Below are positions 1 through 60,900 of a stretch of 60,900 nucleotides of DNA, piece by piece. A program made the position numbers and the translations under genes. Numbering within the stretch: position 1 is the first letter of the stretch; every line of letters begins with the position of its first letter. The notes beneath the pieces were generated by a model, which worked only from the letters and a program-made list of their open reading frames with translations, had not been told where the DNA came from and ran no database searches. This DNA comes from an uncultured Clostridium sp. Its GTDB lineage: Bacteria > Bacillota > Clostridia > TANB77 > CAG-508. Location of the stretch: positions 1 through 60,900 of the forward strand of contig CAZPKK010000003.1 in NCBI GenBank assembly GCA_964587175.1, written 5' to 3'.

Positions 1-289
1 TTTTAAAATGCATATTAGTATGTTCTAATTGCCATAAAGAAATACATAGTAAGATAGGATATAAAAATATATAAATAGAAAGTCAAAAAGCAATATTTGA
101 ACTGCAACAACAAGAAAAAAAGCAAAATGATGAAAAATAGAATTTACTTTTATGTGAAATTGTAATATAATATTGCAAAATTTTAAAAGGAGTTAGTAAA
201 AAGTGGAAAGTATGATAAATAATACATTTATTGATTTATGAACTACATTGTTCAGGAGGATTAATAAAGTAATAAAAGGAGGAAAAATA

Positions 290-1024
290 ATGAAATTAAA
301 ACTTGTTGGAACAGGAGCAATTATAGGAAAAGAAAGAAGTGCTTGTTCATTAGTAGATGAAAAAATATTAATAGATTGTGGAAACGGAATTTTAAAAACG
401 CTTACAGAACAAGGAATTGATATAAATAATATAGAAGCAATATTAATTACGCATTTACATGCTGACCACTTTTTTGATTTGCCATTCTTTATCTTATTAA
501 AAAATATTTATAAGCCTCAGAAAGTAACAAAAATATATTGCCCAAAAGGAACTGAAAAAATAATAGAGCATTTAGGCAATGATTATGTAGCAGGGCAAGC
601 TAGTGTATTTGAAAATTGGAAAAATAATTCCAAAGTTGAATTTATTGAATTTGATGATTTAAAAGATGAAGAAATAGTGAAAGGTTATTATGCCGATTCG
701 TATATAGTAGAACATGGAGAGCAGAAACCAGCATATGGATATATAATTAGAAAAGAAAATAAGGCAATAGGATTTTCTGGGGATTCAACATATTGCGAAA
801 GCATTGATATAATTGTTCAAAACACAGATATAGCAGTATTAGATATGGCTTTTCCTCAAAGACATAAAGCTCACATGGGAGTGGATGACATTGAAATGGT
901 TAGCAATAAATTTAATAAAAAAATAGTTGCAACACATATGAGTAAACCAGCAAGAGAATTAGCCAAGATAAAAAATATCAAAAATCTAATAATACCAAAT
1001 GACGGAGATGAAATCGAAATTTAA
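290..1024 (+). CDS. MBL-fold metallo-hydrolase
   Basis: The HxHxDH motif is present (THLHADHF). GGAGG lies 8 nt upstream of ATG 290. The ORF track start at 248 has no SD. Confidence 0.75.
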   Translation: MKLKLVGTGAIIGKERSACSLVDEKILIDCGNGILKTLTEQGIDINNIEAILITHLHADHFFDLPFFILLKNIYKPQKVTKIYCPKGTEKIIEHLGNDYVAGQASVFENWKNNSKVEFIEFDDLKDEEIVKGYYADSYIVEHGEQKPAYGYIIRKENKAIGFSGDSTYCESIDIIVQNTDIAVLDMAFPQRHKAHMGVDDIEMVSNKFNKKIVATHMSKPARELAKIKNIKNLIIPNDGDEIEI

Positions 1025-1041
1025 AATTAATAATTATTAAT

Positions 1042-1268
1042 TTTCTTCCTGATGGAGAAAAATTGGTAGCAAGAGGTGAGAGTAAAGGAAGGATTGCTAA
1101 GACACCTGGAAAACTAGGAGGACTAACTTATGTTCCTATTTTTATTCCAGAGGGCTTTGATAAACCATTAAGCGATTTGGACGAAAAACTTATGAGTCTA
1201 CACATAATCATAGGGATTTATCAGTAAAACAATTACTAAAAGAATTAAAAAATAGAAATATGGCGTAA
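1042..1268 (+). pseudogene. rdgB: C-terminal relic of an RdgB/Ham1-type NTP pyrophosphatase
   Basis: The translation FLPDGEKLVARGESKGRIAKTPGKLGGLTYVPIFIPEGFDKPLSDLDEKL resembles the RdgB C-terminus (PRG..GFGYDPIF). After a frame change it continues NHRDLSVKQLLKELK. No N-terminal part and no start codon are present. Confidence 0.5.
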
Positions 1269-1318
1269 GAAATAAAAAGATATATATACAAATTTATCTA
1301 ATAGGAGCTAAATAAAAA

Positions 1319-1825
1319 TTGGAAAAATATGAATTAGTTGATGAAAATGGAAATAAAACAGGTAAAATTTTAACATATGACGAAATTTATAATCCTAAAA
1401 ATATACCAGATGACCATTACTTGCAAGTTGCAGGAGTTGTCATAATTAATGATGAGAACAAAATTTTACTCCAAAAACGTAGTAGATTTAAATTATCTAA
1501 TCCAGGTAAATGGGGAATATGTAGCGGAAAAGTAAATTTGGGTGAAACACCACTTATTGCTGCAATTCGTGAAACTTTAGAAGAAATAAATATCATTCTA
1601 AAAGAGAAAGAACTCAAGTTATTAAGTATCTATAAAAGTAAAAAAGCACGATATACAATATATTATGCTAGAAAAAATGTAGATATAAATCAATGTAAAA
1701 TACAAAAAGAGGAACTTGAAGAAATAAAATATTTTAATATTGAAGAATTAAAAGACTTGGACAATGATGGTTTTGAATGGATAGAAGACTTAAAAATAAC
1801 AAAAACTATTGACTTTATCACATAA
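1319..1825 (+). CDS. NUDIX hydrolase
   Basis: The Nudix box is present (GKVNLGETPLIAAIRETLEE). The start is TTG, preceded by GGAGC. Confidence 0.8.
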   Translation: MEKYELVDENGNKTGKILTYDEIYNPKNIPDDHYLQVAGVVIINDENKILLQKRSRFKLSNPGKWGICSGKVNLGETPLIAAIRETLEEINIILKEKELKLLSIYKSKKARYTIYYARKNVDINQCKIQKEELEEIKYFNIEELKDLDNDGFEWIEDLKITKTIDFIT

Positions 1826-1871
1826 TTTGTTGTACAATAGTTATGTCATATGTAAAAACTATATATAAGAC

Positions 1872-2152
1872 ACGATAAATAAATAAGCCTTTTTAGAGAA
1901 CTAGTGGTGGTGAGATGCTAGTAAGAAACTATTTATTTATTATCACTTATATGTTACTTAAATGAACGAGTATTTATATCAGAATATACTATTAGTTTAA
2001 GTCGTAAATCTGCGTTAAAGATATTTGAGAGAAAAGAATAATATAATTTGAATATTAAGCAAAGAATTAAACTACTAAAAATAATTCAAATAAATTCTTT
2101 TAAAATAGGTGGTACCGCGAAAAGACTTCGTCCTATATGGACGAAGTCTTTC
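1872..2152 (+). promoter_or_regulatory. T-box leader with Ile specifier, controlling ileS
   Basis: An AGAGA box lies near 1895. A candidate specifier AUC-A sits at 1942-1945. The T-box sequence GGTGGTACCGCG is at 2109-2120. A terminator stem aagacttcgtcc/ggacgaagtctt spans 2122-2150, immediately before ileS. Confidence 0.8.
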
Positions 2153-2178
2153 TAAATATATTACAAGGAGGTAAAATT

Positions 2179-4935
2179 ATGGAAAATGAAAAGAAAGATT
2201 ATAGTCAAACACTTAACTTACCAAAAACAGATTTTCCTATGAGAGGAAATCTACCTGAAAAAGAGCCAGGTATCTTAAAAGATGTTTTTGAAAATAGGCT
2301 TTATGAGAAAATTCTAAAGAAAAATGAGGGGCATACAAGTTTTGTACTTCATGATGGACCTCCATATGCAAATGGAGAGATACACGCAGGACATGCACTA
2401 AATAAAATTTTAAAAGATACAATAGTTAGATATAAGTCAATGAAAGGATTTTATTCAACATATGTGCCAGGATATGATACACATGGTATGCCAACAGAAA
2501 AAAAAGCTATTGAAAAATTAGGACTAGACAGAAGTAAAATACCCGTAACAGAATTTAGAAATACATGTCAAAGTTTCACAAAAGAATATAAAGACATACA
2601 AACAGAAGGCTTCAAACGCTTAGGAGTATTAGGTGATTGGAAAAATCCATATATTACTTATGACCCTAAAATGGAAGCTAGACAAATTGGTGTATTTGGA
2701 GATATGTATAAAAAAGGATATATATATAAAGGTCTAAAACCTGTTTATTGGTGTACTGATTGTGAGACAGCCTTAGCTGAAGCAGAAATTGAATATAAAG
2801 ATGTTGAATCTACATCTATTTATGTTAAATTTCCAGTTGTAGAAGGAAAAGGACTGTTAAATGATGAGGATACTTATATTGTAATATGGACAACAACTCC
2901 TTGGACATTACCTGGAAATATGGCAATTACTGTGGGGGCAGATTTTGAATATAACTTAATAAAGACAAATGTGGGTAATTTAGTTATAGCAAGTGATTTG
3001 GTAGAAAAAGTCATGAAAATAGCTGAGATAGAGGATTATAAAATATTAAAAACATTTAAAGGTGAAGAAATCAAAGGTGTGCAATGTAGACATCCTTTCT
3101 TAGAAAGAAACTCTGTGGTTGTATTAGGGTCAGAAGATGGGGTTAATGTTACATTAGAAGAAGGAACAGGAGCTGTTCATACTGCACCGGGTTATGGTAA
3201 AGAGGATTATGCTCAAAGCCTAAAAGATAATTTGGAAATAAAAGTTGTTGTAAATGACAAAGGCGTTCAAACAGACGAAGCAGGACCTTTTGCAGGAATG
3301 TATTATGCTAAATCTGATAAAGAAATAACAAAATGGCTTGAAGAAAATGGATATTTATTAAAGTCAGTAAAAATAACACACTCATATCCACATTGTTGGA
3401 GATGTAGAAATCCAATCATATTTAGAGCAACACCACAATGGTTTGCTTCAATAGATGGTTTTAGAGATGAAGTTTTGAAATCAATAAAAACAGTTAAATG
3501 GCATCCGGTATGGGGAGAAGAAAGAATAACTGAAATGATAAAAGGTAGAAACGATTGGTGTATATCTAGGCAACGTACTTGGGGAGTTCCACTTCCAATA
3601 TTTTATTGTGAGAATTGTGATGAAGCTTATGTAACAAAAGAATCTATTGAAAAAATTCAAGATATATTTGGAAAAGAAGGTTCAAATGCATGGTGGGCAA
3701 AAGAAGTGAAAGATTTACTACCAGAAGGTGCAAAATGTGAAAAATGTGGATGTACTCATTTCAAAAAAGAAACAGATATAATGGATGTTTGGTTTGACTC
3801 AGGATCAACACATCAAGGTGTTTTAGTAGAAAGAGGATTAAGTTATCCAGCAGACATGTACCTTGAAGGAAATGATCAGTATAGAGGATGGTTCCAATCA
3901 TCACTTCTTACGTCAGTTGCTACAAAAGGAATAGCACCATATAAAGAAGTTTTAACACATGGATTTGTTACAGATGGGCAAGGAAGAAAAATGTCAAAGA
4001 GTTTAGGAAATGGTGTATCTCCAATAGATGTGTGTAATAAATACGGAGCAGATATTCTAAGACTTTGGGTATTATCAGCTGATTATTCAATGGACGTAAA
4101 CTTATCTGATGATATATTAAAAGGGATATCAGATGTTTATAGAAAAATAAGAAATACTGCAAGATATATATTAGGAAATACAAGTGATTATAATCCAGAA
4201 AACCCAGTTGCTTATGAAGATTTAATGGAAATAGATAAATGGGCTTTAACAAGACTTAACAAATTAATTCGTGATTGCAATAAAGATTATGATGAATACA
4301 ATTTTGCAAATTGTTATCATGACATAAATCAGTTTTGTGTTGTAGATATGAGCAGTTTCTACTTAGATATAATAAAAGACAGATTATATACATCTAAAGC
4401 AGATTCAAAAGAAAGAAGAGCAGCTCAAACAGTGATGTATTATATACTTGATAGTTTAGTAAAAATGTTGACACCAATGACATCATTTACAGCAGAAGAA
4501 ATTTGGAAGGCAATGAAGCATACTGAAAAAGAAAATGTAGAAAGTCCAATGCTTACAGACTATCCAGCTCCAAATGATGAGTGGGACAATAAAAATCTTT
4601 CAGAAAAATGGAAAAAGATAATAAAATTAAAAGATATAGTTTCCAAAGAATTAGAGCTTGCAAGAACAAATAAGACAATTGGAAACTCGCTAGACGCAAA
4701 AGTTACAATATATGCAGAAAATGAAGAGTATTACTTCTTAAAAGAAAATGAAGATTTGATTAAATTAGTTTTAATAGTATCTGGATTAAAAATAGAAGAA
4801 AACAAACGTAAAGAAGAAAAAATCGGCATAAAAGTAGAACATGCAGATGGTGAAAAATGTGAAAGATGTTGGATGTATGAGGAACATACAGAAGATGGAT
4901 TATGTCAAAGATGTAGAGAAGTTTTAGAGAAATAG
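2179..4935 (+). CDS. ileS: Isoleucine--tRNA ligase
   Basis: Class I aaRS signatures are present: HAGH (HIGH-type) and KMSKS. A C-terminal Cys cluster is present. AGGAGG lies upstream of ATG 2179. Confidence 0.97.
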   Translation: MENEKKDYSQTLNLPKTDFPMRGNLPEKEPGILKDVFENRLYEKILKKNEGHTSFVLHDGPPYANGEIHAGHALNKILKDTIVRYKSMKGFYSTYVPGYDTHGMPTEKKAIEKLGLDRSKIPVTEFRNTCQSFTKEYKDIQTEGFKRLGVLGDWKNPYITYDPKMEARQIGVFGDMYKKGYIYKGLKPVYWCTDCETALAEAEIEYKDVESTSIYVKFPVVEGKGLLNDEDTYIVIWTTTPWTLPGNMAITVGADFEYNLIKTNVGNLVIASDLVEKVMKIAEIEDYKILKTFKGEEIKGVQCRHPFLERNSVVVLGSEDGVNVTLEEGTGAVHTAPGYGKEDYAQSLKDNLEIKVVVNDKGVQTDEAGPFAGMYYAKSDKEITKWLEENGYLLKSVKITHSYPHCWRCRNPIIFRATPQWFASIDGFRDEVLKSIKTVKWHPVWGEERITEMIKGRNDWCISRQRTWGVPLPIFYCENCDEAYVTKESIEKIQDIFGKEGSNAWWAKEVKDLLPEGAKCEKCGCTHFKKETDIMDVWFDSGSTHQGVLVERGLSYPADMYLEGNDQYRGWFQSSLLTSVATKGIAPYKEVLTHGFVTDGQGRKMSKSLGNGVSPIDVCNKYGADILRLWVLSADYSMDVNLSDDILKGISDVYRKIRNTARYILGNTSDYNPENPVAYEDLMEIDKWALTRLNKLIRDCNKDYDEYNFANCYHDINQFCVVDMSSFYLDIIKDRLYTSKADSKERRAAQTVMYYILDSLVKMLTPMTSFTAEEIWKAMKHTEKENVESPMLTDYPAPNDEWDNKNLSEKWKKIIKLKDIVSKELELARTNKTIGNSLDAKVTIYAENEEYYFLKENEDLIKLVLIVSGLKIEENKRKEEKIGIKVEHADGEKCERCWMYEEHTEDGLCQRCREVLEK

Positions 4936-4943
4936 CTAAAATC

Positions 4944-4992
4944 CAGTGAAATTTGGTAGTAGACTTAAAAGTCTGCTACCTGAAATTCACTA
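4944..4992 (+). terminator. Long imperfect hairpin after ileS
   Basis: The arms cagtgaaatttggtagtagact / agtctgctacctgaaattcactag pair with G-U pairs. There is no clear U-tract. Confidence 0.35.
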
Positions 4993-5038
4993 GTATCATA
5001 TATCGAGCCTTCACAATAAAAGATGAATTATAATAAAA

Positions 5039-5130
5039 GGAGTGATATCGAAGTGGTCATAACGAGCTGCACTGGAACTGCAGTACCCTCACCTTGGGGG
5101 CCGTGGGTTCGAATCCCACTCACTCCGCCA
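5039..5130 (+). tRNA. tRNA-Ser(GGA)
   Basis: The acceptor pairs ggagtga/tcactcc. The anticodon loop is ctGGAac. It has a long variable arm, a T-arm gtgggttcgaatcccac, and an encoded CCA. Confidence 0.9.
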
Positions 5131-5134
5131 ATTA

Positions 5135-5163
5135 AAAAATTCTCAATATAGAGAATTTTTTTT
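5135..5163 (+). terminator. Intrinsic terminator after tRNA-Ser
   Basis: Stem aattctc/gagaatt followed by a T8 run. Confidence 0.6.
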
Positions 5164-5272
5164 GATATATACACATAATTTACTATTGTAATATTTTTAT
5201 AAAAATGATAAAATTATGAGGAATTTAAGAAAGAAAACTAATATATTTAATTTTATATAGGAGGGGGATAAT

Positions 5273-6256
5273 TTGAATATCTTAGATATTTGTCAACAAT
5301 TAACAAAAGAAGTTCCAATGAATCAAATATATATAAATGAACCAATGAGTAAGCATACTACATTCAAAGTTGGAGGAAAAGCAGATATATTCATAAAAAT
5401 AAAAAATATAAAAGAGCTAAAACATGTTATTGCTATATCAGATAGGAATAATGTATGTTTAACAATTATAGGAAATGGAAGTAATATTCTAGTTAAAGAT
5501 AATGGAATACGAGGGATAGTAGTGCAAACAGATTTTAAAGGGATAAACATAGAGAAAACTGCTGAAAATAATGCAATTGTGACAGTAGGAGCAGGGGTAA
5601 ATCTTGCAAACTTAGCCCATGTATTACAAAAAAATGGAATAACTGGTTTTGAATTTGCTTCTGGAATACCGGGAACAGTTGGTGGGGCTGTAAAAATGAA
5701 TGCTGGAGCATATGGATCTGAAATGAAAGATATAGTATTAAGTACAAAATGCCTTGATTTAAATAAAAATAATATACCCCCAAGAAGAACAAACATTGAT
5801 GATATTGAAATCGTTGAACCACCTAAAGATCCTGAAATTATAGAGTTAAGTAACGAAGAACAAAAATTTACTTATAGGGACAGTGCATTTTCTGATAAAA
5901 AATATATCATTTTAGAAACAAAATTAAAATTATCATATGGAAATACAGATGATATAAAAAATAAAATGGAAGAAATATCAAAAAATAGAAGAGAAAGGCA
6001 GCCAAATTTGCCAAGTGCAGGAAGCACATTCAAACGTGGAAAAGATTATATAACAGCCAAACTTATTGATGAATGTGGTTTAAAAGGATATACAATTGGA
6101 GGAGCACAAGTTTCAGAAAAGCATGCGGGTTTTATAATAAATACCGGAAATGCTACTGCACAAGATATACTAGATTTAATTGAATACATAAAAAAGGTAG
6201 TTTACGAAAAAACTGGAAAGAATATTGATTTAGAAATAGAAATAATAGGTGAATAA
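5273..6256 (+). CDS. murB: UDP-N-acetylenolpyruvoylglucosamine reductase
   Basis: The N-terminus is MurB-like (PMSKHTTFKVGGKAD) with a FAD-binding domain, and GSTFKRG is near the C-terminus. The start is TTG after GGAGGGGG. Confidence 0.9.
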   Translation: MNILDICQQLTKEVPMNQIYINEPMSKHTTFKVGGKADIFIKIKNIKELKHVIAISDRNNVCLTIIGNGSNILVKDNGIRGIVVQTDFKGINIEKTAENNAIVTVGAGVNLANLAHVLQKNGITGFEFASGIPGTVGGAVKMNAGAYGSEMKDIVLSTKCLDLNKNNIPPRRTNIDDIEIVEPPKDPEIIELSNEEQKFTYRDSAFSDKKYIILETKLKLSYGNTDDIKNKMEEISKNRRERQPNLPSAGSTFKRGKDYITAKLIDECGLKGYTIGGAQVSEKHAGFIINTGNATAQDILDLIEYIKKVVYEKTGKNIDLEIEIIGE

Positions 6257-6350
6257 TCTTAAAAATAGTAAAATTAAAAGTTAAAAATATTATAAGCTTG
6301 TTTATATAGTTAAAAATATATAACAATATAAAAGAAAGGAAAATCTCAAA

Positions 6351-7862
6351 ATGAAAGGTTTTTTCAAATGGTTTAAATCCAATACTAGGATAAAAAGATG
6401 GATATTACTCACTATAATCGGAATAATTCTTTGTTGCTATGGAATGGCAGAAATACTAACTAGTAGGCAATTAGAATTTATAAATTTAGCTAAAATAGTA
6501 GCAATATTTGTTGTGGGATTTATATGTATTATATATAGTATTGTGGCAATACAGAGGAGAACACTTGAAATATTAGTGCAAGATACAGATAAAAGAATGC
6601 AAAGCGAAAATTCAAATGTAAAGACACTTATATTTAATAAAAGAGTATATAATCAAGGACCTAAGATTGTAGTAATTGGTGGTGGCACAGGTTTAAATTC
6701 AGTACTAAGGGGATTAAAAAACTATACAGATAATATTACTGCAATTGTTACTGTGTCAGATTATGGAGAAAAAAAGACAGAATCAAGTAAAACTCTTGAG
6801 ACTTTACCATTAGATGACATAAAAGAAAGTATAGTTGCACTTTCTGACCAAGAAGAAGAAATGGAAAGCTTGATGAATGTTGAGTTTAAATATGGAAAAC
6901 TTAAGAATTTATCTTTTTGTGATATATACTTTTTGGCAATGGAAGAACTATATAAAGATTTTGCCGAAGCAGTTAAACAATCAGAAAAGATTCTTAACAT
7001 GACTGGGAAAGTTTTACCAGTAACAATGGAGGAAGTAAAAATATGTGCAGAATTAGAAGATGGTACAGTAATAGAAAGCAAGAAAAAGATACCAGAGGTA
7101 ATAAACAATAAAACCTGTAAGATAAGTAGAGTATTTATAAATCCGTCAAACTGTAGACCAGCACCAGGTGTTATAGATGCTATTATGGAAGCTGATGCTA
7201 TTGTAATTGGACCAGGAAGTTTGTATACTAATGTAATACCAAACTTGCTAGTAAAGGGAGTTGCAAAAGCTATAAAAGAAAGTAAGGCTTTTAAATTATA
7301 TGTGAGTAATTTAATGACAGAACCTGGACAAACAGATAACTATACTTTATCAGAACATATTAAAGCTATAAATGATCATGCTGGAAAGGGAGTTATTGAA
7401 TATTGTTTATATGACACAGGAGAAATAATCCCTGAATATATAAGAAAATACAATATGGAAGGCTCTGAACTAGTTGAACAAGATGTATCTAAAGTAAAAG
7501 TAGAAGGAGTATATCTCATTCAAAGAAATTTATCACATATAGAAAATGGATATATACGACATAATCCAGATGCTATTGCTGCATCTATAATACAATTAAT
7601 ATGTGATGATTTAAAATTTAATAATATGGAAAATAATGCACAATATATGATGCTTAATAGTAAGTTAAAAGATAATAAGAAATCATTAAAAGAGAAAGCA
7701 AAAGAAAACAGGGAAAAAATGAAAGAAGTGAAAGGTAAGAGGATGAAACGTGGACAAAGTAAATTTTATGAAAAATATAATGATAGAATACAGTCTATAA
7801 AAGAATCTGATTTAAAACAAAAACAAAAAGAGAAAATGTTGAAAAACAAAAATAAACTATAA
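6351..7862 (+). CDS. YvcK/CofD-family (UPF0052) protein with N-terminal TM segments and a Lys-rich tail
   Basis: The YvcK signature VVIGGGTGLNSVLRGLKNYTDNITAIVTVSD is present. The N-terminal ~70 aa are hydrophobic. The C-terminal ~80 aa are K/E-rich. Confidence 0.7.
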   Translation: MKGFFKWFKSNTRIKRWILLTIIGIILCCYGMAEILTSRQLEFINLAKIVAIFVVGFICIIYSIVAIQRRTLEILVQDTDKRMQSENSNVKTLIFNKRVYNQGPKIVVIGGGTGLNSVLRGLKNYTDNITAIVTVSDYGEKKTESSKTLETLPLDDIKESIVALSDQEEEMESLMNVEFKYGKLKNLSFCDIYFLAMEELYKDFAEAVKQSEKILNMTGKVLPVTMEEVKICAELEDGTVIESKKKIPEVINNKTCKISRVFINPSNCRPAPGVIDAIMEADAIVIGPGSLYTNVIPNLLVKGVAKAIKESKAFKLYVSNLMTEPGQTDNYTLSEHIKAINDHAGKGVIEYCLYDTGEIIPEYIRKYNMEGSELVEQDVSKVKVEGVYLIQRNLSHIENGYIRHNPDAIAASIIQLICDDLKFNNMENNAQYMMLNSKLKDNKKSLKEKAKENREKMKEVKGKRMKRGQSKFYEKYNDRIQSIKESDLKQKQKEKMLKNKNKL

Positions 7863-7914
7863 ATCTTAAATCTATAAGCATTATTTGAAAACGATTAAAA
7901 ATGGAGGAAAACAA

Positions 7915-9943
7915 ATGAAATTTGAAAAAGAAAAAATATCTTTGGAAGAAGGACTAAAGAAGGAATGGCTAATAACAAATGGAATAGGAGGATATAGTAG
8001 TTCTACAATAATAGGTGCAAATACTCGTAAATATCATGGACTTTTAATAGCTCCATTAATGCCACCTGGTAACAGACAAGTCATACTATCCAAACTTGAT
8101 GAGAGCATAAACGTAGAAGGAAAAACTTATAATTTATATACTAACATTTGTAAAAACTATATTTCAGATGGATATAAACATTTAATAAGTTTTGAAAAAG
8201 AATACATACCAATTTTTACCTATCAGATAGAAGATATAGCCATAAAAAAATTTATCTGCATGGAACATGGAAAAAATACAGTAGCAGTTTATTATTATAT
8301 AAAAAATAGTGAAAAAAGAGCAAGATTAACAATAGCACCAATAATAAATTTCAGAGGTTTTCATACAACCAATACAAGTGAACATTTTGAATTGAAACAA
8401 GAAATAGAAGGTAATAAAATCAAAATAATATTTGGTGATAATTCTCAAAATCCTATTTATACATTTTTATCAGAAGGTCAATATACACAACATAATAATG
8501 ATATTTTTAGAGATATGTACTATATCGAAGAAGAAAAAAGAGGTCAATCAGCAATAGAAAATCATGCTGTGCCAGGAGTATATGAAGTAGAAATTCAGCC
8601 AAATGAAGAAAAATACATAACTTTTATTTGTTCATTAGAACAAAATATAGAGGAACTTGATGCTAAAGATTTAATAAATAAAGAAATTATAAGACTTAGT
8701 ACTCTTATATACAATACAGATTATTTAGATGAAAAAAAGAAAGAGTCAAAAAATCAAGATTATATTAATTTTGTCAAAAATTTTGTAATTGCAACAGATA
8801 ATTTTGTTGCATATAGACCATCTTTTGCCTTATATACAATACTTGCAGGTTATCACTGGTTTTTAGATTGGGGAAGAGACTTATTGATTTCATTTGAAGG
8901 AATATTGTTAAAAAACAAAAGATTTGAAGAAGCAAAAGAAGTGTTATTAACATGTATTCGTGATATAAAATTTGGATTGGTTCCAAATCGGATATTCTGG
9001 ATATGATGGAAGGCCACTATATAATAGTGTAGATGCTTCATTGCTATTATTTGAGGAAGTAAAAAAGTTTTTAACATATACAAATGAATATGAATGGGTA
9101 AGAGAAAACATATATCCTTCACTTTTGAGAATAATGAATGCATATCAAGATAGAATTGATATAGATGGAAATAATATATATATGGACAAAGATTATTTGA
9201 TTTCATCTGGAACAGAGAATATACAAAACACATGGATGGATGCTAAGATAGGTGACTTTGTTGTTACTCCTAGAAACGGAAAAGCAGTAGAAGTAAATAG
9301 TATGTGGTACAATGCCTTAAAAATAATGGAAGAATTAACTATACTGATGAAAGGAAAAGATGAAGCTAAAAAATATGAAAACTTAGCAAAGAAATGTAAA
9401 AAAAGCTTTAATGAAAAATTTTATAACAAAAGAAGAAAATGTTTGTATGACGTATTAGGAGATTCTAGAATTAGGCCAAATCAGTTATTTGCTACAGCAT
9501 TATCATATCAGGTACTAGATGTTACATCAGATGAAGCAAAGGAAATGCTTAATACAGTAGAGAAGAAATTACTTACACCGTATGGATTAAGGACATTAGC
9601 AAAAGGAGACCCAGGATATAGAGAAAGATATGAAGGGGATATGATAAAAAGAGACATGAGTTATCATCAAGGAATTATATGGCCATGGCTCTTAGGACTA
9701 TACTATGATACATTAAGAAATATGATAAAGGCAGAGAAAAATAAGGCAAGTAAAAAGGCACTAGAAAATAAACTTAATGATTTTAGGGAAAATGTAAAGA
9801 AAACATTTATAAAAGAAATGAATGAAGGAGAAAGTGTAGGAAGTATTTGCGAAATATATGACATAGAAAATAAAAAATATATGCCACAAGGAGCAAAATT
9901 CCAAGCTTGGAGTGTAGGAGAAATATTTAGGATAATTATCTGA
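7915..9943 (+). pseudogene. Glycogen debranching enzyme (amylo-alpha-1,6-glucosidase family), frameshifted
   Basis: Two ORFs (7885-9006 and 8972-9943) read through as ...GLVPNR / YSGYDGRPLYNSVDASLL, which is one conserved GDE motif. The frames switch at about 8990-8993. Confidence 0.75.
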
Positions 9944-9992
9944 AACAAAGGGATGGTTCTATTGTTTCAGGAAAGATAAAGGAGAAAGAAAA

Positions 9993-10479
9993 ATGAGAAT
10001 CTTAGGGATTGATCCGGGGTTTGCAATAACACGGATATAGCGTAATAGATTACATTGGGAATAAATTTAAATTGGTGACATCTGGAGCAATCTTAACAAA
10101 AGCAGGCGAGTCTTTTCCTTTAAGATTACTCAAAATAAATAATGATTTAGAAAATATAATAGATACATATAAACCAGATGCAATTTCTGTTGAAGAGTTA
10201 TTTTTTAATAATAATGCAAAAACTGCAATAAATGTTGCACAAGCTAGAGGTGTGATATTGGTAATTGGTTGCAAAAAAAATATACCAACTTATGAATATA
10301 CTCCACTTCAAATAAAACAAGCTGTTGTTGGTTATGGAAGAGCAGATAAAATACAAGTGCAAAAAATGGTAAAAACGATTTTAGGAGTAGATAAGCTTCC
10401 TAAATTAGATGATACAACAGATAGTATGGCTGCTGCAATATGCCATGCACATTCATCAAAATTTGCAGTAAAACTTTAA
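9993..10479 (+). pseudogene. ruvC: Crossover junction endodeoxyribonuclease RuvC, frameshifted
   Basis: MRILGIDPGFAIT from ATG 9993 stops at 10038. The next frame continues GYSVIDYIGNKFKLVTSG...EELFFNNNAKTAINVAQARGV...ICHAHS. One extra nucleotide sits near 10032. Confidence 0.85.
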
Positions 10480-10524
10480 GCTTTGTGTCATACAGAGTCC
10501 TTTGACACAAAAAGGAGATGAAAT

Positions 10525-11508
10525 ATGTCGATTAAGTTATTGTATGGTGAAGAAACCTATTTATTAGAAACGAAATTAAAAAGAATAAAAAAAGATTTTG
10601 GAGAGCTAATAAAAGGAATTAATTTTATACAATTAGATGAAACAAATATAGGTGAATTAATATCAGATGTGGAAACTCCTGCTTTTGGGTATGAAAAAAA
10701 GCTTATCATTGCAAGAAATACTAGGTTATTTAAAAAAGAAAAGAAAAATGCAAAGGGACAAGATGCTGTTTTAAATAAATTGATGATAAGGATTTCAGAG
10801 TATATAGAGGAGAATGTATCTTTAATAAATGAATCGACAGAATTGATTTTTGTAGAAGAAACAGTAGAAAAGAATGCTTTATATAAAGTAATTGAAAAAA
10901 ATGGTGAGGTAACAGAATTCGCATTATTAAAACTACCACAACTTATTCAAAATATTCAGAAAATATGTGAGGCATATAAAGTAAAAATAGACAATGAATC
11001 AGCTAAGTATTTTGTGGAAATATGTGGTACTTCTATGCAAGATTTGATAAATGAGATTAGAAAACTAATTGAGTATGTTGGGCAAGATGGCACTATTACA
11101 AAAAAGGAAATTGATTTATTGGCTATAAAGCAAATCGATAGTGTTATTTTTGATTTGACAGACAATTTAGGAAAAAGAGATACTAAAAAAGCTATGGAAG
11201 TTTTAAATAATTTGATTTATGAAAAAGAGCCTATCCAAAAAATATTGGTAACTTTGTATAATCATTTTAAAAAACTATATATAGTAAAAATTGCTGAGGA
11301 ATATAAAAAAGATTTAGCAACTTCAATGAAATTAAAACCAAATCAACTTTTTCTAACAACGAAATATAGAAAACAAGCAAGTTATTTTTCAAAAAAAGAA
11401 ATAGAAAATATTATGGAAGAATTTATTAACTTAGATGCTAATTATAAAGTTGGATTAATAGATATAAATATTGGATTAGAAGCAATACTTTGTAGATATT
11501 GTTCATAG
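10525..11508 (+). CDS. holA: DNA polymerase III delta subunit
   Basis: The N-terminus is HolA-like (LLYGEETYLLE) and the length is about 327 aa. Confidence 0.8.
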   Translation: MSIKLLYGEETYLLETKLKRIKKDFGELIKGINFIQLDETNIGELISDVETPAFGYEKKLIIARNTRLFKKEKKNAKGQDAVLNKLMIRISEYIEENVSLINESTELIFVEETVEKNALYKVIEKNGEVTEFALLKLPQLIQNIQKICEAYKVKIDNESAKYFVEICGTSMQDLINEIRKLIEYVGQDGTITKKEIDLLAIKQIDSVIFDLTDNLGKRDTKKAMEVLNNLIYEKEPIQKILVTLYNHFKKLYIVKIAEEYKKDLATSMKLKPNQLFLTTKYRKQASYFSKKEIENIMEEFINLDANYKVGLIDINIGLEAILCRYCS

Positions 11509-11514
11509 AAAGGG

Positions 11515-12957
11515 ATGATGTATATGGAAAAGTATGATTTAATAGTTATAGGGATGGGACCAAGTTCAATTTTCTTAGCTTATGAGTTAATACAGAAAAA
11601 TCAAGCAAAAGACATTTTACTAATTGAAGAGGGAAAAAGGGTAGAGGATAGATTTTGCCCAATTGAAAAGACTGGTAAATGTATAAAATGCAAACCTTTT
11701 TGTAATATAACTAGTGGCTTTTCAGGAGCAGGAGCATTTTCAGATGGAAAATTGTCTTTATATAATCCAGAAGATGATGATATATATGTAGGTGGTAATT
11801 TACATGAATATATAGGAGTACCTAGAACAAAAGAGTTGATAGATTATGCAGATAGCATATATTTATCATTTGGGGCAGATAAAAAGCTAGAGGGGATTGA
11901 ACATAAGGAAGAGATAGATAAGATAAAGAATAAAGCTAAAAAAGAAAGTATAAATTTAATAAGTATTCCAATAAGACATCTTGGGACAGAAAAAAGCCAC
12001 GAGATATATGCTAGAATTGAAAAGTATTTAGAAGAGCATGGAATAAATATGATGTTTAACACAATAGTAGAAGACATTATAATTGAGAAGGGAAAGGTAA
12101 AAGGAGTAAAAATAAAAAGTTCTAATAAGGTAAATGAAGATGTTGAATTAGAAAATGTTTATGGAGAAAAAGTAGTTATTGCAGTAGGAAGAAAAGGAGC
12201 AAATTGGCTTACAGAGCTTTGCAATAAGCATAATATTGCTACAAAAACAGGTACAGTTGATATTGGAATAAGATACGAGTTACCAGATAGAATTATGGAA
12301 AATGTAAATAAATATATGTATGAAGGGAAGTTTATAGGAAGGCCAGAGCCTTTTAGAGATAAGGTTAGAACCTTTTGTCAAAATCCTAGTGGGTTTGTGG
12401 CAAATGAGGTTTATGATAATGATCTAACTCTTGTAAATGGACATTCATATAAAGATAAGAAAAGTACAAATACAAATTTAGCAATTTTAGTATCACACAA
12501 TTTTACATATCCCTTTAATAAACCAATTGATTATGGTAGAAATGTTGCTAAAAATCTAAATGAATTAGGCGCTGGAAATATTGTGGTACAAAGATTAGGA
12601 GATATTTACAGAGGAAAAAGAACTTGGAAAAACGAATTAAAGGAAAATTCAGTAGTGCCTACATTAAAAACTGCTGTACCGGGAGATATTACTTTTGCTT
12701 TAGGATATAGGACAATGACAAATATATTGAGATTTATAAGAAGTCTAGATAAAGTGATTGAAGGTTTTGCAAATCCAGATAATTTACTTTATGGACCAGA
12801 GATAAAGTTTTATAGTAATAAGGTTGATGTGGATAATAATTTTGAAACTAATATAAAAGGTTTGTATTGCATTGGAGATGGTGGAGGAATGACAAGAGGA
12901 CTTATGATGGCTTCTTGTTCTGGAATTGAACTTGCAAGAATTTTAACAAGTAAATAG
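11515..12957 (+). CDS. FAD-dependent oxidoreductase (COG2509-like)
   Basis: A dinucleotide-binding N-terminus is present (YDLIVIGMGPSSIF), and GDGGG is near the C-terminus. The true start may be ATG 11524. Confidence 0.75.
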   Translation: MMYMEKYDLIVIGMGPSSIFLAYELIQKNQAKDILLIEEGKRVEDRFCPIEKTGKCIKCKPFCNITSGFSGAGAFSDGKLSLYNPEDDDIYVGGNLHEYIGVPRTKELIDYADSIYLSFGADKKLEGIEHKEEIDKIKNKAKKESINLISIPIRHLGTEKSHEIYARIEKYLEEHGINMMFNTIVEDIIIEKGKVKGVKIKSSNKVNEDVELENVYGEKVVIAVGRKGANWLTELCNKHNIATKTGTVDIGIRYELPDRIMENVNKYMYEGKFIGRPEPFRDKVRTFCQNPSGFVANEVYDNDLTLVNGHSYKDKKSTNTNLAILVSHNFTYPFNKPIDYGRNVAKNLNELGAGNIVVQRLGDIYRGKRTWKNELKENSVVPTLKTAVPGDITFALGYRTMTNILRFIRSLDKVIEGFANPDNLLYGPEIKFYSNKVDVDNNFETNIKGLYCIGDGGGMTRGLMMASCSGIELARILTSK

Positions 12958-13062
12958 AACAAAGAGATTTTTTGTAAATTAAAAGCAATGTAATGAATTA
13001 CAACAAAAAATGTATAAAAAGCTCCTTTTTTCAAAAAATAATGAAAAAAGGAGTGATTTTTT

Positions 13063-14001
13063 ATGTATAATTTTAGAACAGATTTAGCTTTAGAAAGAAG
13101 AGATTTATATAATAAAGCTAATAATATCGAGGAAGATATTGATGGAATTGAAGCTGAAGAAGAAAAGTTAAATGAAAATGTAATAATTTCAAGGGTAAAA
13201 GTTACAAATAGAAAAGGAGAAGAAGCAATAGGAAAGCCACAAGGAAATTATATAACAATTGATATTAAAAACTTAAAAGTTGCTCATGAACAAGAAATTC
13301 AGGAAGCGTCAGAGGTTGTTACAAGGGAACTAAAAACATTATTGGAAAAGCATGTAAATGCTCAAGACGCTATTTTAGTTGTGGGTCTGGGAAATATATA
13401 TGTAACTCCAGATGCTTTAGGACCAAAGGTTATAAATGAGATAGATATAACAAGGCATTTGCTAGAATATATGCCAGAAGTTTTAGACAAAAATACAAGG
13501 GAAGTGAGTGCTATATCTCCCGGTGTTTTGGGAACAACAGGAATAGAAACTCTAGAAATATTAAAGGGAATTGTAGATAATACTAATCCTAAATTAGTGA
13601 TTGTAATTGATGCTTTAGCTTCAAGGAGTATTGAGAGAATTAGTAGTTCAATACAGCTTGCAGATACTGGAATTGTGCCAGGTGCAGGTGTAGGAAATGC
13701 ACGAAGGGAACTTACAGAAAATACATTAGGAATACCTGTTATTGCAATGGGAATACCTACTGTTGTTGAAGCTGCAACTATTGCAGCTGATAGTTTGACC
13801 ATTTTGATACAGAAAATGCAAGAAGAAGCTAAATCAAATGATTATTTAAATCAATTACAGGAAGAAGATAAATATGAGCTAATAAAGGAAGTTTTAGTAC
13901 CAGAGGAATATAATTTTATTGTTACTCCTAAAGAAATAGATGGGTTAATTGAAAAAATGAAAGATGTGGTGGCAAGAGGAATAAATTTTGCTGTTAATTA
14001 A
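13063..14001 (+). CDS. gpr: Germination protease (GPR endopeptidase)
   Basis: The N-terminus RTDLALERRDLY and the length are typical of GPR. Confidence 0.88.
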   Translation: MYNFRTDLALERRDLYNKANNIEEDIDGIEAEEEKLNENVIISRVKVTNRKGEEAIGKPQGNYITIDIKNLKVAHEQEIQEASEVVTRELKTLLEKHVNAQDAILVVGLGNIYVTPDALGPKVINEIDITRHLLEYMPEVLDKNTREVSAISPGVLGTTGIETLEILKGIVDNTNPKLVIVIDALASRSIERISSSIQLADTGIVPGAGVGNARRELTENTLGIPVIAMGIPTVVEAATIAADSLTILIQKMQEEAKSNDYLNQLQEEDKYELIKEVLVPEEYNFIVTPKEIDGLIEKMKDVVARGINFAVN

Positions 14002-14298
14002 GTAAAAAACATTCAAGATAAAAATATATACAAATGCTTGAAGTATTGGAATCTTGGGATTTTTTTAAGAACAAAAACTCATGTAAAACAAGCAATATTG
14101 ATTTGACAATATTGCTTTTACATGGTAATATTATTGTTGTAAAAAGCAAGAATAGAATAATATTTAGTTTTTTTAGAATATTTTTGTAAATAAAAGCATG
14201 TTGGTGAAATTGTCGCTAATTTATTGACAGTAATGCTTAAATCTCACAAAGAAAAGGAAACAATATATTTGAAAAATAACAAATAAATGGAGGCGAAT

Positions 14299-16070
14299 AT
14301 GAAAAAAACAATTATATCTATAATAATTCCTGTATATAATTCCTTACTATACTTACCTAAATGTATTCAATCGATTGTTGTTGCTCAGAACTGTCTTGAT
14401 GAAATAGAAGTAATTTTAGTAGATGATGGTTCAAATGATGGAACAGAACAATTTCTAGATATATTAGCTTCAAAATATGAATTTATAAAAGTTTTACATG
14501 AACAAAATAGTGGCGGTCCAGCAACGCCTAGAAATATAGGATTAAAGGAAGCAAAGGGCGATTATGTGTTTTTCTGTGACAATGATGATTATTTTGCTCC
14601 TCATGCTTTAGATAAAATGTTAGAACATGCTCTCGAATGGAAGCCTGACGTAATGGCGGTAAAATTGGGCTATGATGGTTCTAGAGAAAATATAGGTAGA
14701 TCTATGTTTAAAAAAAGTGATGAAAACGTCGATATATATAATACAACAATTTCAAGAACACTAGGACCCTGGAAACTATATAATAGAAAATTTCTATTAG
14801 ACAATAATTTTGAGTTTCCAACCGATGGACCAGATGATAATCCATTTGTGTTAAGAGCCTATCTTTTAGCAAAGAAAGTATCTGTAGCTGCAGACCAAGA
14901 ATACTATTTTTGGACGAAAAAATATGATGATTCTAACTTAAGCAATCAAAAAAATAAATCTGAATGGTATGATTACAAAAAAATTTATAATTGTGCAATG
15001 AGAATTCTAAATGTATATAAAACATATGCTGATTACGAAAAAGGAAAAAAATATATGCTACCTAGAATTTTAAAATGGCCTGTTGAAGCATTTGAATATA
15101 TTCTTTTAAATGGTGATTCATCAGAAGAAAATAAAATTTATAATTTAAGAGAATTACTATTATTAGTTTGTGATAAAGAATACCTTAAAAAAAGTGCATC
15201 CTTCAAAGAATATGTACTATTATCCGTCTTAATTGACTTTAATGACTTTACGAAAGCGAGAGATATATTATTAAAATTCCGAGATAGAATGTGGATAGAA
15301 GAAGAAAATAGTGAAAAAAATGGATGTATCTATTCAATAAATAATGATTTTAAATTTGATGCAAGCTACTTTCTAGATAGCAAAATAGAAATTCAAAATA
15401 TAAAATATGTTAACAATAATATGATGATAAAAGGAAATGCTATTTTAAAAAATTTTAATCCCGCAGTAATTTATAATTCAAAAATAATTCTTAAAAGTTT
15501 CAACGGTGAGGAAAAAATAGAATTTCCTATGAATGCTATAAGAAAGAGTGATGAATATACTTTTATAGCAGAAATAAATTTTGGAAAATTTATAGATAAT
15601 TTACAGAAGTTAAACTTATATAATAAATGCATAAGATGGGACATATGTATTTCCATTCGGGGGGGGGGTTAGAGAAATTACAGCTAAAAGATAATATGGA
15701 ATTATTTACTATTTTTTCAAATTTCTTTGAATCAAATAATGAATATACTATAGTTCCTCACGTGAGTGATGGAAATGTTATGTGCTTTTGGTATATAGGG
15801 AAAAAAGAAAATAACTTTTCAAAAGAATTTTATCATTTTAGATTAAATAGACCATTTATAAATGAGCTTTTAATTCAAATGATTAAAGAAAAAGATTTTC
15901 AAACATTAAATAAATTATCTGAAGACATTAAAAATAATCATGTAAAAATAAAGATAAAAGATAATAAAAAAATTATTTATAATAAAAAAGAATACTCAGT
16001 AAATGATTATGCATATTTAGAAGCAGTTTTAAAATATAAAAAGCATTTTAAGATACAAAATAAATTATGA
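14299..16070 (+). pseudogene. Family 2 glycosyltransferase split at a poly-G tract
   Basis: The N-terminus is GT2-like (IIIPVYN...VDDGSNDGT). The ORF stops at 15672 just after G10. ORF 15627-16070 continues in the +1 frame with no SD of its own. Confidence 0.75.
15659..15668 (+). repeat. G10 homopolymer at the frame break of the GT2 gene
   Basis: Ten consecutive G residues in an otherwise AT-rich gene. With 11 G (or 8 G) the two ORFs fuse. Confidence 0.95.
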
Positions 16071-16208
16071 ATTTAGGAAAGAGAAACTTTAAATATTATA
16101 ATTACATAATTATATATTTATAATCTTAAACAAGCATAAAATCGTAAGTAATTCAAAAAAATTTGAAAAAATATCTATTAGTAAAGATTATAAACAAGGA
16201 GAATAACA

Positions 16209-17618
16209 ATGTATAGCGATAGAGAATTAGAGAAAAGAATTTTCACAGAGAATAAACAAAAATGGATTGATGCTTGTAGTAAAGATTATTTATCAAAAGA
16301 AAAAACAAAGGTTCAGAAAGTAAAAAATGGTATTATATTACCTTTGAAAAAGTCTGATAGTAGTACATATAGTGGAAAATACATGGGTGGAGTATGTGAT
16401 GAAAAATTTAATTTTTTAGGTGGACTTATTAGAAACATTAATAAAAAAATAAACTATTCATGTGAAGAAGCATATGAAGTAGATAAATCAGAAATTAAGT
16501 ATTATGATGAGGAAATAATTTTTGGAGGAGTTATTATTTCTACTTTTGGACATTTTATATTAGAGAGTTTATCAAGATTATGGTATCTTGTAGAAAATAA
16601 AAGCAATTATAGAATTGCTTTTGTAATAGCAAATAATACTTATAAAACGTATTTCAATGATTATTTTAAGTTATTGGATATTGATTTAGAAAAAATAATT
16701 TATATTGAAAGCCCTTCTCAATTTAAAAAAGTCATTATTCCAGATGAAACTATACATGCTTGGAGTAATTACAAAAAAAAGTATACAGTTATTTATGAAA
16801 AAATAATGAGTAATGTAAAAGCTAAAGAACATAAAAAAATTTATTTAACACGAACTCAATTTGAAAAACAAGATTGTTTTAATGAGGAGTATTTTGAAAA
16901 ATTTTATGAAAAGCGTGGATATAAAATTATTGCTCCAGAACAATATAGTATTGAAGAACAAATTGCTTATATAAAAGGTGCTGATGAAGTAGTTTGTACT
17001 CTTGGATCATTATCTCACTTGTTATTGTTTGCAAAACCTAAAACGAAATTGATTATTCTTGCTAGAGCAAATTTAAATCCATTGATTCCACAGTTGCTTG
17101 TTAATCAATCTAAAAAATTAGATTTTTATATAATTGATGTTTCATTTAACTTTTTACCAGTTCTTCATAATATAGGTTGTTTTTTAATTGGACCTTCTAA
17201 ATATTGGAAAGAATATTTAAATACAATTAATGAAAAATATACAGAAGAAGATGTTACTATGGATATAAGCAAATTTGCTTATAAATATTTAATAAAATGG
17301 TGTGAAACATTTTCTGTACAAAAAAATTGGAATTATGGTTTAACATCTTTTGATAATTTTGATATTCTTAATTCATTGTCTAAAGTTTTATTAGACAAAC
17401 CATTAAAGAGAAAAGAGTATAAGAATAGTTATAAAGATAAAGAAAAAGAGTATAAAAAAATAATTGAGAACTTAAATGGGAGCGCATGCACTTCAGAAGA
17501 TGAATTAAAAAAAGAGAACATAAAATTAAAAGAAGAACTTGAAAAAATTAAAAATTCTAAATCTTGGAGAATAACAGCACCTTTAAGAAAAATATTAAAA
17601 ATGATAAAAAAGAAATAG
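16209..17618 (+). CDS. GT61/DUF563-type glycosyltransferase with C-terminal coiled coil
   Basis: The motif FGHFILESLSRLWY is typical of DUF563. The gene lies in a polysaccharide locus. Confidence 0.65.
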   Translation: MYSDRELEKRIFTENKQKWIDACSKDYLSKEKTKVQKVKNGIILPLKKSDSSTYSGKYMGGVCDEKFNFLGGLIRNINKKINYSCEEAYEVDKSEIKYYDEEIIFGGVIISTFGHFILESLSRLWYLVENKSNYRIAFVIANNTYKTYFNDYFKLLDIDLEKIIYIESPSQFKKVIIPDETIHAWSNYKKKYTVIYEKIMSNVKAKEHKKIYLTRTQFEKQDCFNEEYFEKFYEKRGYKIIAPEQYSIEEQIAYIKGADEVVCTLGSLSHLLLFAKPKTKLIILARANLNPLIPQLLVNQSKKLDFYIIDVSFNFLPVLHNIGCFLIGPSKYWKEYLNTINEKYTEEDVTMDISKFAYKYLIKWCETFSVQKNWNYGLTSFDNFDILNSLSKVLLDKPLKRKEYKNSYKDKEKEYKKIIENLNGSACTSEDELKKENIKLKEELEKIKNSKSWRITAPLRKILKMIKKK

Positions 17619-17628
17619 TGGAGGTAGT

Positions 17629-18519
17629 ATGAAAGGTATTGTTTTAGCGGGTGGCAGTGGCACTAGATTATATCCAATAACAGAAGGAATAAGTAAACAA
17701 TTATTACCAATATATGATAAGCCAATGATATATTATCCTATATCAGTATTAATGCTTGCTGGTATAAAAGACATTTTAATTATTACCACTCCTCAAGATC
17801 AATCAGCATTTAAAAGATTATTAAAAGATGGTTCACAATTTGGTGTGAATCTTGAATATGTTGTTCAGCCATCTCCTGATGGATTGGCTCAGGCTTTTAT
17901 TTTAGGCGAAAAGTTTATAAATAATGAACCATGCGCATTAATGCTTGGAGATAACATTTTTTATGGTAATGGTTTTGTAAAAATGCTTAAAAGGGCTTCA
18001 CGTAATGCTTATAATGGAAAAGCTACTAATTTTGGTATTGAAGTTCCAGATCCTGAAAGGTTTGGTGTAATGGAGATTGAAGAAAAAGATGGTGAAGTAA
18101 AAATTATAAGCGTTGAAGAAAAACCAAAAATTCCAAAATCTAATTATGCAATTACAGGTTTATATTTTTACCCTAATGATGTTTGTGAAAAAGCAAAAAC
18201 AATTAAACCATCAGCAAGAGGAGAATTAGAAATAACGTCATTGAATGAATTATATTTAAAAGAACAAAATTTATTGGGTGAATTACTAGGTGGAGGATTT
18301 ATGTGGTATGATACAGGTACATTTGATAGTTTGTATAATGCTATTTCTTCTATAAAATCCAGTGAGCAAAATCGTGGTAGAGTAATTGCTTGTTTAGAGC
18401 AAATTGCCTATGATAATGGTTGGATAGACATAGATATTTTAAAACAAAGGGCAGAATTATTAAAAAAGAATAGTTATGGAGAATATCTAAATTCTTTAAT
18501 AAAAAAGATACGGAAGTGA
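17629..18519 (+). CDS. rfbA: Glucose-1-phosphate thymidylyltransferase
   Basis: The N-terminus is MKGIVLAGGSGTRLYPIT and the whole protein is RmlA-like. Confidence 0.93.
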   Translation: MKGIVLAGGSGTRLYPITEGISKQLLPIYDKPMIYYPISVLMLAGIKDILIITTPQDQSAFKRLLKDGSQFGVNLEYVVQPSPDGLAQAFILGEKFINNEPCALMLGDNIFYGNGFVKMLKRASRNAYNGKATNFGIEVPDPERFGVMEIEEKDGEVKIISVEEKPKIPKSNYAITGLYFYPNDVCEKAKTIKPSARGELEITSLNELYLKEQNLLGELLGGGFMWYDTGTFDSLYNAISSIKSSEQNRGRVIACLEQIAYDNGWIDIDILKQRAELLKKNSYGEYLNSLIKKIRK

Positions 18520-18524
18520 AAAAA

Positions 18525-19955
18525 ATGAAAAAAATAGAAACTAATTTAAAAGATTGTTATATAATAGAGCCAGATAAATTTGGAGATAACAGAGGATATT
18601 ATTCACCTTTTTTTGCTGAAAAAGATATTATTTCAAACGGACTTGAAAAATCTGTAAAAGGGATTGTTCAGGGGGCAAGATCTTTAAGTGGAAAAGGTAT
18701 TGTAAGAGGCCTTCATTTTCAAAAAGATCCATATTGTCAAGCTAAAATTGTAGAATGTCTAAGAGGTGCTGTACTAGATGTGGTAGTTGACTTAAGAAAA
18801 GACTCTCCTACATATAAAAAGTGGACAAGCGTAGAATTAACTCCTGAAAATGGTCGTCAACTTTTAATTCCAAGAGGTTTTGCTCATGGTTTTGTAAGTT
18901 TAAAAGAAGATACACTATTCCAATATTTAGTAGATAATGATTATTCTCCAACTCATGAAGATGGAATACTTTGGAATGACCCAAATATTGATATTGATTG
19001 GCAATTTGAAAAATACGGAATAAAAGAACCAATATTATCGGAAAAAGATAAGAAGAGAGAAACAATAGAAGAGATTGATCCAAATTTTTATACTCATAAA
19101 AGATATTTAGTAACTGGAATAAGTGGTCAATTGGGTTATGACATTGTAAGAGAATTAAATAGTAGAGGAATATATGATATTTTAGCTTTATCAGAGAATG
19201 ATATGGATATTACTGATAAAAGATTGGTAGAAAAAATTATAAAAGAATATAAGCCTGAAGTGGTATTTCATTGTGCTGCATGGACAAACGTAGATGGTGC
19301 AGAAGAAAACGAAGAACTTTGCTATAAAGTAAATGTTGAAGGAACAGAAAACATTACAAATCCATGTAGAGAAATAAATGCAAAGCTAATTTACATAAGC
19401 ACAGATTATGTTTTTGACGGAAAAAAAGAAGGTTTATATGAAGTATATGATCAAACATGTCCTCTAAATATATATGGAAAAAGTAAGGTGGAAAGTGAAA
19501 AAATAGTTAGAACATATGAAAAAAGTTTTATTGTAAGAACTTCGTGGGTCTTTGGAATAAATGGTAAAAACTTTGTAAAAACAATGTTAAAATTATCTGA
19601 AAGCAATCACGAATTAAGAGTAGTAGGAGATCAATTTGGAAGTCCAACTTATACAGTAGATCTAGCAAAATTACTAGTGGATATGTCTCTAACTTCAAAA
19701 TATGGAGTATACCATGCTAATAATAGTGGCTATTGTAGTTGGGCAGAATTTGCAGAATATATTATGAAAGTGAACAAAAAGGATGTAATTATAAATGGTA
19801 TACCAACTAGTGAATATCCAACTAAAGCAGCAAGACCAATGAATTCAAAGTTAAGCAAGAAAAGTTTAACAGAAAATGGTTTTGCAGAACTTCCATCTTG
19901 GCAAGATGCTATTGATAGATACATTATTGAATTGCAACAAGATAAAAGAAATTAA
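18525..19955 (+). CDS. rfbC-rfbD: Fused dTDP-4-dehydrorhamnose 3,5-epimerase / dTDP-4-dehydrorhamnose reductase
   Basis: The N-terminal ~185 aa are RmlC-like (GDNRGYY, RGLHFQ, PRGFAHGF). The C-terminal ~290 aa are RmlD-like (VTGISGQLG, STDYVFDG, YGKSK). Confidence 0.85.
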   Translation: MKKIETNLKDCYIIEPDKFGDNRGYYSPFFAEKDIISNGLEKSVKGIVQGARSLSGKGIVRGLHFQKDPYCQAKIVECLRGAVLDVVVDLRKDSPTYKKWTSVELTPENGRQLLIPRGFAHGFVSLKEDTLFQYLVDNDYSPTHEDGILWNDPNIDIDWQFEKYGIKEPILSEKDKKRETIEEIDPNFYTHKRYLVTGISGQLGYDIVRELNSRGIYDILALSENDMDITDKRLVEKIIKEYKPEVVFHCAAWTNVDGAEENEELCYKVNVEGTENITNPCREINAKLIYISTDYVFDGKKEGLYEVYDQTCPLNIYGKSKVESEKIVRTYEKSFIVRTSWVFGINGKNFVKTMLKLSESNHELRVVGDQFGSPTYTVDLAKLLVDMSLTSKYGVYHANNSGYCSWAEFAEYIMKVNKKDVIINGIPTSEYPTKAARPMNSKLSKKSLTENGFAELPSWQDAIDRYIIELQQDKRN

Positions 19956-19995
19956 AAAGCAACAAAAAAAGTACTTAGAAAGGGAAGAAGTTAAA

Positions 19996-20994
19996 ATGAA
20001 AATATTAGTTACAGGTGGAGCAGGTTTTATAGGCAGTAATTTCTTGCATTATGAAGTTAATAATTATCCAAATGATGATTTTGTATGTTTGGATGCTCTA
20101 ACTTATGCAGGAAATTATAACAATATTAAATCCTTAGAAAATAAACCAAATTATAAATTTGTAAAAGGAGATATTGCAGATAGAGACTTTATTGATAATT
20201 TATTTAAGAAAGAAAAATTTGATTTAGTTATTAACTTTGCAGCTGAATCACATGTTGATAATTCAATACTAAATCCAGGAATATTTATGAAAACCAATAT
20301 TATTGGAACTCAAGTTTTAATGGATGCAGCAAGAAAGTATGGAAATATTAGATATCATCAAGTATCAACAGATGAAGTTTATGGAGATTTACCATTAGAT
20401 AGAAAAGATTTGTTATTTACAGAAAAAACACCTATACATCCATCTAGCCCATATTCAGCTAGTAAAGCTAGTGCAGATTTATTAGTAGAGGCATATTATA
20501 GAACTTATGGTCTACCAATAACAATTTCTAGATGTTCAAATAATTATGGACCATACCAATTCCCAGAAAAATTAATACCAGTAGTTATTTCTAAAGCAAT
20601 GAATAATGAAGAAATTCCTGTTTATGGAACAGGTGAAAATGTTCGTGACTGGATACATGTACATGACCATAATATAGGGGTTGATTTAATTGCCAGAAGA
20701 GGGAAGATTGGCGAAGTATATAACTTAGGTGGACATTCAGAAAGAACAAATTTAGAATTAGTAAAAATAATATTAAAACAATTAGAAAAACCAGAAAGTT
20801 TAATCAGTTTTGTTTCTGATAGACCTGGTCATGACCTACGTTATGCAATAGATTCAACAAAAGCTGAAAAAGGGCTAAACTGGGATAGAACTTATACTTT
20901 TGAAGAAGGAATTAAGGAAACAATTAATTGGTATTTAGATAATCAAGAATGGATAGATAATATAAAATCTGGAGAATACAGAAACTATAAATAA
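19996..20994 (+). CDS. rfbB: dTDP-glucose 4,6-dehydratase
   Basis: RmlB motifs are present: MKILVTGGAGFIGSNF and YSASKASAD. ATG 19996 has an upstream GGGAAG SD. The longer track ORF overlaps rfbCD. Confidence 0.93.
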   Translation: MKILVTGGAGFIGSNFLHYEVNNYPNDDFVCLDALTYAGNYNNIKSLENKPNYKFVKGDIADRDFIDNLFKKEKFDLVINFAAESHVDNSILNPGIFMKTNIIGTQVLMDAARKYGNIRYHQVSTDEVYGDLPLDRKDLLFTEKTPIHPSSPYSASKASADLLVEAYYRTYGLPITISRCSNNYGPYQFPEKLIPVVISKAMNNEEIPVYGTGENVRDWIHVHDHNIGVDLIARRGKIGEVYNLGGHSERTNLELVKIILKQLEKPESLISFVSDRPGHDLRYAIDSTKAEKGLNWDRTYTFEEGIKETINWYLDNQEWIDNIKSGEYRNYK

Positions 20995-21032
20995 TATCTT
21001 TCTTGTTGTATAGTGACTATGCAGTAAGTCAA

Positions 21033-21094
21033 AAGTTTCATTAGGACGTGCGTATTTGCAAAGCAAGATTGCTACAAAAGGCGAAACCACTTTT
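21033..21094 (+). repeat. Conserved intergenic element, copy A
   Basis: The sequence aagtttcattaggacgtgcgtatttgcaaagcaagattgctacaaaaggcgaaaccactttt closely matches 23544-23604. Confidence 0.8.
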
Positions 21095-21125
21095 ATTATG
21101 ACGAAATAAAATAGAAGGAGAAAAG

Positions 21126-21917
21126 ATGAAGAATTTAAAATTATTTTTTAAAAACATTAAAAGTTATTATAAATATGCAGTTAGATCCGCGAAAGCAGAG
21201 TTAAAAAGTGAAGTGGCAGATTCTTATTTAAATTGGTTATGGTGGGTAATCGAACCATTATGTTTTATGCTTATTTATGTTTTTGTATTTGGCTATGTAT
21301 TTAAAGCTAGTGAAGAGTACTTTGCAACATTTATATTTGTTGGTTTAACTGCTTGGGAATTTTTTAACAGAATGCTTAAAGGAAGTGTAAAGTTAATATT
21401 ACAAAATAGAGATTTAGTAACAAAAGTTTATATTCCAAAGTATATATTATTGTTATCAAAATCATTTACATATTTATTTAAAATGCTAATTTCATTTGGA
21501 ATTGCATTTGTTGTAATGATTGTAACTGGCGTACCACTTACTTTAAATATCTTGTATATGATTCCGATTGTAATTATATTATATATTTTATCGTTTGGTA
21601 TGGGAATGATAATAATGCACTTTGGTGTATTTTTAGATGATTTAGCTAATTTAATTAATATATTTCTTAGAATGCTTGTTTACTTTTCAGGAGTATTTTA
21701 TAATATTTCAACAAGGCTTAGTGGAAAATTAGCTTATTTTCTACTCAGGGGAAACCCTATAGCATTCATAATGAATGAACTAAGAAAAACTATGATATAT
21801 GGTATGCATCCAAGTTTTGAGGGATTGGCATTTTGGCTTGTGATTGGATGTATATTATGTGTAATAGGTATAAATATAATTCATAAAAATGAAAATAGTT
21901 ATGCAAAGGTGATTTAA
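21126..21917 (+). CDS. ABC-2 type polysaccharide/teichoic-acid export permease (TagG/RgpC-like)
   Basis: A multi-TM protein of ~263 aa, adjacent to a cognate ATPase in the rhamnose locus. Confidence 0.8.
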   Translation: MKNLKLFFKNIKSYYKYAVRSAKAELKSEVADSYLNWLWWVIEPLCFMLIYVFVFGYVFKASEEYFATFIFVGLTAWEFFNRMLKGSVKLILQNRDLVTKVYIPKYILLLSKSFTYLFKMLISFGIAFVVMIVTGVPLTLNILYMIPIVIILYILSFGMGMIIMHFGVFLDDLANLINIFLRMLVYFSGVFYNISTRLSGKLAYFLLRGNPIAFIMNELRKTMIYGMHPSFEGLAFWLVIGCILCVIGINIIHKNENSYAKVI

Positions 21918-22648
21918 TGAAAAATATAGCAATAACAGTAAAAAATTTACATATTACATATAGAGGCTTAAAAAAGACATCTATTAGAGCTTCTTGGAAG
22001 TATATGTTTAATAAAGTGGAAAAATTCAAAGCATTAAAAGGAGTAAGTTTTAATGTAGAAGAAGGGAAAATAATTGGTATTATAGGCAAAAATGGTAGTG
22101 GAAAATCAACTATGCTAAAAGCAATTGCAGGAATATTTTCACCTGATAAAGGAAGTATTGATTTACATGGACATACCATATCACTTTTATCTATTGGTGT
22201 TGGTTTTAACAAAAAATTGACAGGAAAAGAAAACATTTATTTATCAGGTTTATTATTAGGTTTTACAGAAGAAGAAATAAAGAAAAAAGAAAAAGAAATA
22301 ATTAAATTTGCTGACATTGGAGAGTTCATTCATAAACCTGTTAAGACCTATTCATCTGGCATGTATTCTAAACTTGCTTTTGCAATTACTGCTATACTTG
22401 AAACAGATATTATATTGATTGATGAAGTTTTATCAGTAGGAGATGCAAAATTTAGAGAGAAAAGTTACAATAAAATGAAAGAACTAATTAGTGACGAGAA
22501 AAGAACTGTACTTATAGTTTCACATAGTATAGGTACAATAAGAGAACTTTGCAATGAAGTTATTTGGTTACATGATGGAAAAATCAAAATGCAAGGAACT
22601 CCAGAAGAAGTGCTAGAGAAATATGAAAAATTCATGGTGAAGGAATGA
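21917..22648 (+). CDS. ABC exporter ATP-binding protein (TagH/RgpD-like)
   Basis: Walker A (GKNGSGKST), the signature YSSGMYSKLAFA, and Walker B (ILIDE) are present. Confidence 0.88.
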   Translation: MKNIAITVKNLHITYRGLKKTSIRASWKYMFNKVEKFKALKGVSFNVEEGKIIGIIGKNGSGKSTMLKAIAGIFSPDKGSIDLHGHTISLLSIGVGFNKKLTGKENIYLSGLLLGFTEEEIKKKEKEIIKFADIGEFIHKPVKTYSSGMYSKLAFAITAILETDIILIDEVLSVGDAKFREKSYNKMKELISDEKRTVLIVSHSIGTIRELCNEVIWLHDGKIKMQGTPEEVLEKYEKFMVKE

Positions 22649-22656
22649 GAAAAAAT

Positions 22657-23448
22657 ATGAAAATACTTGCAGTTGGAGATATAGTAGGAGAGGTTGGATT
22701 AGAGTATTTAAAAAATTTGTTGCCTAAAATAATAGAAAAAGAAAATATAGATTTTGTTATAGTAAATGCAGAAAATACTTCAAGTGGGATGGGATTAACA
22801 ATAAAGGATTTTAATACATTATTAAAAATGCCAATAGATATAATGACTATGGGAAATCATACATGGGGAAAAAAAGATATTTTTGCCTTTATAGATAATC
22901 CTAAACTTATAAGACCTGCAAATTATTCAAAAGGTGTACCTGGAAAGGGGTATCAAATTTGCAACTGTAAAAATAAGAAGTTAGCAGTGATAAATTTGAT
23001 TGGAAGAACTGACATGAATGTTTTATCTGAAAATCCATTTATTGTTGTAGAAAAGTTAATAAATGATTTAAAACAAGAGTCAGATGCTATTATTGTAGAT
23101 TTTCATGCAGAAGCAACTGCAGAAAAAATAGCTATGAAATATTTTTTAGATGGTAAAGTGAACATTATTTTTGGTACGCATACACATGTGCAAACAGCTG
23201 ATGAAGAAATAACAGAAAAAGGAACAGCTTACATAACAGATTTGGGTATGACAGGACCTAAAGAATCTGTTATAGGTATGGATATATCAGCCTCAATAAA
23301 AAGATTTGTTACATCACTTCCCGAAAGATATAAATTAGCAGAAGGGAAGGCTGTTTTAAATGGATGTGTGTTTGAATTAGATGATGAAACTCTAAAAGCA
23401 AAAAATGTATATAGAATAAGATACAATTATATATCAGAGTGTAATTAA
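22657..23448 (+). CDS. ymdB: YmdB-family metallophosphoesterase (2',3'-cyclic-nucleotide phosphodiesterase)
   Basis: MKILAVGDIVGEVG...VNAENTSSGMGLT matches the YmdB/TIGR00282 pattern. Confidence 0.82.
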   Translation: MKILAVGDIVGEVGLEYLKNLLPKIIEKENIDFVIVNAENTSSGMGLTIKDFNTLLKMPIDIMTMGNHTWGKKDIFAFIDNPKLIRPANYSKGVPGKGYQICNCKNKKLAVINLIGRTDMNVLSENPFIVVEKLINDLKQESDAIIVDFHAEATAEKIAMKYFLDGKVNIIFGTHTHVQTADEEITEKGTAYITDLGMTGPKESVIGMDISASIKRFVTSLPERYKLAEGKAVLNGCVFELDDETLKAKNVYRIRYNYISECN

Positions 23449-23463
23449 TGTAGATATATAACT

Positions 23464-23499
23464 AAAAAAGGAAGAGATTTTAAAATCTGTTCCTTTTTT
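23464..23499 (+). terminator. Intrinsic terminator after ymdB
   Basis: Stem ggaagagatttt/aaaatctgttcc with a T-run. Confidence 0.6.
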
Positions 23500-23543
23500 A
23501 TTGTATAGGAAAAATCGAAGATTTTTGCTATATAACAAGGCCG

Positions 23544-23604
23544 AAGTTTCCTTAGACTGTGCGTATTTGCGAAGCAAAACGCTACAAAAGGAAAAGCCAC
23601 TTTT
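23544..23604 (+). repeat. Conserved intergenic element, copy B
   Basis: The sequence aagtttccttagactgtgcgtatttgcgaagcaaaacgctacaaaaggaaaagccactttt. Like copy A, it is preceded by a hairpin. Confidence 0.8.
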
Positions 23605-23787
23605 CTTATATCAATATTTCAAAAAAAGAAAGGAAATTTAATAAAAAAAGTGATAAACTATCAATAAATGTCAAAGAATGTCGAAAAGACACGACGAGTT
23701 TTCCTTTTTTTTCCAGAAAACCCCTAGACAATTTCCAGAAATTGTAATATAAATATGAGTGTTGATTAACAAATAAAAAAATATAGG

Positions 23788-23928
23788 AGGCAGACTTGAA
23801 AAATAATTACAATTTTGACGTTGTCAAACTTCTTTTAAAATTTAATCAACGTACCAAAAGTACGCTTCATAAATTTTATACTTGTTTTCTTAGTCAAAAT
23901 TTAATTTTTTTCAACTAGATTTGTGCCT
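23788..23928 (+). promoter_or_regulatory. Structured leader upstream of spoVS
   Basis: Nested long-range complementary arms are present: aggca/tgcct, ttgaaaaa/tttttcaa, and aattttgac/gtcaaaatt. An inner hairpin cgtac-caaaa-gtacg lies within them. The element ends 20 nt before the spoVS ATG. Confidence 0.4.
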
Positions 23929-23948
23929 TAGAAAGGAATGCGGTAAAA

Positions 23949-24212
23949 ATGGAAATTTTAAAAATCTCATCAAAATCAAATCCAAATTCAGTAGCAGGAG
24001 CTATTGCAGGTTTGGTAAAAGAATCTAACAGAGCAGAAATGCAAGCAATAGGAGCAGGAGCACTTAATCAAGCTGTAAAAGCTGTAGCAATAGCAAGAGG
24101 TTTTGTTGCACCAGCCGGAGTTGATTTAGTGTGCATACCTGCTTTTGCAGAAGTTGAAGTGGAAGGAGAAGATAGGACAGGAATTAAACTTATTGTAGAA
24201 TCAAGAAAGTAA
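23949..24212 (+). CDS. spoVS: Stage V sporulation protein S
   Basis: MEILKISSKSNPNSVAGAIAG...AIGAGALNQAVKAVAIARGF matches SpoVS essentially along its full length. Confidence 0.93.
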   Translation: MEILKISSKSNPNSVAGAIAGLVKESNRAEMQAIGAGALNQAVKAVAIARGFVAPAGVDLVCIPAFAEVEVEGEDRTGIKLIVESRK

Positions 24213-24244
24213 AATTATGAAATGAATAGAAATTAAATAAATTG

Positions 24245-24277
24245 GGGGCACTTCTTTTGATTGTGCCTCTTTTGTTT
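24245..24277 (+). terminator. Intrinsic terminator after spoVS
   Basis: Stem ggggcac/gtgcctc followed by ttttgttt. Confidence 0.6.
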
Positions 24278-24378
24278 CTATTTAAGATTAGTATTTACAA
24301 CAAAAAAATTAAAACTGGTTGAAAAAAAACAATTTATGTTATATATTTATATAGCAAGATATCTCTTAAGGAGGCTAT

Positions 24379-25965
24379 ATGAAATCAAATATTATAAAAT
24401 ATATTTTTATTGCTTTTGCAATTTTTATAATAGGATTTGCAATATATAAAATAAATTTTGAAGAAGCAGAGGAAGTTGCTGAAAATGATGTTTCTACAAC
24501 GCAAACTACTCAAGAGACAGAATCTGTATTAAGTATAGGAATCTCTGGGTTTGATAACATAAATCCACTAATTACAAATAATAAAGATATCATTAGTTTA
24601 TCTACTATTCTATATGAACCTTTGTTAGAAATTACAGATGACTATGGAATAGAATTGAAGCTTGCAGAAGAATGGTCAAAGTCAGATGCAACAACATATT
24701 TGATAAAACTAAAAGACAATTTAAAATGGGATAATGGAGGGGATGTAACAGGCCAGGATGTAAAATTCACGATAGAGAAGTTGCAAGAAGGAGATTCTGT
24801 GTATTCAGATAATGTAGAAAACATAGAATCTGTAGAAATAATAGATGGGAATACTATTAGATTTAATTTAAAAGAAGAAGAACCTTTTTTTGAATATAAT
24901 TTAATTTTTCCAATAATATCGAGTAGCCAGTTTGCAGACGAAGATTTTTACAATTCGAGAATTGCACCATATGCTACTGGAATGTATAAAGTAGAATCTG
25001 CAACAGAAGAAACAATGGAATTAGTACAAAATGACAATTGGGAAAATTCAGACAATATAGAAAGAAACATAGATAGAATTGTAATATATTTCTATGATAC
25101 AATGGGAGATGCGTTTAATAGTTTGAAAATAGGTAATATAGATATGGTATGCACATCTTTAACAAATGTTGAAGACTATATAGGAACGATTGGATATAAT
25201 ACAACAGAGTACAAAGGAAGAGAGCTTGATTTTATTAGTTTAAATTGTGATGATACCATATTATCCAATAAAGAAGTAAGACAAGCAATAAATTATGCTA
25301 TAGATAAAAATAAAATAAATTCAACTGTGTTTAGCAATAACTATTATATATCATCTTTCCCAATAGATTATGGAAGTTATTTATATGATAAAGAAAGTGA
25401 ATCTAGTTATGATACAGAAAAAGCAAAAGAGGTTTTAGAAGATGCTGGATGGGAATATAGATATGGATATTGGAGAAAAACAGAAAATTATACTACACAA
25501 TATTTAAACTTAAACTTAGTGGTGGATAATAGTAATGAAACTAGGGTTCAAGTAGCTGAACTAATTGAAGAACAATTAGAAGAAATAGGAATAAATGTAA
25601 CTGTATATAAAGTATCAAATTCGTCTTATAAAAATTATTTAGAAAACAAAAATTATGATATGATTATAACAGGCGTAAGCAATGGATATAGCCCGGATTT
25701 AACATATTTTTTAGGTGAAAATAATATAGCAAATTATCAAAACGAGGAAGTGACAAGTATATTAGAGGAGATAAAAAATATATCAGATAGTGAATTATTA
25801 AAAGAAAAATATGATAGAATAATTGAAATATATGAAGATGAAGTACCATATGTGTGTTTATATAGAAATACTAATAAAGTTGTGTATAATATAAGACTCA
25901 CTGGAGATATAACACCAAATAATTATACTGTGTATTATGGGATTGAGAATTGGTATAGGCAGTAG
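24379..25965 (+). CDS. ABC transporter substrate-binding protein, family 5 (peptide/nickel type), membrane-anchored
   Basis: It has an N-terminal TM segment. The block LAEEWSKSDATTYLIKLKDNLKWDNGGDVTGQDVKF is typical of SBP_bac_5. No cognate permease or ATPase gene is adjacent. Confidence 0.75.
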   Translation: MKSNIIKYIFIAFAIFIIGFAIYKINFEEAEEVAENDVSTTQTTQETESVLSIGISGFDNINPLITNNKDIISLSTILYEPLLEITDDYGIELKLAEEWSKSDATTYLIKLKDNLKWDNGGDVTGQDVKFTIEKLQEGDSVYSDNVENIESVEIIDGNTIRFNLKEEEPFFEYNLIFPIISSSQFADEDFYNSRIAPYATGMYKVESATEETMELVQNDNWENSDNIERNIDRIVIYFYDTMGDAFNSLKIGNIDMVCTSLTNVEDYIGTIGYNTTEYKGRELDFISLNCDDTILSNKEVRQAINYAIDKNKINSTVFSNNYYISSFPIDYGSYLYDKESESSYDTEKAKEVLEDAGWEYRYGYWRKTENYTTQYLNLNLVVDNSNETRVQVAELIEEQLEEIGINVTVYKVSNSSYKNYLENKNYDMIITGVSNGYSPDLTYFLGENNIANYQNEEVTSILEEIKNISDSELLKEKYDRIIEIYEDEVPYVCLYRNTNKVVYNIRLTGDITPNNYTVYYGIENWYRQ

Positions 25966-26122
25966 TGGTTTAAAGTCCGTCCCATTTTGATGTCACATAT
26001 ATTTTGTACTCTCCAAGTTTTCGAGTAAAAAATATATACCACGTGAGACTACCTATATATAAATATGTGACACGTGGGATTAATAAGAAGAATAAAACGC
26101 AAAATAAAATTTAAAAAAGCTC

Positions 26123-26166
26123 TTGACAAATTTTTTAAATAGTATATAATACAAACAGTTGTTTTA
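26123..26166 (+). promoter_or_regulatory. recA promoter with a degenerate LexA (Cheo-like) box
   Basis: TTGACA is at 26123-26128 and TATAAT at 26145-26150. They are followed by the palindromic-arm sequence AAACAGTTGTTT (GAAC-N4-GTTC-like) at 26153-26164. Confidence 0.5.
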
Positions 26167-26238
26167 CAAAAGCGAAAAATTAAGGAACGAAAGAATGCTA
26201 GTGAAAAGTAATCTATGAAATTTAAGGAGGAAAAATAA

Positions 26239-27297
26239 ATGGGAAATCAAAGTGCAGAAAAGATGAGAGCATTAGAAGCAGCATTAGGTCAAATTGAAAA
26301 ACAGTTTGGAAAAGGATCAGTAATGAAATTGGGAGATTTTGGAGCAATGGAGGTTGAGGCAATACCAACAGGTGCTTTAAGTTTGGATATAGCTTTAGGA
26401 ATAGGTGGAATTCCTAGAGGAAGAATAGTAGAAATATATGGACCAGAGTCATCTGGAAAGACAACTCTTGCATTACATATGATAGCAGAGGCGCAAAAAC
26501 TTGGTGGAGAAGCAGCTTTTGTTGATGCGGAGCATGCATTAGATCCAGTATATTCAAAACATTTAGGAGTAGATATAGATAATTTAATTGTTTCTCAACC
26601 AGATACTGGTGAACAAGCTTTAGAAATAACGGAGGCTTTAGTGAGAAGCGGAGCAATAGATATAATAGTTATAGATTCGGTTGCAGCATTGGTTCCAAAA
26701 GCAGAGATAGATGGTGATATGGGAGATGCTCATGTTGGCTTACAAGCAAGACTTATGTCACAAGCTTTAAGAAAATTAGCAGGAGTAATTAATAAATCAA
26801 ATGCAGTGGTTGTATTTATAAACCAATTAAGAGAGAAAGTTGGAATTATGTTTGGGAATCCAGAAACAACTGCTGGAGGAAGAGCTTTAAAATATTATGC
26901 TTCTGTAAGATTAGATATAAGAAAAATAGAAAATATCAAACAAGATGGAGAAGTGATAGGAAATAGAGCAAGAGTAAAGGTAGTTAAAAATAAAGTAGCA
27001 CCACCATTTAGAGAAGCTGAATTTGATATTATTTATGGTAAAGGCATTTCAAAAGAAGGTAATATCTTAGATATAGCAGTAAACTTAGATATAATAGAAA
27101 AATCAGGTTCTTGGTTTAGTTATAATGGGGAAAGAATTGGTCAAGGAAGAGAAAATGTAAAGAAATACTTAAAAGAAAATCCAAAAGTAGCAGAAGAAGT
27201 TGAGAAAAAGATTAGAGACAATTTTAACACAGCATTTGAGAAAAGCTTAGGCGATGAAGAAATCGATGAAGAACAAGAAACTGAGCCAGAAGAGTAA
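26239..27297 (+). CDS. recA: Recombinase RecA
   Basis: Walker A (GPESSGKTT) and full-length RecA similarity. Confidence 0.98.
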
Positions 27298-27329
27298 AGA
27301 AATTTAAAGATATTTATTTTTGCGTTATT

Positions 27330-27389
27330 ACATAAGTTTTAAATTCATTTAATTTAAAAAAATATATATCGTGAATTTAAAACTTATGT
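27330..27389 (+). terminator. 18-bp perfect inverted repeat after recA
   Basis: The arms are acataagttttaaattca ... tgaatttaaaacttatgt, followed by gtttagttt. Confidence 0.5.
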
Positions 27390-27425
27390 GTTTAGTTTAA
27401 AATAAATCTAAAAGGAGTAACCTTA

Positions 27426-27884
27426 ATGGTGGAAATTGAAGAGTTAGAAAAATTAGATAAATTAAAAACAAAAGTATTAAAATATATAATGTATAAAAAA
27501 AGAACAGAAAATGAAGTCAGAAGAAGATTTTTAGAAAATGACGAAGATTTACTAGAAGAAGTTATAAATGACTTAAAAGAAAATGGATATATTGATGACG
27601 AAAGCTATGTTGAAAGAGCTATATCTGAATTTATGAATTTAAATAATTTATCTATAAAAGAACTAAAATATAAATTACAAGCAAAAGGTGTAAATTCAAA
27701 AGTTCTTGAAAACTATTTTTATGAACATGAGGAAGAATTAGAAGAATTTGAAATAAATTCAGCTAAAAATCTCATATTAAAAAAACAGAATAGTATGGAA
27801 GAACAAGCCTTAATACAATATCTATTAAAAAAAGGGTATAAAATGGATACAATAAAAGAAGCTATAAAAGTTATTGATGAATAA
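27426..27884 (+). CDS. recX: Regulatory protein RecX
   Basis: The gene lies directly after recA. The protein is ~150 aa, helical-repeat and acidic/basic, consistent with RecX. Confidence 0.8.
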   Translation: MVEIEELEKLDKLKTKVLKYIMYKKRTENEVRRRFLENDEDLLEEVINDLKENGYIDDESYVERAISEFMNLNNLSIKELKYKLQAKGVNSKVLENYFYEHEEELEEFEINSAKNLILKKQNSMEEQALIQYLLKKGYKMDTIKEAIKVIDE

Positions 27885-27917
27885 TAAATATATCTTATTA
27901 GAATGGAAGGAAGAAAA

Positions 27918-28676
27918 ATGCAAAATATATTAACACTAGAAACTAATAAATATAAGCTAAAATTAGAGAACTTTGAAGGTCCTCTTGATCTATTATGCCA
28001 TTTGATAGATAAAAACAAAATGGATATTTATGATATTAATTTGAGTGAAATAACTGACCAATATGTAGAATATATAAATGAAATGGAAAAAATGAATTTA
28101 GAAATAACAAGTGAATTTTTAGTTATGGCATCAACACTTCTTTATCTAAAGTCTAAAAATCTATTACCAAATCAGATAGAAGATGAAAAAGAACTTACTG
28201 AAGAAGAGTTAATACAAAGAATAATAGAATATAAAAAATACAAAGAAATAACAAAAAAAATGCGCGAAATGTATGAAAGTATGAATAATGTAATCTTTAA
28301 GTTGCCTGAAATAATAGAACTTCCAAAGCAAAAACTAGATAGGGATTATAAAAAAGAATTAATATCAGATACATATGCTGAAATAGTAGAAAAAAATGCA
28401 AATAGACTAAATCAAAATGCTAAAAACATAGAGAAAATTGCAATTACAGAAACATATACTGTAGGCGAAAAGGTTAAAACTATGTTTAAAGCATTATTAC
28501 ACCAGAAACAATTTGTGTTTAACAAATTGTTTCCAAAGCAAAAATGTTCTAAGCCAGAGATAGTGACTGCTTTTACAGGACTATTAGAGCTTTCAAGAAG
28601 AAACAAAGTATTGACTTCACAAAAAGAATTATTTGGAGATATAACAGTAGAGAAAAATCAAAAAAAGATTAGTTAG
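27918..28676 (+). CDS. scpA: Segregation and condensation protein A
   Basis: FEGPLDLLCHLIDKNKMDIYDINLSEITDQY is the ScpA N-terminal signature. The SD is GGAAGGAAG. No scpB follows. Confidence 0.88.
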   Translation: MQNILTLETNKYKLKLENFEGPLDLLCHLIDKNKMDIYDINLSEITDQYVEYINEMEKMNLEITSEFLVMASTLLYLKSKNLLPNQIEDEKELTEEELIQRIIEYKKYKEITKKMREMYESMNNVIFKLPEIIELPKQKLDRDYKKELISDTYAEIVEKNANRLNQNAKNIEKIAITETYTVGEKVKTMFKALLHQKQFVFNKLFPKQKCSKPEIVTAFTGLLELSRRNKVLTSQKELFGDITVEKNQKKIS

Positions 28677-28777
28677 ATTTTTCAATTTTATTTACTGGGG
28701 GAAATTGAATATTTTAAGTTTATGTTTAAAAAAGAAAAAAATGGTAAAACTAATATCAAATAGCTTTCTAAGAGGAA

Positions 28778-29395
28778 GTGATTATAATGATATTAGTTTT
28801 ATTTTTATTTGGAATAATAATTTTTATTATGTTAGTAATTATTTTCATGATTGTTTCTACAACAAGAATTATGATACGAGATTTTGAACTTGCAAGTAAA
28901 AAGCGTATAGAGCCCAAATATGAAGTTAAAATTTCACTTTATTTCTTAAACAAAATAAAATGGATGTCTTTTAGATTAAATAACAAAAAAATGAGAAGCA
29001 TGTATACAAAAATGCATTTGGAAAAAATAGATATAAAAAAGATAGAAAAAAACGTAACTTCTTCAGATATAAAAGAAATTATTAGAATGAGGCCTAAATT
29101 ATCACATTTGAACTTATTTATAAAAATAGGTGTTGATGATGTGATAATAAATTCCTATATAATTCCATTAATTTGTGCCATATTTTCGATAATATTGCCA
29201 AATATTATCGATAGAAAAAATATAAGATATAAAATAGACCCAGTATATAATGATACTATGTATCATATAAAGCTAGATACTACTATAGAAATAAAGATAA
29301 TAAACATGTTGAATAGTATAATTAGAATATATAAATCTAAGAAAAAGGATACACAAAACTTAAAGACAAGTGACGTGTTGCCGACTCAGTCCTAG
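28778..29395 (+). CDS. Membrane protein, YtfI/DUF2953-like
   Basis: It has an N-terminal TM segment and lies upstream of a ytfJ homolog, as in the Bacillus ytfIJ operon. The start is uncertain (GTG 28778 or ATG 28787). Confidence 0.5.
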   Translation: MIIMILVLFLFGIIIFIMLVIIFMIVSTTRIMIRDFELASKKRIEPKYEVKISLYFLNKIKWMSFRLNNKKMRSMYTKMHLEKIDIKKIEKNVTSSDIKEIIRMRPKLSHLNLFIKIGVDDVIINSYIIPLICAIFSIILPNIIDRKNIRYKIDPVYNDTMYHIKLDTTIEIKIINMLNSIIRIYKSKKKDTQNLKTSDVLPTQS

Positions 29396-29481
29396 TTATA
29401 AATTTAGTAAAAAATGTATAAATTAAAGAAATTTAGTACATATTATCAATATAAAAATATAAGGTAAGGAGAGTTGATAAA

Positions 29482-30105
29482 ATGAGTGAACATCCTATAG
29501 AAGGGCTTATGCTCACAGCTATGAATAGCATACAAGATATGGTAGATGTAAATACCATTATAGGGGAACCAATTGAGACTAGTAATAATATGGTAATAAT
29601 ACCAATATCTAAAGTTGGATTTGGTTTTGCAGCAGGTGGAAGTGAGTTTAAAGGGGAAACACTAGATGAGTACACAAAAAAAGACAAGGAAGAAGCCATA
29701 CAATATAGACTACCATTCGGAGGGGGAGCAGGTGCAGGAGTAAGTATATCACCAGTGGCATTTTTAGTTGTGAGTACAAACAATGTTAAGTTACTTCCAA
29801 TAAATCATTCATCCGCAATAGATAAGCTAATGGACTATGTACCAGATTTAATGGAAAAGGTAAATGGATATTTAAATAAGTCAATGCAAAACAAAAAAGA
29901 AGAAAAAAAAGAAGAGGCCAAAAGACTTGATAGAGAACATAAGGAAGCAAAAGAGAGTATAGACAATCTTACAGAAACAATACAAAATGCAAACAGAATA
30001 CGACCAAGAAGAAACAGGATGGGACATCTTCAAAGTTCTCCACAAGTAGATTATGAGTATGAATATGATGAAATTGAAGATAATAATAATTTGGAGGAAG
30101 AGTAA
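29482..30105 (+). CDS. ytfJ: Sporulation protein YtfJ/GerW family with a charged C-terminal extension
   Basis: IIPISKVGFGFAAGGSEF ... GGGAGAGVSISPVAFLVV is the GerW/YtfJ signature. Confidence 0.8.
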   Translation: MSEHPIEGLMLTAMNSIQDMVDVNTIIGEPIETSNNMVIIPISKVGFGFAAGGSEFKGETLDEYTKKDKEEAIQYRLPFGGGAGAGVSISPVAFLVVSTNNVKLLPINHSSAIDKLMDYVPDLMEKVNGYLNKSMQNKKEEKKEEAKRLDREHKEAKESIDNLTETIQNANRIRPRRNRMGHLQSSPQVDYEYEYDEIEDNNNLEEE

Positions 30106-30261
30106 TAGTTCTAATATTGTTGTTAATGTAGATGGTGGCAGATTAAAAACTGTCACCATTGGTAAGTGATATAACTCCAATCTTAGATAAATATATCCTA
30201 CCATTATATTTAATAAGGATAATAAAATTTTATGATGATGAGAAAAAATTATAAAAAAGTA

Positions 30262-30290
30262 TTGACAAAGGAACTAAAAAAGATTATAAT
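30262..30290 (+). promoter_or_regulatory. Consensus sigma-A promoter for tRNA-Gly 1
   Basis: TTGACA, a 17-nt spacer, then TATAAT. Confidence 0.65.
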
Positions 30291-30313
30291 ACTAATTGTT
30301 CCGCAAAACAAAT

Positions 30314-30387
<74 letters not shown>

Positions 30388-30394
30388 AACTAAT

Positions 30395-30425
30395 AACCTC
30401 AGCAAAATGGCTGAGGTTTATTTTT
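30395..30425 (+). terminator. Intrinsic terminator after tRNA-Gly 1
   Basis: Stem aacctcagc/gctgaggtt followed by a T-run. Confidence 0.7.
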
Positions 30426-30587
30426 GAGCTCTTTGTCAATAGTTGGAGTCTTCCCTACCCCAACTAATACTATAGAACCTGAAATATTAATGATTCGGGT
30501 TCAGTTTATATAAAGATATTATAGTGAGATTTATGTAGAAAAATAAAATCAATGAAAATGATAGTCAGTAAAATTTGATGATATGAG

Positions 30588-30616
30588 TGGACAAAACATT
30601 TGCAAAATGTTATACT
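30588..30616 (+). promoter_or_regulatory. Promoter for tRNA-Gly 2
   Basis: TGGACA, a 17-nt spacer, then TATACT. Confidence 0.5.
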
Positions 30617-30627
30617 AAAACATAGAT

Positions 30628-30702
<75 letters not shown>

Positions 30703-30844
30703 AGAATTTATATTTTTAAAAGTTTTTAAAAATTCTTAAAAGTATTTTAAGTTGTGAAAACATTGAAAAATCAAGGCTTTTAGATAGCAAAAACATTTTT
30801 AAACTTTTTAAAAAATCTTAAAACTTCTTAAAATAATTAGAAAA

Positions 30845-30906
30845 TTACATTAAAATTACATTAAAAACTGAAAAATATTTACATTAAAAAAATATTTACA
30901 TTAAAA
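30845..30906 (+). repeat. Four direct copies of TTACATTAAAA (candidate integrase arm-type sites)
   Basis: Copies are at 30845, 30856, 30879 and 30896. The last two lie within a repeated 17-mer, ATATTTACATTAAAAAA. Confidence 0.5.
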
Positions 30907-30921
30907 AATTAAGTAAAACAT

Positions 30922-30954
30922 AAAAGCTAGTAGATTAAACAATACTAGCTTTTA
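30922..30954. terminator. Hairpin downstream of int
   Basis: Stem aaaagctagta/tactagctttt. Confidence 0.5.
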
Positions 30955-30988
30955 TACATTATTATAATATAAAAATGATAACTAATCA

Positions 30989-32378
30989 TTAAGTACATAG
31001 TTTTATTTTCTTTGAGTAAATACGACAGTCCTTAAGTTGTTTATTTATATATCTTGTAAGAATATGTCCATATGTTTCTTTTATTTGTCTATCATCAGCA
31101 TGACCAAGTATAGTTGCAATAACAAGAAGGTCCATTCCGGCTTCAATCATTCTAGTAACAGCAGTATGTCTACACATATGAGTGTGACAACCTTTTGTAA
31201 GTTCTAGTTTTATTTCCGCTTCTCTACAAATTCTTTTAAAAATATTATTTATAGAACGATGATCTATATATTTACCATCTCGCTGACAAAACAAAAGATT
31301 TTCTTTATTATTTTGATTACTTTTTGCATTTTCTATTTGTTTTCTGATGATATCTAGCATAAGATTTTCATCAAAAATATTAAAAGGAACGAATCTTTCA
31401 TCTGGTAAACCTTGTTCAATTTTTTTACGACCAGTTTTAGTGGTCTTACCCATAATAATTTTCCCATTATCGTTAGATAAAGTTCGATTTATTATAAAAC
31501 CATTATTTTTTAAATCTATATTTTTATCAATATCAACAGCACCTAACTCTCCAATTCTTGTAGCAGATAATAATGCACATACAAATAAATTTTTTAAAGT
31601 TTCTTCATCATAATTACACTTAAAACTTTTAACTAAAGGTTTAGTTAACAAATATTTTATTAACTTTCTTTGTTCTTCTATTTCAAAAGGTTGTACAAGT
31701 TGCTTTTTCTGTAAAGAAACAGGAGTATATACTCTTAACATGGGATTATCTGAATAATATATTATTTTATCTAAAACACATTGCATAAAACCTGCTTTTA
31801 ATTTAGCTACTATTTTATCTATTTCTCCGTTGAGATAAATATCTGATAGAATTAAGGAAATCTTGAATTTCATTATAACTTACTTTTTGAACTGGTTTTT
31901 GGAAATCTGACCAATTTTCAATATGTCTATAATGATAATTGTCTTTATCTACTGTATTTTTTATGATTTTCCCTGCTTTAAACTTTGTAGATCCTATTTT
32001 TTTACATACTTCTATAATAGTAATACTATGTTTTTTTACGTAGCTTTTTGTATGAATTTTTGCTTCTACATCTAATTTTTTATCAACTGCAGCTTTTTTC
32101 TTTTCTTCATTAGCAACAGTGGTTTGTTTTTTATTTATAGAGATTTGAGCTTGATATCTGAAATAACAATAGAAGCGGTCACAATATTTTAAACAGTCAG
32201 TACATTCAACACATTTATGACATTTTGCTGATCCAGTACGATTATTACATTTACTTCTATCAATACAATTTTTACAAATATCACATTCATAATCTAATTT
32301 TTTTCGTCTAGGTATCTTTTGTATAGTATCATAGATAGAGCCTTCGCCATTAGCTCTACGTGTACCTGTATTGTTCAT
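30989..32378 (-). pseudogene. int: Tyrosine integrase with a Cys-rich N-terminal insertion, frameshifted
   Basis: The N-terminal ORF (32378-31815) starts RRANGEGSIY. The C-terminal ORF (31873-30989) carries the R...HxxR...Y catalytic region (HMCRHTAVT, LGHADDRQIKETYGHI). The frames overlap at 31815-31873. Confidence 0.85.
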
Positions 32379-32421
32379 AAAAAAACCTCCAATTTTTCTT
32401 TATTTTATTTATCATAAACAC

Positions 32422-32450
32422 TTGAAAAATTGCAGGTATTTGTATATAAT
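32422..32450 (+). promoter_or_regulatory. Sigma-A-type promoter of small unit 1
   Basis: TTGAAA, a 17-nt spacer, then TATAAT. Confidence 0.55.
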
Positions 32451-32456
32451 ACAAAC

Positions 32457-32531
32457 TGTAATCACTCAAGTGATTATGCTTTCGAGAAATGTGTCGTGTC
32501 GCCAAACAAGATTACATTTCTCGGCTTTTTT
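32457..32531 (+). ncRNA. Candidate small RNA 1 (about 75 nt)
   Basis: A promoter is followed by the small hairpin atcac/gtgat. The terminator stem cgagaaatgt/acatttctcg (32483-32523) is followed by a U-tract. No SD-led ORF is present. Confidence 0.45.
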
Positions 32532-32568
32532 AGTAATATTTTTTTGTTTTTTGAATATAATAAAACTA

Positions 32569-32606
32569 GTCAAACGTTTGACAAGTTAAATATTATTTGC
32601 TATAAT
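32569..32606 (+). promoter_or_regulatory. Consensus promoter of small unit 2 with an overlapping 14-bp palindrome
   Basis: TTGACA (32578) is followed by a 17-nt spacer and TATAAT (32601). The perfect palindrome GTCAAACGTTTGAC at 32569-32582 covers the -35. Confidence 0.6.
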
Positions 32607-32612
32607 ATATTT

Positions 32613-32683
32613 AACTTTCCCACTACTTATAGTAGTCGGGCGTCAGAAGACTTTGGAGAACTCTAGCAGTTCTCCTTTATTTT
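32613..32683 (+). ncRNA. Candidate small RNA 2 (about 70 nt), convergent with the MazF-fold gene
   Basis: It has the hairpin cccactact/agtagtcggg. The terminator ggagaact-ctagc-agttctcc is followed by a U-tract that overlaps the stop codon of ORF 32677-33360(-). Confidence 0.45.
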
Positions 32684-33360
32684 GTGAAAAATTTTATTAT
32701 TCCGTCATCTAATAAATCTAAACTATTTCTTGATAAACGAACTTTTCTTAATATTTCATCGTCAAATATACGTTGTTTACTTATTGTTGTTATCTGATTT
32801 ATTAAAGCAATACTGCCTATTTTCATTTTTGATATTTCATCTTTTATTTTTTTTACATATTCAAAATCAGTTGTAAATTGCTTAACTTGTTCTGTAGGTA
32901 AACTCCAAATATCAGTATATTTATTTGAAAGTTTTTCAATTTCATTTGAATATAATGTATTTAAAGTATCATATATTTCATTACCTAAATCTATTGAAGA
33001 TTTAGGATATTTCTTATTCTTCTTTGAGGTTAGAGGAATTATATTTAATGTTCCATTCTTAGGATTATCATATTTGTCTAAAACGACACAATAATGTAAA
33101 CCTCCAAGCTCATGTCCTATATTAAAACCTAAATTAGCTTTTATTATACTTCCTCGTTTAAAAACGATAAGTTTTTTAGTATCAAATGTCTTTTCCTCAT
33201 CATGATAATTAGCATAGTCATTAATCCAATAAGCTAATAAATGACTAGTCTTATATTCTTTCATATCTATGTGTTTTAGAAAAGATACATCAAGTCTATT
33301 TAAAGAATTATCTTTATGTATTATTGCTTTATCTTTTAATATATCATCATCATTTTTCAA
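32677..33360 (-). CDS. Oversized MazF/PemK-fold protein (227 aa)
   Basis: The blocks FKRGSIIKANLGFNIGHELGGLHYCVVL..NIIPLTS and SIALINQITTISKQRI parallel B. subtilis NdoA ([43 protein letters not shown]). Confidence 0.6.
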   Translation of the reverse strand: MKNDDDILKDKAIIHKDNSLNRLDVSFLKHIDMKEYKTSHLLAYWINDYANYHDEEKTFDTKKLIVFKRGSIIKANLGFNIGHELGGLHYCVVLDKYDNPKNGTLNIIPLTSKKNKKYPKSSIDLGNEIYDTLNTLYSNEIEKLSNKYTDIWSLPTEQVKQFTTDFEYVKKIKDEISKMKIGSIALINQITTISKQRIFDDEILRKVRLSRNSLDLLDDGIIKFFTK

Positions 33361-33385
33361 AGTTATTCACCTTTTTCATAAATTT

Positions 33386-33637
33386 TTATTTTACTTTCCA
33401 ATTATAACCACAGTCTTGACATACGGCCATACTAGAATGTTTTGTAATTATCTTTTGATCCTTACGACCAAATAGTTTGCCTAGTAACATAGGGATTGTA
33501 AGAAAAAACCATAATAGAGGTCTCCACCACCAACCTATAAAGATCCAATAGAAAATGCTATGATGTTTATTTTTTAGTTGACTTTCTGATACCATTTGTA
33601 CATTAACATTTTCACTTCCACATTTAAGACATTTCAT
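33386..33637 (-). CDS. Zinc-ribbon membrane protein
   Basis: An N-terminal CxxC and a C-terminal CxxC flank a Trp-rich hydrophobic core (FYWIFIGWWWRPLLWFFLTIPMLL). Confidence 0.55.
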   Translation of the reverse strand: MKCLKCGSENVNVQMVSESQLKNKHHSIFYWIFIGWWWRPLLWFFLTIPMLLGKLFGRKDQKIITKHSSMAVCQDCGYNWKVK

Positions 33638-33656
33638 TTTTTTCTCCTTTCATTTT

Positions 33657-34325
33657 TTATTTAAACATACTTGTGATTTCAGCCTTTATTACTTTTCCTA
33701 TAATTTGGAAATTTCTTGTTTTCATTTCTTCTTCAGTAAGATTTATTACAGGATAATATGGATTTATAGACTGTAACTGAAGTATTTCTTTATCTTTTAC
33801 TAATTTTCTTATTAGAATCAAACTTTCATCTAAACAAATTAAAAAATAATAATTATTTTCATAAGTGTTTTGCCTACAAACTATAACAATATCATCTTTT
33901 CCGAGCATAGGAAGAAGAGAGTCATCGTCTCTTATTTCATAAGCAAAGTATTCTTTATCGCTATCTAAATTAAAATTTGAATATATATAATGATTAAAAT
34001 TATCAACTATAAATTTATTGTCTTTAAATTCAATATTATGGATTAATGGTATTTTATCGTTAATTTGATAAACCGAATCATTAAAAAAAGAATCTACAAA
34101 ATTAACATACCCACAAACTTCCATTAATTCTTCATATGTTGTAACTCCCTTCGAAGCTTTTGAGATTTTTTCTAATATTCTAGGAGAGGGCGGAGTCGAT
34201 TTTTTTTTGTTAATAATTCTTGACAAATAACCTGCATCAACGTTTGATAATCGTGCAAATTCATTTAAAGACATATTAGATTGACACTTTTTTAAAATTT
34301 CTATAAATTTTTTTTGATTATACAT
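33657..34325 (-). CDS. CI-like repressor (XRE HTH plus S24 peptidase-like domain)
   Basis: The HTH is MSLNEFARLSNVDAGYLSRIINKK. The C-terminal domain has Ser (DDSLLPML) and Lys (LIRKLV) 38 aa apart, as in LexA/CI autoproteases. Confidence 0.8.
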   Translation of the reverse strand: MYNQKKFIEILKKCQSNMSLNEFARLSNVDAGYLSRIINKKKSTPPSPRILEKISKASKGVTTYEELMEVCGYVNFVDSFFNDSVYQINDKIPLIHNIEFKDNKFIVDNFNHYIYSNFNLDSDKEYFAYEIRDDDSLLPMLGKDDIVIVCRQNTYENNYYFLICLDESLILIRKLVKDKEILQLQSINPYYPVINLTEEEMKTRNFQIIGKVIKAEITSMFK

Positions 34326-34372
34326 ATAACCCCTCCTATATTATTACAAATAGTATAATAACATAAATATTG

Positions 34373-34432
34373 AAAAAAAACAATAATTTTTTTAAAAAAA
34401 GTGTTGACAAAAAACAATAATTGATATATATT
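34373..34432. promoter_or_regulatory. Divergent cI/cro control region with repeated operators
   Basis: AAAAAACAATAAT occurs at 34375 and 34409. The rightward promoter is TTGACA (34404), a 17-nt spacer, then TATATT (34427). A third near-copy, TTGTCAAAAAACAAT, is at 34687. Confidence 0.6.
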
Positions 34433-34465
34433 GTCTGTAAACAATGAAAAAGAAAGGAGAAAGAT

Positions 34466-34678
34466 ATGAAGATAAATATTAAAGAAGTAAGAAAGTTAAT
34501 TCAGGAAAGATTTGATAATAAATTAACTAATTTTGTTACAGAACTAGGGATTGATTATTCTTATATGAATTTAATAATGAATGGGCACAGAGCTCCAGAT
34601 AGTAAAAAAGTTTGTGATCGTATAGTTGAATATTGCAAAAAAAATAATTTAGATTATTCAAAATATGTTTTTTTTTAG
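34466..34678 (+). CDS. Cro/XRE-like small DNA-binding protein
   Basis: The protein is 70 aa. It is the first gene of the rightward operon, divergent from the repressor, with an AAAGGAG SD. Confidence 0.6.
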   Translation: MKINIKEVRKLIQERFDNKLTNFVTELGIDYSYMNLIMNGHRAPDSKKVCDRIVEYCKKNNLDYSKYVFF

Positions 34679-34772
34679 AAAAACTGTTGTCAAAAAACAA
34701 TGAAAGTAAGGAGAAATTATAATGAAAAAAATAAAATAGGCGACACGACACAAAAAAGAAAGGAGAAAGAAT

Positions 34773-35081
34773 ATGAGAGGAGAATGTAAACCAACTATGA
34801 CATGGGAAGAAGCTCCGGACACAATTACACCAAAAGAATTGTCAAAAATTTTAGGAATAGGAATAAATAATGCAAGGAAGATATTCGACAAACAAGATTT
34901 TCCTAAAATCTCAAAATCAGACATAGGAAATATAGGAAAAGCTGACAAAGAGGCTGCAAGACTATATATACAAGGCATAAGAATTAAAACTAATAGCAAA
35001 GAAGGATTACTAAGTCTGATCTATTTTGAGTTGATAAAAATGAATAATACTATAGAAAAAGAAAGGAGGAATTTAGCATGA
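34773..35081 (+). CDS. Excisionase-family (MerR-like HTH_17) DNA-binding protein
   Basis: ITPKELSKILGIGINNARKIFDKQDFPKI resembles excisionase-type HTH proteins. The SD is AAAGGAG. Confidence 0.5.
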   Translation: MRGECKPTMTWEEAPDTITPKELSKILGIGINNARKIFDKQDFPKISKSDIGNIGKADKEAARLYIQGIRIKTNSKEGLLSLIYFELIKMNNTIEKERRNLA

Positions 35082-35248
35082 GTAAACAAATGAAAAAGTA
35101 TTGCATAATTGGAAAAATAGTTTGCAATACGGTAACAAACATTTTATTTCTAACATTTTTTATTCGGAATACCTTTAACAGGAATTGGAATCGCAGAATA
35201 TCTATCAAAATTAATATTAGGAGGATAAGTCAATGGAAAAATATTTGA
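35078..35248 (+). CDS. Small hydrophobic/Arg-rich protein (56 aa)
   Basis: The ATGA start overlaps the upstream stop. A strong SD (AAAGGAGG) lies 7 nt upstream. The ORF is below the ORF-track length cutoff. Confidence 0.4.
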   Translation: MSKQMKKYCIIGKIVCNTVTNILFLTFFIRNTFNRNWNRRISIKINIRRISQWKNI

Positions 35249-35358
35249 TTTTAAGAAAATTAGATCTATATGTAGAAACATTATTTATAAAAAACAGATT
35301 TAAAAATATGCAAAAAACATTAGAAGTAATGAAAAATAATTTAAAAGAATTGAGGTGA
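35233..35358 (+). CDS. Small hypothetical protein (41 aa)
   Basis: AGGAGG lies 9 nt upstream of the ATG. Confidence 0.35.
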   Translation: MEKYLILRKLDLYVETLFIKNRFKNMQKTLEVMKNNLKELR

Positions 35359-35362
35359 TTAT

Positions 35363-35647
35363 ATGTTTTTAGGAAAACATTCAGAAATAGGTCAACAAAT
35401 TGCAACTTTGCAAGAAGAATTAAAAAGAAAAGAAAAAGAACTTTATGAAATTAAACAAAAATGTGCAAATGCATTTAAAGAAATACACGAATTATCAAAA
35501 GGAAATTCGTTTGATAATGATAGAGCAATTAAGAACAAAATGGGAGAAATAGCAAAAGATAATTTTAATTTGTTATTAGATGATTTAATTGATGAAGTAG
35601 GTTTAACTATAAAAAAAATAGAACTACCAACCAGCAAAGTTAAATAG
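35363..35647 (+). CDS. Hypothetical coiled-coil protein
   Basis: ORF with a GAGGTGA SD. No family was recognised. Confidence 0.5.
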   Translation: MFLGKHSEIGQQIATLQEELKRKEKELYEIKQKCANAFKEIHELSKGNSFDNDRAIKNKMGEIAKDNFNLLLDDLIDEVGLTIKKIELPTSKVK

Positions 35648-35724
35648 TTCTATCAAAAACATATAAATATGAATTCTTTAAGTATTGTAACACATATTTT
35701 TAAAGAATTCAAGAAGGAGAAAAT

Positions 35725-36297
35725 ATGACAGAAATATGGAAAGATATTAAAGATTATGAAGGTATATATCAAATTTCTAATTTAGGCAGAGTAAAGCGAC
35801 TTAGCTGGATAAAAAAAGATAAATTAAATAGAAAGACATATTATACAGATTGCATAATGAAAGGTCATATAGGAAAAGACGGATATAAGAGAGTTGTTTT
35901 TACAAACAACAATTCAAAAAAGAAAAGTTTTTTGGTACATAGGTTAGTAGCAATGACATTCTTAAATAATAGTATGAATAAACCAGAAGTAAATCATATT
36001 GATGGAGATAAATTAAATAATAATATGAAAAATTTAGAATGGGTTACTGCTAAAGAAAATACTCATCATGCTTGGAGAAAAGGACTAATAAATGAAAAAT
36101 GGCACATAGCACATAATCAGAAAAGAATTATCGCCATAGATAAGAAAAATAATGTAGAAATTTACTTTAATAATATAAAAATAGCTAGTAATAAATTAGG
36201 AACATCTACAATGACAATAAGAAAATTATTAAAAGGGAAAAGAGTTATCAAGGGAAATTGTAAGAGTAAAAGGTGGGATTTTAAATATGCAAACTAG
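35725..36297 (+). CDS. Free-standing HNH homing endonuclease (NUMOD4 plus HNH_3)
   Basis: IWKDIKDYEGIYQISNLGRVKRL is a NUMOD4 motif. EVNHIDGDKLNNNMKNLEWVTAKENTHHA is an HNH motif. Confidence 0.8.
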   Translation: MTEIWKDIKDYEGIYQISNLGRVKRLSWIKKDKLNRKTYYTDCIMKGHIGKDGYKRVVFTNNNSKKKSFLVHRLVAMTFLNNSMNKPEVNHIDGDKLNNNMKNLEWVTAKENTHHAWRKGLINEKWHIAHNQKRIIAIDKKNNVEIYFNNIKIASNKLGTSTMTIRKLLKGKRVIKGNCKSKRWDFKYAN

Positions 36298-36927
36298 AGA
36301 AGGTTGGTTAGAAGAAAGAAAGAAGCGGATTACGGAGGCTCAGACGCAGCTACAGTTTTAGGATTAAACCCATATAAAACAAATATTGAACTATGGGAAG
36401 AAAAGACAAGAAGAAGAGAAGCCGAAGATATTTCTGATAAACCTTATGTAAAATATGGACATCAGGCAGAGGAATATTTGCGAGAGTTATTTGTATTAGA
36501 TTTTCCAAAATATGAAGTAAAACATGAAGAATACTCAATAATAAGACATCCTAAATATCCATTTTTATTTGCTAGTTTAGATGGACAACTTGTGGATAAA
36601 GAAACTGGAGAGTTAGGAGTTTTAGAAATAAAAACAACAAATATACTACAAAGTATGCAGAAAGAAAAGTGGAAAGAGAAAATTCCAGATAACTATTTTT
36701 GCCAGGTACTTCATTACCTAAATGTAACAGGATATTCATTTGCAATATTAAAGGCTCAGCTTAAGTATGATTATTCTGGTGATATAAGACTAGAAACTAA
36801 GCATTATTATATAGATAGAAAAGATTACGAAGAGGACATAAAATATTTGGAAAAACAAGAAATAGAGTTTTGGAAGAACTATGTAGAGAAAGATATTAGA
36901 CCACCACTAGAATTACCAAATATATGA
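36287..36927 (+). pseudogene. YqaJ-type recombination exonuclease, frameshifted near the N-terminus
   Basis: ATG 36287 (SD AAAGGTGGG) reads MQTREGWLEERKKRIT. The +1 frame continues GGSDAATVLGLNPYKTNIELWEEKT, the YqaJ signature. One nucleotide is missing at about 36333/36334. Confidence 0.8.
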
Positions 36928-36944
36928 AATAGGAGGAATTTTTT

Positions 36945-37298
36945 ATGGAAGAAGAATTAAAAAGACTAAGTAAATTAAGTGAAGAAAATCAAGAAGATAT
37001 AGAAAAACAAAAAATAGTAGGCGTTAAATTTGAAAGTAAATATCAAAGAGGAGCATTTAAAGGAAGAGAATATAGTTATTTTACAAAATTAGATTTAAAA
37101 GAAGGAGATATAGTAGATTGTCCTACTAGATTTGGGCCAAGTATAGGAATGGTTACTAGAACAGACATAAAAGAAGAAGAAATAGAGAAAATAAGAAATT
37201 TTATAAAAAATATAAATCTTAAATATAACAGAGAAGCGTATCTAAATGGAAAAATTGAGGTAGAGGAGGAAATAGAAGATGGAATTGAAAGTAAGTGA
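36945..37298 (+). CDS. Hypothetical protein
   Basis: ORF with an AGGAGG SD. No family was recognised. Confidence 0.5.
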   Translation: MEEELKRLSKLSEENQEDIEKQKIVGVKFESKYQRGAFKGREYSYFTKLDLKEGDIVDCPTRFGPSIGMVTRTDIKEEEIEKIRNFIKNINLKYNREAYLNGKIEVEEEIEDGIESK

Positions 37299-38094
37299 AA
37301 TTCAACAAATACAACCAGTTAATTTTAACTTTGAAGAATTGAAAAAAGAATTAATTGAAAAATCTAAATATTATAAAACAATAGTTTATACAGATGAGAA
37401 TATAAGTATAGCAAAACAAGATAGAACGAATTTGCATAAGTTAGTAAATGCAATAAACGATGAAAAGATTCGTATAAAAAAAGAAATTATGAAACCGTAT
37501 CTCCCTTTTGAAGTACAATGTAAAGAGTTAATGGAAATAGTAAAAGATGCAACAGAAAATATTGACATGCAAATTAAAGATTTTGAACAAAAAAAGAAAG
37601 ATGAAAAGCTTTTAGAAATAACTAATTATTTTGGAGAAAAAGTTGGAATCTATAAAGATTTAATAAATTTTGATTTGATTTTTAATGAAAGATGGCTAAA
37701 TATTACTTACGATATGAAACAAATTCAAGAAGATATAGATCATATTATAGCAAAAACAAAAAATGATTTAATGACAATTGATTCTATTGTAAAAAACGAA
37801 GAAACAAATGCACAAACAAGAGACTTTTATTTTAGAAATATAAATAATCCTAGTGTATTGGGCGAATCTTTAAATGAAGCTAAGAGGATAGAAGCAATAA
37901 AAAGCAATTTGGCAGAAATGAAAAAACAACAAGAAGAGGCAGAAAAAGCAAAACAAACAATAATTCCAAAACAAGAACAACAAGAAACTGAAAAAATCTA
38001 CGAACTATGTTTTAAAACATATTTAACAAAAGAGCAGATGTTTAAATTAAAAGAATTCTTTGTAGAGAATAATATTAAATACGAAAAGATATAG
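37279..38094 (+). CDS. DUF1351-family protein (accessory to RecT modules)
   Basis: The pattern ISIAKQDRTNLHKLVNAINDEKIRIKKEIMKPYLPFEVQCKEL matches my memory of DUF1351. Confidence 0.6.
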   Translation: MELKVSEIQQIQPVNFNFEELKKELIEKSKYYKTIVYTDENISIAKQDRTNLHKLVNAINDEKIRIKKEIMKPYLPFEVQCKELMEIVKDATENIDMQIKDFEQKKKDEKLLEITNYFGEKVGIYKDLINFDLIFNERWLNITYDMKQIQEDIDHIIAKTKNDLMTIDSIVKNEETNAQTRDFYFRNINNPSVLGESLNEAKRIEAIKSNLAEMKKQQEEAEKAKQTIIPKQEQQETEKIYELCFKTYLTKEQMFKLKEFFVENNIKYEKI

Positions 38095-38107
38095 GGGGAA
38101 AAGTAAA

Positions 38108-38368
38108 ATGGAAATTTTAAAAGTATCAAGCAAATCAAATCCAAATTCAGTAGCAGGAGCAATTGCAGGGTTGGTAAAAGAATCTAACAAAGCAGAAATG
38201 CAAGCAATAGGAGCAGGAGCTGTAAATCAAGCTGTAAAAGCTATAGCAATAGCAAGAGGTTTTTTAGCCCCAGCAGGAATAGATTTGGTGTGTATACCTG
38301 CATTTACAGAAGTTGATGTGGAAAAAGAGAATTGTACAGCGATGAAAATTATTGTGAAAAAAATTTAG
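38108..38368 (+). CDS. spoVS: Phage-encoded SpoVS paralog
   Basis: By manual count, 69 of 86 aligned residues are identical to the host SpoVS at 23949-24212. The N-terminal 66 aa differ only by conservative changes. Confidence 0.9.
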   Translation: MEILKVSSKSNPNSVAGAIAGLVKESNKAEMQAIGAGAVNQAVKAIAIARGFLAPAGIDLVCIPAFTEVDVEKENCTAMKIIVKKI

Positions 38369-38386
38369 TGAGAGGAGAATATTAGT

Positions 38387-39424
38387 ATGAAAGTAAATAA
38401 TAGTTTAGTTCAAAATAAAGAGGATAAAAAAGTAAGTTTTAGTAATTTCTTAACAAATCAATTTGTACAAAAAAAAATATATGAAGTTGTAGGAAAAGAT
38501 AGTCAAAAATTTATGACATCAATTTTATCTGCAGTGACAAATAATCCTACTTTGCAAGAATGTGACTCTATGAGTATTCTTAACTGTGCATTTTTAGGAG
38601 AAGGGCTAAAATTAAGTCCTAGTCCACAGTTGGGGCAATATTATATGGTGCCTTTTAAAGACAATAAAAAAGGATGTAAAGTAGCTCAATTCCAGTTAGG
38701 ATATAAAGGCTATATACAATTAGCAGAAAGAAGTGGATATTATAAAAAAATTAATGTATTAGCAATAAAAGAAGGAGAACTAATAAAATATGATCCGTTA
38801 AATGAAGAAATAGAAGTAAATATAATTGAAGATGAAGAACTAAGAGAAGAAACTCTAGCAGTAGGTTACTATGCAATGTTTGAATACATGAACGGTTTTA
38901 GAAAAGCTATTTACTGGAGTAAAAAGAAAATGCTAAATCACGCTGATAAATATTCGCAAGCTTTTAATAAAGAATCTTATTTTAAATTACTAGCTGGAGA
39001 GATACCTCAAGAAGATATGTGGAAATATTCTTCTTATTGGTACAAAGATTTTGATGGAATGGCTTTTAAAACCATGTTAAGACAACTAATAAGCAAGTGG
39101 GGAATTATGAGTATAGATATGCAAAGGGCTTATGAAAATGATATGGCAGCAATACAAGATGATGGACAACCTTATTACATAGAAAATGATAAAGAAGAGC
39201 AAGCAGAGGATGAGAATCCAATAAATATTATTATAGACACTGAAACAAAACAAAATGAAAATACAGAGAATATAGAAGAAAAACCAAAAAGAACTAGAAA
39301 AACAACAAAAGTAATAGAAAAATCAGAAGAAAATGATATACAAAAATCAAAAGAAAAAGAAGAAGCAGAAGAAACTAGATTTTTAATTGATAAAGATATA
39401 GAAAATGCATTCTTTAACAATTAA
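38387..39424 (+). CDS. recT: RecT-family single-strand annealing protein
   Basis: QFQLGYKGYIQLAERSGYYKKI is RecT-typical. The C-terminal tail is acidic/Lys-rich. Confidence 0.85.
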   Translation: MKVNNSLVQNKEDKKVSFSNFLTNQFVQKKIYEVVGKDSQKFMTSILSAVTNNPTLQECDSMSILNCAFLGEGLKLSPSPQLGQYYMVPFKDNKKGCKVAQFQLGYKGYIQLAERSGYYKKINVLAIKEGELIKYDPLNEEIEVNIIEDEELREETLAVGYYAMFEYMNGFRKAIYWSKKKMLNHADKYSQAFNKESYFKLLAGEIPQEDMWKYSSYWYKDFDGMAFKTMLRQLISKWGIMSIDMQRAYENDMAAIQDDGQPYYIENDKEEQAEDENPINIIIDTETKQNENTENIEEKPKRTRKTTKVIEKSEENDIQKSKEKEEAEETRFLIDKDIENAFFNN

Positions 39425-39491
39425 CAACTAAGGGCAGACACAAAATCTGCCCTTAATTAATAAGTGTGATATACGAAAGGAGAAAAAGACA

Positions 39492-40235
39492 ATGGCAGAC
39501 AGTAAAGAGAGTTTTGTTTTTTATAAAAGTTTTTATAAGGCAATAAAAAAAATACCGAAAAAATATCAATTAGAATTATATGATGCTATTGCTCAATATT
39601 CACTAACAGGAAATGAGCCAGAAAATCTAAGTGGTACTGCTTCTGCTATGTTTGTCCTTATAAAACCTAATATAGATAGTTCACAAAGAAGATATGAGGC
39701 TAGCGTAGAAAATGGTAAAAAAGGTGGAAGACCAAAAAAAGACCCTCAAAAAAAACCTAATCAAAACCCAGAAGAAACCCAAAAAAAACCTAATCAAAAC
39801 CTTAATGTAGATGTTGCTGTAGATGATAATGTAGATGTAAATGTAAATGATAATGTAGATGTTGATGATAATATAAATTTTTCAAAAATAATTCGAGAAT
39901 ATGAAGAAAATATTGCACCAATAACAGCAACAGCTAAAGAAATTTTACAAAGTTATTATGAGGATTTAGGACCAGAACTCCTAATAGAAGCAATAAGACG
40001 AGCGTCTTTAGCAAATAAACGAAATTGCAAATATATACAAGGAATACTGAACAGTTGGATTAACAAAGGTTTTAAAACTCTGGTTGAAGTAAAAAGTGAA
40101 GAAGAGGAGTTTAAAAATAAAAAATCTACAAAGGAAACTAATAAAAAAGGTTATAACAATTATTCTCAGAGAGATCCTGAGATGATAGATTTTAATAAAC
40201 TTTATGCAAATATGCCTCCAGGAGAAATGACATGA
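39492..40235 (+). CDS. Replisome organiser / DnaD-domain replication protein
   Basis: The N-terminus is of the FVFYKSFYKAIKKIP type. The C-terminal DnaD-like block is NCKYIQGILNSWINKG. The central linker is repetitive. Confidence 0.7.
   Translation: MADSKESFVFYKSFYKAIKKIPKKYQLELYDAIAQYSLTGNEPENLSGTASAMFVLIKPNIDSSQRRYEASVENGKKGGRPKKDPQKKPNQNPEETQKKPNQNLNVDVAVDDNVDVNVNDNVDVDDNINFSKIIREYEENIAPITATAKEILQSYYEDLGPELLIEAIRRASLANKRNCKYIQGILNSWINKGFKTLVEVKSEEEEFKNKKSTKETNKKGYNNYSQRDPEMIDFNKLYANMPPGEMT
39747..39862 (+). repeat. Direct repeats inside the replisome organiser gene (candidate ori iterons)
   Basis: The 22-mer CAAAAAAAACCTAATCAAAACC occurs at 39747 and 39780. GATAATGTAGATGT occurs at 39824 and 39849, with AATGTAGATGT at 39804. 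Confidence 0.5.
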
Positions 40236-40357
40236 AAGAAAAACAACTAAAAGGTATATGTCCAACTTGTTTAGGCTGTAATAGGTTAGAAGATATAAAC
40301 TTTGAAGGGTGCAATGAGTGTAATAATTACATGAAGCGGAAAAAATACGGCAAATGA
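40232..40357 (+). CDS. Small Cys-rich (CxxC..CxxC) protein, 41 aa
   Basis: The ATGA start overlaps the upstream stop. The sequence contains ICPTCLGC...CNEC. Confidence 0.35.
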   Translation: MKEKQLKGICPTCLGCNRLEDINFEGCNECNNYMKRKKYGK

Positions 40358-40408
40358 TTATATATTACAAATCAAGAAAAATTTAGGAATAGGAGAACAG
40401 ATGAGAAT

Positions 40409-40880
40409 ATGAAGATTTTAGCGATAGATCCAGGAAATTTAGAAAGTGCATATTGCTTAATGGATAGTGAAACATATAAGCCACTTGAATTTGGAAAAAT
40501 AGATAATAAGCAATTAAGATATGGCTTATATAATGCAGAATATGATGTTTTGATAATAGAAATGATAGCAAGTTACCGGCATGGCAGTAGGACAAACAGT
40601 TTTTGAAACTTGTGTATGGATAGGTAGATTTAAAGAAATAGCAAAGTTTAACGACGTAAAAGTGGAATATGTTTACAGAAAAGATGAAAAAATGAATTTA
40701 TGCTATTCGATGAAAGCTAAAGATAGCAACATAAGACAAGCTCTAATAGATAGATTTGGAGTGGTTGGTACGAAGAAAAATCCAGGTTGGTTTTATGGAT
40801 TTAAAAAGGATATATGGTCTGCCTATGCTGTAGGAGTTACTTATTGCGACAATTTTTTAAAACAAACACGAAGAGAATAG
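40409..40880 (+). pseudogene. RuvC-like Holliday junction resolvase, frameshifted
   Basis: MKILAIDPGNLESAY...IIEMIASY joins the next ORF at (G)[17 protein letters not shown]. An extra C lies at about 40576-40577. Confidence 0.55.
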
Positions 40881-40894
40881 AAAGGAAAAATATT

Positions 40895-41179
40895 ATGGAT
40901 TTTAGAGAAATTGAAGAAAAACAAAAAATCAATAAAATAAAAGCAAAAAATGATTGCCTAGTATGTGAAGTTGTTATAACAAAAGAATTTAAAGAAGCAC
41001 CAATATCTATCATAGAAGGAAATGGAGGGCCTATTGAAATGGCTCAAATGGTTAAAACACTGGTTGATGTTGCAAACCAATTAAAAGAGAATTTTCCAGA
41101 AGTAAAAGGAATTATCCCAATATTGAATGAGCGTGGAGGAATGAAAATGGAATACAAAAGAGTTGAAAGAAGGGAATAG
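40895..41179 (+). CDS. Hypothetical protein
   Basis: ATG 40895 follows GAAAGGAAAAA. The longer track ORF overlaps the upstream gene. Confidence 0.5.
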   Translation: MDFREIEEKQKINKIKAKNDCLVCEVVITKEFKEAPISIIEGNGGPIEMAQMVKTLVDVANQLKENFPEVKGIIPILNERGGMKMEYKRVERRE

Positions 41180-41182
41180 TTT

Positions 41183-41621
41183 ATGAATAATAAAAGAGCA
41201 AAAGACAAACTGATTAAATTATATGGTGCAGAATGTTTTATAGAAAAACTGCATCTGCGAATAGATAAAGAGCCACGTAAATACACAGGCAAAGGGCAAT
41301 ACAAGAGAATGAAACAGCTTACATATCATCATATTCGAGAGAAAAGAAATCGGAGGAAAAGCAACAGTAGAGAACGGTGCGTTACTAAGTGCAGAAAATC
41401 ATGTGTGGTTTCATAAACAAAGTAAAAAGGCACAAAAGCAGATGAATGAGTTATTTCAGCAATATAAAGCAAGTGTAGAATGTGAAGTTAAATTTGTAGA
41501 TGATTTAAAAACACGATTTAGCGTAGCAAGTGCAATTATAGTTTCAGCAGAAATGGAAAAAGGATATAACAGAGCTAGAGAAAAAAGAGAATGGAAAAGA
41601 GAAATAGAGGAGGAAAGATAG
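41183..41621 (+). pseudogene. HNH endonuclease, frameshifted in an A-run
   Basis: LTYHHIREK is followed in the +1 frame by EIGGKATVENGALLSAENHVWFH, so the HNH motif is split. The break is at the AAAA run 41342-41345. Confidence 0.7.
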
Positions 41622-41777
41622 ATGATAATAGGATTAATAGTAGAAGGTATGGACGAAATAAAAGATATAAAAGTATGTGAATATTGTATTAATAAAGAGT
41701 TTTACTGTGACGACGGAAGTAAATGTAAAGAAAATATAAAACAATATTTTGAAAAAAAAGCGACAAATGACGGTTAA
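41622..41777 (+). CDS. Small Cys-containing protein, 51 aa
   Basis: The ATG abuts the upstream stop, and the SD is GGAGGAAAG. Confidence 0.35.
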   Translation: MIIGLIVEGMDEIKDIKVCEYCINKEFYCDDGSKCKENIKQYFEKKATNDG

Positions 41778-41810
41778 AAGCGATAAAATTTATGGATTTT
41801 GAAAACAAAG

Positions 41811-41874
41811 TGAACAGTAATGGACAGTAGTGAACAGTAATTAATTAGTAACTGATTAGTAATTGACTAGTAAT
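41811..41874 (+). repeat. Array of six ~11-nt TGAnnAGTAAT-like direct repeats
   Basis: The units are tgaacagtaat, ggacagtag, tgaacagtaat, taattagtaac, tgattagtaat, tgactagtaat. Confidence 0.6.
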
Positions 41875-41900
41875 TAAACTGTAGAAAGGAGAAAAGAAGA

Positions 41901-42083
41901 ATGAATAAACGTACGATAAAAGAATGGGAAACAGAAACTGGCGTTGTTTTAAGAGAAAATAGAAATAGTGACAAAATTACAGAGAAGCAATTTAAGAGAA
42001 GAATAAAAAGCGAATATGTAAAATGTAAAACAGAAAAAGGTCTATTGTATATGAATGAAATAAAAGGAAAAGGAGGAAAGTAA
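41901..42083 (+). CDS. Hypothetical protein
   Basis: ORF with an AAAGGAG SD. Confidence 0.45.
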   Translation: MNKRTIKEWETETGVVLRENRNSDKITEKQFKRRIKSEYVKCKTEKGLLYMNEIKGKGGK

Positions 42084-42084
42084 T

Positions 42085-42204
42085 ATGAGTACAGTATTGA
42101 TAACATTAATTATTGCAATAACAGTAATGTATATTGCAGAAAAAATCGCAGATGTATTTGAATCAAAGTATAAAAGAGAAGAAAAAGAAAGAGAGGAGGA
42201 ATAA
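42085..42204 (+). CDS. Small membrane protein, 39 aa
   Basis: The SD is AGGAGGAAAG. A hydrophobic N-terminus is followed by a charged tail. Confidence 0.35.
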   Translation: MSTVLITLIIAITVMYIAEKIADVFESKYKREEKEREEE

Positions 42205-42205
42205 T

Positions 42206-42466
42206 ATGAAACCAGTTGATTTTGAAGATAAAAACCTGGTACTAACAGCACCAGGCTGTGGTCCATTGCCAGCTTTACAAACAAAAGATAATTGTATTGT
42301 AACTTGTTGGGAAATGAGTGAGAAAGAAATGAAAGAATTTCAAAAAACAGGAAGAATTTGGTTGTCAGTAATAAGTTTAAAACATCCACCTGTTTGTATG
42401 TCTGTAGAACAACCTTACACGATGTTTAAAGAAGAGATTAATAAAAATGATGAATCAAAAGATTAA
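42206..42466 (+). CDS. Hypothetical protein
   Basis: ATG 42206 follows GAGGAGG. Confidence 0.5.
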   Translation: MKPVDFEDKNLVLTAPGCGPLPALQTKDNCIVTCWEMSEKEMKEFQKTGRIWLSVISLKHPPVCMSVEQPYTMFKEEINKNDESKD

Positions 42467-42492
42467 ACGTTGAGAAGAAAGAGGTGCTTTTT

Positions 42493-43080
42493 ATGAGTGA
42501 AAAGAGCAAAAGAATAGAAGTTGATCCTATTTTGTACAGCATCATTCAAAACAGTGTAACTGTAGGTGTTAACGAAGGAATAGTAAGAGCAGTAGAAAAT
42601 ATTGAGAAGCAGAGAGATTTATTGCAAAAAATAAATTATGATAATAGAGTAAGAAACACCAGATTATTGTTATCTAACTATTTGAATTTTAAAAGGCATA
42701 TTAATACATCTATATATACAGAGAAACAGTTAAGTACAGAAGAAACTAGCGACATCCTCGATAAAATAGGAATAGATGTAGATAATTTCGATAAAACAAT
42801 AGTAGAGTCAATTTTAAAGTCTAAAAAAAGAACTGAGATCATATTAGAGCATATTGATACAATCTTAGATGGTTATATGTTAAATGCATCTAAAAGAGAT
42901 GATTTAGAGTTAAAAAGAAGAGCAGATGTCGTTGAAAAATTTTACAGAGAAGGGAAAAGATTGGACCAAGTTTCAAAAGAAATTCACGCAAGTATAAGTA
43001 CAACAAAACGAGATAAAGCTAGAGCTATAAATGAAATCGCAATTTTAATGTTTGGAATAGATGGTATAAAATTTATGTAA
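42493..43080 (+). CDS. Putative late-gene regulator (sigma region-4/ArpU-like HTH)
   Basis: It is the last gene before the packaging module. The C-terminus RLDQVSKEIHASISTTKRDKARAINEIA looks like a sigma region-4 HTH. Confidence 0.45.
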   Translation: MSEKSKRIEVDPILYSIIQNSVTVGVNEGIVRAVENIEKQRDLLQKINYDNRVRNTRLLLSNYLNFKRHINTSIYTEKQLSTEETSDILDKIGIDVDNFDKTIVESILKSKKRTEIILEHIDTILDGYMLNASKRDDLELKRRADVVEKFYREGKRLDQVSKEIHASISTTKRDKARAINEIAILMFGIDGIKFM

Positions 43081-43100
43081 ACAATGAGCTAAAGTTAAAC

Positions 43101-43129
43101 TTGAAATGAACTTGTCAATGTTTTATAAT
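43101..43129 (+). promoter_or_regulatory. Sigma-A-type promoter upstream of the packaging genes
   Basis: TTGAAA, a 17-nt spacer, then TATAAT. Confidence 0.55.
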
Positions 43130-43198
43130 AGTAGTATCAAAAAATGTCTAATATTTAATAAAAGTGCAAAAGACATAAAAAATTCCAAGATATTTCCT

Positions 43199-43233
43199 CA
43201 GAAAGAGACACTATTTTTAGTGTTTCTTTTTTT
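43199..43233 (+). terminator. Intrinsic terminator about 100 nt downstream of that promoter
   Basis: Stem gaaagagacact/agtgtttcttt followed by a T-run. Confidence 0.6.
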
Positions 43234-43245
43234 GTTGATATGTAG

Positions 43246-43356
43246 AGGATAAGGACCTGTTATATGATGGAAATAGACACCAAATATTGTGACGTTATTA
43301 TAAAAAGATGGGAAACATTAACAGGGGAAAAAGCAAAATTAATAATGCGAAAGTAG
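43246..43356 (+). pseudogene. C-terminal relic of a DNA methyltransferase
   Basis: RTCYMMEIDTKYCDVIIKRWETLTGEKAKLI resembles the conserved C-terminus of phage N4/N6 methylases (..EID..Y.DV...RW...TG..A). No upstream catalytic part is present. Confidence 0.45.
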
Positions 43357-43373
43357 GTGGGCGGTGAAATGCT

Positions 43374-44048
43374 GTGGAAGAAAAAATTAAAAAAGATTAT
43401 TTAGCTGGTGAGAAATACAAGGAAATATGTAAAAAACACAGTATAACCCCTAACCAACTAAAATATTTAATAGCAAAAAATAAGTGGAAAAGAAAAAGTA
43501 ATCGTAGTAAAGCACAGAAAGGAAATAAAAATGCTGTAGGAAACAAGGGTGGACATGCTCCTAAAAAAAACAAAAATGCTGTAAAAACAGGAGAACACGA
43601 AAACATTTTTGATACTGTTATTAATGAAAATGAGCAAAATATTTTAAACAGTAAAGGAATAGGGAGAGTAGAAGAAACAATATTACAGGAAATAAAAATA
43701 TTAACAATAAGAGAAAAGAGAATGTTAGCAAGAATAAAAGAGTTAAAAGAAAAAAATAGAGATATGACAATAATGAAAATCCATAAAGATAAAGAAGGAA
43801 CGTCTACAGATATAGAACATACTCTTCATTTAATAAATAAAATAGAAGAAGGATTAACAAGAGTTCAAGAGTCAAAAAGGAGATGTATAGAAAGTTTTAA
43901 TAAAATTGGACTAGATAATGAGAGATTAAAACTAGAAAAAGAAAGACTTAAAATTGAAAAGAAAAGATTAGAACTAGAACTACAAAAACAAGATGGAGAA
44001 GAAATAGAAGATACTACAGAAACGGATGCTGATTTGTATGGTAATTAA
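43374..44048 (+). CDS. terS: Terminase small subunit
   Basis: An N-terminal HTH is present (YKEICKKHSITPNQLKYLIAKNKW). The gene lies immediately upstream of terL. The start is GTG. Confidence 0.7.
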   Translation: MEEKIKKDYLAGEKYKEICKKHSITPNQLKYLIAKNKWKRKSNRSKAQKGNKNAVGNKGGHAPKKNKNAVKTGEHENIFDTVINENEQNILNSKGIGRVEETILQEIKILTIREKRMLARIKELKEKNRDMTIMKIHKDKEGTSTDIEHTLHLINKIEEGLTRVQESKRRCIESFNKIGLDNERLKLEKERLKIEKKRLELELQKQDGEEIEDTTETDADLYGN

Positions 44049-45384
44049 AACTGTAAAGAGGAAAAAGACAATACCTTTTAATTTTAGTGAAAAACATAAA
44101 GACTATATAAGGAATTGCCAAAACTGCACTTTCAATATTGCTGAGGGAGCAGTAAGAGCTGGAAAAACAGTTGATAATATATATGCTTTTGCTCACGAAT
44201 TAAAAGATACGAAAGATAAAATACATTTAGCAACAGGCTCAACTAGTGCAAATGCGAAATTAAATATAGGAGATGCAAATGGTTTTGGATTAGAATATAT
44301 TTTTAGAGGGCAAAGTCATTGGGGGAAATTTAAAGGTAATGAATGTTTGTATATTAAAGGCCCAGATACTAATTATAAACAAAGAATAATAATTTTCGCT
44401 GGTGCTGCAAAAGAAGATAGTTACAAAAAAATTCGTGGTAATTCGTATGGAATGTGGATAGCTACAGAAATAAATTTACATCATGACAATACAATAAAGG
44501 AAGCATTTAACAGACAATTAGCAGCACAAAAAAGAAAAATATTTTGGGACTTAAACCCTGACAATCCCAATGCAGATATTTATACAAAATATATAGATTT
44601 ATATGCTAAAAAAGATAAAGAAGGAATCCTTCTTGGCGGATACAATTATCAGCATTTTACAATATTTGATAATATAAATATCCCTGATTTAAGGAAACAA
44701 GAAATAATAAGTCAATATGATCCTAATTCAATTTGGTATTTACGAGATATTTTAGGCAAAAGATGTATTGCTGAAGGTTTATGTTATAGAACATTTGCAA
44801 ATGCTCCAACAAAATATAGAATAACAAGAGAAGAGGCAAAGAAGAGAATATCTCAAATTATTATATCAGTTGACTTTGGCGGAAATGGCTCTGGTCATGC
44901 TTTTGTCGCTACAGGAATAAGCAGAGATTACAAAGATGTAATTGCTTTGGCTAGTGAAAGACATTTTGGAGATATAGATCCAAATAAATTAGGAGAACTT
45001 TTTGTAGATTTTGTATTAAAAATTATAAATGTATACGGTATGATAGATATGTGTTATGCAGATAGTGCTGAGCAAACCTTGATAAGAGGTTTAAGAACAG
45101 CATTATTAAATGCAAAAATCTCATTAGCAGTTGATAATGCGTGGAAAAGTGAAATAAGAGAAAGAATAAGAGTTACAAATAGACTATTTGGACAAAGAAG
45201 ATTATTTCTTACAGATGACTGCGAAACGCTTGAAACAGCATTTTGTACAGCAGTTTGGAATCCGAAAGAATTGACTAAAGATGAGAGATTAGATGACGGA
45301 AGCTCTGATATAGATTCATTAGATGCATTTGAATATACGATTGAGAGATTTATTGATCTTTTAATTTTGACGGAGGTAGTATAA
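44026..45384 (+). CDS. terL: Terminase large subunit (PBSX-type)
   Basis: A Walker A-like motif is present (AEGAVRAGKT). The length and position fit terL. The start may be ATG 44038. Confidence 0.88.
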   Translation: MLICMVIKTVKRKKTIPFNFSEKHKDYIRNCQNCTFNIAEGAVRAGKTVDNIYAFAHELKDTKDKIHLATGSTSANAKLNIGDANGFGLEYIFRGQSHWGKFKGNECLYIKGPDTNYKQRIIIFAGAAKEDSYKKIRGNSYGMWIATEINLHHDNTIKEAFNRQLAAQKRKIFWDLNPDNPNADIYTKYIDLYAKKDKEGILLGGYNYQHFTIFDNINIPDLRKQEIISQYDPNSIWYLRDILGKRCIAEGLCYRTFANAPTKYRITREEAKKRISQIIISVDFGGNGSGHAFVATGISRDYKDVIALASERHFGDIDPNKLGELFVDFVLKIINVYGMIDMCYADSAEQTLIRGLRTALLNAKISLAVDNAWKSEIRERIRVTNRLFGQRRLFLTDDCETLETAFCTAVWNPKELTKDERLDDGSSDIDSLDAFEYTIERFIDLLILTEVV

Positions 45385-45387
45385 TAA

Positions 45388-46800
45388 ATGTTTAATAAAA
45401 TTTTAGGGTGGATAAGGAGTGTAATAAATAAAATGCTTAATATTAACATAGGAACAAAGTTTAAAGTGGATGTTGCTATTTCAAATGAAATGATAACAGC
45501 AAAAAACGCATGGGAAAATTTATACAAAGATGAGGCTAGATGGTTAAATGAAGACGTAATTAGTTGTGGACTTCCAGCAGCTATTGCCAGAGAATTTGCG
45601 ACATCAGCATTAGTAGAATTTGAAAGTGATATTACTGGTAGTGAAAGAGCAGATTTTTTAAATGAAACATATAAGAAAATGAAAAAGAAATTAAGAAAAA
45701 ACCTTGAATATGGCTGTGCCTTAGGAGACATGGTTTTTAAACCTTATGTCGCAAATAATAAATTAATAATAGACGTAGTAAAAGGTACTAATTTTTTCCC
45801 TGTTGAGTATGATAGCAACGAAGATTGTACTGCAGGAATTTTTGTTAGTAGGAAAATAGAAGGTAAATATTATTTCACTAGACTAGAATATCATAAATTA
45901 GATGTAAATAAGAAACAGTATAAGATAGTAAATAAAGCTTATATGAGTACAACAGAAGAAATTCTTGGTCAAGAAATATCTCTAAAAACTGTTTCTGACT
46001 GGACGGATATAGAAAGTGAAGTTACTATTGAAAATGTTGAAAAAGTTTTATTTGGTTACTTTAGAGTTCCCTTAGCAAATACAATAGATATAGATAGTCC
46101 TAATGGTGTATCTGTATATTCAAGAGCAATAAGATTAATAGAAGAAGCAGATAAACAATTTTCAAGGCTTTTATGGGAATTTGAAGGATCAGAATTAGCT
46201 ATAGATGCAGATCCAACAGCATTACAAAGTAGCAAAATAATGACAGATAAATTAGAGTTACCAAAATTAAAAGAAAGACTGTTTAGAGCCGGAGGAGGAA
46301 CTAGCAGAGATGGTAAAAACTTTTATGAAGTTTTTAGTCCAGCAATAAGAGAAACAGATTTATACAAAGGATTTAATGATATTCTTAAACGAATAGAGTT
46401 TGTCTGTGGACTAGCCTATGGAACTATATCAGATCCAGAAATGATAGAAAAAACTGCAACAGAGATAAATAGTGCAAAGCAAAGAAGTTATGCAACTATC
46501 AAAGATATTCAAAGAGCTTTAGAAGATGCATTAGAAGATACCATATATGCCATGGATATTTTAACAACATTATATAAATTAGCTCCTATTGGAAATTTTG
46601 AAATTAACTATACATGGGATGATAGCATATTAGTTGATGCTAAAGAAGAACAAACTATAATGATGCAGGAAGCCAACATGGGATACATAAAGAAAGAAAT
46701 CTATCTAATGAAACGTTATGGAGTGACAGAGGAACAAGCAAGAGAAATGATGCCGGTACAGGAAAGTGAGCAACAGGATAATGAAGAAGATGAAGAGTAG
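45388..46800 (+). CDS. Portal protein (SPP1 gp6-like)
   Basis: The protein is 470 aa, follows terL, and has an acidic C-terminus. Confidence 0.85.
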   Translation: MFNKILGWIRSVINKMLNINIGTKFKVDVAISNEMITAKNAWENLYKDEARWLNEDVISCGLPAAIAREFATSALVEFESDITGSERADFLNETYKKMKKKLRKNLEYGCALGDMVFKPYVANNKLIIDVVKGTNFFPVEYDSNEDCTAGIFVSRKIEGKYYFTRLEYHKLDVNKKQYKIVNKAYMSTTEEILGQEISLKTVSDWTDIESEVTIENVEKVLFGYFRVPLANTIDIDSPNGVSVYSRAIRLIEEADKQFSRLLWEFEGSELAIDADPTALQSSKIMTDKLELPKLKERLFRAGGGTSRDGKNFYEVFSPAIRETDLYKGFNDILKRIEFVCGLAYGTISDPEMIEKTATEINSAKQRSYATIKDIQRALEDALEDTIYAMDILTTLYKLAPIGNFEINYTWDDSILVDAKEEQTIMMQEANMGYIKKEIYLMKRYGVTEEQAREMMPVQESEQQDNEEDEE

Positions 46801-48348
46801 GTGAATATAGTGTTAACTCCGGAGTATTTAGAGCATTGTGCAGATGAAGCCGTAAGAATAAATGTAGAATTAGAAAATTTTATTATAAAAGATATTGCTA
46901 GAAGAATTGTAGAAGCTGGAACTATGACAGAAACAGCCAGGCATCAAATAAAAGCACTTCAAGAAGCTGGATATTTATATGATGATATTATTGAAGAAAT
47001 TGCAAATATAATGAAAAAATCTAAAAATGCAGTAAAGAAGATATTTGAAAATGCAACAGTAGAAGCTATGAAATTTGATGATGAAATATATAAATTAGCT
47101 GGATTAAAGCCAACAGCATTTAGAGAAAGTCCTGTAATGATGCAAATATTAAGAGCAGGAATAGAAAAGGCTAATGGAGATATTAACAATTTAATAATGA
47201 CAACAGCAGGAACTTCACAAAGTAAATTTCAAGAAATGGCAAATATGGCATATAGGCAGTTTACAAGTGGAGCTTTTGACTATAATACAGCAATATTTAA
47301 TGCAGTAGAACAATTATCAAAAGATGGAATCAATGTATTATATCCTTCAGGAAAACTTGATAAAATAGATGTAGCAGTTAGAAGAGCTGTTTTAACATGT
47401 GTAAATCAAACAGCTAATAAACTTCAAGACCAACGAGCCGAAGAAATGGGAACAGATCTGGTAGAAGTTACTGCTCACATTGGAGCGAGAGTAACTAAAA
47501 AGCAAGACTGGACTAATCATGCTTGGTGGCAAGGAAAAGTTTATAGCATTAGTGGAAAAAGTGACAAATATCCTAGCCTAGAAGTTACAGGGTATGGAAA
47601 AATAGATGGATTAGGAGGAATAAATTGTAGACACAGTAAATTTCCATTTATAGAAGGTGTTAGTGAAAGAGCCTATACAGATAAAGAACTAGAAGAAATA
47701 AACAATAAAACTGTAAAATACAAAGGAAAGGAAATAGGAGAATATGAAGCTTTACAAATGCAAAGAGCAAAAGAAAGAGAAATAAGAGCTATAAAGAGGG
47801 AAATATCAGGCTATCAAGGAATAATGCTTGGTAGTAATGAAGAAAGTCTTGTAACACATGCTCAAAACAAATTTGATTTAACATCTGAAAAACTAAAAAA
47901 TAAAGAGAAAGAACTAGATGAATTTATAAGTGAAACAGGATTAAAAAGAAATACAGAAAGAGAAAGAGTAGCAGGCTTTAACAAAAGTATTTCGCAAAAA
48001 GCTGTAAACGCATCCAAAAGACTTGCAGAAAACAGAGAAATGCTATATAATAGTACCATAGAATTGGGCAGACAAATAGGATTTATAGATAATGTGGGTA
48101 CACAATCTTTTATTCCAAAAGGAGCGGAAATAACAAATATAGTGACAATAGCTGGAGACACAGCAAAGACTTTTAGAAATGCGAAAAAATACGTTGAATT
48201 GTATGGTGGAACAGTAAGTGATTGGAGTAAAAGAGCAGGTAAAATTGAAAGTGATAAATATATATTTGACATTCATTGGGTACAGAACAAAAATGGACTT
48301 ATGTTTGAGTGGAAATTAAAAAATAAAACATTGAAAGGAGGCACTTAA
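46801..48348 (+). CDS. MuF/SPP1 gp7-type head morphogenesis protein with a C-terminal extension
   Basis: The GGINCRHSKFPF motif is at residues ~272-283. The YEALQMQRAKEREIRAIKRE block is present. About 100 additional aa follow at the C-terminus. Confidence 0.8.
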   Translation: MNIVLTPEYLEHCADEAVRINVELENFIIKDIARRIVEAGTMTETARHQIKALQEAGYLYDDIIEEIANIMKKSKNAVKKIFENATVEAMKFDDEIYKLAGLKPTAFRESPVMMQILRAGIEKANGDINNLIMTTAGTSQSKFQEMANMAYRQFTSGAFDYNTAIFNAVEQLSKDGINVLYPSGKLDKIDVAVRRAVLTCVNQTANKLQDQRAEEMGTDLVEVTAHIGARVTKKQDWTNHAWWQGKVYSISGKSDKYPSLEVTGYGKIDGLGGINCRHSKFPFIEGVSERAYTDKELEEINNKTVKYKGKEIGEYEALQMQRAKEREIRAIKREISGYQGIMLGSNEESLVTHAQNKFDLTSEKLKNKEKELDEFISETGLKRNTERERVAGFNKSISQKAVNASKRLAENREMLYNSTIELGRQIGFIDNVGTQSFIPKGAEITNIVTIAGDTAKTFRNAKKYVELYGGTVSDWSKRAGKIESDKYIFDIHWVQNKNGLMFEWKLKNKTLKGGT

Positions 48349-48585
48349 TTGAAAGTTAGATACATTGGAACAAGCTTTGGAGTAGAAAGCTTAACAAATG
48401 GAAAAATTTATGAATGCATAGCTATTGAAGATGGTTTTCTGCGAATTATAGATGATAGTGGCGAAGATTACTTATATTCAGCAATAAAACCTGCTGCAAT
48501 GGATAATTTGGAATTATGTGGCAAATGGGAAATTATAGAAGACAATGAAAATGGAGATTTAAAAAAGGCACTAAAACAGATATAG
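48349..48585 (+). CDS. Hypothetical 78-aa protein
   Basis: The TTG start abuts the upstream stop. The gene has its own terminator. Confidence 0.5.
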   Translation: MKVRYIGTSFGVESLTNGKIYECIAIEDGFLRIIDDSGEDYLYSAIKPAAMDNLELCGKWEIIEDNENGDLKKALKQI

Positions 48586-48590
48586 AAATA

Positions 48591-48623
48591 AAAAACATTA
48601 TAATTCGGTATAGTGTTTTTTTT
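48591..48623 (+). terminator. Intrinsic terminator
   Basis: Stem aaaaacattata/tatagtgttttt with a T-run. Confidence 0.6.
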
Positions 48624-48651
48624 GTTGATAATTGAAAGGTGGTGATAAAAT

Positions 48652-48870
48652 ATGGCAAAAACAATTATGGTTGATTTAAAAATTAAGCAAAATTTTCAGG
48701 ACAAAGAAACTAAAGTTAGTTATAAAAAAGGAAGAATATATTCCTTTACAGAAAAAAGGGCTGAGGAATTATTAAAAAATCCTTATTTAGTTGAGAAAGT
48801 ATCAACAAAAGAAGTTAAAGATGTTGAAGAGACAGCAGATAGTATAGCAACAGAAAATACTACAAAATAG
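48652..48870 (+). CDS. Hypothetical 72-aa protein
   Basis: The SD is AAAGGTGGTGA. The gene is followed by its own terminator. Confidence 0.5.
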   Translation: MAKTIMVDLKIKQNFQDKETKVSYKKGRIYSFTEKRAEELLKNPYLVEKVSTKEVKDVEETADSIATENTTK

Positions 48871-48898
48871 TTTCTGGAAATTAAATAGTTATTATTTT

Positions 48899-48926
48899 TA
48901 GGCATATTTCATATGTCTATTTTTTT
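48899..48926 (+). terminator. Intrinsic terminator
   Basis: Stem taggcatat/atatgtcta followed by T7. Confidence 0.65.
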
Positions 48927-49024
48927 ATGTAAAAATTCGATTACTTACAAATCGTAATAAATGTAAGCAGCAACGAGAAGAGAAACTCGTAGAAAATCGT
49001 AGCTGGGAAGAAAGGAAAAGTATT

Positions 49025-49621
49025 ATGAAAAGGAAATTTATTGAAGACCAAATCAAAGCTTTAGGAATAACCGATGAAGCTGAAATAAAGAAAGTAGTTG
49101 AATCAATTATGGAGGAGAACGGAAAAGATATTACTCCGTTAAAAACTCAAATTGAAACTTTAAAGGAAGATATCGAAGTACAGAAAGGTGTAGTTGATCA
49201 AAAAAACACAAAGATTAAAGAATTAGAAGAAGTCGATATAGAAGCACTAAAAACAGCTGAATATGAAAGAGGTAAAGCCGAAGGCTCAAAAGAGGTTGAA
49301 GAAATGAAATTCAATACTGCCTTAGAAACTGCCTTAAAAGGGTTAAAAGTAAAAGATAAGGCATCTATAATTGGTCATTTGAATATGAAAAAAATTGGCA
49401 AAGAAACAGACAAAGATACGGGAGAGATAAAAATTACAGGTTTAGAAGATCAAATAAAAGAAATTAAAGAAAAAGATAACGGTAAATATAATTATTTGTT
49501 TGAGCCAGAAGAAGGAGACAAACCTTTACCACGTTTTTCTACTCAACAAACAAATAATAATCAAACGAATACAAACAATGACACATTATTAGGAGCCTTA
49601 AAAGAAAAATTTAACAAATAA
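49025..49621 (+). CDS. Scaffolding protein
   Basis: A coiled-coil, acidic protein of 198 aa, directly before the capsid gene. Confidence 0.65.
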   Translation: MKRKFIEDQIKALGITDEAEIKKVVESIMEENGKDITPLKTQIETLKEDIEVQKGVVDQKNTKIKELEEVDIEALKTAEYERGKAEGSKEVEEMKFNTALETALKGLKVKDKASIIGHLNMKKIGKETDKDTGEIKITGLEDQIKEIKEKDNGKYNYLFEPEEGDKPLPRFSTQQTNNNQTNTNNDTLLGALKEKFNK

Positions 49622-49637
49622 TTAATAGGAGGTAAAT

Positions 49638-50621
49638 ATGATAACTTTAGCAGAAGCCAAAGTTGGTATGGCTGACAAAGTAGACCAACAAGTTATTGAT
49701 GAATTTAGAAGAGGATCTTTATTATTAGATATGTTAATCTTTGATGATGCAGTAAGTCCTGGAACAGGTGGAAGCACATTAACATACGGATATATGAAAT
49801 TAAAAACACCATCTACTGCAGCTTTTAGAAAACTAAATACTGAATATGAGGGCAACGAAGCAATTAGAGAGAAAGCATCAGTAGATTTAAAGATTTTTGG
49901 TGGAGAATTTAGCCTAGATAGAGTTATAATTAAGTCTTCTGGTGCTATTGATGAATTAGATTTCCAAATGAAAGAAAAAATAAAAGGAGCTGTAAACTTA
50001 TTCCATTACACAGTTATAAATGGTGATTCTTCTTCAAATGTAGATGAGTTTGATGGTTTGAATAAATTTCTAACTGGTTCAAGCACAGAATATAATGCTG
50101 ATGGTACAATTGATTTATCAACAAGTGAACAAATGGATAAAAATTATAATGAATTTTTAGATATGATGGATGAGTTTATTAGCTTAATGAATGGTAAACC
50201 ATCTTTACTTATGATGAATAGCAAAATGAAAACAAAAATGAAAGGAATTGCAAGAAGAGCAGGATATTATTCACAAACTGAAGATGCTTTTGGAAGAACT
50301 GTTGATAACTGGGATGGAGTTCCTTTCGTGGACTTAGAAGAATATTTTGATCCTGATACTCAAACTACAGTTCCATGTGTTCCAATTGCAGATGATGGAA
50401 CAACTTCTATTTATGCAGTTCAAATAGCTAATGACGGATTTCATGGAGTATCTTTGCAAGGAGAGCAAATAATTTCTACTGCACTACCTAACTTAGAGGA
50501 GGCAGGCGTAATCAAAAAGGGAGATGTAGAAATGGTTGCAGGAGTTTGCTTAAAGAACTCATTAAAAGCTGGTGTATTTAGAAATATTAAAGTAAAAGCA
50601 ACAGTAGTAAATGATGAATAG
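49638..50621 (+). CDS. Major capsid protein
   Basis: The protein is 327 aa. The call rests on position after the scaffold gene and on its composition. Confidence 0.8.
   Translation: MITLAEAKVGMADKVDQQVIDEFRRGSLLLDMLIFDDAVSPGTGGSTLTYGYMKLKTPSTAAFRKLNTEYEGNEAIREKASVDLKIFGGEFSLDRVIIKSSGAIDELDFQMKEKIKGAVNLFHYTVINGDSSSNVDEFDGLNKFLTGSSTEYNADGTIDLSTSEQMDKNYNEFLDMMDEFISLMNGKPSLLMMNSKMKTKMKGIARRAGYYSQTEDAFGRTVDNWDGVPFVDLEEYFDPDTQTTVPCVPIADDGTTSIYAVQIANDGFHGVSLQGEQIISTALPNLEEAGVIKKGDVEMVAGVCLKNSLKAGVFRNIKVKATVVNDE
50211..50246 (+). repeat. 36-bp direct repeat, copy 1 (inside the capsid gene)
   Basis: The sequence atgatgaatagcaaaatgaaaacaaaaatgaaagga is identical to 50611-50646. Confidence 0.95.
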
Positions 50622-50646
50622 CAAAATGAAAACAAAAATGAAAGGA
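50611..50646 (+). repeat. 36-bp direct repeat, copy 2 (spans the capsid stop codon)
   Basis: Identical to 50211-50246, offset by 400 nt. Confidence 0.95.
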
Positions 50647-50655
50647 TGATAGGGC

Positions 50656-51007
50656 ATGAGATATTGCGACTATAATTTCTATAAAGAAGAATATGGGCGG
50701 AACAATGCCCGAAAGTTCTTTTTTAAAATTATCAATCAGAGCGAGCATGTATATAAAAAGAAATACATTTGGAAGAATTGATATAGACAATATACCTGAT
50801 GAAGTAAAATACTGTATGTGTGACATTGCAGATCAAATCCAAAAGAAAGAAAAAAGATTTGGTAAAACTTCTGAAAGTGTTGGCTCTTGGTCCGTAAATT
50901 ATCAAGAAAATGCCGATATACAAGAAGAGTTTTTTGATACACTAGTAAATTATCTATTAAATGTAAAAACACCAGATGGCAATTCTATTTTGGCCAGGAG
51001 GTGTTAG
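50656..51007 (+). pseudogene. Head-tail connector (gp6-like), frameshifted
   Basis: ATG 50656 reads MRYCDYNFYKEEYG. The +1 frame continues GTMPESSFLKLSIRASMYI..., a typical connector N-terminal pattern. An extra nucleotide lies at about 50698. Confidence 0.65.
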
Positions 51008-51013
51008 AGATTT

Positions 51014-51436
51014 ATGTTTGAAGATGAGATAACCTTATACAATAAGAAATACAACTCTAATACGAGAGACTATGAATATAAGAGAACATATATAAAAGGC
51101 GTAAATATAGAAAAAGCAAAAGCTGTTAATGTAATAATGTCAGGACTTGAAAATGCTAGCTCTGGAACAATTTATATCCCTTCCGAAGATATTGATACGG
51201 AAGGGAAAAGTTTTGCTGAGAACAAAGAATATCAAGCCTTGTCAGAAGAAGAAATAGAAAAATTTTTCACTTTGCAAAATGGAGACATAATTGTAAAAGG
51301 TATCATTGATTATGAAATAAAAGAAGAAAATACGATTACTAATTTAAAAAATGTATATGACAATGTTTACGAAATAGTTAGTGTTGACGATAAAAGAAAA
51401 GGTGGATTACAACATTGGGAGGTATCTCTAAAATGA
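51014..51436 (+). CDS. Head-tail joining protein
   Basis: The call rests on position in the connector block. Confidence 0.45.
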   Translation: MFEDEITLYNKKYNSNTRDYEYKRTYIKGVNIEKAKAVNVIMSGLENASSGTIYIPSEDIDTEGKSFAENKEYQALSEEEIEKFFTLQNGDIIVKGIIDYEIKEENTITNLKNVYDNVYEIVSVDDKRKGGLQHWEVSLK

Positions 51437-51825
51437 TAGAATTTCACGGAACTTTAGAACTTGATAAAGACAAGATTTTAAAAGAAAAAGGACTAGAAAA
51501 TAACGGTTTTGCACAAAAGTTTGTTGATAATGAAGTTTTAAAAAGATGTGCGAAATATATACCCTTTAGAACAGGTGCATTAATGAATATGGGAACTTTG
51601 GGAACTGTAATAGGAAGCGGAGAAGTAGCTTGGATAGGAGTTAAGCCTAGATATCTATATTATGGAAAAGTCATGGTAGGACCTGCACCTAAAACAGTTA
51701 CAGATAAAGATCTAGTATATTATGGAGGACCTCAGAGAGGTGCATTTTGGTTTGAAAGAATGAAATCAGCAGAAGGGGAAGAGATAATAAAAGGACTTCA
51801 AAAACTAGTAAATGGAGGGAATTAA
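51433..51825 (+). CDS. HK97 gp10-like / minor capsid family protein
   Basis: The ATGA start overlaps the upstream stop. The call rests on position between the connector and tail genes. Confidence 0.5.
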   Translation: MIEFHGTLELDKDKILKEKGLENNGFAQKFVDNEVLKRCAKYIPFRTGALMNMGTLGTVIGSGEVAWIGVKPRYLYYGKVMVGPAPKTVTDKDLVYYGGPQRGAFWFERMKSAEGEEIIKGLQKLVNGGN

Positions 51826-51831
51826 TAATTT

Positions 51832-52254
51832 ATGGAAACTACAAAAAAATCAATCATAAAAGCTCTTAGGGAATATATATCTTCATGTCCTTATTTACAT
51901 GATGGAAAAATAGGCGTTGATTATTTAGAACATGAAATTGCCTATAGTATTGAGCCAACACCTGTTGCACCAATTGATACTTATTTTATAGATGATTCGG
52001 AAATAAAACAATTTGCTTTTATTTTAGCAAGTCGTGAAAGTTATGGACAAGAAACAATTCAAAATATTTTAAATACAGAATTTTACGAAGACTTTAATAA
52101 TTGGATTGAAGAACAAAACTTAAATGGAAATTTACCAAAAATAGATGGAATTGAAACAATAGAGTGTACAAGTACAGGATATGCATATCAGACTGGAATT
52201 GATACAGCAAGATATCAAATTCCGTTAAAAATTACTTACTATAAAGAATTATAA
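51832..52254 (+). CDS. Tail completion protein
   Basis: The gene lies immediately upstream of the tail tube gene. Confidence 0.45.
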   Translation: METTKKSIIKALREYISSCPYLHDGKIGVDYLEHEIAYSIEPTPVAPIDTYFIDDSEIKQFAFILASRESYGQETIQNILNTEFYEDFNNWIEEQNLNGNLPKIDGIETIECTSTGYAYQTGIDTARYQIPLKITYYKEL

Positions 52255-52274
52255 GAAAAGGAGGAACGGTTTAT

Positions 52275-52748
52275 ATGAAAAGAAGTTTATATGCTTCATT
52301 TATGGACATAGGAGGCTCAAATGGAGAAAATTTTGTAAGAATGGGGAAAGGTATTTCAGAAATGTCGGAAGCATACAATGCTGAAGAAGAATCAAATCAA
52401 TATATCCATGAAGACAGTGCAACTAATGAATTAATTTCTTATTCTCCTACTTTTGATGTTACACAGAAATGTTATGCAGACGAGCCAATTTTCATGTTTG
52501 TAGATGAGTTAAGAAAAAACTTAGCAGTAGAGGAAGATGCAAAAGTAAATTGCTTAAAAGTTTATTTATATAGTCAATTAGCAGAAAATGTTTATGAGGC
52601 TGCAAAAATAAATACAACTATTGTTATTAGTGATTTTGATGCTAAAGAAATAACATATAGCGTAAAACAAAATGGAGATCAAGAAAAAGGATATGTAACA
52701 ATAAATGATGGACAAGTAACATTTACAGCAGGAGAATATTCTGCTTAA
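52275..52748 (+). CDS. Major tail (tube) protein
   Basis: The gene lies before the chaperone and tape-measure genes, has an AAAGGAGG SD, and is followed by a terminator. Confidence 0.65.
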   Translation: MKRSLYASFMDIGGSNGENFVRMGKGISEMSEAYNAEEESNQYIHEDSATNELISYSPTFDVTQKCYADEPIFMFVDELRKNLAVEEDAKVNCLKVYLYSQLAENVYEAAKINTTIVISDFDAKEITYSVKQNGDQEKGYVTINDGQVTFTAGEYSA

Positions 52749-52760
52749 TTGTAAAAAATG

Positions 52761-52797
52761 CTGTTATTACGACAAAAATCGTAATAGCAGTGTTTTC
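52761..52797 (+). terminator. Intrinsic terminator after the tail tube gene
   Basis: A 12-bp stem ctgttattacga/tcgtaatagcag followed by tgtttt. Confidence 0.55.
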
Positions 52798-52833
52798 ATT
52801 ATATAATTTATAAAATTTTTAAAGGAGGAGAAT

Positions 52834-53358
52834 ATGTCAAACGGATCAATAAAAATTACAAAGAAAAATATATACACTATTGATTTATTAAATGATGAAA
52901 ATGAAGTGTTTTATACTTTAAAATTCCATATTGGAGATACTAAATTTCCAGTTAAAATATTAGAATTATATGATGATGCTTTTAAAGAAATGAAAAAATT
53001 AGAAGAGCAAGAAGAGTTACTAAAGAAAGAAATTTTAAATGAAGGGCATAAAGAAGTACCGTATATAGAAAATATAACAGCAGAAAATATAAAAAATATG
53101 GAAAATGAATTAAGTCCTGCTATGAGAAAATTTTTCTATATGGAAGCAGAGGGATATGATAGATTAAGAAATTTGTTAGATAAGTTTTTAGGAGAAGGTA
53201 CATGTCAAGCAATATTTGGAGATTACAACGACAAAGAAGAATTTGCAGATTTTCTAAAGGGATTATTACCTGAATTTGAAAAAATGGGAGTAAGAATTCA
53301 AAACATACAACAAAATATGTATAAAAAATATGCTCCGAAAAATAATAAGGTGATTTGA
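52834..53358 (+). CDS. Tail assembly chaperone
   Basis: The call rests on position. The protein is acidic. Confidence 0.55.
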   Translation: MSNGSIKITKKNIYTIDLLNDENEVFYTLKFHIGDTKFPVKILELYDDAFKEMKKLEEQEELLKKEILNEGHKEVPYIENITAENIKNMENELSPAMRKFFYMEAEGYDRLRNLLDKFLGEGTCQAIFGDYNDKEEFADFLKGLLPEFEKMGVRIQNIQQNMYKKYAPKNNKVI

Positions 53359-53359
53359 T

Positions 53360-53941
53360 ATGACTAATTATCCAACACATGCAGAAATTGACAGTAAACT
53401 ATATAAAATTAATACTGACTTTAGATATGCCTTAGCATGTTTTAAAATAATAGATGATGCTTCTATTTCTAATGTGGAAAGAGCTCTTGCAGTAATAAGT
53501 GTTCTGTTTGGAAAAGAAGATGAAGAAGGCAATATAGTAAATATACCAGAAAATCTGGAAGTTGCTTTAAAAAAAGCAGCTATTTTTTTATCATGTGGAA
53601 AAGAAAAGAAGAATATAAAGGAAGTAAAAAAAGACATGGACTTTGAATATGATTCTGGTTATATTCGTGCAAGTTTTATGTCTGATTATTCAATAGATTT
53701 AGCAACTTCAAAAATGCACTTTTGGCAATTTTGTGAATTAATAAGTGGTTTAACAGAAGATAGCATATTAAATCGTGTAAGAGATTTAAGAAATACTAAT
53801 TTATCGGATTATAAAGATTCTAAGACAAAACAGAAATTACAGGATGCAATGGAAAGAGTAGCTTTACCAAAAGAAGAAGATTATGATGCCGAAGAATTAG
53901 AAATGATAAATAATTTCAACAAATTGCTAGGAGATGATTAA
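53360..53941 (+). CDS. Gp15-family phage protein
   Basis: The pattern LYKINTDFRYALACFKIIDD matches my memory of the Gp15 family. The gene lies before the tape measure gene. Confidence 0.6.
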   Translation: MTNYPTHAEIDSKLYKINTDFRYALACFKIIDDASISNVERALAVISVLFGKEDEEGNIVNIPENLEVALKKAAIFLSCGKEKKNIKEVKKDMDFEYDSGYIRASFMSDYSIDLATSKMHFWQFCELISGLTEDSILNRVRDLRNTNLSDYKDSKTKQKLQDAMERVALPKEEDYDAEELEMINNFNKLLGDD

Positions 53942-54092
53942 AATAAAAAAAGTAGAATGTCCTTACTGTGGTTATCAAATGCCCATTACATTTAACAAAG
54001 AAGCTAAATGTAGTGGCGTTTTTGTTAAGTGTAAAGGTAAGAAATGTAAAAAAGTATTTGAAATAATAATAAAAGAAAAACAAGTCAAGTAG
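53934..54092 (+). CDS. Com-like / Cys-rich zinc-ribbon protein, 52 aa
   Basis: The sequence is MIKIKKVECPYCGYQM...VKCKGKKCKKVFEI. The ORF overlaps the upstream stop and is below the ORF-track length cutoff. Confidence 0.4.
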   Translation: MIKIKKVECPYCGYQMPITFNKEAKCSGVFVKCKGKKCKKVFEIIIKEKQVK

Positions 54093-54129
54093 AGCCATTA
54101 TGTGCCGATGACTTACCAAAAATAAGGAG

Positions 54130-56643
54130 ATGAGAGAATTGGCAGATGGCTCAATACGAATTGATACAAAAATAAATAATAAAGGTGCGGAACAAGGTTT
54201 GAATGAATTAAAACAGCTTGCTGATACTAAAGTAAAACAGTTAGAAAAAGGTGTTGCTAGTGCAGGAAATGAAGTAAATAAATTAAATCAAAAATTTACT
54301 GAAACATCACAAAAGCTGGCAGAGGTAGAAAATCAAATGGATGCAGTAGCAAATGAGGTAGCTGGAACATACAGCGACTTTCAGGGTGCAATGTCTGCGG
54401 ATGCTTGGGATACATTTATAACTGGTCAAATTAATGCAAACGCACAATATCAGCAGTTACAAAGTCAACAGATGAGTTTAGTTAATAAAGTAGAAGAGTA
54501 TTCACAGAAATTAGCTGCTGCAAAAAGCAATCAAGAGCAATTAAATTCATCATTAGAACTAGCAAAAAGTGAACAAACAAGTATTAATCAAAAAATAGCA
54601 GACTCAGATAATAAAACGAAGAGTCTATCAAACAATATGAAAAATGTCTCTAACAATACTAAAAAAGTTTCTACACATTCTTTAGGAATTTCAAATAGTA
54701 TAGGTAGTGCTGTCAAAAATTTAGCCAAATATGCTGTAGCTTTATTAGGCTTCCAAACTATATATAATATGTTAAAAAGCTCAGTAAGTGAATGGTTGAA
54801 TGGATCTAGTCAAGAAGCTCAACAATTACAAGCAGATATAACAAATTTAAAGAACAATATAGGCTCTGCATTAGCACCTGCAGTTCAAAGTGTTTTAAAT
54901 ATATTTTATAAAATTTTAGCTGTAGTAGGAGCAATAGTAAAAGCTTTTACTAGTATAAATATTTTTGCTAAAAATACAGCTAAAAGTTCTGCAAGTACAG
55001 CTACAAGCACAAAACAAACTAGTAATAATTTAGCTTCGTGGGATAGTCTTAACGTTTTAAATCAAGATTCTGACTCTGGTAGTAGTAGTGGCGATAGTAG
55101 CGTCGAGCCTACTGATTTAAGCTCTTTAATGTCGGAATACGAAGAACTTGCAGAAAAGATAAAAGACATTTTTTCAACTGTATTAGACCCATTTAAACAG
55201 GCTTGGGAGACAACAGGACAAACAGTTATAGATGCAATGTATAATGCTTTATATGGAGTGAAAAGTTTAATTTTAGCAATTGGAAGTAGTTTTGAAAAAA
55301 TATGGACTAATGGAACAGTTCAAACTACTATAGAATTAATTCTTAATTTGTTTGCGGATATACTTAATATCATAGGAAATATATCAAGAGCTCTTGCAGA
55401 TGCATGGAACAATAACAACAACGGAGACCAATTAGTTCAAAATTTAGCAAATGCATTTAACAATTTGTTATATATTGTAGAAAGTGTATTTAAAACCTTT
55501 GAAGAGTGGACAAGTAGTGAAAGTTTCCAAACTTTTGCAAATTCTTTTATAGAAATATGCAAAACTTTATCAGAATGGATTGAACTAATTACAGCAAAAT
55601 TAAAAGAAATTTGGGAAAATGGTGGACAAGAGACTTTTACAAAACTTTTAGAATTCATTTCTAAATTAACTGAAGCAATAAGTGTAATCCTTGACTTTTT
55701 ATCTCCTGTTATTGAATATATTTTAGACATTGTAACACCTATCATTTCAGGAATTGTTACAGCTATTGGATATGTAATAGATGCACTATCAGGAGTGTTG
55801 GATTTTATAATAGGAATATTTACAGGGGACTGGGAAAGAGCATGGCAAGGCATATCTGATTTTTTTACTGGAATTTGGAATGCAATAAAAACTATAATAG
55901 AAACTATTTGGAATGCAATAGTAAGTATTATAGAAACTGCCATAAATCTAATAAAAACAGTAATAACGACAGTATTTAATGCTATATCCACAGTAATAAG
56001 CACTATATGGAATGCAATCAAAAGCACAGTTTCATCTGTGTGGAATGGAATTACAAGCACAATAAGTAGTGTAGTAAATACAATAAAAACAACAATAAGT
56101 AATGTATTAAATTCAGTAAAAAGTACTTGGAGTAGTATTTGGACTAGTATAAAGACTACTGTAACTAATATATGGAATAGTATTTGGAGTTCTATTAAGT
56201 CTGTAATAAATTCAATTTTAGCAGGTATAGAAAGTTTTGTAAACGGAATTATTAAAGGAATAAATAAAGTTCTAAGTGCAATAAGCAGTGTAGCAAATGC
56301 TGTAGGTAGCTTGATAGGTTTAAGCCCAATTAGTTTACAGCTAAGCACTATTTCTCTACCTCGTTTAGCAAAAGGTGGTATTGTAAATCAACCAACTCAA
56401 GCTATAGTTGGTGAGGCTGGAAAAGAAGCAATTCTTCCTCTGGAAAACAATACAGAATGGATGGATACACTTGCCGAAAAAATAGCTAATATTCTATTAA
56501 GTAGTTCTGATAATGATAGTGGTAGAGATATTACAATTAATTTTGATGGAACTCTTTCTCAGTTAATTAGAATTTTAAAACCAGAGTTAGATAAAGAAAG
56601 CACTAGAAAAGGTGATAAATTGATAATAGGAGGTACCTCATAA
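54130..56643 (+). CDS. Tape measure protein
   Basis: The protein is 837 aa and coiled-coil. It carries a long run of periodic W-containing repeats (IWNAIKT.., TIWNAIKS.., SVWNGITS..). Confidence 0.92.
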   Translation: MRELADGSIRIDTKINNKGAEQGLNELKQLADTKVKQLEKGVASAGNEVNKLNQKFTETSQKLAEVENQMDAVANEVAGTYSDFQGAMSADAWDTFITGQINANAQYQQLQSQQMSLVNKVEEYSQKLAAAKSNQEQLNSSLELAKSEQTSINQKIADSDNKTKSLSNNMKNVSNNTKKVSTHSLGISNSIGSAVKNLAKYAVALLGFQTIYNMLKSSVSEWLNGSSQEAQQLQADITNLKNNIGSALAPAVQSVLNIFYKILAVVGAIVKAFTSINIFAKNTAKSSASTATSTKQTSNNLASWDSLNVLNQDSDSGSSSGDSSVEPTDLSSLMSEYEELAEKIKDIFSTVLDPFKQAWETTGQTVIDAMYNALYGVKSLILAIGSSFEKIWTNGTVQTTIELILNLFADILNIIGNISRALADAWNNNNNGDQLVQNLANAFNNLLYIVESVFKTFEEWTSSESFQTFANSFIEICKTLSEWIELITAKLKEIWENGGQETFTKLLEFISKLTEAISVILDFLSPVIEYILDIVTPIISGIVTAIGYVIDALSGVLDFIIGIFTGDWERAWQGISDFFTGIWNAIKTIIETIWNAIVSIIETAINLIKTVITTVFNAISTVISTIWNAIKSTVSSVWNGITSTISSVVNTIKTTISNVLNSVKSTWSSIWTSIKTTVTNIWNSIWSSIKSVINSILAGIESFVNGIIKGINKVLSAISSVANAVGSLIGLSPISLQLSTISLPRLAKGGIVNQPTQAIVGEAGKEAILPLENNTEWMDTLAEKIANILLSSSDNDSGRDITINFDGTLSQLIRILKPELDKESTRKGDKLIIGGTS

Positions 56644-56644
56644 T

Positions 56645-57040
56645 ATGGCTGATGATATTTTTTGGAGCGATTTTTTGACCATAGATGGAGAAAAATATAA
56701 TATAAAAGTAAAAATAGGATTAAAAAGAGCAGCAGACTTTTTAGATAAATATGCTAATAGAGTGGAAAGCGGAGACCTTCAAAGAGAATTAATTGGAGTA
56801 TATTTTAATTATAGTAATATAAACTTTGAAAAACAAAATGATGCCAATTATTCTGAATATGAGAGACTATACGATAAGCTAAGCGAGGCGGAGGAATTTC
56901 ATGATATTAATGTTGCAGGTTTTGAGTTTAGAGCGTATTTTTCTAATATTTCAGACGAGATGTATAGATATAAAGATGGTAAACCATACTTCAAAAACTT
57001 AACTGTTAATTTTACAGCAAAAAAACCTGCAAGGAGTTGA
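56645..57040 (+). CDS. Tail-associated protein
   Basis: The gene lies directly after the tape measure gene. Confidence 0.45.
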   Translation: MADDIFWSDFLTIDGEKYNIKVKIGLKRAADFLDKYANRVESGDLQRELIGVYFNYSNINFEKQNDANYSEYERLYDKLSEAEEFHDINVAGFEFRAYFSNISDEMYRYKDGKPYFKNLTVNFTAKKPARS

Positions 57041-57047
57041 TAAATGA

Positions 57048-58523
57048 ATGAAAACTAATGCGAAAATTTCTTTTAGACTAATAGATGTTACAGCTAAGTC
57101 AGATAGTATATTAAGCGTAAATGATAAACAAGATTTTGTAGATTTAGACGATTTGAAGTCAGATGAAGTAACAGAAATAAAATATGGAACATTAGAAAAA
57201 AATCAATTTGCATTGGATGGGACTTTTGAACTGATGCCAGATACTTTAAGTAATATGTGTTTGTGGAGTAAGAGTATGTCAAACGAAAATTGCAACTTTG
57301 AAACTCCTTTAACATTAGAAATCAATTTTACAGAAACTCATAGCAGTCCAGGTATTACTTTCTTGTTTAGTAAGGCAGGAGATTATTGTAATAATTTAAA
57401 TATAAAATATTACGACGACGAAGATACTTTAATTAGTGATGTTAATTTCAAGCCAAATTCATATGAGTATATTGCTAGTAATATTGTTGAAAATTTTAAG
57501 AAAATAATAATAACTTTTTATAGCACTAATAATCCATACAGATATTTAAAATTATATAAAATTTTGTATGGCTATGAAAAAGTCTTTAATGAAGATACTC
57601 TTATGAGTGCTAATTTGATAGAAGAAACTGATTTTATTAGTTCTGAATTAAGTATAAATACTTTAGATTTTGAAGTATATTCAGAAGACGATGATTTTAA
57701 TATTATTAATCCAAAAGGTGTATATAATGTACTTCAAGAAAGACAAAAAATAGAAGTAGTAGAAGAGCTGTTAGCAGAAAATAAAGAAATAAAAATGGGA
57801 ACATTTTATTTAGACACATGGACCAGTGAAAAAGACAACTTAATGAAATTTTCTGCAATCGATTTAATAGGATTGTTAGATAAAACAACATTTTATGGTG
57901 GATTTTATGAAAATATATATTTTGAAGATTTAATAGAAGAAATAATGACATCTGCAGGTTTTACAGAAGAAGATTATGAAATACAAGAAGAATTAAAATC
58001 TATTATTATAAACGGTTATCTTCCTGTTTGTACACACAGAGAAGCTCTACAACAAGCCGTTTTTGTAGCATGTGCTATTGTAGATAATTCTAGGGGAGAC
58101 ATAATAAAAATTTATAGATTAGATAGTAAAACAGACGTTAAAACATTTAATAGTGAAAATATTTTTGAATCAACTAGAGAAACTAGTAGAATGGATGTTG
58201 TAACTGGTGTTTCTTTAACAATACATAAATATGAACAACCAGAAACGCCAGAGGCTTTTACTAAAGGTGATCTGGAAGAGGTAGCTTCTGCTATAGTCAT
58301 ACTCGGAAAGAATATAATAGTTTTTGATGAACCTATTATTTCTGAGATTCTTCTTGTTGACCTTACAATAGCAACATCTTCAACTTCTGAAACTACAGAC
58401 GGTAGAAGTATTTTAGTTGATTCGAATTGTAATAGTGCAACGATATTTTTAAGTGCAGAATACGCTGGAGAGCAGATGGCTTTAGTTATGGCACAGGAGG
58501 CTTACTTATCACAATATCGGTGA
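57048..58523 (+). CDS. Tail/baseplate structural protein
   Basis: The protein is 491 aa and lies in the distal tail block. Confidence 0.55.
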   Translation: MKTNAKISFRLIDVTAKSDSILSVNDKQDFVDLDDLKSDEVTEIKYGTLEKNQFALDGTFELMPDTLSNMCLWSKSMSNENCNFETPLTLEINFTETHSSPGITFLFSKAGDYCNNLNIKYYDDEDTLISDVNFKPNSYEYIASNIVENFKKIIITFYSTNNPYRYLKLYKILYGYEKVFNEDTLMSANLIEETDFISSELSINTLDFEVYSEDDDFNIINPKGVYNVLQERQKIEVVEELLAENKEIKMGTFYLDTWTSEKDNLMKFSAIDLIGLLDKTTFYGGFYENIYFEDLIEEIMTSAGFTEEDYEIQEELKSIIINGYLPVCTHREALQQAVFVACAIVDNSRGDIIKIYRLDSKTDVKTFNSENIFESTRETSRMDVVTGVSLTIHKYEQPETPEAFTKGDLEEVASAIVILGKNIIVFDEPIISEILLVDLTIATSSTSETTDGRSILVDSNCNSATIFLSAEYAGEQMALVMAQEAYLSQYR

Positions 58524-58530
58524 AAATGAA

Positions 58531-59061
58531 ATGTATTATTACGTAAACCACAAGATAGATGAATATAATTATGTTGTTGATGTGGTTGCACCTGGAACAC
58601 TAGTTTTTGATAGGTATAATGTTGATTTACAAAACTTTACTGTAACATCTCAAAATGATTTTTTTATTGATGAAGAAGTAAAATACATAGAGCCTGAGAT
58701 AGAAGTAAAGTTATATGCATTTAAGTATAATCATTACACAACAGATTATCAGGCCAATGCTACCAATATAAAAAACACGAAGGGAGACAATGTGCTAAAG
58801 GTCGAAGAATCGTATTTAATAAATAAAAATAATGTAAGAGAGATAGCACAACACATTTTAGATTACTACAATTCTACTTTTAAAGATGAATTTCAAATTA
58901 TATTAAAAGATGAAAGTTTAGCAGATGTTACAGAAGCTAATACTAAATTTGAACAGAAACTAAAGGGAAATATAAGTAAATTAGATATAGATTTAGCTGG
59001 TGGTTTTTTAGCAGATGTAACAACAATAGCTAAAATAGAGGAGGCAGATGAAAATGGATGA
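58531..59061 (+). CDS. Tail/baseplate protein
   Basis: The call rests on position only. Confidence 0.45.
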   Translation: MYYYVNHKIDEYNYVVDVVAPGTLVFDRYNVDLQNFTVTSQNDFFIDEEVKYIEPEIEVKLYAFKYNHYTTDYQANATNIKNTKGDNVLKVEESYLINKNNVREIAQHILDYYNSTFKDEFQIILKDESLADVTEANTKFEQKLKGNISKLDIDLAGGFLADVTTIAKIEEADENG

Positions 59062-59521
59062 TTTAATTTTTGATAGAACCTTAAGTGATGTTGAAGAGGC
59101 TTTAAGTAATCCAGATTCATCTACTTTTCTAAAAGGAGCATATAATTATACTGACTTAAATAGAATAGAAATTTGGTGTGAATATTTGCAAGAAAAGTTA
59201 AAAGAATATGGATTTAACGAAAATTTAGAAATAAAGAATAATTGGAGTATGACAGATTTTATAACAAGAACAGAAATAGATAGAATAAGAAACAATATTG
59301 ATATTTTGAAGAATTTTTGTTATGCATTAGAAACTGAAGAAATAGAATATGACAATACAATGAATTATACAAAAGCAAATATAATTGAAAAGATATTATA
59401 TGAAATTAACGAACATTTAAAAAACTTATCTAAACAGATAAATTTGTCTGAGCAGATAGGCTTTTTTATTGTTAAGAAAAAATATATACATTTAGATGTA
59501 ATAAATGTAGGAGAGGAGTAG
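59048..59521 (+). CDS. Tail/baseplate protein
   Basis: The call rests on position only. Confidence 0.45.
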   Translation: MKMDDLIFDRTLSDVEEALSNPDSSTFLKGAYNYTDLNRIEIWCEYLQEKLKEYGFNENLEIKNNWSMTDFITRTEIDRIRNNIDILKNFCYALETEEIEYDNTMNYTKANIIEKILYEINEHLKNLSKQINLSEQIGFFIVKKKYIHLDVINVGEE

Positions 59522-59523
59522 AG

Positions 59524-60306
59524 ATGGCTTTCGGTACAATGTATTTAACATCTGCAGGAGCAAGTTTAGCAGCAAAAACTTTAGAGTCAAAAAACATAGA
59601 AATAACAAAATTTTCTGTAGGAAGTGGAACTTTGAGTGACAGTTCTGTTGAAACAATAAAAGATCTAACTAATTTAATAAATTTTATTCAAAGTTTTGAA
59701 ATAACTAAAATTGAAAAAAGTACGGATACACAAGTAACAGTAAAAGGTCTTTTTCAAAATTCTGAGATTGTAACAGATTTTTATTTAAAAGAATTAGGTT
59801 TGTATGCAAAAGATACAGAAACAGAAGAAGAAATATTATTTGCATATATGAATTATGGAGATGAAGCTGAACATATAAATACACCGGATACTTTAAAGCA
59901 AGAGATTTATTTTGAAACATTAATAAGTATAGGAAACGCAGACAACGTAATAATAACTACAGAAAAAACATCTATATATGTAACAGAAAAAGATTTAGAA
60001 GAGCGAACTACTATACAGCAAGCAACTATAACGCTAAACAGCACAGTTAATGCAAATGAAGATTATACTTTGCCTTCTGAAATGTATTATCAAGTAGGCA
60101 ATGATAGCTTAGAAGTAAATTATTGCTCTAGCAAATTAATAAAAGGACAAGACTACATTGAAGTTGGAAATGACGGAGAAGTATCTAATACAATCCAATT
60201 TTTGGACAGCATAGGCGATTTAGATATGTCTGACGTAGAAGGGTTTGAAGATTTTGAAGAAACTTTAGAATTTATAGTAAGGGGGGAATACGATAGTGAT
60301 AATTAA
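59524..60306 (+). CDS. Tail fibre protein (tail-collar fibre N-terminal type)
   Basis: The N-terminus TSAGASLAAKTLESKNIEITKFSVGSGTL resembles phage tail-collar fibre proteins. Confidence 0.55.
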   Translation: MAFGTMYLTSAGASLAAKTLESKNIEITKFSVGSGTLSDSSVETIKDLTNLINFIQSFEITKIEKSTDTQVTVKGLFQNSEIVTDFYLKELGLYAKDTETEEEILFAYMNYGDEAEHINTPDTLKQEIYFETLISIGNADNVIITTEKTSIYVTEKDLEERTTIQQATITLNSTVNANEDYTLPSEMYYQVGNDSLEVNYCSSKLIKGQDYIEVGNDGEVSNTIQFLDSIGDLDMSDVEGFEDFEETLEFIVRGEYDSDN

Positions 60307-60808
60307 ACAGATTTTAAATAAATTGAAAAACATATATCCAGTTGGCTCAATTTATATGAGTGTAAATAATACAAACCCAACAACTTTGTTTGGAGGAACT
60401 TGGGAGCAAATAAAAGATACATTTTTACTAAGTGCAGGAGATACCTATAGTGCAGGAACAACAGGAGGAGAAGCAACACACCAATTAACGAGCTCAGAAA
60501 TGCCTTCACATACGCATAGCTTTACAACAGGAACTACATCACTAACTGGTTCAGTACAGAGTAATGGACTAAATGCATCTGAGGGAACTGGATTTTTTAA
60601 TACAGCAAGTGGAATTATCAGTAGAAATAGTGCTGGTTCAGGTTATTATGATAATACAGACAGAGTTTCTTTGGATAATATGAACAATAGATTAACAATA
60701 GATGCAAGTCACAATCATACAGGTATAACAAATAGTACAGGGGCAGGAAATGCTCATAATAATTTGCCTCCATACTTGGTTGTATATGTATGGAAAAGAG
60801 TATCTTAA
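60296..60808 (+). CDS. Phage tail collar domain protein
   Basis: YPVGSIYMS...LFGGTWEQI...GGEATHQLTSSEMPSHTHSF is the tail-collar (MdpB-like) signature. Confidence 0.75.
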   Translation: MIIKQILNKLKNIYPVGSIYMSVNNTNPTTLFGGTWEQIKDTFLLSAGDTYSAGTTGGEATHQLTSSEMPSHTHSFTTGTTSLTGSVQSNGLNASEGTGFFNTASGIISRNSAGSGYYDNTDRVSLDNMNNRLTIDASHNHTGITNSTGAGNAHNNLPPYLVVYVWKRVS

Positions 60809-60827
60809 AATAGAAAGGAGAAAAAAT

Positions 60828-60900
60828 ATGAAAAGTCCAAAAACCTTGAGGCTGTACACACACACACACACACACACTTATATCTAATCTAATGAAGAAA
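60828..60900 (+). CDS. 5' end of a tail-distal gene interrupted by a dinucleotide repeat
   Basis: A strong SD (AAAGGAG) precedes ATG 60828. With 11 AC units the frame stops at 60885-60887. The +1 frame stays open to the window end. Confidence 0.35.
60856..60877 (+). repeat. (AC)11 microsatellite
   Basis: There are 22 nt of perfect AC dinucleotide repeat. Confidence 0.95.

Follow-up and report, generated by a model that had tools for sequence, protein, structure and literature searches.

A small promoter-terminator unit that lies beside the integrase gene of a prophage in an uncultured Clostridium sp. carries, in the loop of its terminator, a seed that exactly complements the leader of an early transcript just ahead of a gene for an Xis-like protein, and related prophages maintain this match while the sequences on both sides change. 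Pairing between the two RNAs in trans is, to judge from this pattern, very likely the function for which seed and target have been selected. Positions 32422-32531 probably correspond to the gene of a trans-acting phage small RNA (sRNA) that represses the first gene after cro, a reading in which we infer the transcription of the unit, the repressive direction of its effect and the role of its target as an excisionase. At the level of sequence, the sRNA-target pair is conserved and co-evolving; it is absent from Rfam, and no description of it was found in the literature searched. The window, i.e. the whole stretch of DNA that was analysed, comprises 60.9 kb of contig CAZPKK010000003.1 of the uncultured Clostridium sp.

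The sRNA unit and its complement in the window

The features on which the analysis is based are arranged in the window in the following order:

Before the integrase: two tRNA-Gly genes
30989-32378, - strand: tyrosine integrase gene (Pfam Phage_integrase), divergent from the sRNA gene
32422-32450, + strand: predicted sRNA promoter TTGAAA-17-TATAAT (11 of 12 positions in the consensus scan)
32457-32531, + strand: predicted sRNA of ~75 nt (start site inferred ~7 nt after the -10 element, 3' end at the U-tract)
32458-32477, + strand: sRNA 5' hairpin of 8 bp with loop UCAA (from the fold and from the folds of individual relatives)
32479-32483, + strand: linker CUUUC, anti-SD-like, which pairs with GAAAG of the xis-like SD in the predicted duplex
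32483-32523, + strand: terminator hairpin (from the fold) with a 10-bp stem (32483-32492 / 32514-32523) and a 21-nt loop, followed by the U-tract at 32526-32531
32490-32503, + strand: seed (anti-target) TGTGTCGTGTCGCC = UGUGUCGUGUCGCC, exact reverse complement of 34739-34752
32578-32684, + strand: second promoter-terminator unit
After this second unit, - strand: 227-aa MazF-domain gene
After the MazF-domain gene, - strand: 83-aa Zn-ribbon gene
33657-34325, - strand: gene for a cI-like HTH/S24 repressor
34404-34432, + strand: rightward early promoter TTGACA-17-TATATT (11 of 12 in the promoter scan), putative source of the target transcript
34466-34678, + strand: cro-like gene
34722-34739, + strand: mini-ORF MKKIK with its own SD (AAGGAG, 34708-34713) and a stop codon that abuts the target
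34739-34752, + strand: target site GGCGACACGACACA, 14 nt, in the early-transcript leader, exact reverse complement of the seed
34758-34765, + strand: SD region of the xis-like gene, GAAAGGAG, partly under the auxiliary helix
34773-35081, + strand: xis-like gene, encoding a 102-aa MerR/Xis-type winged-helix protein with a long C-terminal helix (AF2 model, Foldseek)

The integrase gene of the window is split by a +1 frame break at CAA-CGG-A, and its product is 66-74% identical to the intact 462-aa integrase of a related locus (L002).

The earlier note on this DNA had proposed a promoter-terminator unit whose RNA of ~75 nt would contain no SD-led ORF. The unit is borne out by the promoter scan and by the fold of the 80-nt predicted transcript, in which a 5' hairpin precedes the terminator hairpin (-24.4 kcal/mol, z = -4.4 versus shuffles), and the ORFs that overlap it are indeed without an SD and are not conserved. 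Ten sequence-distinct relatives possess a unit of like architecture, of 73-87 nt, and conservation of the promoter, both hairpins and the U-tract extends to 32 loci, with the promoter taking the form TTGAAAA-N16-TATAAT in every related unit. An inverted repeat placed across the -10 element of this promoter covaries between loci, and may be an operator. The pairs of the 5' hairpin are maintained via GC/GU/AU and CG/AU/UA changes over 13 sequences; in the MAFFT/RNAalifold alignment from which these counts stem only the 5' hairpin is usable, the terminator stems being out of register because loop lengths differ, and the terminator is documented by individual folds. A hairpin followed by a U-tract is found in every relative, with stems of differing sequence (CGAGAAAUGU, GGAUAAGUG, GGAUAAUGUGU, GGGUAAUGUGU and GGAAAAGUG).

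Searches for known relatives of this RNA gave little return. Rfam yielded no match at gathering threshold in the window and nothing relevant at E<=10 in positions 32380-32700, the only hits to the unit being sub-threshold chance matches to miRNA models on the opposite strand, and the family of sRNA units as a whole has no Rfam model. Neither blastn of the intergenic region against deposited phage genomes nor an exact 24-mer scan of viral contigs produced a match.

The exact complementarity between 32490-32503 and 34739-34752, two sites on one strand, had been read by eye in the earlier note and is recovered in the letters over all 14 nt (TGTGTCGTGTCGCC and GGCGACACGACACA). A third copy had not been seen, and a search of the window with up to 3 mismatches agrees, finding no copy of the 14-mer within the prophage beyond seed and target (chance expectation 0.43) and one extra 3-mismatch site outside the prophage. 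The description of the 14-mer as mostly exposed in the loop stands in part: 11 of its 14 nt lie in the loop, while the other 3 form the top of the terminator 5' arm, and the minimum free energy fold places a few weak pairs within the 21-nt loop, leaving the apical, GC-rich end of the seed as the truly open part.

When the segment 32479-32513 was paired with each of the 6084 60-nt windows on the two strands of this DNA, the xis leader ranked first as a trans partner, at -33.5 kcal/mol, ~7 standard deviations from the background mean of -10.2 kcal/mol (sd 3.3), the next best site reaching -22.5 kcal/mol. Pairing was assessed from exact complements and restricted segments, because duplexfold, given the whole sRNA and 100 nt of leader, predicted AU-rich duplexes of unrealistic length. 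The duplex predicted in this manner for the window consists of a 5-bp anti-SD helix, an internal loop and a 14-bp core, and the cost of opening the whole predicted interaction is ~22-30 kcal/mol, in a crude full-length estimate. The target leader is A-rich and nearly unstructured, with an opening cost of 1.2 kcal/mol. In a separate comparison, the sRNA and the att-side region were found to share at most 8 identical or 6 complementary nt, and a bridge-RNA-like recombinase guide hence finds no support.

The auxiliary anti-SD helix takes the following forms (sRNA linker / SD region of the target leader):

Window: CUUUC / GAAAG
L002: ACCUUU / AAAGGU
L005: CCUUG / CAAGG
L006: ACCUC / GAGGU
L102: CCUUUGGAU / AUCCAAAGG

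In most loci this helix beats ~95% of shuffled linkers and is weak, with 5-6 bp; in L102, where it reaches 9 bp, 0 of 500 shuffled linkers are as good. It is missing in 3 of 16 loci (L104, L110 and L114). Its participation in the predicted interaction can be considered suggestive.

Covariation of seed and target in related prophages

Loci in which both regions are present on the same contig constitute the evaluable set, which amounts to 21 distinct loci from gut Clostridium/Clostridia genomes, metagenomes and viral contigs. An integrase alignment to one genome per species supplied L003-L006, which belong to uncultured gut Clostridium/Clostridia; L083-L100 came from metagenomes and viral contigs to which the xis-like protein was aligned, and L101-L119 from exact look-ups of homologues of this protein. 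In each of the 21 loci the target complements the loop of its own unit. Fourteen different seed/target sequences are represented, 13 of them with perfect Watson-Crick complementarity and one with a single G·U, over a paired length of 12-20 nt with ragged edges; these 14 types are not 14 independent inventions, because the loci share a common ancestor. The targets other than that of the window are:

L002: TGCGGCACAACAC, 13 nt
L003: TGCGGCAGAACACT, 14 nt
L090: TCGCGGCAGAACAC, 14 nt
L105: TCGCGTCAGAACACT, 15 nt
L005: TTGCGGAACGACACACA; L005 and others: (T)TGCGGAACGACACACA, 15-17 nt
L006: TGCCGTACACTACACAA, 17 nt
L102 and L104: TGCCGAACTACACACA, 16 nt
L110 and L118: (TT)GCGGACACCACACA, 14-16 nt
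L112: GCGGAACACTACACATTAT, 19 nt
L114: GCGGTCTAACAC, 12 nt
L099 and L100: ACCACGAACCGATAC, 15 nt
L119: AAGTTTGCGACCGATACACA, 20 nt
L116: TCGCGGCTCAACACAA, 16 nt, with loop TTGTGTTGGGCCGCGA

The manner in which these sequences differ is informative. Along the series L002, L003, L090 and L105 the seed and target change in single steps, each of which is compensated on the opposite side, and in the L099 type, whose xis-like protein is only 45% identical, the seed is nearly unlike all others and still fits its own target. When all seeds are set against all targets, cognate pairs show complements of 12-19 nt versus 5-11 nt for non-cognate pairs, and none of 20000 permutations (0/20000) reaches the observed total of cognate pairing. 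Among evaluable loci there is no intact unit without a target and no target without a unit, the one-sided loci being truncated contigs. The earlier note had named both tests: covariation of the two 14-mers in related prophages, which is now documented by 14 always complementary types over 21 loci, and relatives that keep one site alone, of which the evaluable loci offer none. Its central suggestion, that an sRNA pairs with the leader of the xis-like gene, gains support from the compensated changes across relatives.

Conservation also extends to the genetic context of the pair. An nhmmer search with a profile of the unit detects a single copy in each of 32 loci, invariably by an integrase of this type, and gives no match in loci with an integrase that is only ~45% identical. 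Likewise, in the loci from the integrase scan (L002-L013), homologues of the xis-like protein are confined to those with the unit and this type of integrase, and are absent from those with a 45%-identical integrase. From one locus to another the cI and cro genes, which separate the unit from the xis-like gene, are either divergent or non-homologous; since these genes have been exchanged between loci, the int-sRNA pair and the xis-like gene can be seen as a conserved frame around an exchangeable immunity cassette. Gut assemblies from human, mouse and rabbit contain this family of sRNA units in abundance.

The target gene and the proposed mode of control

In the window, the rightward early promoter is placed between the divergent cI-like and cro-like genes, and the target begins at the stop codon of the mini-ORF and ends 5 nt ahead of GAAAGGAG. 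The core duplex stops 21 nt upstream of the ATG of the xis-like gene at 34773, and the SD itself lies outside it. This layout recurs: in all loci the target is found just past the cro-like gene, 4-8 nt ahead of the SD of the next cistron, and in most loci the first paired base lies 17-20 nt after the start of an SD-led uORF (MKKIK, MKKLK, MKELK, MLKIK, MIKNK and similar). In L003, L090, L102 and L110 the TGA of the uORF overlaps the ATG of the xis-like gene (ATGA), and such a stop/start overlap is the classic layout of translational coupling. Another small gene is present between target and xis-like gene in L099, L104 and L116, so that control may be exerted on the head of the post-cro operon and not on xis itself.

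The xis-like protein is, as a best guess, an excisionase or directionality factor, a suggestion that stems from weak fold and Pfam similarity and from its linkage to one type of integrase. An AF2 model from 5 sequences was too poor for use (pLDDT 54), and was redone with an alignment of 67 sequences, reaching a pLDDT of 84.7. Foldseek places the N-terminal ~55 residues of this model next to TerS DNA-binding domains, BldC, the excisionase RdfS, Pukovnik Xis, a DNA-binding protein of phage P2 and gpNu1, with TM scores of 0.54-0.68 (target side), probabilities of 0.6-0.97 and weak E-values of 0.1-1.2. Pfam HTH_17 is detected below threshold in 16 of 67 homologues, and the PHROG 'HTH DNA binding protein' is matched at E = 0.005; PDB sequences, searched with a profile built from the xis-like alignment, gave nothing meaningful. 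A 102-aa winged-helix protein as the partner cistron in the window is no small hydrophobic toxin of the kind that would denote a type I toxin-antitoxin pair; a 55-aa hydrophobic ORF follows the target in L099 only.

The sequence of events that can be proposed would start with synthesis of the sRNA from its strong, conserved promoter. The GC-rich apical loop would nucleate on the open, CA-rich target, the helix would grow into the upper stem, and the linker (CUUUC in the window) would then close on the SD in most members, such that a bipartite duplex could clamp the interval of ~35 nt from the start of the small uORF to the SD. Initiation at the xis-like SD would be blocked, and the first post-cro gene would not be translated; initiation at the uORF, whose footprint ends at the start of the duplex, would perhaps be blocked as well, and the stability or read-through of the operon behind the first post-cro gene would probably be lowered. 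The sRNA could thereby set a threshold: as long as Int is available, early transcription that is leaky or transient, be it in a lysogen or soon after infection, would yield no directionality factor.

The same pairing could have another outcome. The sRNA might activate or stabilize the early transcript, by protection from RNases or by prevention of premature termination, or the early transcript might serve as a sponge for the sRNA at induction, with the main task of the sRNA lying elsewhere, for instance in cis as an antisense to the int 5' leader. Covariation proves pairing and not its direction, and the SD is not within the core helix; in addition, the sRNA gene is antisense to any - strand transcript that enters int, and the sRNA fully overlaps the int 5' leader if int is transcribed from upstream, where a promoter-like site is present on the - strand at 32584-32557. 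In loci of the L002 type an upstream - strand gene ends at the sRNA terminator with no - strand U-tract, which makes read-through into int across the sRNA gene likely. We consider an outcome of this kind unlikely, since the leader is already unstructured and A-rich (see above), so that no inhibitory structure is evident for pairing to relieve, the auxiliary helix, where present, covers the SD in a manner that fits repression, and the known phage analogues c4 and sar are repressors (PMC12197685). An early lytic transcript could also pair with the 5' arm and loop of the nascent sRNA and prevent formation of the terminator, leading to antisense read-through over the repressor operon that reinforces the lytic decision. 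The seed does extend over 3-9 nt of the terminator stem on its 5' side, and the unit converges on - strand lysogeny genes; such antitermination in trans is nevertheless extremely improbable, given that in the window the seed reaches no more than 3 of the 10 nucleotides of the stem, that the trans RNA would have only a fraction of a second, after one arm is made and before the other follows, in which to bind, and that the second promoter-terminator unit and a further terminator are located directly downstream in the window.

The remaining issue is whether seed and target act as RNA or as DNA, either as binding sites of a phage protein in inverted copies or as crossover sites that invert the immunity segment. 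The two sites are exact inverted repeats around cI/cro with a tyrosine recombinase adjoining, inverted copies of a site would be expected to covary as well, and 13 of the 14 pairs are perfect as DNA. Inversion is opposed by the single orientation of the intervening segment in 21 of 21 evaluable loci from many separate assemblies, in which no sign of DNA inversion is therefore seen, and no inversion joints were found in the reads of X1, the one run with related sequence, which consist of low-depth 151-nt fragments of a relative. Binding by a shared protein, an alternative already raised in the earlier note, is disfavoured by the behaviour of the sites themselves: one seed, GCGGAACGACACACA, occurs with four operator-like palindromes before the uORF and with unrelated, non-homologous immunity genes (cI/cro), so that the seed site is not the operator of the repressor, and both sites lie outside the cI/cro operator region. 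Site 1 is always in the loop of a promoter-terminator hairpin, site 2 is always in a transcribed leader at fixed spacing from uORF start and SD, match length varies from 12 to 20 nt with ragged edges, and the discontinuous second helix is sensible for RNA only. The sole imperfect pair, that of L116, is a mismatch in DNA and a G·U wobble in RNA, a single case that is weakly diagnostic alone; G·U pairs are also present in the hairpins of the window, L084 and L086, and in 13 of 14 sequences folding favours the + strand RNA over its reverse complement, with a mean difference of 3.6 kcal/mol, both of which likewise argue against a protein-binding site. A DNA-level explanation is thus very improbable, and repression by a trans-acting sRNA is the reading that is retained in the comparisons below.

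Relation to known systems and significance

The proposed sRNA takes up the theme of phage antisense/immunity RNAs with a target and a layout that are new, and its closest analogue is the c4 RNA of phages P1 and P7. c4 is cut from the transcript that carries its own target, in which a small upstream ORF (icd) is coupled to ant; the latter arrangement resembles the uORF upstream of the xis-like gene, whereas the present sRNA is served by a promoter and a terminator of its own, at a distance of 0.9-2.3 kb from its target (2.2 kb in the window). c4 has a length of 77 nt and represses ant by sequence-specific pairing around the ribosome-binding site, which is the basis of heteroimmunity (PMC12197685). 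Like the proposed sRNA, c4 is a small phage RNA; it works in trans, as the sRNA would, by way of short complementary stretches on an mRNA of the lysis-lysogeny decision, and in both the complementary segments vary among related phages, giving specificity (PMC12197685). The sRNA unit differs from c4 in its position beyond the immunity genes and divergent from int, with cI/cro between sRNA and target, in its target, where the place of an antirepressor is taken by a winged-helix gene of Xis type or by the first post-cro cistron, and in its Gram-positive Clostridia host; no Rfam similarity links the two, and neither the sequence nor the structure of the sRNA resembles the c4 covariance model (Rfam C4). 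The CI RNA of P4 is another small, stable immunity RNA that pairs with short complements in the nascent early transcript, and elements related to P4 carry different matching CI sequences. This RNA is processed from the leader of the operon that it controls and acts by premature termination of transcription; it stands in for a repressor protein, whereas the prophage of the window encodes such a protein of the cI-like type.

Two further systems bear on the plausibility of the proposal. In C. difficile, the sRNA RCd1 lowers the directionality factor CD1234 and excision of the skin element (PMC8583004); RCd1 is chromosomal and highly conserved, has several proposed targets and binds with low affinity in vitro, and its presence is uncorrelated with that of the skin element (PMC8583004). 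An sRNA of a Clostridium-like host that acts on a directionality factor makes the idea biologically plausible, the difference being that the sRNA described here is phage-encoded, strictly linked to int and to its target, and co-evolving with the latter. Lambda OOP and P22 sar are short, terminator-ended RNAs that repress a gene of the lysis-lysogeny decision by pairing (PMC12197685). They share with the unit constitutive-looking promoters and a short, terminator-ended product, and differ from it in being encoded on the opposite strand with full complementarity, in place of a separate locus on the same strand with a seed of 12-20 nt. A literature search gave no phage sRNA connected with int or xis, and a 2025 review of phage sRNAs describes none that touches integration or excision (PMC12197685).

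The fact that each seed/target pair is phage-specific leads to the suggestion that the sRNA could also hit a superinfecting relative with the same address, as does the c4 RNA of P1/P7. A broader and tentative proposal is that prophages of gut Clostridia employ an RNA 'address code', in which an int-linked sRNA would read an address of 12-20 nt, decide on synthesis of the directionality factor and, consequently, between integration and excision, and add immunity against superinfecting relatives that carry the same address, a pressure that would drive the existence of at least 14 orthogonal addresses. Because the sRNA gene is also antisense to the int leader, one sRNA could set the Int:Xis ratio. 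The 14 mutually non-matching natural seed/target pairs, set on a constant scaffold, come close to a ready-made compensatory-mutation experiment, and could provide a set of orthogonal RNA regulators for Firmicutes. Temperate phages require Int without Xis to integrate and both proteins to excise, and the known solutions to this problem are transcriptional or involve the decay of RNA or protein, such as lambda PI/cII and sib retroregulation. A dedicated, int-linked RNA that is addressed in trans to the xis leader would, if true, be a new solution, and the first such case found for phages of Gram-positive bacteria in the literature searched.

Integrase frame break

The tyrosine integrase gene of the window is interrupted by a frame break, located by comparison with the intact gene of the related locus L002:
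Window 31815-31873, minus strand: integrase frame break, near 31826-31830.

Relative to the intact gene, one extra base is present at the identical site in the window and in seven related loci (L086, L087, L088, L096, L097, L104, and L110), within the sequence ...TCn CAA CGG A GAA ATA GA.... Read in the zero frame, this site presents the rare arginine codons CGG AGA followed by a stop, and the CGG is the only such codon in the integrase gene; if CGGA is taken as a single step, the integrase is full-length, at 462 aa. The break is non-random; it has the look of a programmed +1 frameshift, or of a rare codon read as a quadruplet, and not of a pseudogene.

Leader of the xis-like gene

The leader that carries the predicted sRNA target, upstream of the candidate excisionase (xis-like) gene, holds further elements:
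Window 34722-34739: SD-led upstream ORF, beginning M-K-K-(I/L)-K, conserved in the leaders of relatives.
L002 3318-3345 and 3567-3590, the leaders of L085, L086, L087, and L084, and window ~34687: palindromic operator-like site.
L104 4293-4500: insertion of an open frame of ~60 codons that separates the sRNA target from the xis-like gene.

The leaders listed with the upstream ORF are those of the window, L005, L084, L086, L090, L102, L105, L006, L110, and L112; across loci the ORF ranges from 5 codons to over 20. Its translation is predicted to run through the sRNA target. Four types have the TGA of this ORF overlapping the ATG of the xis-like gene, and the ORF of L114 shares the frame of that gene. 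The palindrome, which lies between the stop of the cro-like gene and the upstream ORF, repeats the one found at the rightward promoter (L002, for instance, has CTTGAATTAAATTCAAG twice); its sequence varies by immunity type. The frame inserted in L104 (…DKTDEELDEIIKILKIAECKLQNIIKEQ…) does not have a canonical start codon.

Promoter-terminator units beside the integrase

Three features concern this region:
Window 32578-32684, plus strand: second promoter-terminator unit (TTGACA-17-TATAAT, hairpin, terminator).
Window 32677-33360, minus strand: MazF-domain gene, 227 aa.
Window 32436-32456: inverted repeat across the sRNA promoter's -10 box, also at the equivalent position in L003, L005, and L090.

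The second unit is convergent with the 3' end of the MazF-domain gene, and the two are kept together in L001 (6640-6800), a locus that carries an integrase of another type and is devoid of unit 1, the sRNA unit; the first hairpin of the second unit displays compensatory changes. At the sRNA promoter, both arms of the inverted repeat are altered among the window, L003, L005, and L090, the arm pairs being TTTGTAT/ATACAAA, ACATTT/AAATGT, GCTAT/ATAGC, and ATGTTAT/ATAACAT. The repeat is a possible operator, through which the sRNA promoter could be repressed.

Follow-up and report, generated by a model that had tools for sequence, protein, structure and literature searches.

A long MazF/PemK-fold gene and an adjacent small structured RNA gene in a clostridial prophage: a candidate type III-like toxin-antitoxin module

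The locus and its small RNA gene

The window, the whole 60,900-nt stretch of clostridial DNA that was analysed, contains a lysogeny module in which the gene for a 227-aa MazF-fold protein sits between int and a cI-like repressor gene, the interval to which the preliminary description of this DNA had assigned it. The gene for a small structured RNA runs toward it on the opposite strand, and the two meet at the stop codon of the protein gene. The features of the locus are:

32569 to 32582, no strand assigned: palindrome GTCAAACGTTTGAC, overlapping the -35 box
32578 to 32606, plus strand: promoter of the small RNA, TTGACA-17-TGcTATAAT, perfect consensus with a TG extended -10
32583 to 32617, no strand assigned: perfect inverted repeat AAGTTAAATAT-N13-ATATTTAACTT, bracketing the -10 box and the transcription start
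32613 to 32684, plus strand: small structured RNA of about 70 nt (covariance model R1, fold z-score, compensatory changes)
32619 to 32640, plus strand: hairpin 1 of the RNA, with an outer CCC/GGG helix, an internal loop and an inner covarying 5-bp helix
32641 to 32654, plus strand: conserved, mostly single-stranded linker CGUCAGAAGACUUU (alignment A2)
32655 to 32683, plus strand: intrinsic terminator, an 8-bp stem GGAGAACU/AGUUCUCC in which all 8 pairs covary, followed by a U-tract
32677 to 33360, minus strand: long MazF/PemK-fold protein, 227 aa, TTG start (Pfam, phrog_1412, AlphaFold, Foldseek)

The promoter of the RNA gene (TTGACA at 32578-32583, a 17-nt spacer and TATAAT at 32601-32606) was the best promoter match in the region. 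Perfect-consensus promoters occur twice in the 60.9 kb, against 0.06 expected, and the other one drives a tRNA-Gly gene. When 53 distinct convergent homologous promoters were compared, the TGn extended -10 was present in all of them and the inverted repeat around the -10 box was kept in 48, including a compensatory variant. This repeat may be either an operator or a hairpin in the read-through toxin mRNA. Both arms of the palindrome are also kept in the relatives, with a spacer of 2 to 7 nt.

The 5' end of the RNA (32613) was placed from the position of the promoter. Model R1 matched the window at 32609-32681 with 72.2 bits (E = 4e-15), which was its sole significant hit there, and the 72-nt RNA folds with -22.3 kcal/mol (z = -3.7). 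We observed compensatory changes in 17 of the 18 base pairs, with 97.6% of cells paired; none of 500 shuffles attained these values and slid registers gave far lower ones. The terminator stem occupies 32655-32675, and the U-tract (32676-32683) overlaps the stop codon of the MazF-like gene (32677-32679). The linker has the family consensus A-A-R-W-G-A-Y-U-U-U in alignment A2, and a linker-like motif, AAGAAGAC, is also found in co-directional clostridial loci and in Javan166. Judging from this alignment, the linker is a candidate protein-binding or cleavage site. What had been described as a convergent small unit, with its promoter, palindrome and terminator, is a conserved and covarying small-RNA gene.

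Rfam 15 gave no hit over 32569-32690 at E up to 10, nor over the equivalent RNAs of three relatives (L093-L095) at E up to 1. We also considered a small peptide encoded in the RNA and rejected it, since alignment A2 has an AUG in some lineages only.

The long MazF-fold protein

The 227-aa ORF matched PF02452 (PemK_toxin) in two stretches with an E-value of 1.6e-11 and 44.8 bits, above the curated cut-off of 23.1 bits. These are the two blocks that the preliminary description had aligned by eye to MazF. The AlphaFold model (mean pLDDT 75, with 80-94 in the barrel and the insert) superposes on the MazF proteins of S. aureus and B. subtilis with a Foldseek E-value of about 6e-7 and a TM-score of about 0.8 on the target, and all of the top 50 Foldseek hits were MazF structures (E down to 6e-7). 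Profile search and predicted structure therefore both bear out the proposed fold.

In the model, N-terminal helices (about residues 1-65) are followed by the MazF barrel, a helical-hairpin insert (residues 128-178) and a C-terminal helix. Both the N-terminal extension of about 65 aa and the insert of about 50 aa are kept in homologs. The length of the protein, about twice that of MazF, had been regarded as unusual; it is so for a MazF, but it is normal within its own family, phrog_1412, which matches the protein over its full length (E = 2.5e-45); homologs measure 220-290 aa. The family is large, with about 1200 clusters at 50% identity, and includes members from gut Clostridia and from Staphylococcus and Streptococcus prophages. 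Scans of the protein with PADLOC and NCBIfam gave no match. The present labels of the family gene in temperate phages are inconsistent and include "antitoxin MazE-like", "PemK-like", "repressor" and "pathogenicity island protein".

We mapped the catalytic residues of B. subtilis MazF, reported as R25 and T48 in the work on 4MDX, onto the protein. The threonine is kept (T111), while the position of the arginine is occupied by a histidine (H89), and these two residues would form the putative active site. T111, H89 and the RNA-groove motif QITTISKQR are invariant across the family. Since an invariant histidine replaces the catalytic arginine, the nuclease activity may differ from that of MazF or be absent. 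The protein is presumably an endoribonuclease toxin. Its N-terminal extension shows very strong conservation, and an acidic and aromatic stretch, YWINDYANYHDEE, lies just N-terminal to the barrel. This segment may be a domain that inhibits in cis or acts as a sensor, and the RNA would then be something other than an antitoxin.

Gene-RNA pairing and neighbouring genes

The pairing was followed in 84 sources with 55-100% protein identity. In 81 of them R1 detected a single RNA, which abuts the gene, and the three remaining loci end at the gene. In the reverse direction, all three true RNA hits in IMG/VR adjoin a MazF-like gene, as do 32 of the 36 evaluable hits on metagenome contigs, where the neighbour is the gene or its remnant. 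The degenerate DNA pattern scans also returned chance matches (12 of 15 in IMG/VR and 6 of 45 in the metagenome contigs), which were removed with the covariance model. The other four evaluable metagenome hits are orphan RNAs without the gene, and such an RNA could have a function of its own. Decayed toxin genes were found beside intact RNAs, with either the core deleted or the last 45 codons left. Many loci, among them most of the clostridial relatives, are stand-alone pairs of gene and RNA amid housekeeping genes. The pairing is strict and independent of both orientation and neighbours. No near-identical DNA turned up when the 5.3-kb region was compared with phages by megablast.

Integrase-adjacent long PemK/MazF genes are present in many Firmicutes prophages, among them S. 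aureus phages 85 (ORF019), 92 (ORF020) and phiMR25 and phages of pneumococci, S. pyogenes and S. suis. Seven distant homologs from Staphylococcus and Streptococcus phages were inspected, and in every one the stop codon is directly followed by a co-directional unit that comprises a promoter, one or two hairpins and a terminator. R1 did not detect these RNAs (best E 0.34); they were recognised by eye. Five of the seven have two hairpins, which in four cases are 24-28-nt direct repeats with compensatory differences, as found with a repeat finder. By analogy, the two-hairpin RNAs resemble a miniature ToxI array. The sequence of the RNA diverges along with the protein lineage, which is expected of cognate partners. 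SprY/SprX of S. aureus phage phi12 were considered as known equivalents and set aside, as we found no evidence that they represent the same locus.

The ORF upstream of the window gene encodes an 83-aa protein with weak Zn-ribbon hits only. The preliminary description had taken this Zn-ribbon membrane protein as part of the cassette and asked whether three parts, the gene, the RNA and this ORF, occur together in databases. The gene and the RNA do. The Zn-ribbon ORF does not, since none of 92 related loci has a homolog; in prophage relatives its slot is filled by a gene for an Ltp lipoprotein, a 137-aa M78-like protein or an HTH protein, or by nothing, and most clostridial relatives stand alone. 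We therefore rejected it as a member of the module.

The role of the RNA

MazF/PemK, the type II toxin of the textbooks, is defined by the protein antitoxin that accompanies it. The module would be a canonical type II system if such an antitoxin had been overlooked, as an adjacent HTH/repressor gene or as an unannotated small ORF. An HTH gene does end 1 nt ahead of the MazF-like start codon in loci L007-L012 and L021. However, this HTH gene encodes the prophage repressor and has a cro-like gene diverging from it, and elsewhere the slot holds unrelated genes or none. Profile hits in the window revealed no MazE/PemI/AbrB-like ORF preceding the gene, in line with what had been read from the letters, and upstream of the gene in the stand-alone loci lie 100-400 nt of non-coding DNA that include the gene's own promoter but no conserved ORF. 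Since the upstream genes vary and stand-alone loci exist, we rejected a hidden protein antitoxin and consider the type II reading highly improbable. The convergent layout invites another explanation, in which the RNA would pair with the toxin mRNA at its 3' end or in its 3'UTR, as in type I systems, and RNase III cleavage or transcriptional interference would limit toxin synthesis. The overlap of terminator and stop codon genuinely allows this in the window, and the terminator touches or overlaps the stop codon in most clostridial relatives too. The toxin strand has no good terminator ahead of the RNA gene, so a read-through mRNA would be fully complementary to the RNA. The 3'-overlap antisense geometry pointed out in the preliminary description is thus present here without being conserved: five clostridial loci (L087-L090 and L092), like the phages, have a co-directional RNA gene, and in four convergent loci (L020, L054, L057 and L060) an insertion of 70-170 nt separates the RNA from the stop codon. 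Pairing of the RNA with the translation-initiation region of the toxin gave a z-score of about 0, and the longest complementary runs between RNA and mRNA in the co-directional cases equalled those of shuffled controls, with none above chance. Moreover, the covarying stems and the conserved loops and linker point to recognition of a shape, not of a complementary sequence. Because of the flipped orientations, the insertions and the lack of complementarity above chance, a trans-acting partner of the protein, in the manner of type III systems, is a better reading of the RNA than a cis-antisense antitoxin, and we regard a type I-like mechanism as unlikely.

A further explanation is that the RNA is a cofactor, substrate or regulator, while the N-terminal domain of the protein auto-inhibits or senses. 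One variant of this idea is a ribonucleoprotein whose MazF-fold protein would process the RNA or make use of it, and another is a prophage regulatory RNA that is merely kept beside the gene. The very strong conservation of the N-terminal extension with its acidic and aromatic stretch, the change of the catalytic arginine to histidine and the orphan RNAs speak for it, and the conserved inverted repeat over the promoter suggests that RNA synthesis is regulated and not constitutive. On the other hand, scattered stand-alone pairs and toxin decay beside an intact RNA are typical of toxin-antitoxin modules, and the RNA changes with the protein lineage as a cognate partner would. We find a role other than that of antitoxin doubtful, though conceivable.

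Our preferred reading, to which we give a probability of roughly 0.55 on the sequence evidence, is a two-gene module in which a long MazF/PemK-fold toxin would be held by a small-RNA antitoxin in a type III-like manner. The module would be self-contained, consisting of the presumed endoribonuclease and the RNA of about 70 nt made from its own very strong adjacent promoter. Made in excess, the RNA would use hairpin 1 and the single-stranded A/G/U-rich linker to bind directly to the protein and keep the nuclease inactive, as in the type III systems (ToxIN) and in AbiF/RCd22. If RNA synthesis stopped, be it through a phage infection that shuts down host transcription or through loss of the element, the short-lived RNA would decay and the freed nuclease would cut cellular and phage RNA. 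The outcome would be abortive infection or post-segregational arrest. In the window the toxin gene belongs to the prophage's repressor (lysogeny) operon, and so it would serve to protect the lysogen or to stabilise it. Antisense control may come in as a secondary layer with the convergent layout, through the complementarity of the read-through toxin mRNA to the RNA, but it cannot be the core mechanism.

Relation to known systems and significance

The proposed module shares with the type III systems (ToxIN, CptIN, TenpIN, AbiQ) the pairing of an endoribonuclease-type protein with a neighbouring gene for a non-coding RNA, the lack of a protein antitoxin and a location on mobile elements; type III systems act in abortive infection. 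ToxN and AbiQ also have a distantly MazF/Kid-like fold. In classic type III systems the RNA is an upstream repeat array in a single operon, processed by the toxin, with a terminator before the toxin gene. Here, in contrast, the RNA gene lies downstream in either orientation, with its own consensus promoter and terminator, and the window RNA consists of one hairpin, the linker and the terminator, without a repeat; two tandem hairpin repeats are found in the Staphylococcus and Streptococcus relatives only. The protein also differs, as it belongs to Pfam PemK/MazF and not to ToxN, and has an N-terminal domain and a coiled-coil insert. With the type II MazEF/PemIK systems (B. subtilis EndoA/YdcE, S. 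aureus MazF) it shares the fold, the Pfam family, the RNA-groove motifs and the catalytic threonine, but it is twice the size, has the invariant histidine in place of the arginine, and is accompanied by an RNA instead of MazE/PemI. The type I systems with a 3' overlap (txpA/RatA, bsrG/SR4, SprA1/SprA1AS) resemble the window in having a convergent RNA that overlaps the toxin gene at its 3' end. Their toxins, however, are small hydrophobic membrane peptides and not a soluble 227-aa MazF-fold protein, and the overlap is not family-wide here, with co-directional members lacking complementarity. SymE/SymR is an example of type I with a protein nuclease.

In AbiF/RCd22 of a Clostridioides difficile prophage (PMC12373285), a structured ncRNA that carries two conserved hairpin motifs reportedly neutralises the Abi protein with which it is associated, and RCd22 works in cis as well as in trans through direct RNA-protein binding. 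Unlike the protein described here, AbiF is of the Abi_2/HEPN type and not a MazF; the RNA families are unrelated, and AbiF/RCd22 is experimentally proven, whereas our module is a prediction from sequence. A full-text literature search for PemK/MazF with an RNA antitoxin in prophages gave only reviews and unrelated systems.

We tentatively propose, at slightly less than even odds, that the long PemK/MazF proteins of prophages and their stand-alone chromosomal copies form a large unrecognised class of type III-like abortive-infection or addiction modules. In these, a MazF-family nuclease would be checked by a lineage-specific hairpin RNA and not by MazE, and the N-terminal domain and the coiled-coil insert would be parts for RNA docking or phage sensing. 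If this is true, a large branch of the MazF/PemK family would have dropped its protein antitoxin and gained two domains together with a co-evolving RNA, and the toxin family would no longer be tied to one type of antitoxin. It would also define a new family of RNA antitoxins and give a function to a gene that is inconsistently annotated in the temperate phages that infect major pathogens and gut Clostridia. Such a function would bear on prophage-encoded phage resistance, which matters for phage therapy, and on the stability of prophages.

The long MazF-fold protein and its locus

The genome is an AT-rich Firmicutes one, and the MazF-like region lies within it at the left end of a prophage-like element. 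Read on the minus strand from high to low coordinates, the order is repressor, Zn-ribbon ORF, 227-aa ORF, a 300-nt gap and a tyrosine integrase, which agrees with the integrase-to-repressor interval named as the location in the preliminary description. The features are:

33657-34325, minus strand: cI-type repressor (HTH and S24-peptidase)
33386-33637, minus strand: 83-aa CxxC...CxxC membrane ORF (Zn-ribbon ORF)
32677-33360, minus strand: 227-aa MazF-like ORF (toxin gene)
32655-32675, plus strand: terminator of the predicted small RNA, 8-bp stem
32619-32640, plus strand: bulged hairpin of the predicted small RNA
30989-32378, minus strand: tyrosine integrase, split into two ORFs
30314-30387 and 30628-30701, plus strand: two tRNA-Gly genes

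Since the toxin gene follows the Zn-ribbon ORF by only 25 nt inside the repressor operon, its expression is expected in the lysogen. The integrase ORFs overlap in different frames, 31815-32378 (187 aa) encoding the Cys-rich N-terminal part and 30989-31873 (294 aa) the Phage_integrase domain. A frameshift, a pseudogene or an error of sequencing could account for the split; the integrases of relatives are undivided (371-436 aa). Just outside the integrase lie the tRNA-Gly genes, 314 nt apart and both with a UCC anticodon, and this stretch (30262-30701, plus strand) is probably the prophage attachment region.

Profile searches of the 227-aa protein gave a two-block match to Pfam PemK_toxin (E 1.6e-11) and a full-length match to phrog_1412 (E 2.5e-45). 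The phrog_1412 label, "antitoxin mazE-like", is probably wrong because the Pfam match is to a toxin. The AlphaFold model, computed with 20 homologs as input (mean pLDDT 75), consists of two low-confidence N-terminal helices, a MazF-type barrel, a helical hairpin modelled at high confidence (residues 128-178) and a C-terminal helix. The best 50 Foldseek matches in the PDB were without exception MazF structures (S. aureus, B. subtilis, M. tuberculosis, E. coli and related species), with TM ~0.8 normalised on the target. The MazF fold, previously read by eye and proposed for checking by structure prediction, was thus recovered by both routes. In the alignment, the family-invariant T111 matches Thr48 of B. 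subtilis MazF, the invariant H89 occupies the Arg25 position, and the groove motif aligns with the invariant QITTISKQR. We take R25 and T48 to be the catalytic residues of B. subtilis MazF, roles reportedly derived from its published RNA-bound structure. Model and alignment show a MazF-fold protein with a conserved groove and a putative His/Thr site.

The long MazF family comprises 1589 matches in a 90%-identity collection and 1203 clusters at 50% identity. Its members, typically 220-290 aa, share the N-terminal segment, the GGLHY and QITTISK motifs and a coiled-coil insert of variable length.

A conserved small RNA accompanies the gene

The promoter of the small RNA combines TTGACA-17-TATAAT with a TG extended -10, and no other promoter match within 5.5 kb scores as well. 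Against an expectation of 0.06, the 60.9-kb window contains two perfect consensus promoters: this one and a second (30262-30290), which precedes and drives the first tRNA-Gly gene. The predicted 72-nt transcript (-22.3 kcal/mol, z = -3.7) runs from the bulged hairpin through a linker to the terminator, whose U-tract covers the toxin stop codon. A perfect 11-bp inverted repeat, AAGTTAAATAT-N13-ATATTTAACTT (32583-32617), brackets the -10 box. It is kept in 48/53 promoters, and relatives show a compensatory variant, AAATAA/TTATTT. A GTCAA-N-TTGAC palindrome, whose spacer varies among relatives from 2 to 7 nt, lies over the -35 box (32569-32582). Both may be operators, or may act as RNA hairpins in the read-through toxin transcript, terminating it or giving it structure.

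Between this RNA gene and the integrase we observed another small transcription unit (32422-32532, plus strand) with a TTGAAA-17-TATAAT promoter (11/12 matches), a hairpin and a long-stem terminator. Its ~75-nt RNA (-24.4 kcal/mol, z = -4.4) would be antisense to an integrase leader from a minus-strand promoter-like site (32584-32557). At the equivalent relative position, Streptococcus phages Javan166 and K13 carry the Rfam sRNA Spy779816 (RF02589) on the antisense strand (L093 3307-3393, L095 3245-3328).

Our comparison set of 92 loci was drawn from GTDB genomes and metagenomes, and most of it came from gut Clostridia MAGs. In related loci conservation is higher over the ~110 nt past the stop codon than in the protein; even at 61% protein identity this DNA is nearly identical, and its differences are compensatory changes in the two stems. 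R1, a covariance model of the RNA, found one copy only, abutting the MazF-like gene, in 81/84 sources, and the three misses are contigs ending at the gene. The R1 alignment was fitted to the model, and in it 97.6% of cells are paired and 17/18 pairs show changes on both sides; compensatory changes are also visible in the raw sequences. None of 500 shuffles attained these values, and sliding the register lowered pairing to 37-69%. TTGACA and a TGn extended -10 were present in all 53 distinct convergent promoters. The consensus promoter, the significant fold and the R1 distribution bear out the small transcription unit noted earlier. For the reverse test, from RNA to gene, matches from pattern scans were filtered with R1: true matches adjoined a MazF-like gene in 3/3 cases in IMG/VR, and 32 of the 36 evaluable matches on metagenome contigs adjoined the gene or its remnant.

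The neighbouring genes vary. The slot between repressor and MazF-like gene, a variable cargo position, holds an Ltp-type lipoprotein in the closest relatives (88% identity; e.g. L166 2569-3279), a 137-aa M78-like protein in another group (e.g. L001 3560-3973), and nothing in a third, where the repressor gene directly abuts. Ltp-type lipoproteins have been associated with superinfection exclusion. At 55-60% identity, most relatives lie outside prophages, as stand-alone gene and RNA flanked by housekeeping genes (dipeptidase, ftsY, UDP-glucose pyrophosphorylase, phosphoglucomutase); these loci possess their own promoter, and no conserved ORF was found upstream of them. Since the slot varies and the stand-alone pairs have no conserved upstream ORF, the conserved unit is the protein and the RNA, nothing else. 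The same observations uphold the reported lack of a protein antitoxin. The Zn-ribbon gene, previously counted in the cassette, was rejected as unrelated cargo, having no homolog in any related locus of the set; of the three proposed parts, gene and RNA do co-occur. Whatever the orientation or the neighbouring genes, the MazF-fold protein occurs strictly together with a small RNA whose stems covary and whose promoter is of tRNA grade.

The toxin promoter of stand-alone relatives L023-L086 is TTGCAT-17-TGaTATAAT (e.g. L026 ~3480-3540, L033 ~3910-3970). Its spacer contains the palindrome AAACAA(A/C)(T/G)GTTT, similar to the CAAACGTTTG core of the RNA promoter in the window, and this likeness may reflect shared autoregulation.

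In several metagenomic loci the RNA is intact and the toxin gene next to it is damaged. An internal deletion removes the catalytic core in L155 (2784-3325), only the last 45 codons remain in L131, L134 and L137, and four RNAs (L132, L133, L143, L144) are orphans with no adjacent gene; that of L144 is flanked by an alaS-like and an HD-domain gene. When a toxin-antitoxin locus decays, it is usually the toxin that is lost and the antidote that stays. By this analogy, the pattern is an indirect sign of toxin-antitoxin behaviour.

Antisense pairing or recognition of RNA shape

Most clostridial loci share the convergent orientation that the RNA gene has in the window, where the 3'-overlap would suit an antisense (type I) mechanism. 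In L087, L088, L089, L090 and L092 it is co-directional, 40-120 nt downstream of the stop codon, and recognised by its order of promoter, hairpin, AAGAAGAY-UUU linker and terminator. In L020, L054, L057 and L060, 70-170 nt are inserted between stop codon and RNA. We also inspected seven distant homologs, from Streptococcus phages Javan166, K13 and Javan549, satellite Javan387, and Staphylococcus phages 92, phiST9-C and BM31. In all seven, promoter, hairpin(s) and terminator follow straight after the stop codon as one co-directional unit. Their synteny is repressor, long MazF, a 160-280-nt gap and integrase, except in Javan387, whose annotated neighbours are neither repressor nor integrase. Five of the seven RNAs have two hairpins, which in four are 24-28-nt direct repeats spaced 28-38 nt apart; those of Javan549 were read by eye, the repeat finder giving no repeat there. 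The hairpin copies differ by compensatory changes (e.g. GCCGC...GCGGC vs GTCGC...GCGAC), with the loop UGAAAYAUUU or the 3' flank AUAAMG constant. R1 did not recognise the RNAs of these seven homologs, and the partner RNA therefore diverges along with the protein lineage. Duplex energies between RNA and the toxin translation-initiation region gave z ~0, and the longest Watson-Crick run that a co-directional RNA could form with its own toxin mRNA was the same as in shuffled controls.

Since co-directional loci, insertions, distant phage units and null complementarity combine, the sequence comparison argues against an obligate cis-antisense mechanism and favours a type III-like one in which the protein would recognise the shape of the RNA. 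The antisense overlap put forward in the preliminary description stands as the geometry of the window; as the defining mechanism it does not, and appears incidental.

Of 33 matching Staphylococcus phage records 30 were listed, and most of these 30 leave the RNA region without annotation or label it only "terminator"; 4 have a hypothetical-protein call over it. GenBank "phage protein" or "hypothetical protein" CDSs also overlap the partner-RNA region in the phage records L095 (3109-3240, minus strand) and L105 (2215-2526). Such CDSs are probably spurious calls on a non-coding RNA gene.

A candidate RNA-antitoxin module

We infer that the partner RNA would bind the MazF-fold nuclease and silence it, and that loss of RNA synthesis, possibly when a phage shuts off transcription or when the element is lost, would release it. 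In the window the toxin gene rides the repressor operon and would be expressed in lysogenic cells; because it converges with the RNA gene, antisense pairing or transcriptional interference may act as a further control. Mechanistically, the nearest known systems are the type III systems (ToxIN, CptIN, TenpIN, AbiQ) and the C. difficile prophage AbiF/RCd22 pair (PMC12373285). The locus lacks the upstream repeat array and single operon of the classic type III layout, and the conserved antisense of type I. The protein belongs to the PemK/MazF family, yet has neither its defining protein antitoxin nor the catalytic Arg. No Rfam family covers the partner RNA, and a full-text search of partial coverage found no literature linking long MazF proteins to an RNA partner. 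The best reading is a module of the RNA-antitoxin type whose toxin is a true MazF-family member, and for such a module we found no earlier description. Such a module would be widespread and is directly testable.

What the first reader, a model, noticed from the sequence alone, without database searches (positions are those of the whole stretch)
38108..38368. Prophage carries a close paralog of the host sporulation gene spoVS inside its recombination operon
- **Similarity.** The 86-aa ORF is 69/86 identical (manual count) to the chromosomal SpoVS at 23949-24212.
- **Pattern of divergence.** Residues 1-66 are nearly unchanged, while the C-terminal 20 aa diverge. The DNA is visibly alignable too, which suggests a fairly recent capture from a related host.
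- **Context.** The gene sits between a DUF1351 gene and recT. It has its own SD but no structured leader like that of the host copy, so it should be expressed with early or recombination genes rather than under sporulation control.
- **Interpretation.** Phage-borne sporulation regulators are known as a concept (sigma factors, spo0A-like genes). A SpoVS copy embedded in a RecT/YqaJ module suggests either manipulation of host sporulation or a nucleic-acid-related role of the SpoVS fold used by the phage.
Basis: partly seen in the sequence, partly recalled or inferred. Interest (0 to 1): 0.7.

Follow-up and report, generated by a model that had tools for sequence, protein, structure and literature searches.

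The report
Phage-type SpoVS inside recombination operon
A prophage in this clostridial contig carries its own version of the small host protein SpoVS inside its DNA-recombination operon. This version belongs to a phage-specific branch of the family that always sits just before a gene for a single-strand-DNA-binding protein, so it more likely has a DNA-handling role than a purely sporulation role.

Summary
**Observation: confirmed.** 38108-38368 (+) encodes an intact 86-aa SpoVS (Pfam PF04232, E 4.7e-38). It is 69/84 identical to the chromosomal SpoVS at 23949-24212 and lies between DUF1351 and RecT in the early operon of a real prophage.

**Recent capture: not supported.** The gene belongs to a phage-specific SpoVS branch.
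- The chromosomal tail E84-x-R86 is replaced by K/R84.
- This prophage's closest subgroup shares the C-terminus NEN[CHRQ]TAMKI.VKK.
- Every close member with readable context lies in the same YqaJ-DUF1351-SpoVS-RecT module.
- Its divergence tracks that of the neighbouring genes.
- dN/dS inside the branch is 0.12-0.23.

**SpoVS is an accessory insert.** It is absent from 110 of 112 related RecT modules sampled.

**Context pattern.** In low-GC phages, K/R84 copies lie directly upstream, or within two small genes, of an ssDNA-binding gene in four module architectures:
- two kinds of RecT module;
- a DUF669 SSB-like gene after Sak4;
- an SSB before PolA.

**Fold.** Alba-like (pLDDT 93.8; TM 0.95-0.97 to solved SpoVS).

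**Reading.** Phage-borne SpoVS is already catalogued (PHROG 35646, virome "AMG"). The phage-specific branch and its SSB/SSAP linkage appear undescribed in the literature I searched. I favour a nucleic-acid-binding accessory of the recombination/replication module (about 0.4). Interference with the host SpoVS pathway is a close rival.

The parts
38108..38368 (+). Phage-type SpoVS gene (86 aa; tail K84-K85-I86, Cys76)
   Evidence: ORF. Pfam PF04232 E 4.7e-38. PHROG 35646 E 1.5e-23. AF2 model pLDDT 93.8. TM 0.95-0.97 to 2EH1/2EK0/9a7h_B.
38094..38098 (+). Shine-Dalgarno G-run, 9 nt before the ATG, overlapping the DUF1351 stop codon
   Evidence: Read directly from the sequence.
37279..38094 (+). 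DUF1351 gene, usual upstream partner of RecT in this module
   Evidence: PF07083 E 5.5e-29. phrog_674. It abuts RecT directly in most related modules.
38387..39424 (+). RecT single-strand annealing protein, immediately downstream of SpoVS
   Evidence: PF03837 E 3.6e-41.
36304..36927 (+). YqaJ-type exonuclease of the recombination module
   Evidence: PF09588 E 1.2e-29.
36945..37298 (+). Small conserved module ORF (117 aa, phrog_3489)
   Evidence: Homologs in L081, L082 and L096.
35725..36297 (+). NUMOD4/HNH_3 homing-endonuclease-like gene upstream of yqaJ
   Evidence: Same arrangement in L126.
34404..34432 (+). Best early promoter-like site (TTGACA-17-TATATT) facing the early operon
   Evidence: This is a consensus match only.
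33657..34325 (-). CI-like repressor, divergent from the early operon
   Evidence: phrog_4 and phrog_6201.
30989..31873 (-). Tyrosine integrase next to tRNA-Gly (30628-30701); left end of the prophage
   Evidence: phrog_1 E 6e-35. tRNAs.
39425..39459 (.). 15-bp hairpin directly after the recT stop codon (possible operon boundary or stabiliser; weak T-tail)
39492..40235 (+). DUF6291 + DnaB_2 replication-initiation gene following the recombination module
23949..24212 (+). Chromosomal (host-type) spoVS, tail E84-S-R86, monocistronic
   Evidence: Same ymdB-spoVS-SBP-recA-recX-scpA synteny in L215 and L217.
22645..23448 (+). ymdB, conserved upstream neighbour of chromosomal spoVS
   Evidence: PF13277 E 3.4e-102.
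26239..27297 (+). Host recA, 2 kb downstream of chromosomal spoVS
   Evidence: PF00154 E 3e-143.

Best explanation
**What it is (shown)**
- The ORF is a functional member of a phage-specific branch of the SpoVS family, a small Alba-fold protein.
- It is a stably inherited accessory gene of the early YqaJ-DUF1351-SpoVS-RecT operon in a lineage of temperate phages of low-GC Clostridia.
- It keeps the conserved core of the family but has a changed C-terminal tail.
- It has no promoter or terminator of its own.

**When it is made (inferred)**
- It is transcribed from the early promoter after the CI-like repressor is lifted.
- It is translated from its own SD, together with the exonuclease and the annealing protein.

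**What it most likely does (inferred)**
- Like other Alba-fold proteins, it binds nucleic acid.
- It works alongside the single-strand-DNA-binding or annealing protein encoded just downstream (RecT here), helping phage recombination or recombination-dependent replication.
- It is not a sporulation-timed regulator.
- The phage-specific tail (E84 to K/R, loss of R86) would change which host partner it contacts.
For: **Family and fold**
- Pfam SpoVS at full length.
- All 12 columns that are invariant in alignment A2 (which includes this copy) carry the shared residue here.
- AF2 gives pLDDT 93.8 with a beta-alpha-beta-alpha-beta-beta topology.
- Foldseek gives TM 0.95-0.97 to solved or modelled SpoVS, and TM 0.60-0.69 with E 3e-4 to 1e-3 to archaeal Alba DNA/RNA-binding proteins.
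- The Alba relationship is published (PMC2732212, PMC11621453).

**Phage-specific branch**
- The C-terminus NEN[CHRQ]TAMKI.VKK is shared with P0001, P0007, P0011, P0017, P0021, P0056 and P0061.
- A neighbour-joining tree groups exactly these proteins with the window copy.
- All context-verified low-GC phage copies have K/R84. All three context-verified chromosomal copies have E84-x-R86.

**Fixed synteny and co-inheritance**
- 16 of 16 informative places encoding P0001, P0011, P0017 or P0021 have DUF1351-SpoVS-RecT; the upstream YqaJ gene is seen wherever the contig reaches that far.
- SpoVS identity correlates with identity of the neighbouring genes, rho 0.72-0.93.

**Purifying selection**
- dN/dS is 0.12-0.23 within the branch.

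**Operon embedding**
- Gaps of 13 nt and 18 nt to the neighbouring genes, an SD, and no strong internal promoter-like site.

**Recurrent linkage to ssDNA-binding genes in four architectures**
- (i) DUF1351-SpoVS-RecT.
- (ii) SbcC-like ATPase-SpoVS-(0-2 small ORFs)-RecT-MBL hydrolase, in L007-L019.
- (iii) Sak4-SpoVS-DUF669/SSB-like-primase, in L001, L210 and L219.
- (iv) primase-x-SpoVS-SSB (phrog_14578, E 1e-40)-PolA, in L002, L212 and L214.
- A prediction made from the tail residue alone (K/R84 means phage-borne, with an SSB or SSAP gene downstream) held in 8 of 8 proteins with readable context.

**Not tied to endospores**
- Homologs occur in phages whose hosts do not form endospores: Stenotrophomonas, Bacteroides, and a WhiB/RecA-carrying environmental clade.
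Against: **SpoVS is not needed for this recombination module**
- It is missing from 30 of 32 related modules in GTDB genomes and from 80 of the best 80 in IMG/VR. In most of these, DUF1351 abuts RecT.
- In other phages the same slot holds unrelated small ORFs, so it may be a general insertion site.

**The four architectures may not be independent**
- Recombinases are known to be swapped at a fixed genome position in temperate phages (my background knowledge).

**Outside low-GC phages the contexts differ**
- A sigma factor, the terminase-portal region, Mu GemA, or only hypothetical proteins in cultured lytic phages.

**Similarity to the host protein**
- The protein is still about 80% identical to chromosomal SpoVS. 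It could simply act in the host protein's pathway.

**No direct binding data**
- I found no published test of nucleic-acid binding by any SpoVS.
Confidence: 0.42

Rival explanations
1. **Host mimic.** The phage copy acts in the host SpoVS pathway. It keeps the conserved core, and possibly the dimer interface, but carries a changed tail. It would replace, titrate or heterodimerise with host SpoVS or its partners during lytic growth. This would shift host cell fate (late sporulation, sigma-K and sigma-D dependent genes, autolysis) in the phage's favour.
For: - Residues 1-66 are 60/66 identical to the host protein. The differences concentrate in the beta-hairpin tip and tail.
- The RecT-module branch was found only in Clostridia-type low-GC contigs with integrases and repressors, that is, temperate phages of likely spore-formers.
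- B. subtilis spoVS mutations alter sigma-K- and sigma-D-directed expression, as summarised in PMC2732212.
- Phage-borne sporulation regulators that change spore yield are documented (PMC9429907, PMC10294663).
- dS to the present host's gene is the lowest of all pairs, 0.31 against 0.49-0.75.
Against: - It sits in the early lytic operon without its own promoter. It is therefore not an obvious lysogenic-conversion gene.
- SpoVS homologs also occur in phages of hosts that do not form endospores.
- SpoVS does not appear in the text or held supplements of the survey that listed sporulation genes enriched in phages of spore-formers.
- This reading does not explain why the gene always lies next to an SSB or SSAP gene in four different modules.
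Confidence: 0.33
2. **Recent capture.** The gene was picked up recently from a close relative of the present host and is a passenger still resembling the donor gene.
For: - 82% protein identity and 86% DNA identity to the host copy.
- dS of 0.31 to the host copy is lower than dS to any other phage copy.
- No database protein exceeds 85% identity.
Against: - The C-terminal signature and K84 tail are shared with a phage branch that always lies in the same module.
- Divergence is correlated with that of DUF1351, RecT and YqaJ.
- Purifying selection acts inside the branch.
- The breakpoint test for partial conversion by the host gene is not significant after correcting for the roughly 67 breakpoints tried (best uncorrected p 0.0067).
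- The low dS can be explained by shared codon usage in the same host.
Confidence: 0.1
3. **Neutral cargo.** The DUF1351|RecT junction is simply a permissive insertion slot. SpoVS is one of several unrelated small genes carried there with no role for the phage.
For: - Other phages carry unrelated small ORFs (Zn-ribbon-like and others) in the same slot.
- Most related modules have nothing there.
Against: - The ORF is intact in all independent metagenomic contigs examined.
- dN/dS is 0.12-0.23.
- There is a conserved phage-specific tail.
- The same linkage to ssDNA-binding genes recurs in three other module types.
Confidence: 0.1

Closest known systems
Chromosomal SpoVS of endospore-formers (B. 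subtilis SpoVS; Pfam PF04232; Thermus structures 2EH1/2EK0)
   Same: - Same family and fold: full-length Pfam hit and TM 0.95-0.97.
- 82% identical to the host's own copy.
- All invariant residues of alignment A2 are kept.
   Different: - The chromosomal gene is monocistronic in a (rny)-ymdB-spoVS-...-recA locus. The phage gene sits inside an early recombination operon.
- The chromosomal tail E84-x-R86 is replaced by K-K-I. The usually conserved R76 is Cys.
- The biochemical activity of the chromosomal protein is itself unknown.
Phage-encoded SpoVS as a 'sporulation AMG/moron' (PHROG 35646; annotated genes in Bacillus phage BCD7, Lysinibacillus phages LysYB1/2, Stenotrophomonas phage TS-12, Streptomyces phage BRock; virome reports PMC6172770, PMC8940887)
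   Same: A SpoVS homolog carried on a phage genome.
   Different: - Those copies are 40-65% identical to this one. They lie among hypothetical or nucleotide-metabolism genes, not next to a recombinase.
- None of the 50,697 GenBank phage records has the RecT-module type, and no hit is a Clostridium phage.
- The window gene has no promoter or terminator of its own, unlike a classical moron.
Archaeal Alba / Sso10b DNA- and RNA-binding proteins
   Same: Same beta-alpha-beta-alpha-beta-beta fold by Foldseek (TM 0.60-0.69, E 3e-4 to 1e-3). This is consistent with PMC2732212 and PMC11621453.
   Different: Only 10-20% identity. Nucleic-acid binding has not been demonstrated for any SpoVS.
Accessory genes of phage SynExo / single-strand-annealing modules (YqaJ-RecT, Sak4 with its cognate SSB)
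   Same: Co-oriented and tightly spaced with an exonuclease and an annealing protein. In other phages it lies between Sak4 and its DUF669 SSB-like partner.
   Different: - SpoVS is not a recognised component of these modules.
- It is absent from about 98% of related YqaJ-DUF1351-RecT modules sampled.
Phage-encoded sporulation regulators (sigF/sigG-like sigma factors, spo0A homologs)
   Same: A host-derived 'sporulation' gene on a phage of a likely spore-former (PMC9429907, PMC10294663).
   Different: - Those are transcription factors with a demonstrated or clear route to the sporulation network.
- SpoVS has no known target and does not appear in that survey's text or held supplements.

Membership tests
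SpoVS (Pfam PF04232) | Score above the curated Pfam threshold over the whole domain | tested here: met
   129.2 bits against a cut-off of 24; residues 2-83 match profile positions 1-82 of 83.
SpoVS (Pfam PF04232) | Family-invariant residues (S10, A16, G35, N40, Q41, K44, A47, A49, R50, G51, A54, P64) | tested here: met
   All are present in the window copy in the 32-sequence alignment A2, which includes this copy.
SpoVS (Pfam PF04232) | SpoVS three-dimensional fold | tested here: met
   AF2 pLDDT 93.8, pTM 0.82. TM 0.95-0.97 and rmsd 0.8-1.0 A to 2EH1, 2EK0 and 9a7h_B. phmmer E 3.5e-26 to 2EH1.
Chromosomal (host-type) SpoVS orthologs | C-terminal tail E84-x-R86 and A29 | tested here: not met
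   - The window copy has K84-K85-I86. A29 is retained.
- In 91 E84-type sequences, R86 is present in 88 of 91 and A29 in 91 of 91.
- All context-verified low-GC phage copies have K/R84.
Chromosomal (host-type) SpoVS orthologs | Conserved ymdB-spoVS-(SBP)-recA chromosomal neighbourhood | tested here: not met
   The phage copy lies between DUF1351 and RecT. The host copy and the loci of P0039 and P0054 have the chromosomal neighbourhood.
Sporulation gene in the functional sense | Sporulation-specific expression and a stage V phenotype | not testable with these tools
   Needs transcript mapping and genetics. The sequence shows only an early-operon position with no own promoter.
Phage moron / lysogenic-conversion gene | Autonomous promoter and terminator, often opposite in orientation to the flanking genes | tested here: not met
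   Same strand, 13-nt and 18-nt intergenic gaps, no strong promoter-like site or terminator flanking it. This rests on a consensus scan only.
Alba superfamily nucleic-acid-binding proteins | Alba fold | tested here: met
   Foldseek hits to 1NFJ, 1H0X, 1Y9X, 2Z7C and 8XAP, TM 0.60-0.69, E 3e-4 to 1e-3.
Alba superfamily nucleic-acid-binding proteins | Demonstrated DNA or RNA binding | not testable with these tools
   I found no binding data for any SpoVS. Binding is a prediction only (PMC2732212).
YqaJ/RecT (SynExo) recombination module | Adjacent co-oriented exonuclease and RecT-family annealing protein | tested here: met
   YqaJ PF09588 E 1.2e-29 and RecT PF03837 E 3.6e-41 on the same strand.
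YqaJ/RecT (SynExo) recombination module | SpoVS as a regular component of the module | tested here: not met
   Present in 2 of 32 GTDB loci and 0 of the best 80 IMG/VR loci retrieved with this RecT.

The most novel reading that the evidence does not exclude
Phage-type SpoVS (K/R84 tail) is a so-far unrecognised small Alba-fold cofactor of phage single-strand-DNA-binding and annealing proteins (RecT, Sak4/DUF669, phage SSB).

By extension, the chromosomal 'sporulation' protein SpoVS, encoded next to ymdB, rny and recA, would be a general nucleic-acid-transaction factor whose sporulation phenotype is secondary.
Probability: 0.3. Interest if true: 0.7.

Novelty: new variant of a known kind. Interest (0 to 1): 0.5.

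Why it matters
- **An open question about SpoVS.** SpoVS is conserved in endospore-forming Firmicutes and in several non-sporulating phyla. I found no report of its biochemical activity since the 1995 genetic description. The phage copies offer a natural experiment. The same small protein, with a distinctive tail, has been kept immediately upstream of an SSB or annealing-protein gene in four different replication/recombination modules.
- **A concrete test.** If that linkage is functional, it gives a hypothesis that can be tested directly: binding to ssDNA, dsDNA or RNA, or to RecT or SSB.
- **Practical relevance.** It could matter for RecT-based recombineering in Clostridia.
- **Caution for virome studies.** SpoVS on a viral contig should not be read automatically as "the virus manipulates sporulation". 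Many carriers appear to infect hosts that do not form endospores.
- **If the host-mimic rival is right.** It would add a new class of phage-encoded sporulation modulators.

Tried and rejected
1. **SpoVS replaces a missing SSB in the module.** No canonical SSB occurs in SpoVS-positive RecT modules. It is also absent from 17 of 28 SpoVS-negative ones. The difference is not significant, so I dropped this idea.

2. **Mosaic gene or gene conversion by the host copy.**
   - The informative-site breakpoint scan gave a best uncorrected p of 0.0067 with one partner and no signal with the others.
   - dS is equal in the 5' and 3' parts.
   - This is not supported. The low dS to the host (0.31) remains unexplained.

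3. **Universal association of phage SpoVS with recombinases.** Rejected. L003 lies next to a sigma factor, L020 and L021 in the terminase-portal region, L022 by a metallopeptidase and L024 by Mu GemA. The cultured phages TS-12, LysYB1 and BCD7 have it among hypothetical or nucleotide-metabolism genes.

4. **RecA linkage.** 54 of 80 IMG/VR loci have a RecA-like gene 3-4.5 kb upstream. These form one environmental clade with conserved gene order that also carries WhiB and a dNMP kinase. It counts as a single observation at a distance of several genes.

5. **Tree support.** The neighbour-joining tree recovers the phage subgroup, but bootstrap is only 0.2-0.3 for an 86-aa protein. A first attempt timed out.

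6. **Rfam.** No known RNA family anywhere except tRNAs, including the host spoVS leader.

7. **Source organism.** The phage protein is not on record by exact look-up. The GTDB scan did not contain this genome; the best RecT match is 70% identical. The host is therefore described only as a low-GC (28%) Clostridia-type bacterium.

8. **Literature.**
   - No paper links SpoVS to RecT or to phage recombination modules.
   - No paper mentions both YunD and SpoVS. The YunD-SpoVS pair appears only in supplementary tables, with one crosslink and a model score of about 0.45.
Full report
**1.

The window has an ATG-initiated 86-codon ORF at 38108-38368 (+) and an 87-codon ORF at 23949-24212 (+).
- BLASTP aligns them without gaps: 69/84 identical, 80/84 positive, E 8e-51. 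The DNA is 86% identical over 252 nt.
- Both hit Pfam SpoVS (PF04232) at E 4.7e-38 over the whole model.
- A G-run SD at 38094-38098 overlaps the DUF1351 stop codon. The gap to recT is 18 nt.

**2. It is in a real prophage and in its early operon**

- PHROG and Pfam scans identify an integrase (30989-31873, -) next to a tRNA-Gly gene.
- They also identify a CI-like repressor (33657-34325, -), small and large terminase subunits, portal, minor and major head proteins and a tape measure protein.
- The contig ends inside the tail genes, so the right prophage end is not in the window.
- The best promoter-like site (TTGACA-17-TATATT, 34404-34432) faces the plus-strand early genes. From there to the end of recT the scan lists only weak promoter-like matches (at most 9 of 12) and one weak terminator-like site inside recT. 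A 15-bp hairpin follows recT.
- The gene is therefore not built like a moron with its own signals. I infer that it is expressed with the recombination genes after derepression.

**3. The host copy is an ordinary chromosomal spoVS**

- It lies in ymdB-spoVS-SBP_bac_5-recA-recX-scpA, behind a roughly 500-nt intergenic region with hairpin terminators on both sides.
- The same neighbourhood, with rny upstream in one case, is found around two closely related proteins, P0039 and P0054.
- Rfam finds no known RNA element in the leader.

**4. Not a recent capture: a phage-specific branch that travels with the module**

No protein in the 5.8-billion-sequence collection exceeds 85% identity to the phage copy. 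Sorting the 120 best hits by their C-termini revealed a subgroup that shares the window copy's tail.
- The subgroup is P0001, P0007, P0011, P0017, P0021, P0056 and P0061. Its C-terminus reads (E/N)N[CHRQ]TAMKI(I/F)VKK(L/I)N, against EGEDRTGIKLIVESRK in the host type.
- I looked up where four of these are encoded. P0011 gave 6 places, P0001 gave 6, P0021 gave 1 and P0017 gave 3. Each of these 16 places has DUF1351-SpoVS-RecT, and the longer contigs also show YqaJ upstream; integrase, repressor and DnaB_2 genes are often nearby. L126 even has the NUMOD4/HNH gene upstream, as in the window. The one P0007 place is too short to read its context.
- Across ten module-bearing loci, pairwise SpoVS identity correlates with that of DUF1351 (rho 0.74), RecT (0.72) and YqaJ (0.93).
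- A neighbour-joining tree groups the window copy with exactly this subgroup, although bootstrap is low (0.2-0.3) for so short a protein.
- Within the branch dN/dS is 0.12-0.23. Against the host copy it is 0.35-0.39: about 0.2 in codons 1-66 and about 1 in codons 67-84.

The divergent C-terminus is thus a shared, selected feature of the phage branch.

One loose end remains. dS to the present host's gene (0.31) is lower than to other branch members (0.49-0.75). A breakpoint scan for partial gene conversion is not significant after correction. Shared codon usage in the same host is the simpler explanation, but I could not settle this.

**5. SpoVS is an accessory insert, not a core part of the RecT module**

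- Using this RecT as the query, 2 of 32 related modules in GTDB genomes carry SpoVS (L083, L084) and none of the best 80 in IMG/VR do.
- In most of these modules DUF1351 abuts RecT. In a few, the slot holds unrelated small ORFs.
- IMG/VR does contain three human-gut contigs with a more divergent version of the same arrangement (L004-L006; SpoVS 69% identical).

**6. A wider pattern: phage-type SpoVS sits just upstream of an ssDNA-binding gene**

Every context-verified copy from low-GC phages has K or R at position 84. The three context-verified chromosomal copies have E84-x-R86. Among 91 E84-type sequences, R86 is present in 88 and A29 in all 91.

The K/R84 copies occur in four different module architectures:
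- (i) YqaJ-DUF1351-SpoVS-RecT: the window clade, L004-6, L083 and L084.
- (ii) SbcC-like ATPase-SpoVS-(0-2 small ORFs)-divergent RecT-MBL hydrolase: L007-L019, three SpoVS clusters.
- (iii) Gp157-Sak4 (AAA_24, phrog_2872)-SpoVS-DUF669/SSB-like (phrog_18107/378)-primase: L001, L210 and L219.
- (iv) primase-x-SpoVS-SSB (phrog_14578, E about 1e-40)-DNA polymerase A: L002, L212-L214.

After seeing the tail signature, I predicted that K/R84 proteins of unknown context would be phage-borne with such a neighbour. This held for all eight with readable context (P0001, P0011, P0017, P0021, P0070, P0074, P0091, P0097). The two E84 controls were chromosomal.

If roughly one or two in fifteen to twenty-five early genes is an SSB or SSAP gene, four independent coincidences would be rare, of the order of 1e-3 to 1e-4. 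This is my own rough estimate. Independence is uncertain, because recombinases are known to be exchanged at a fixed position in temperate phages (background knowledge).

**7. Limits of the pattern**

- Other viral SpoVS genes have other neighbours: a sigma-70-like factor (L003), the terminase-portal region (L020, L021), a metallopeptidase (L022) and Mu GemA (L024).
- In the cultured phages TS-12, LysYB1 and BCD7 the neighbours are hypothetical or nucleotide-metabolism genes.
- Fifty-four of the 80 best IMG/VR loci form one environmental clade (GC about 0.44) that carries WhiB, a dNMP kinase and a RecA-like gene 3-4.5 kb upstream. The WhiB gene suggests actinobacterial hosts.
- Together with the Stenotrophomonas and Bacteroides phages, this shows that phage SpoVS is not tied to endospore formation.

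**8. Fold**

- AlphaFold2 with a 47-sequence alignment gives pLDDT 93.8 and a beta-alpha-beta-alpha-beta-beta topology. The variable residues 72-76 lie at the tip of the C-terminal beta-hairpin, and residues 84-86 at the end of the last strand.
- Foldseek gives TM 0.95-0.97 to Thermus SpoVS (2EH1, 2EK0) and to B. subtilis SpoVS in an integrative YunD-SpoVS model (9a7h). It gives TM 0.60-0.69 to archaeal Alba proteins.
- The Alba relationship and the prediction of nucleic-acid binding are published (PMC2732212, PMC11621453).
- The YunD link rests on one in-cell crosslink and a model score of about 0.45. I treat it only as a lead.

**9. What is known and what is new**

- Phage-borne SpoVS is already catalogued. 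PHROG 35646 is labelled 'sporulation protein' in the category moron/AMG. Genes are annotated in 15 of 50,697 GenBank phage records. It is reported as a virome AMG (PMC6172770, PMC8940887).
- It does not appear in the text or held supplements of the survey of sporulation genes enriched in phages of spore-formers (PMC10294663).
- In the searchable literature I found nothing on a phage-specific SpoVS branch, its tail signature, or its linkage to RecT, Sak4 or SSB genes.
- No hit in the GenBank phage collection comes from a Clostridium phage.

**10. Verdict**

- 'Recent capture' is not supported.
- 'Expressed with early recombination genes' is consistent with the sequence.
- Interference with the host SpoVS pathway remains a close rival (about 0.33). 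The two readings are not mutually exclusive.
- I rate this a new variant of a known kind, of moderate interest.

Noticed in passing
window 40409-40606 and 40581-40880 (+): A Holliday-junction resolvase (phrog_1770) is split into two overlapping ORFs that match the N- and C-terminal halves of the profile. This could be a frameshift, a pseudogene, a sequencing error or programmed slippage.
   Followed up: no
window 35725-36297 (+); L126:1990-2562: A NUMOD4/HNH_3 homing-endonuclease-like gene sits directly upstream of yqaJ in the window and in one related metagenomic phage, but not in others. It may be a mobile insertion in the recombination module.
   Followed up: partly
L023, L026-L080 (IMG/VR), e.g. 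L026:1386-6258: A large environmental phage clade (GC about 0.44) keeps a block of RecA-like, WhiB, dNMP kinase and SpoVS genes in conserved order. The WhiB gene suggests actinobacterial hosts, which would not form endospores.
   Followed up: partly
L003:5986-7705 (109-kb IMG/VR contig, GC 0.43): Here a Bacillus-type SpoVS (tail IVEPR) is followed directly by a 454-aa sigma-70-like factor. This is a possible regulatory pairing, unlike the recombination contexts.
   Followed up: no
window 22645-28676; L215; L217: The chromosomal synteny (rny)-ymdB-spoVS-SBP_bac_5-recA-recX-scpA is identical in the window and in two related Clostridia contigs. Host spoVS is thus itself linked to recA and to RNA-turnover genes.
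   Followed up: partly
alignment positions 29 and 84-86 of SpoVS (window 38192-38194, 38357-38365): The tail E84-x-R86 and A29 are near-invariant in chromosomal-type proteins. All context-verified low-GC phage copies have K/R84 and lack R86, and many have V or I at position 29. The window copy also has Cys in place of the usual Arg76.
   Followed up: yes
PDB 9a7h (Foldseek hit): The best structural match is an integrative model of B. subtilis SpoVS bound to YunD, a protein I recall (not checked here) as a metallophosphoesterase-like protein. The model rests on one in-cell crosslink and a score of about 0.45. It hints at a protein partner for SpoVS.
   Followed up: partly
L212:5924-9314 and L213:1529-4919: A phage DNA polymerase A gene is interrupted by a GIY-YIG/NUMOD3 homing endonuclease gene, splitting it into two ORFs.
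   Followed up: no
window 30871-30904: A perfect 17-nt tandem direct repeat (AAAAATATTTACATTAA, two copies) lies between tRNA-Gly (30628-30701) and the integrase gene. It could be an integrase arm-type site or part of att. The two tRNA-Gly(tcc) genes are only 73% identical, so they are not an att duplication.
   Followed up: no
window 32677-33360 (-): A MazE/MazF-like gene (phrog_1412, E 2.5e-45) lies in the lysogeny module between the integrase and the repressor.
   Followed up: no
L085 and L210 (both from MAG GCA_947626295.1, contigs CANQRS010000042 and CANQRS010000001): One rabbit-gut Clostridia MAG carries two prophage-like regions. One has a YqaJ-DUF1351-RecT module without SpoVS. The other has Sak4-SpoVS-SSB-like. 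SpoVS presence therefore follows the phage, not the host.
   Followed up: no
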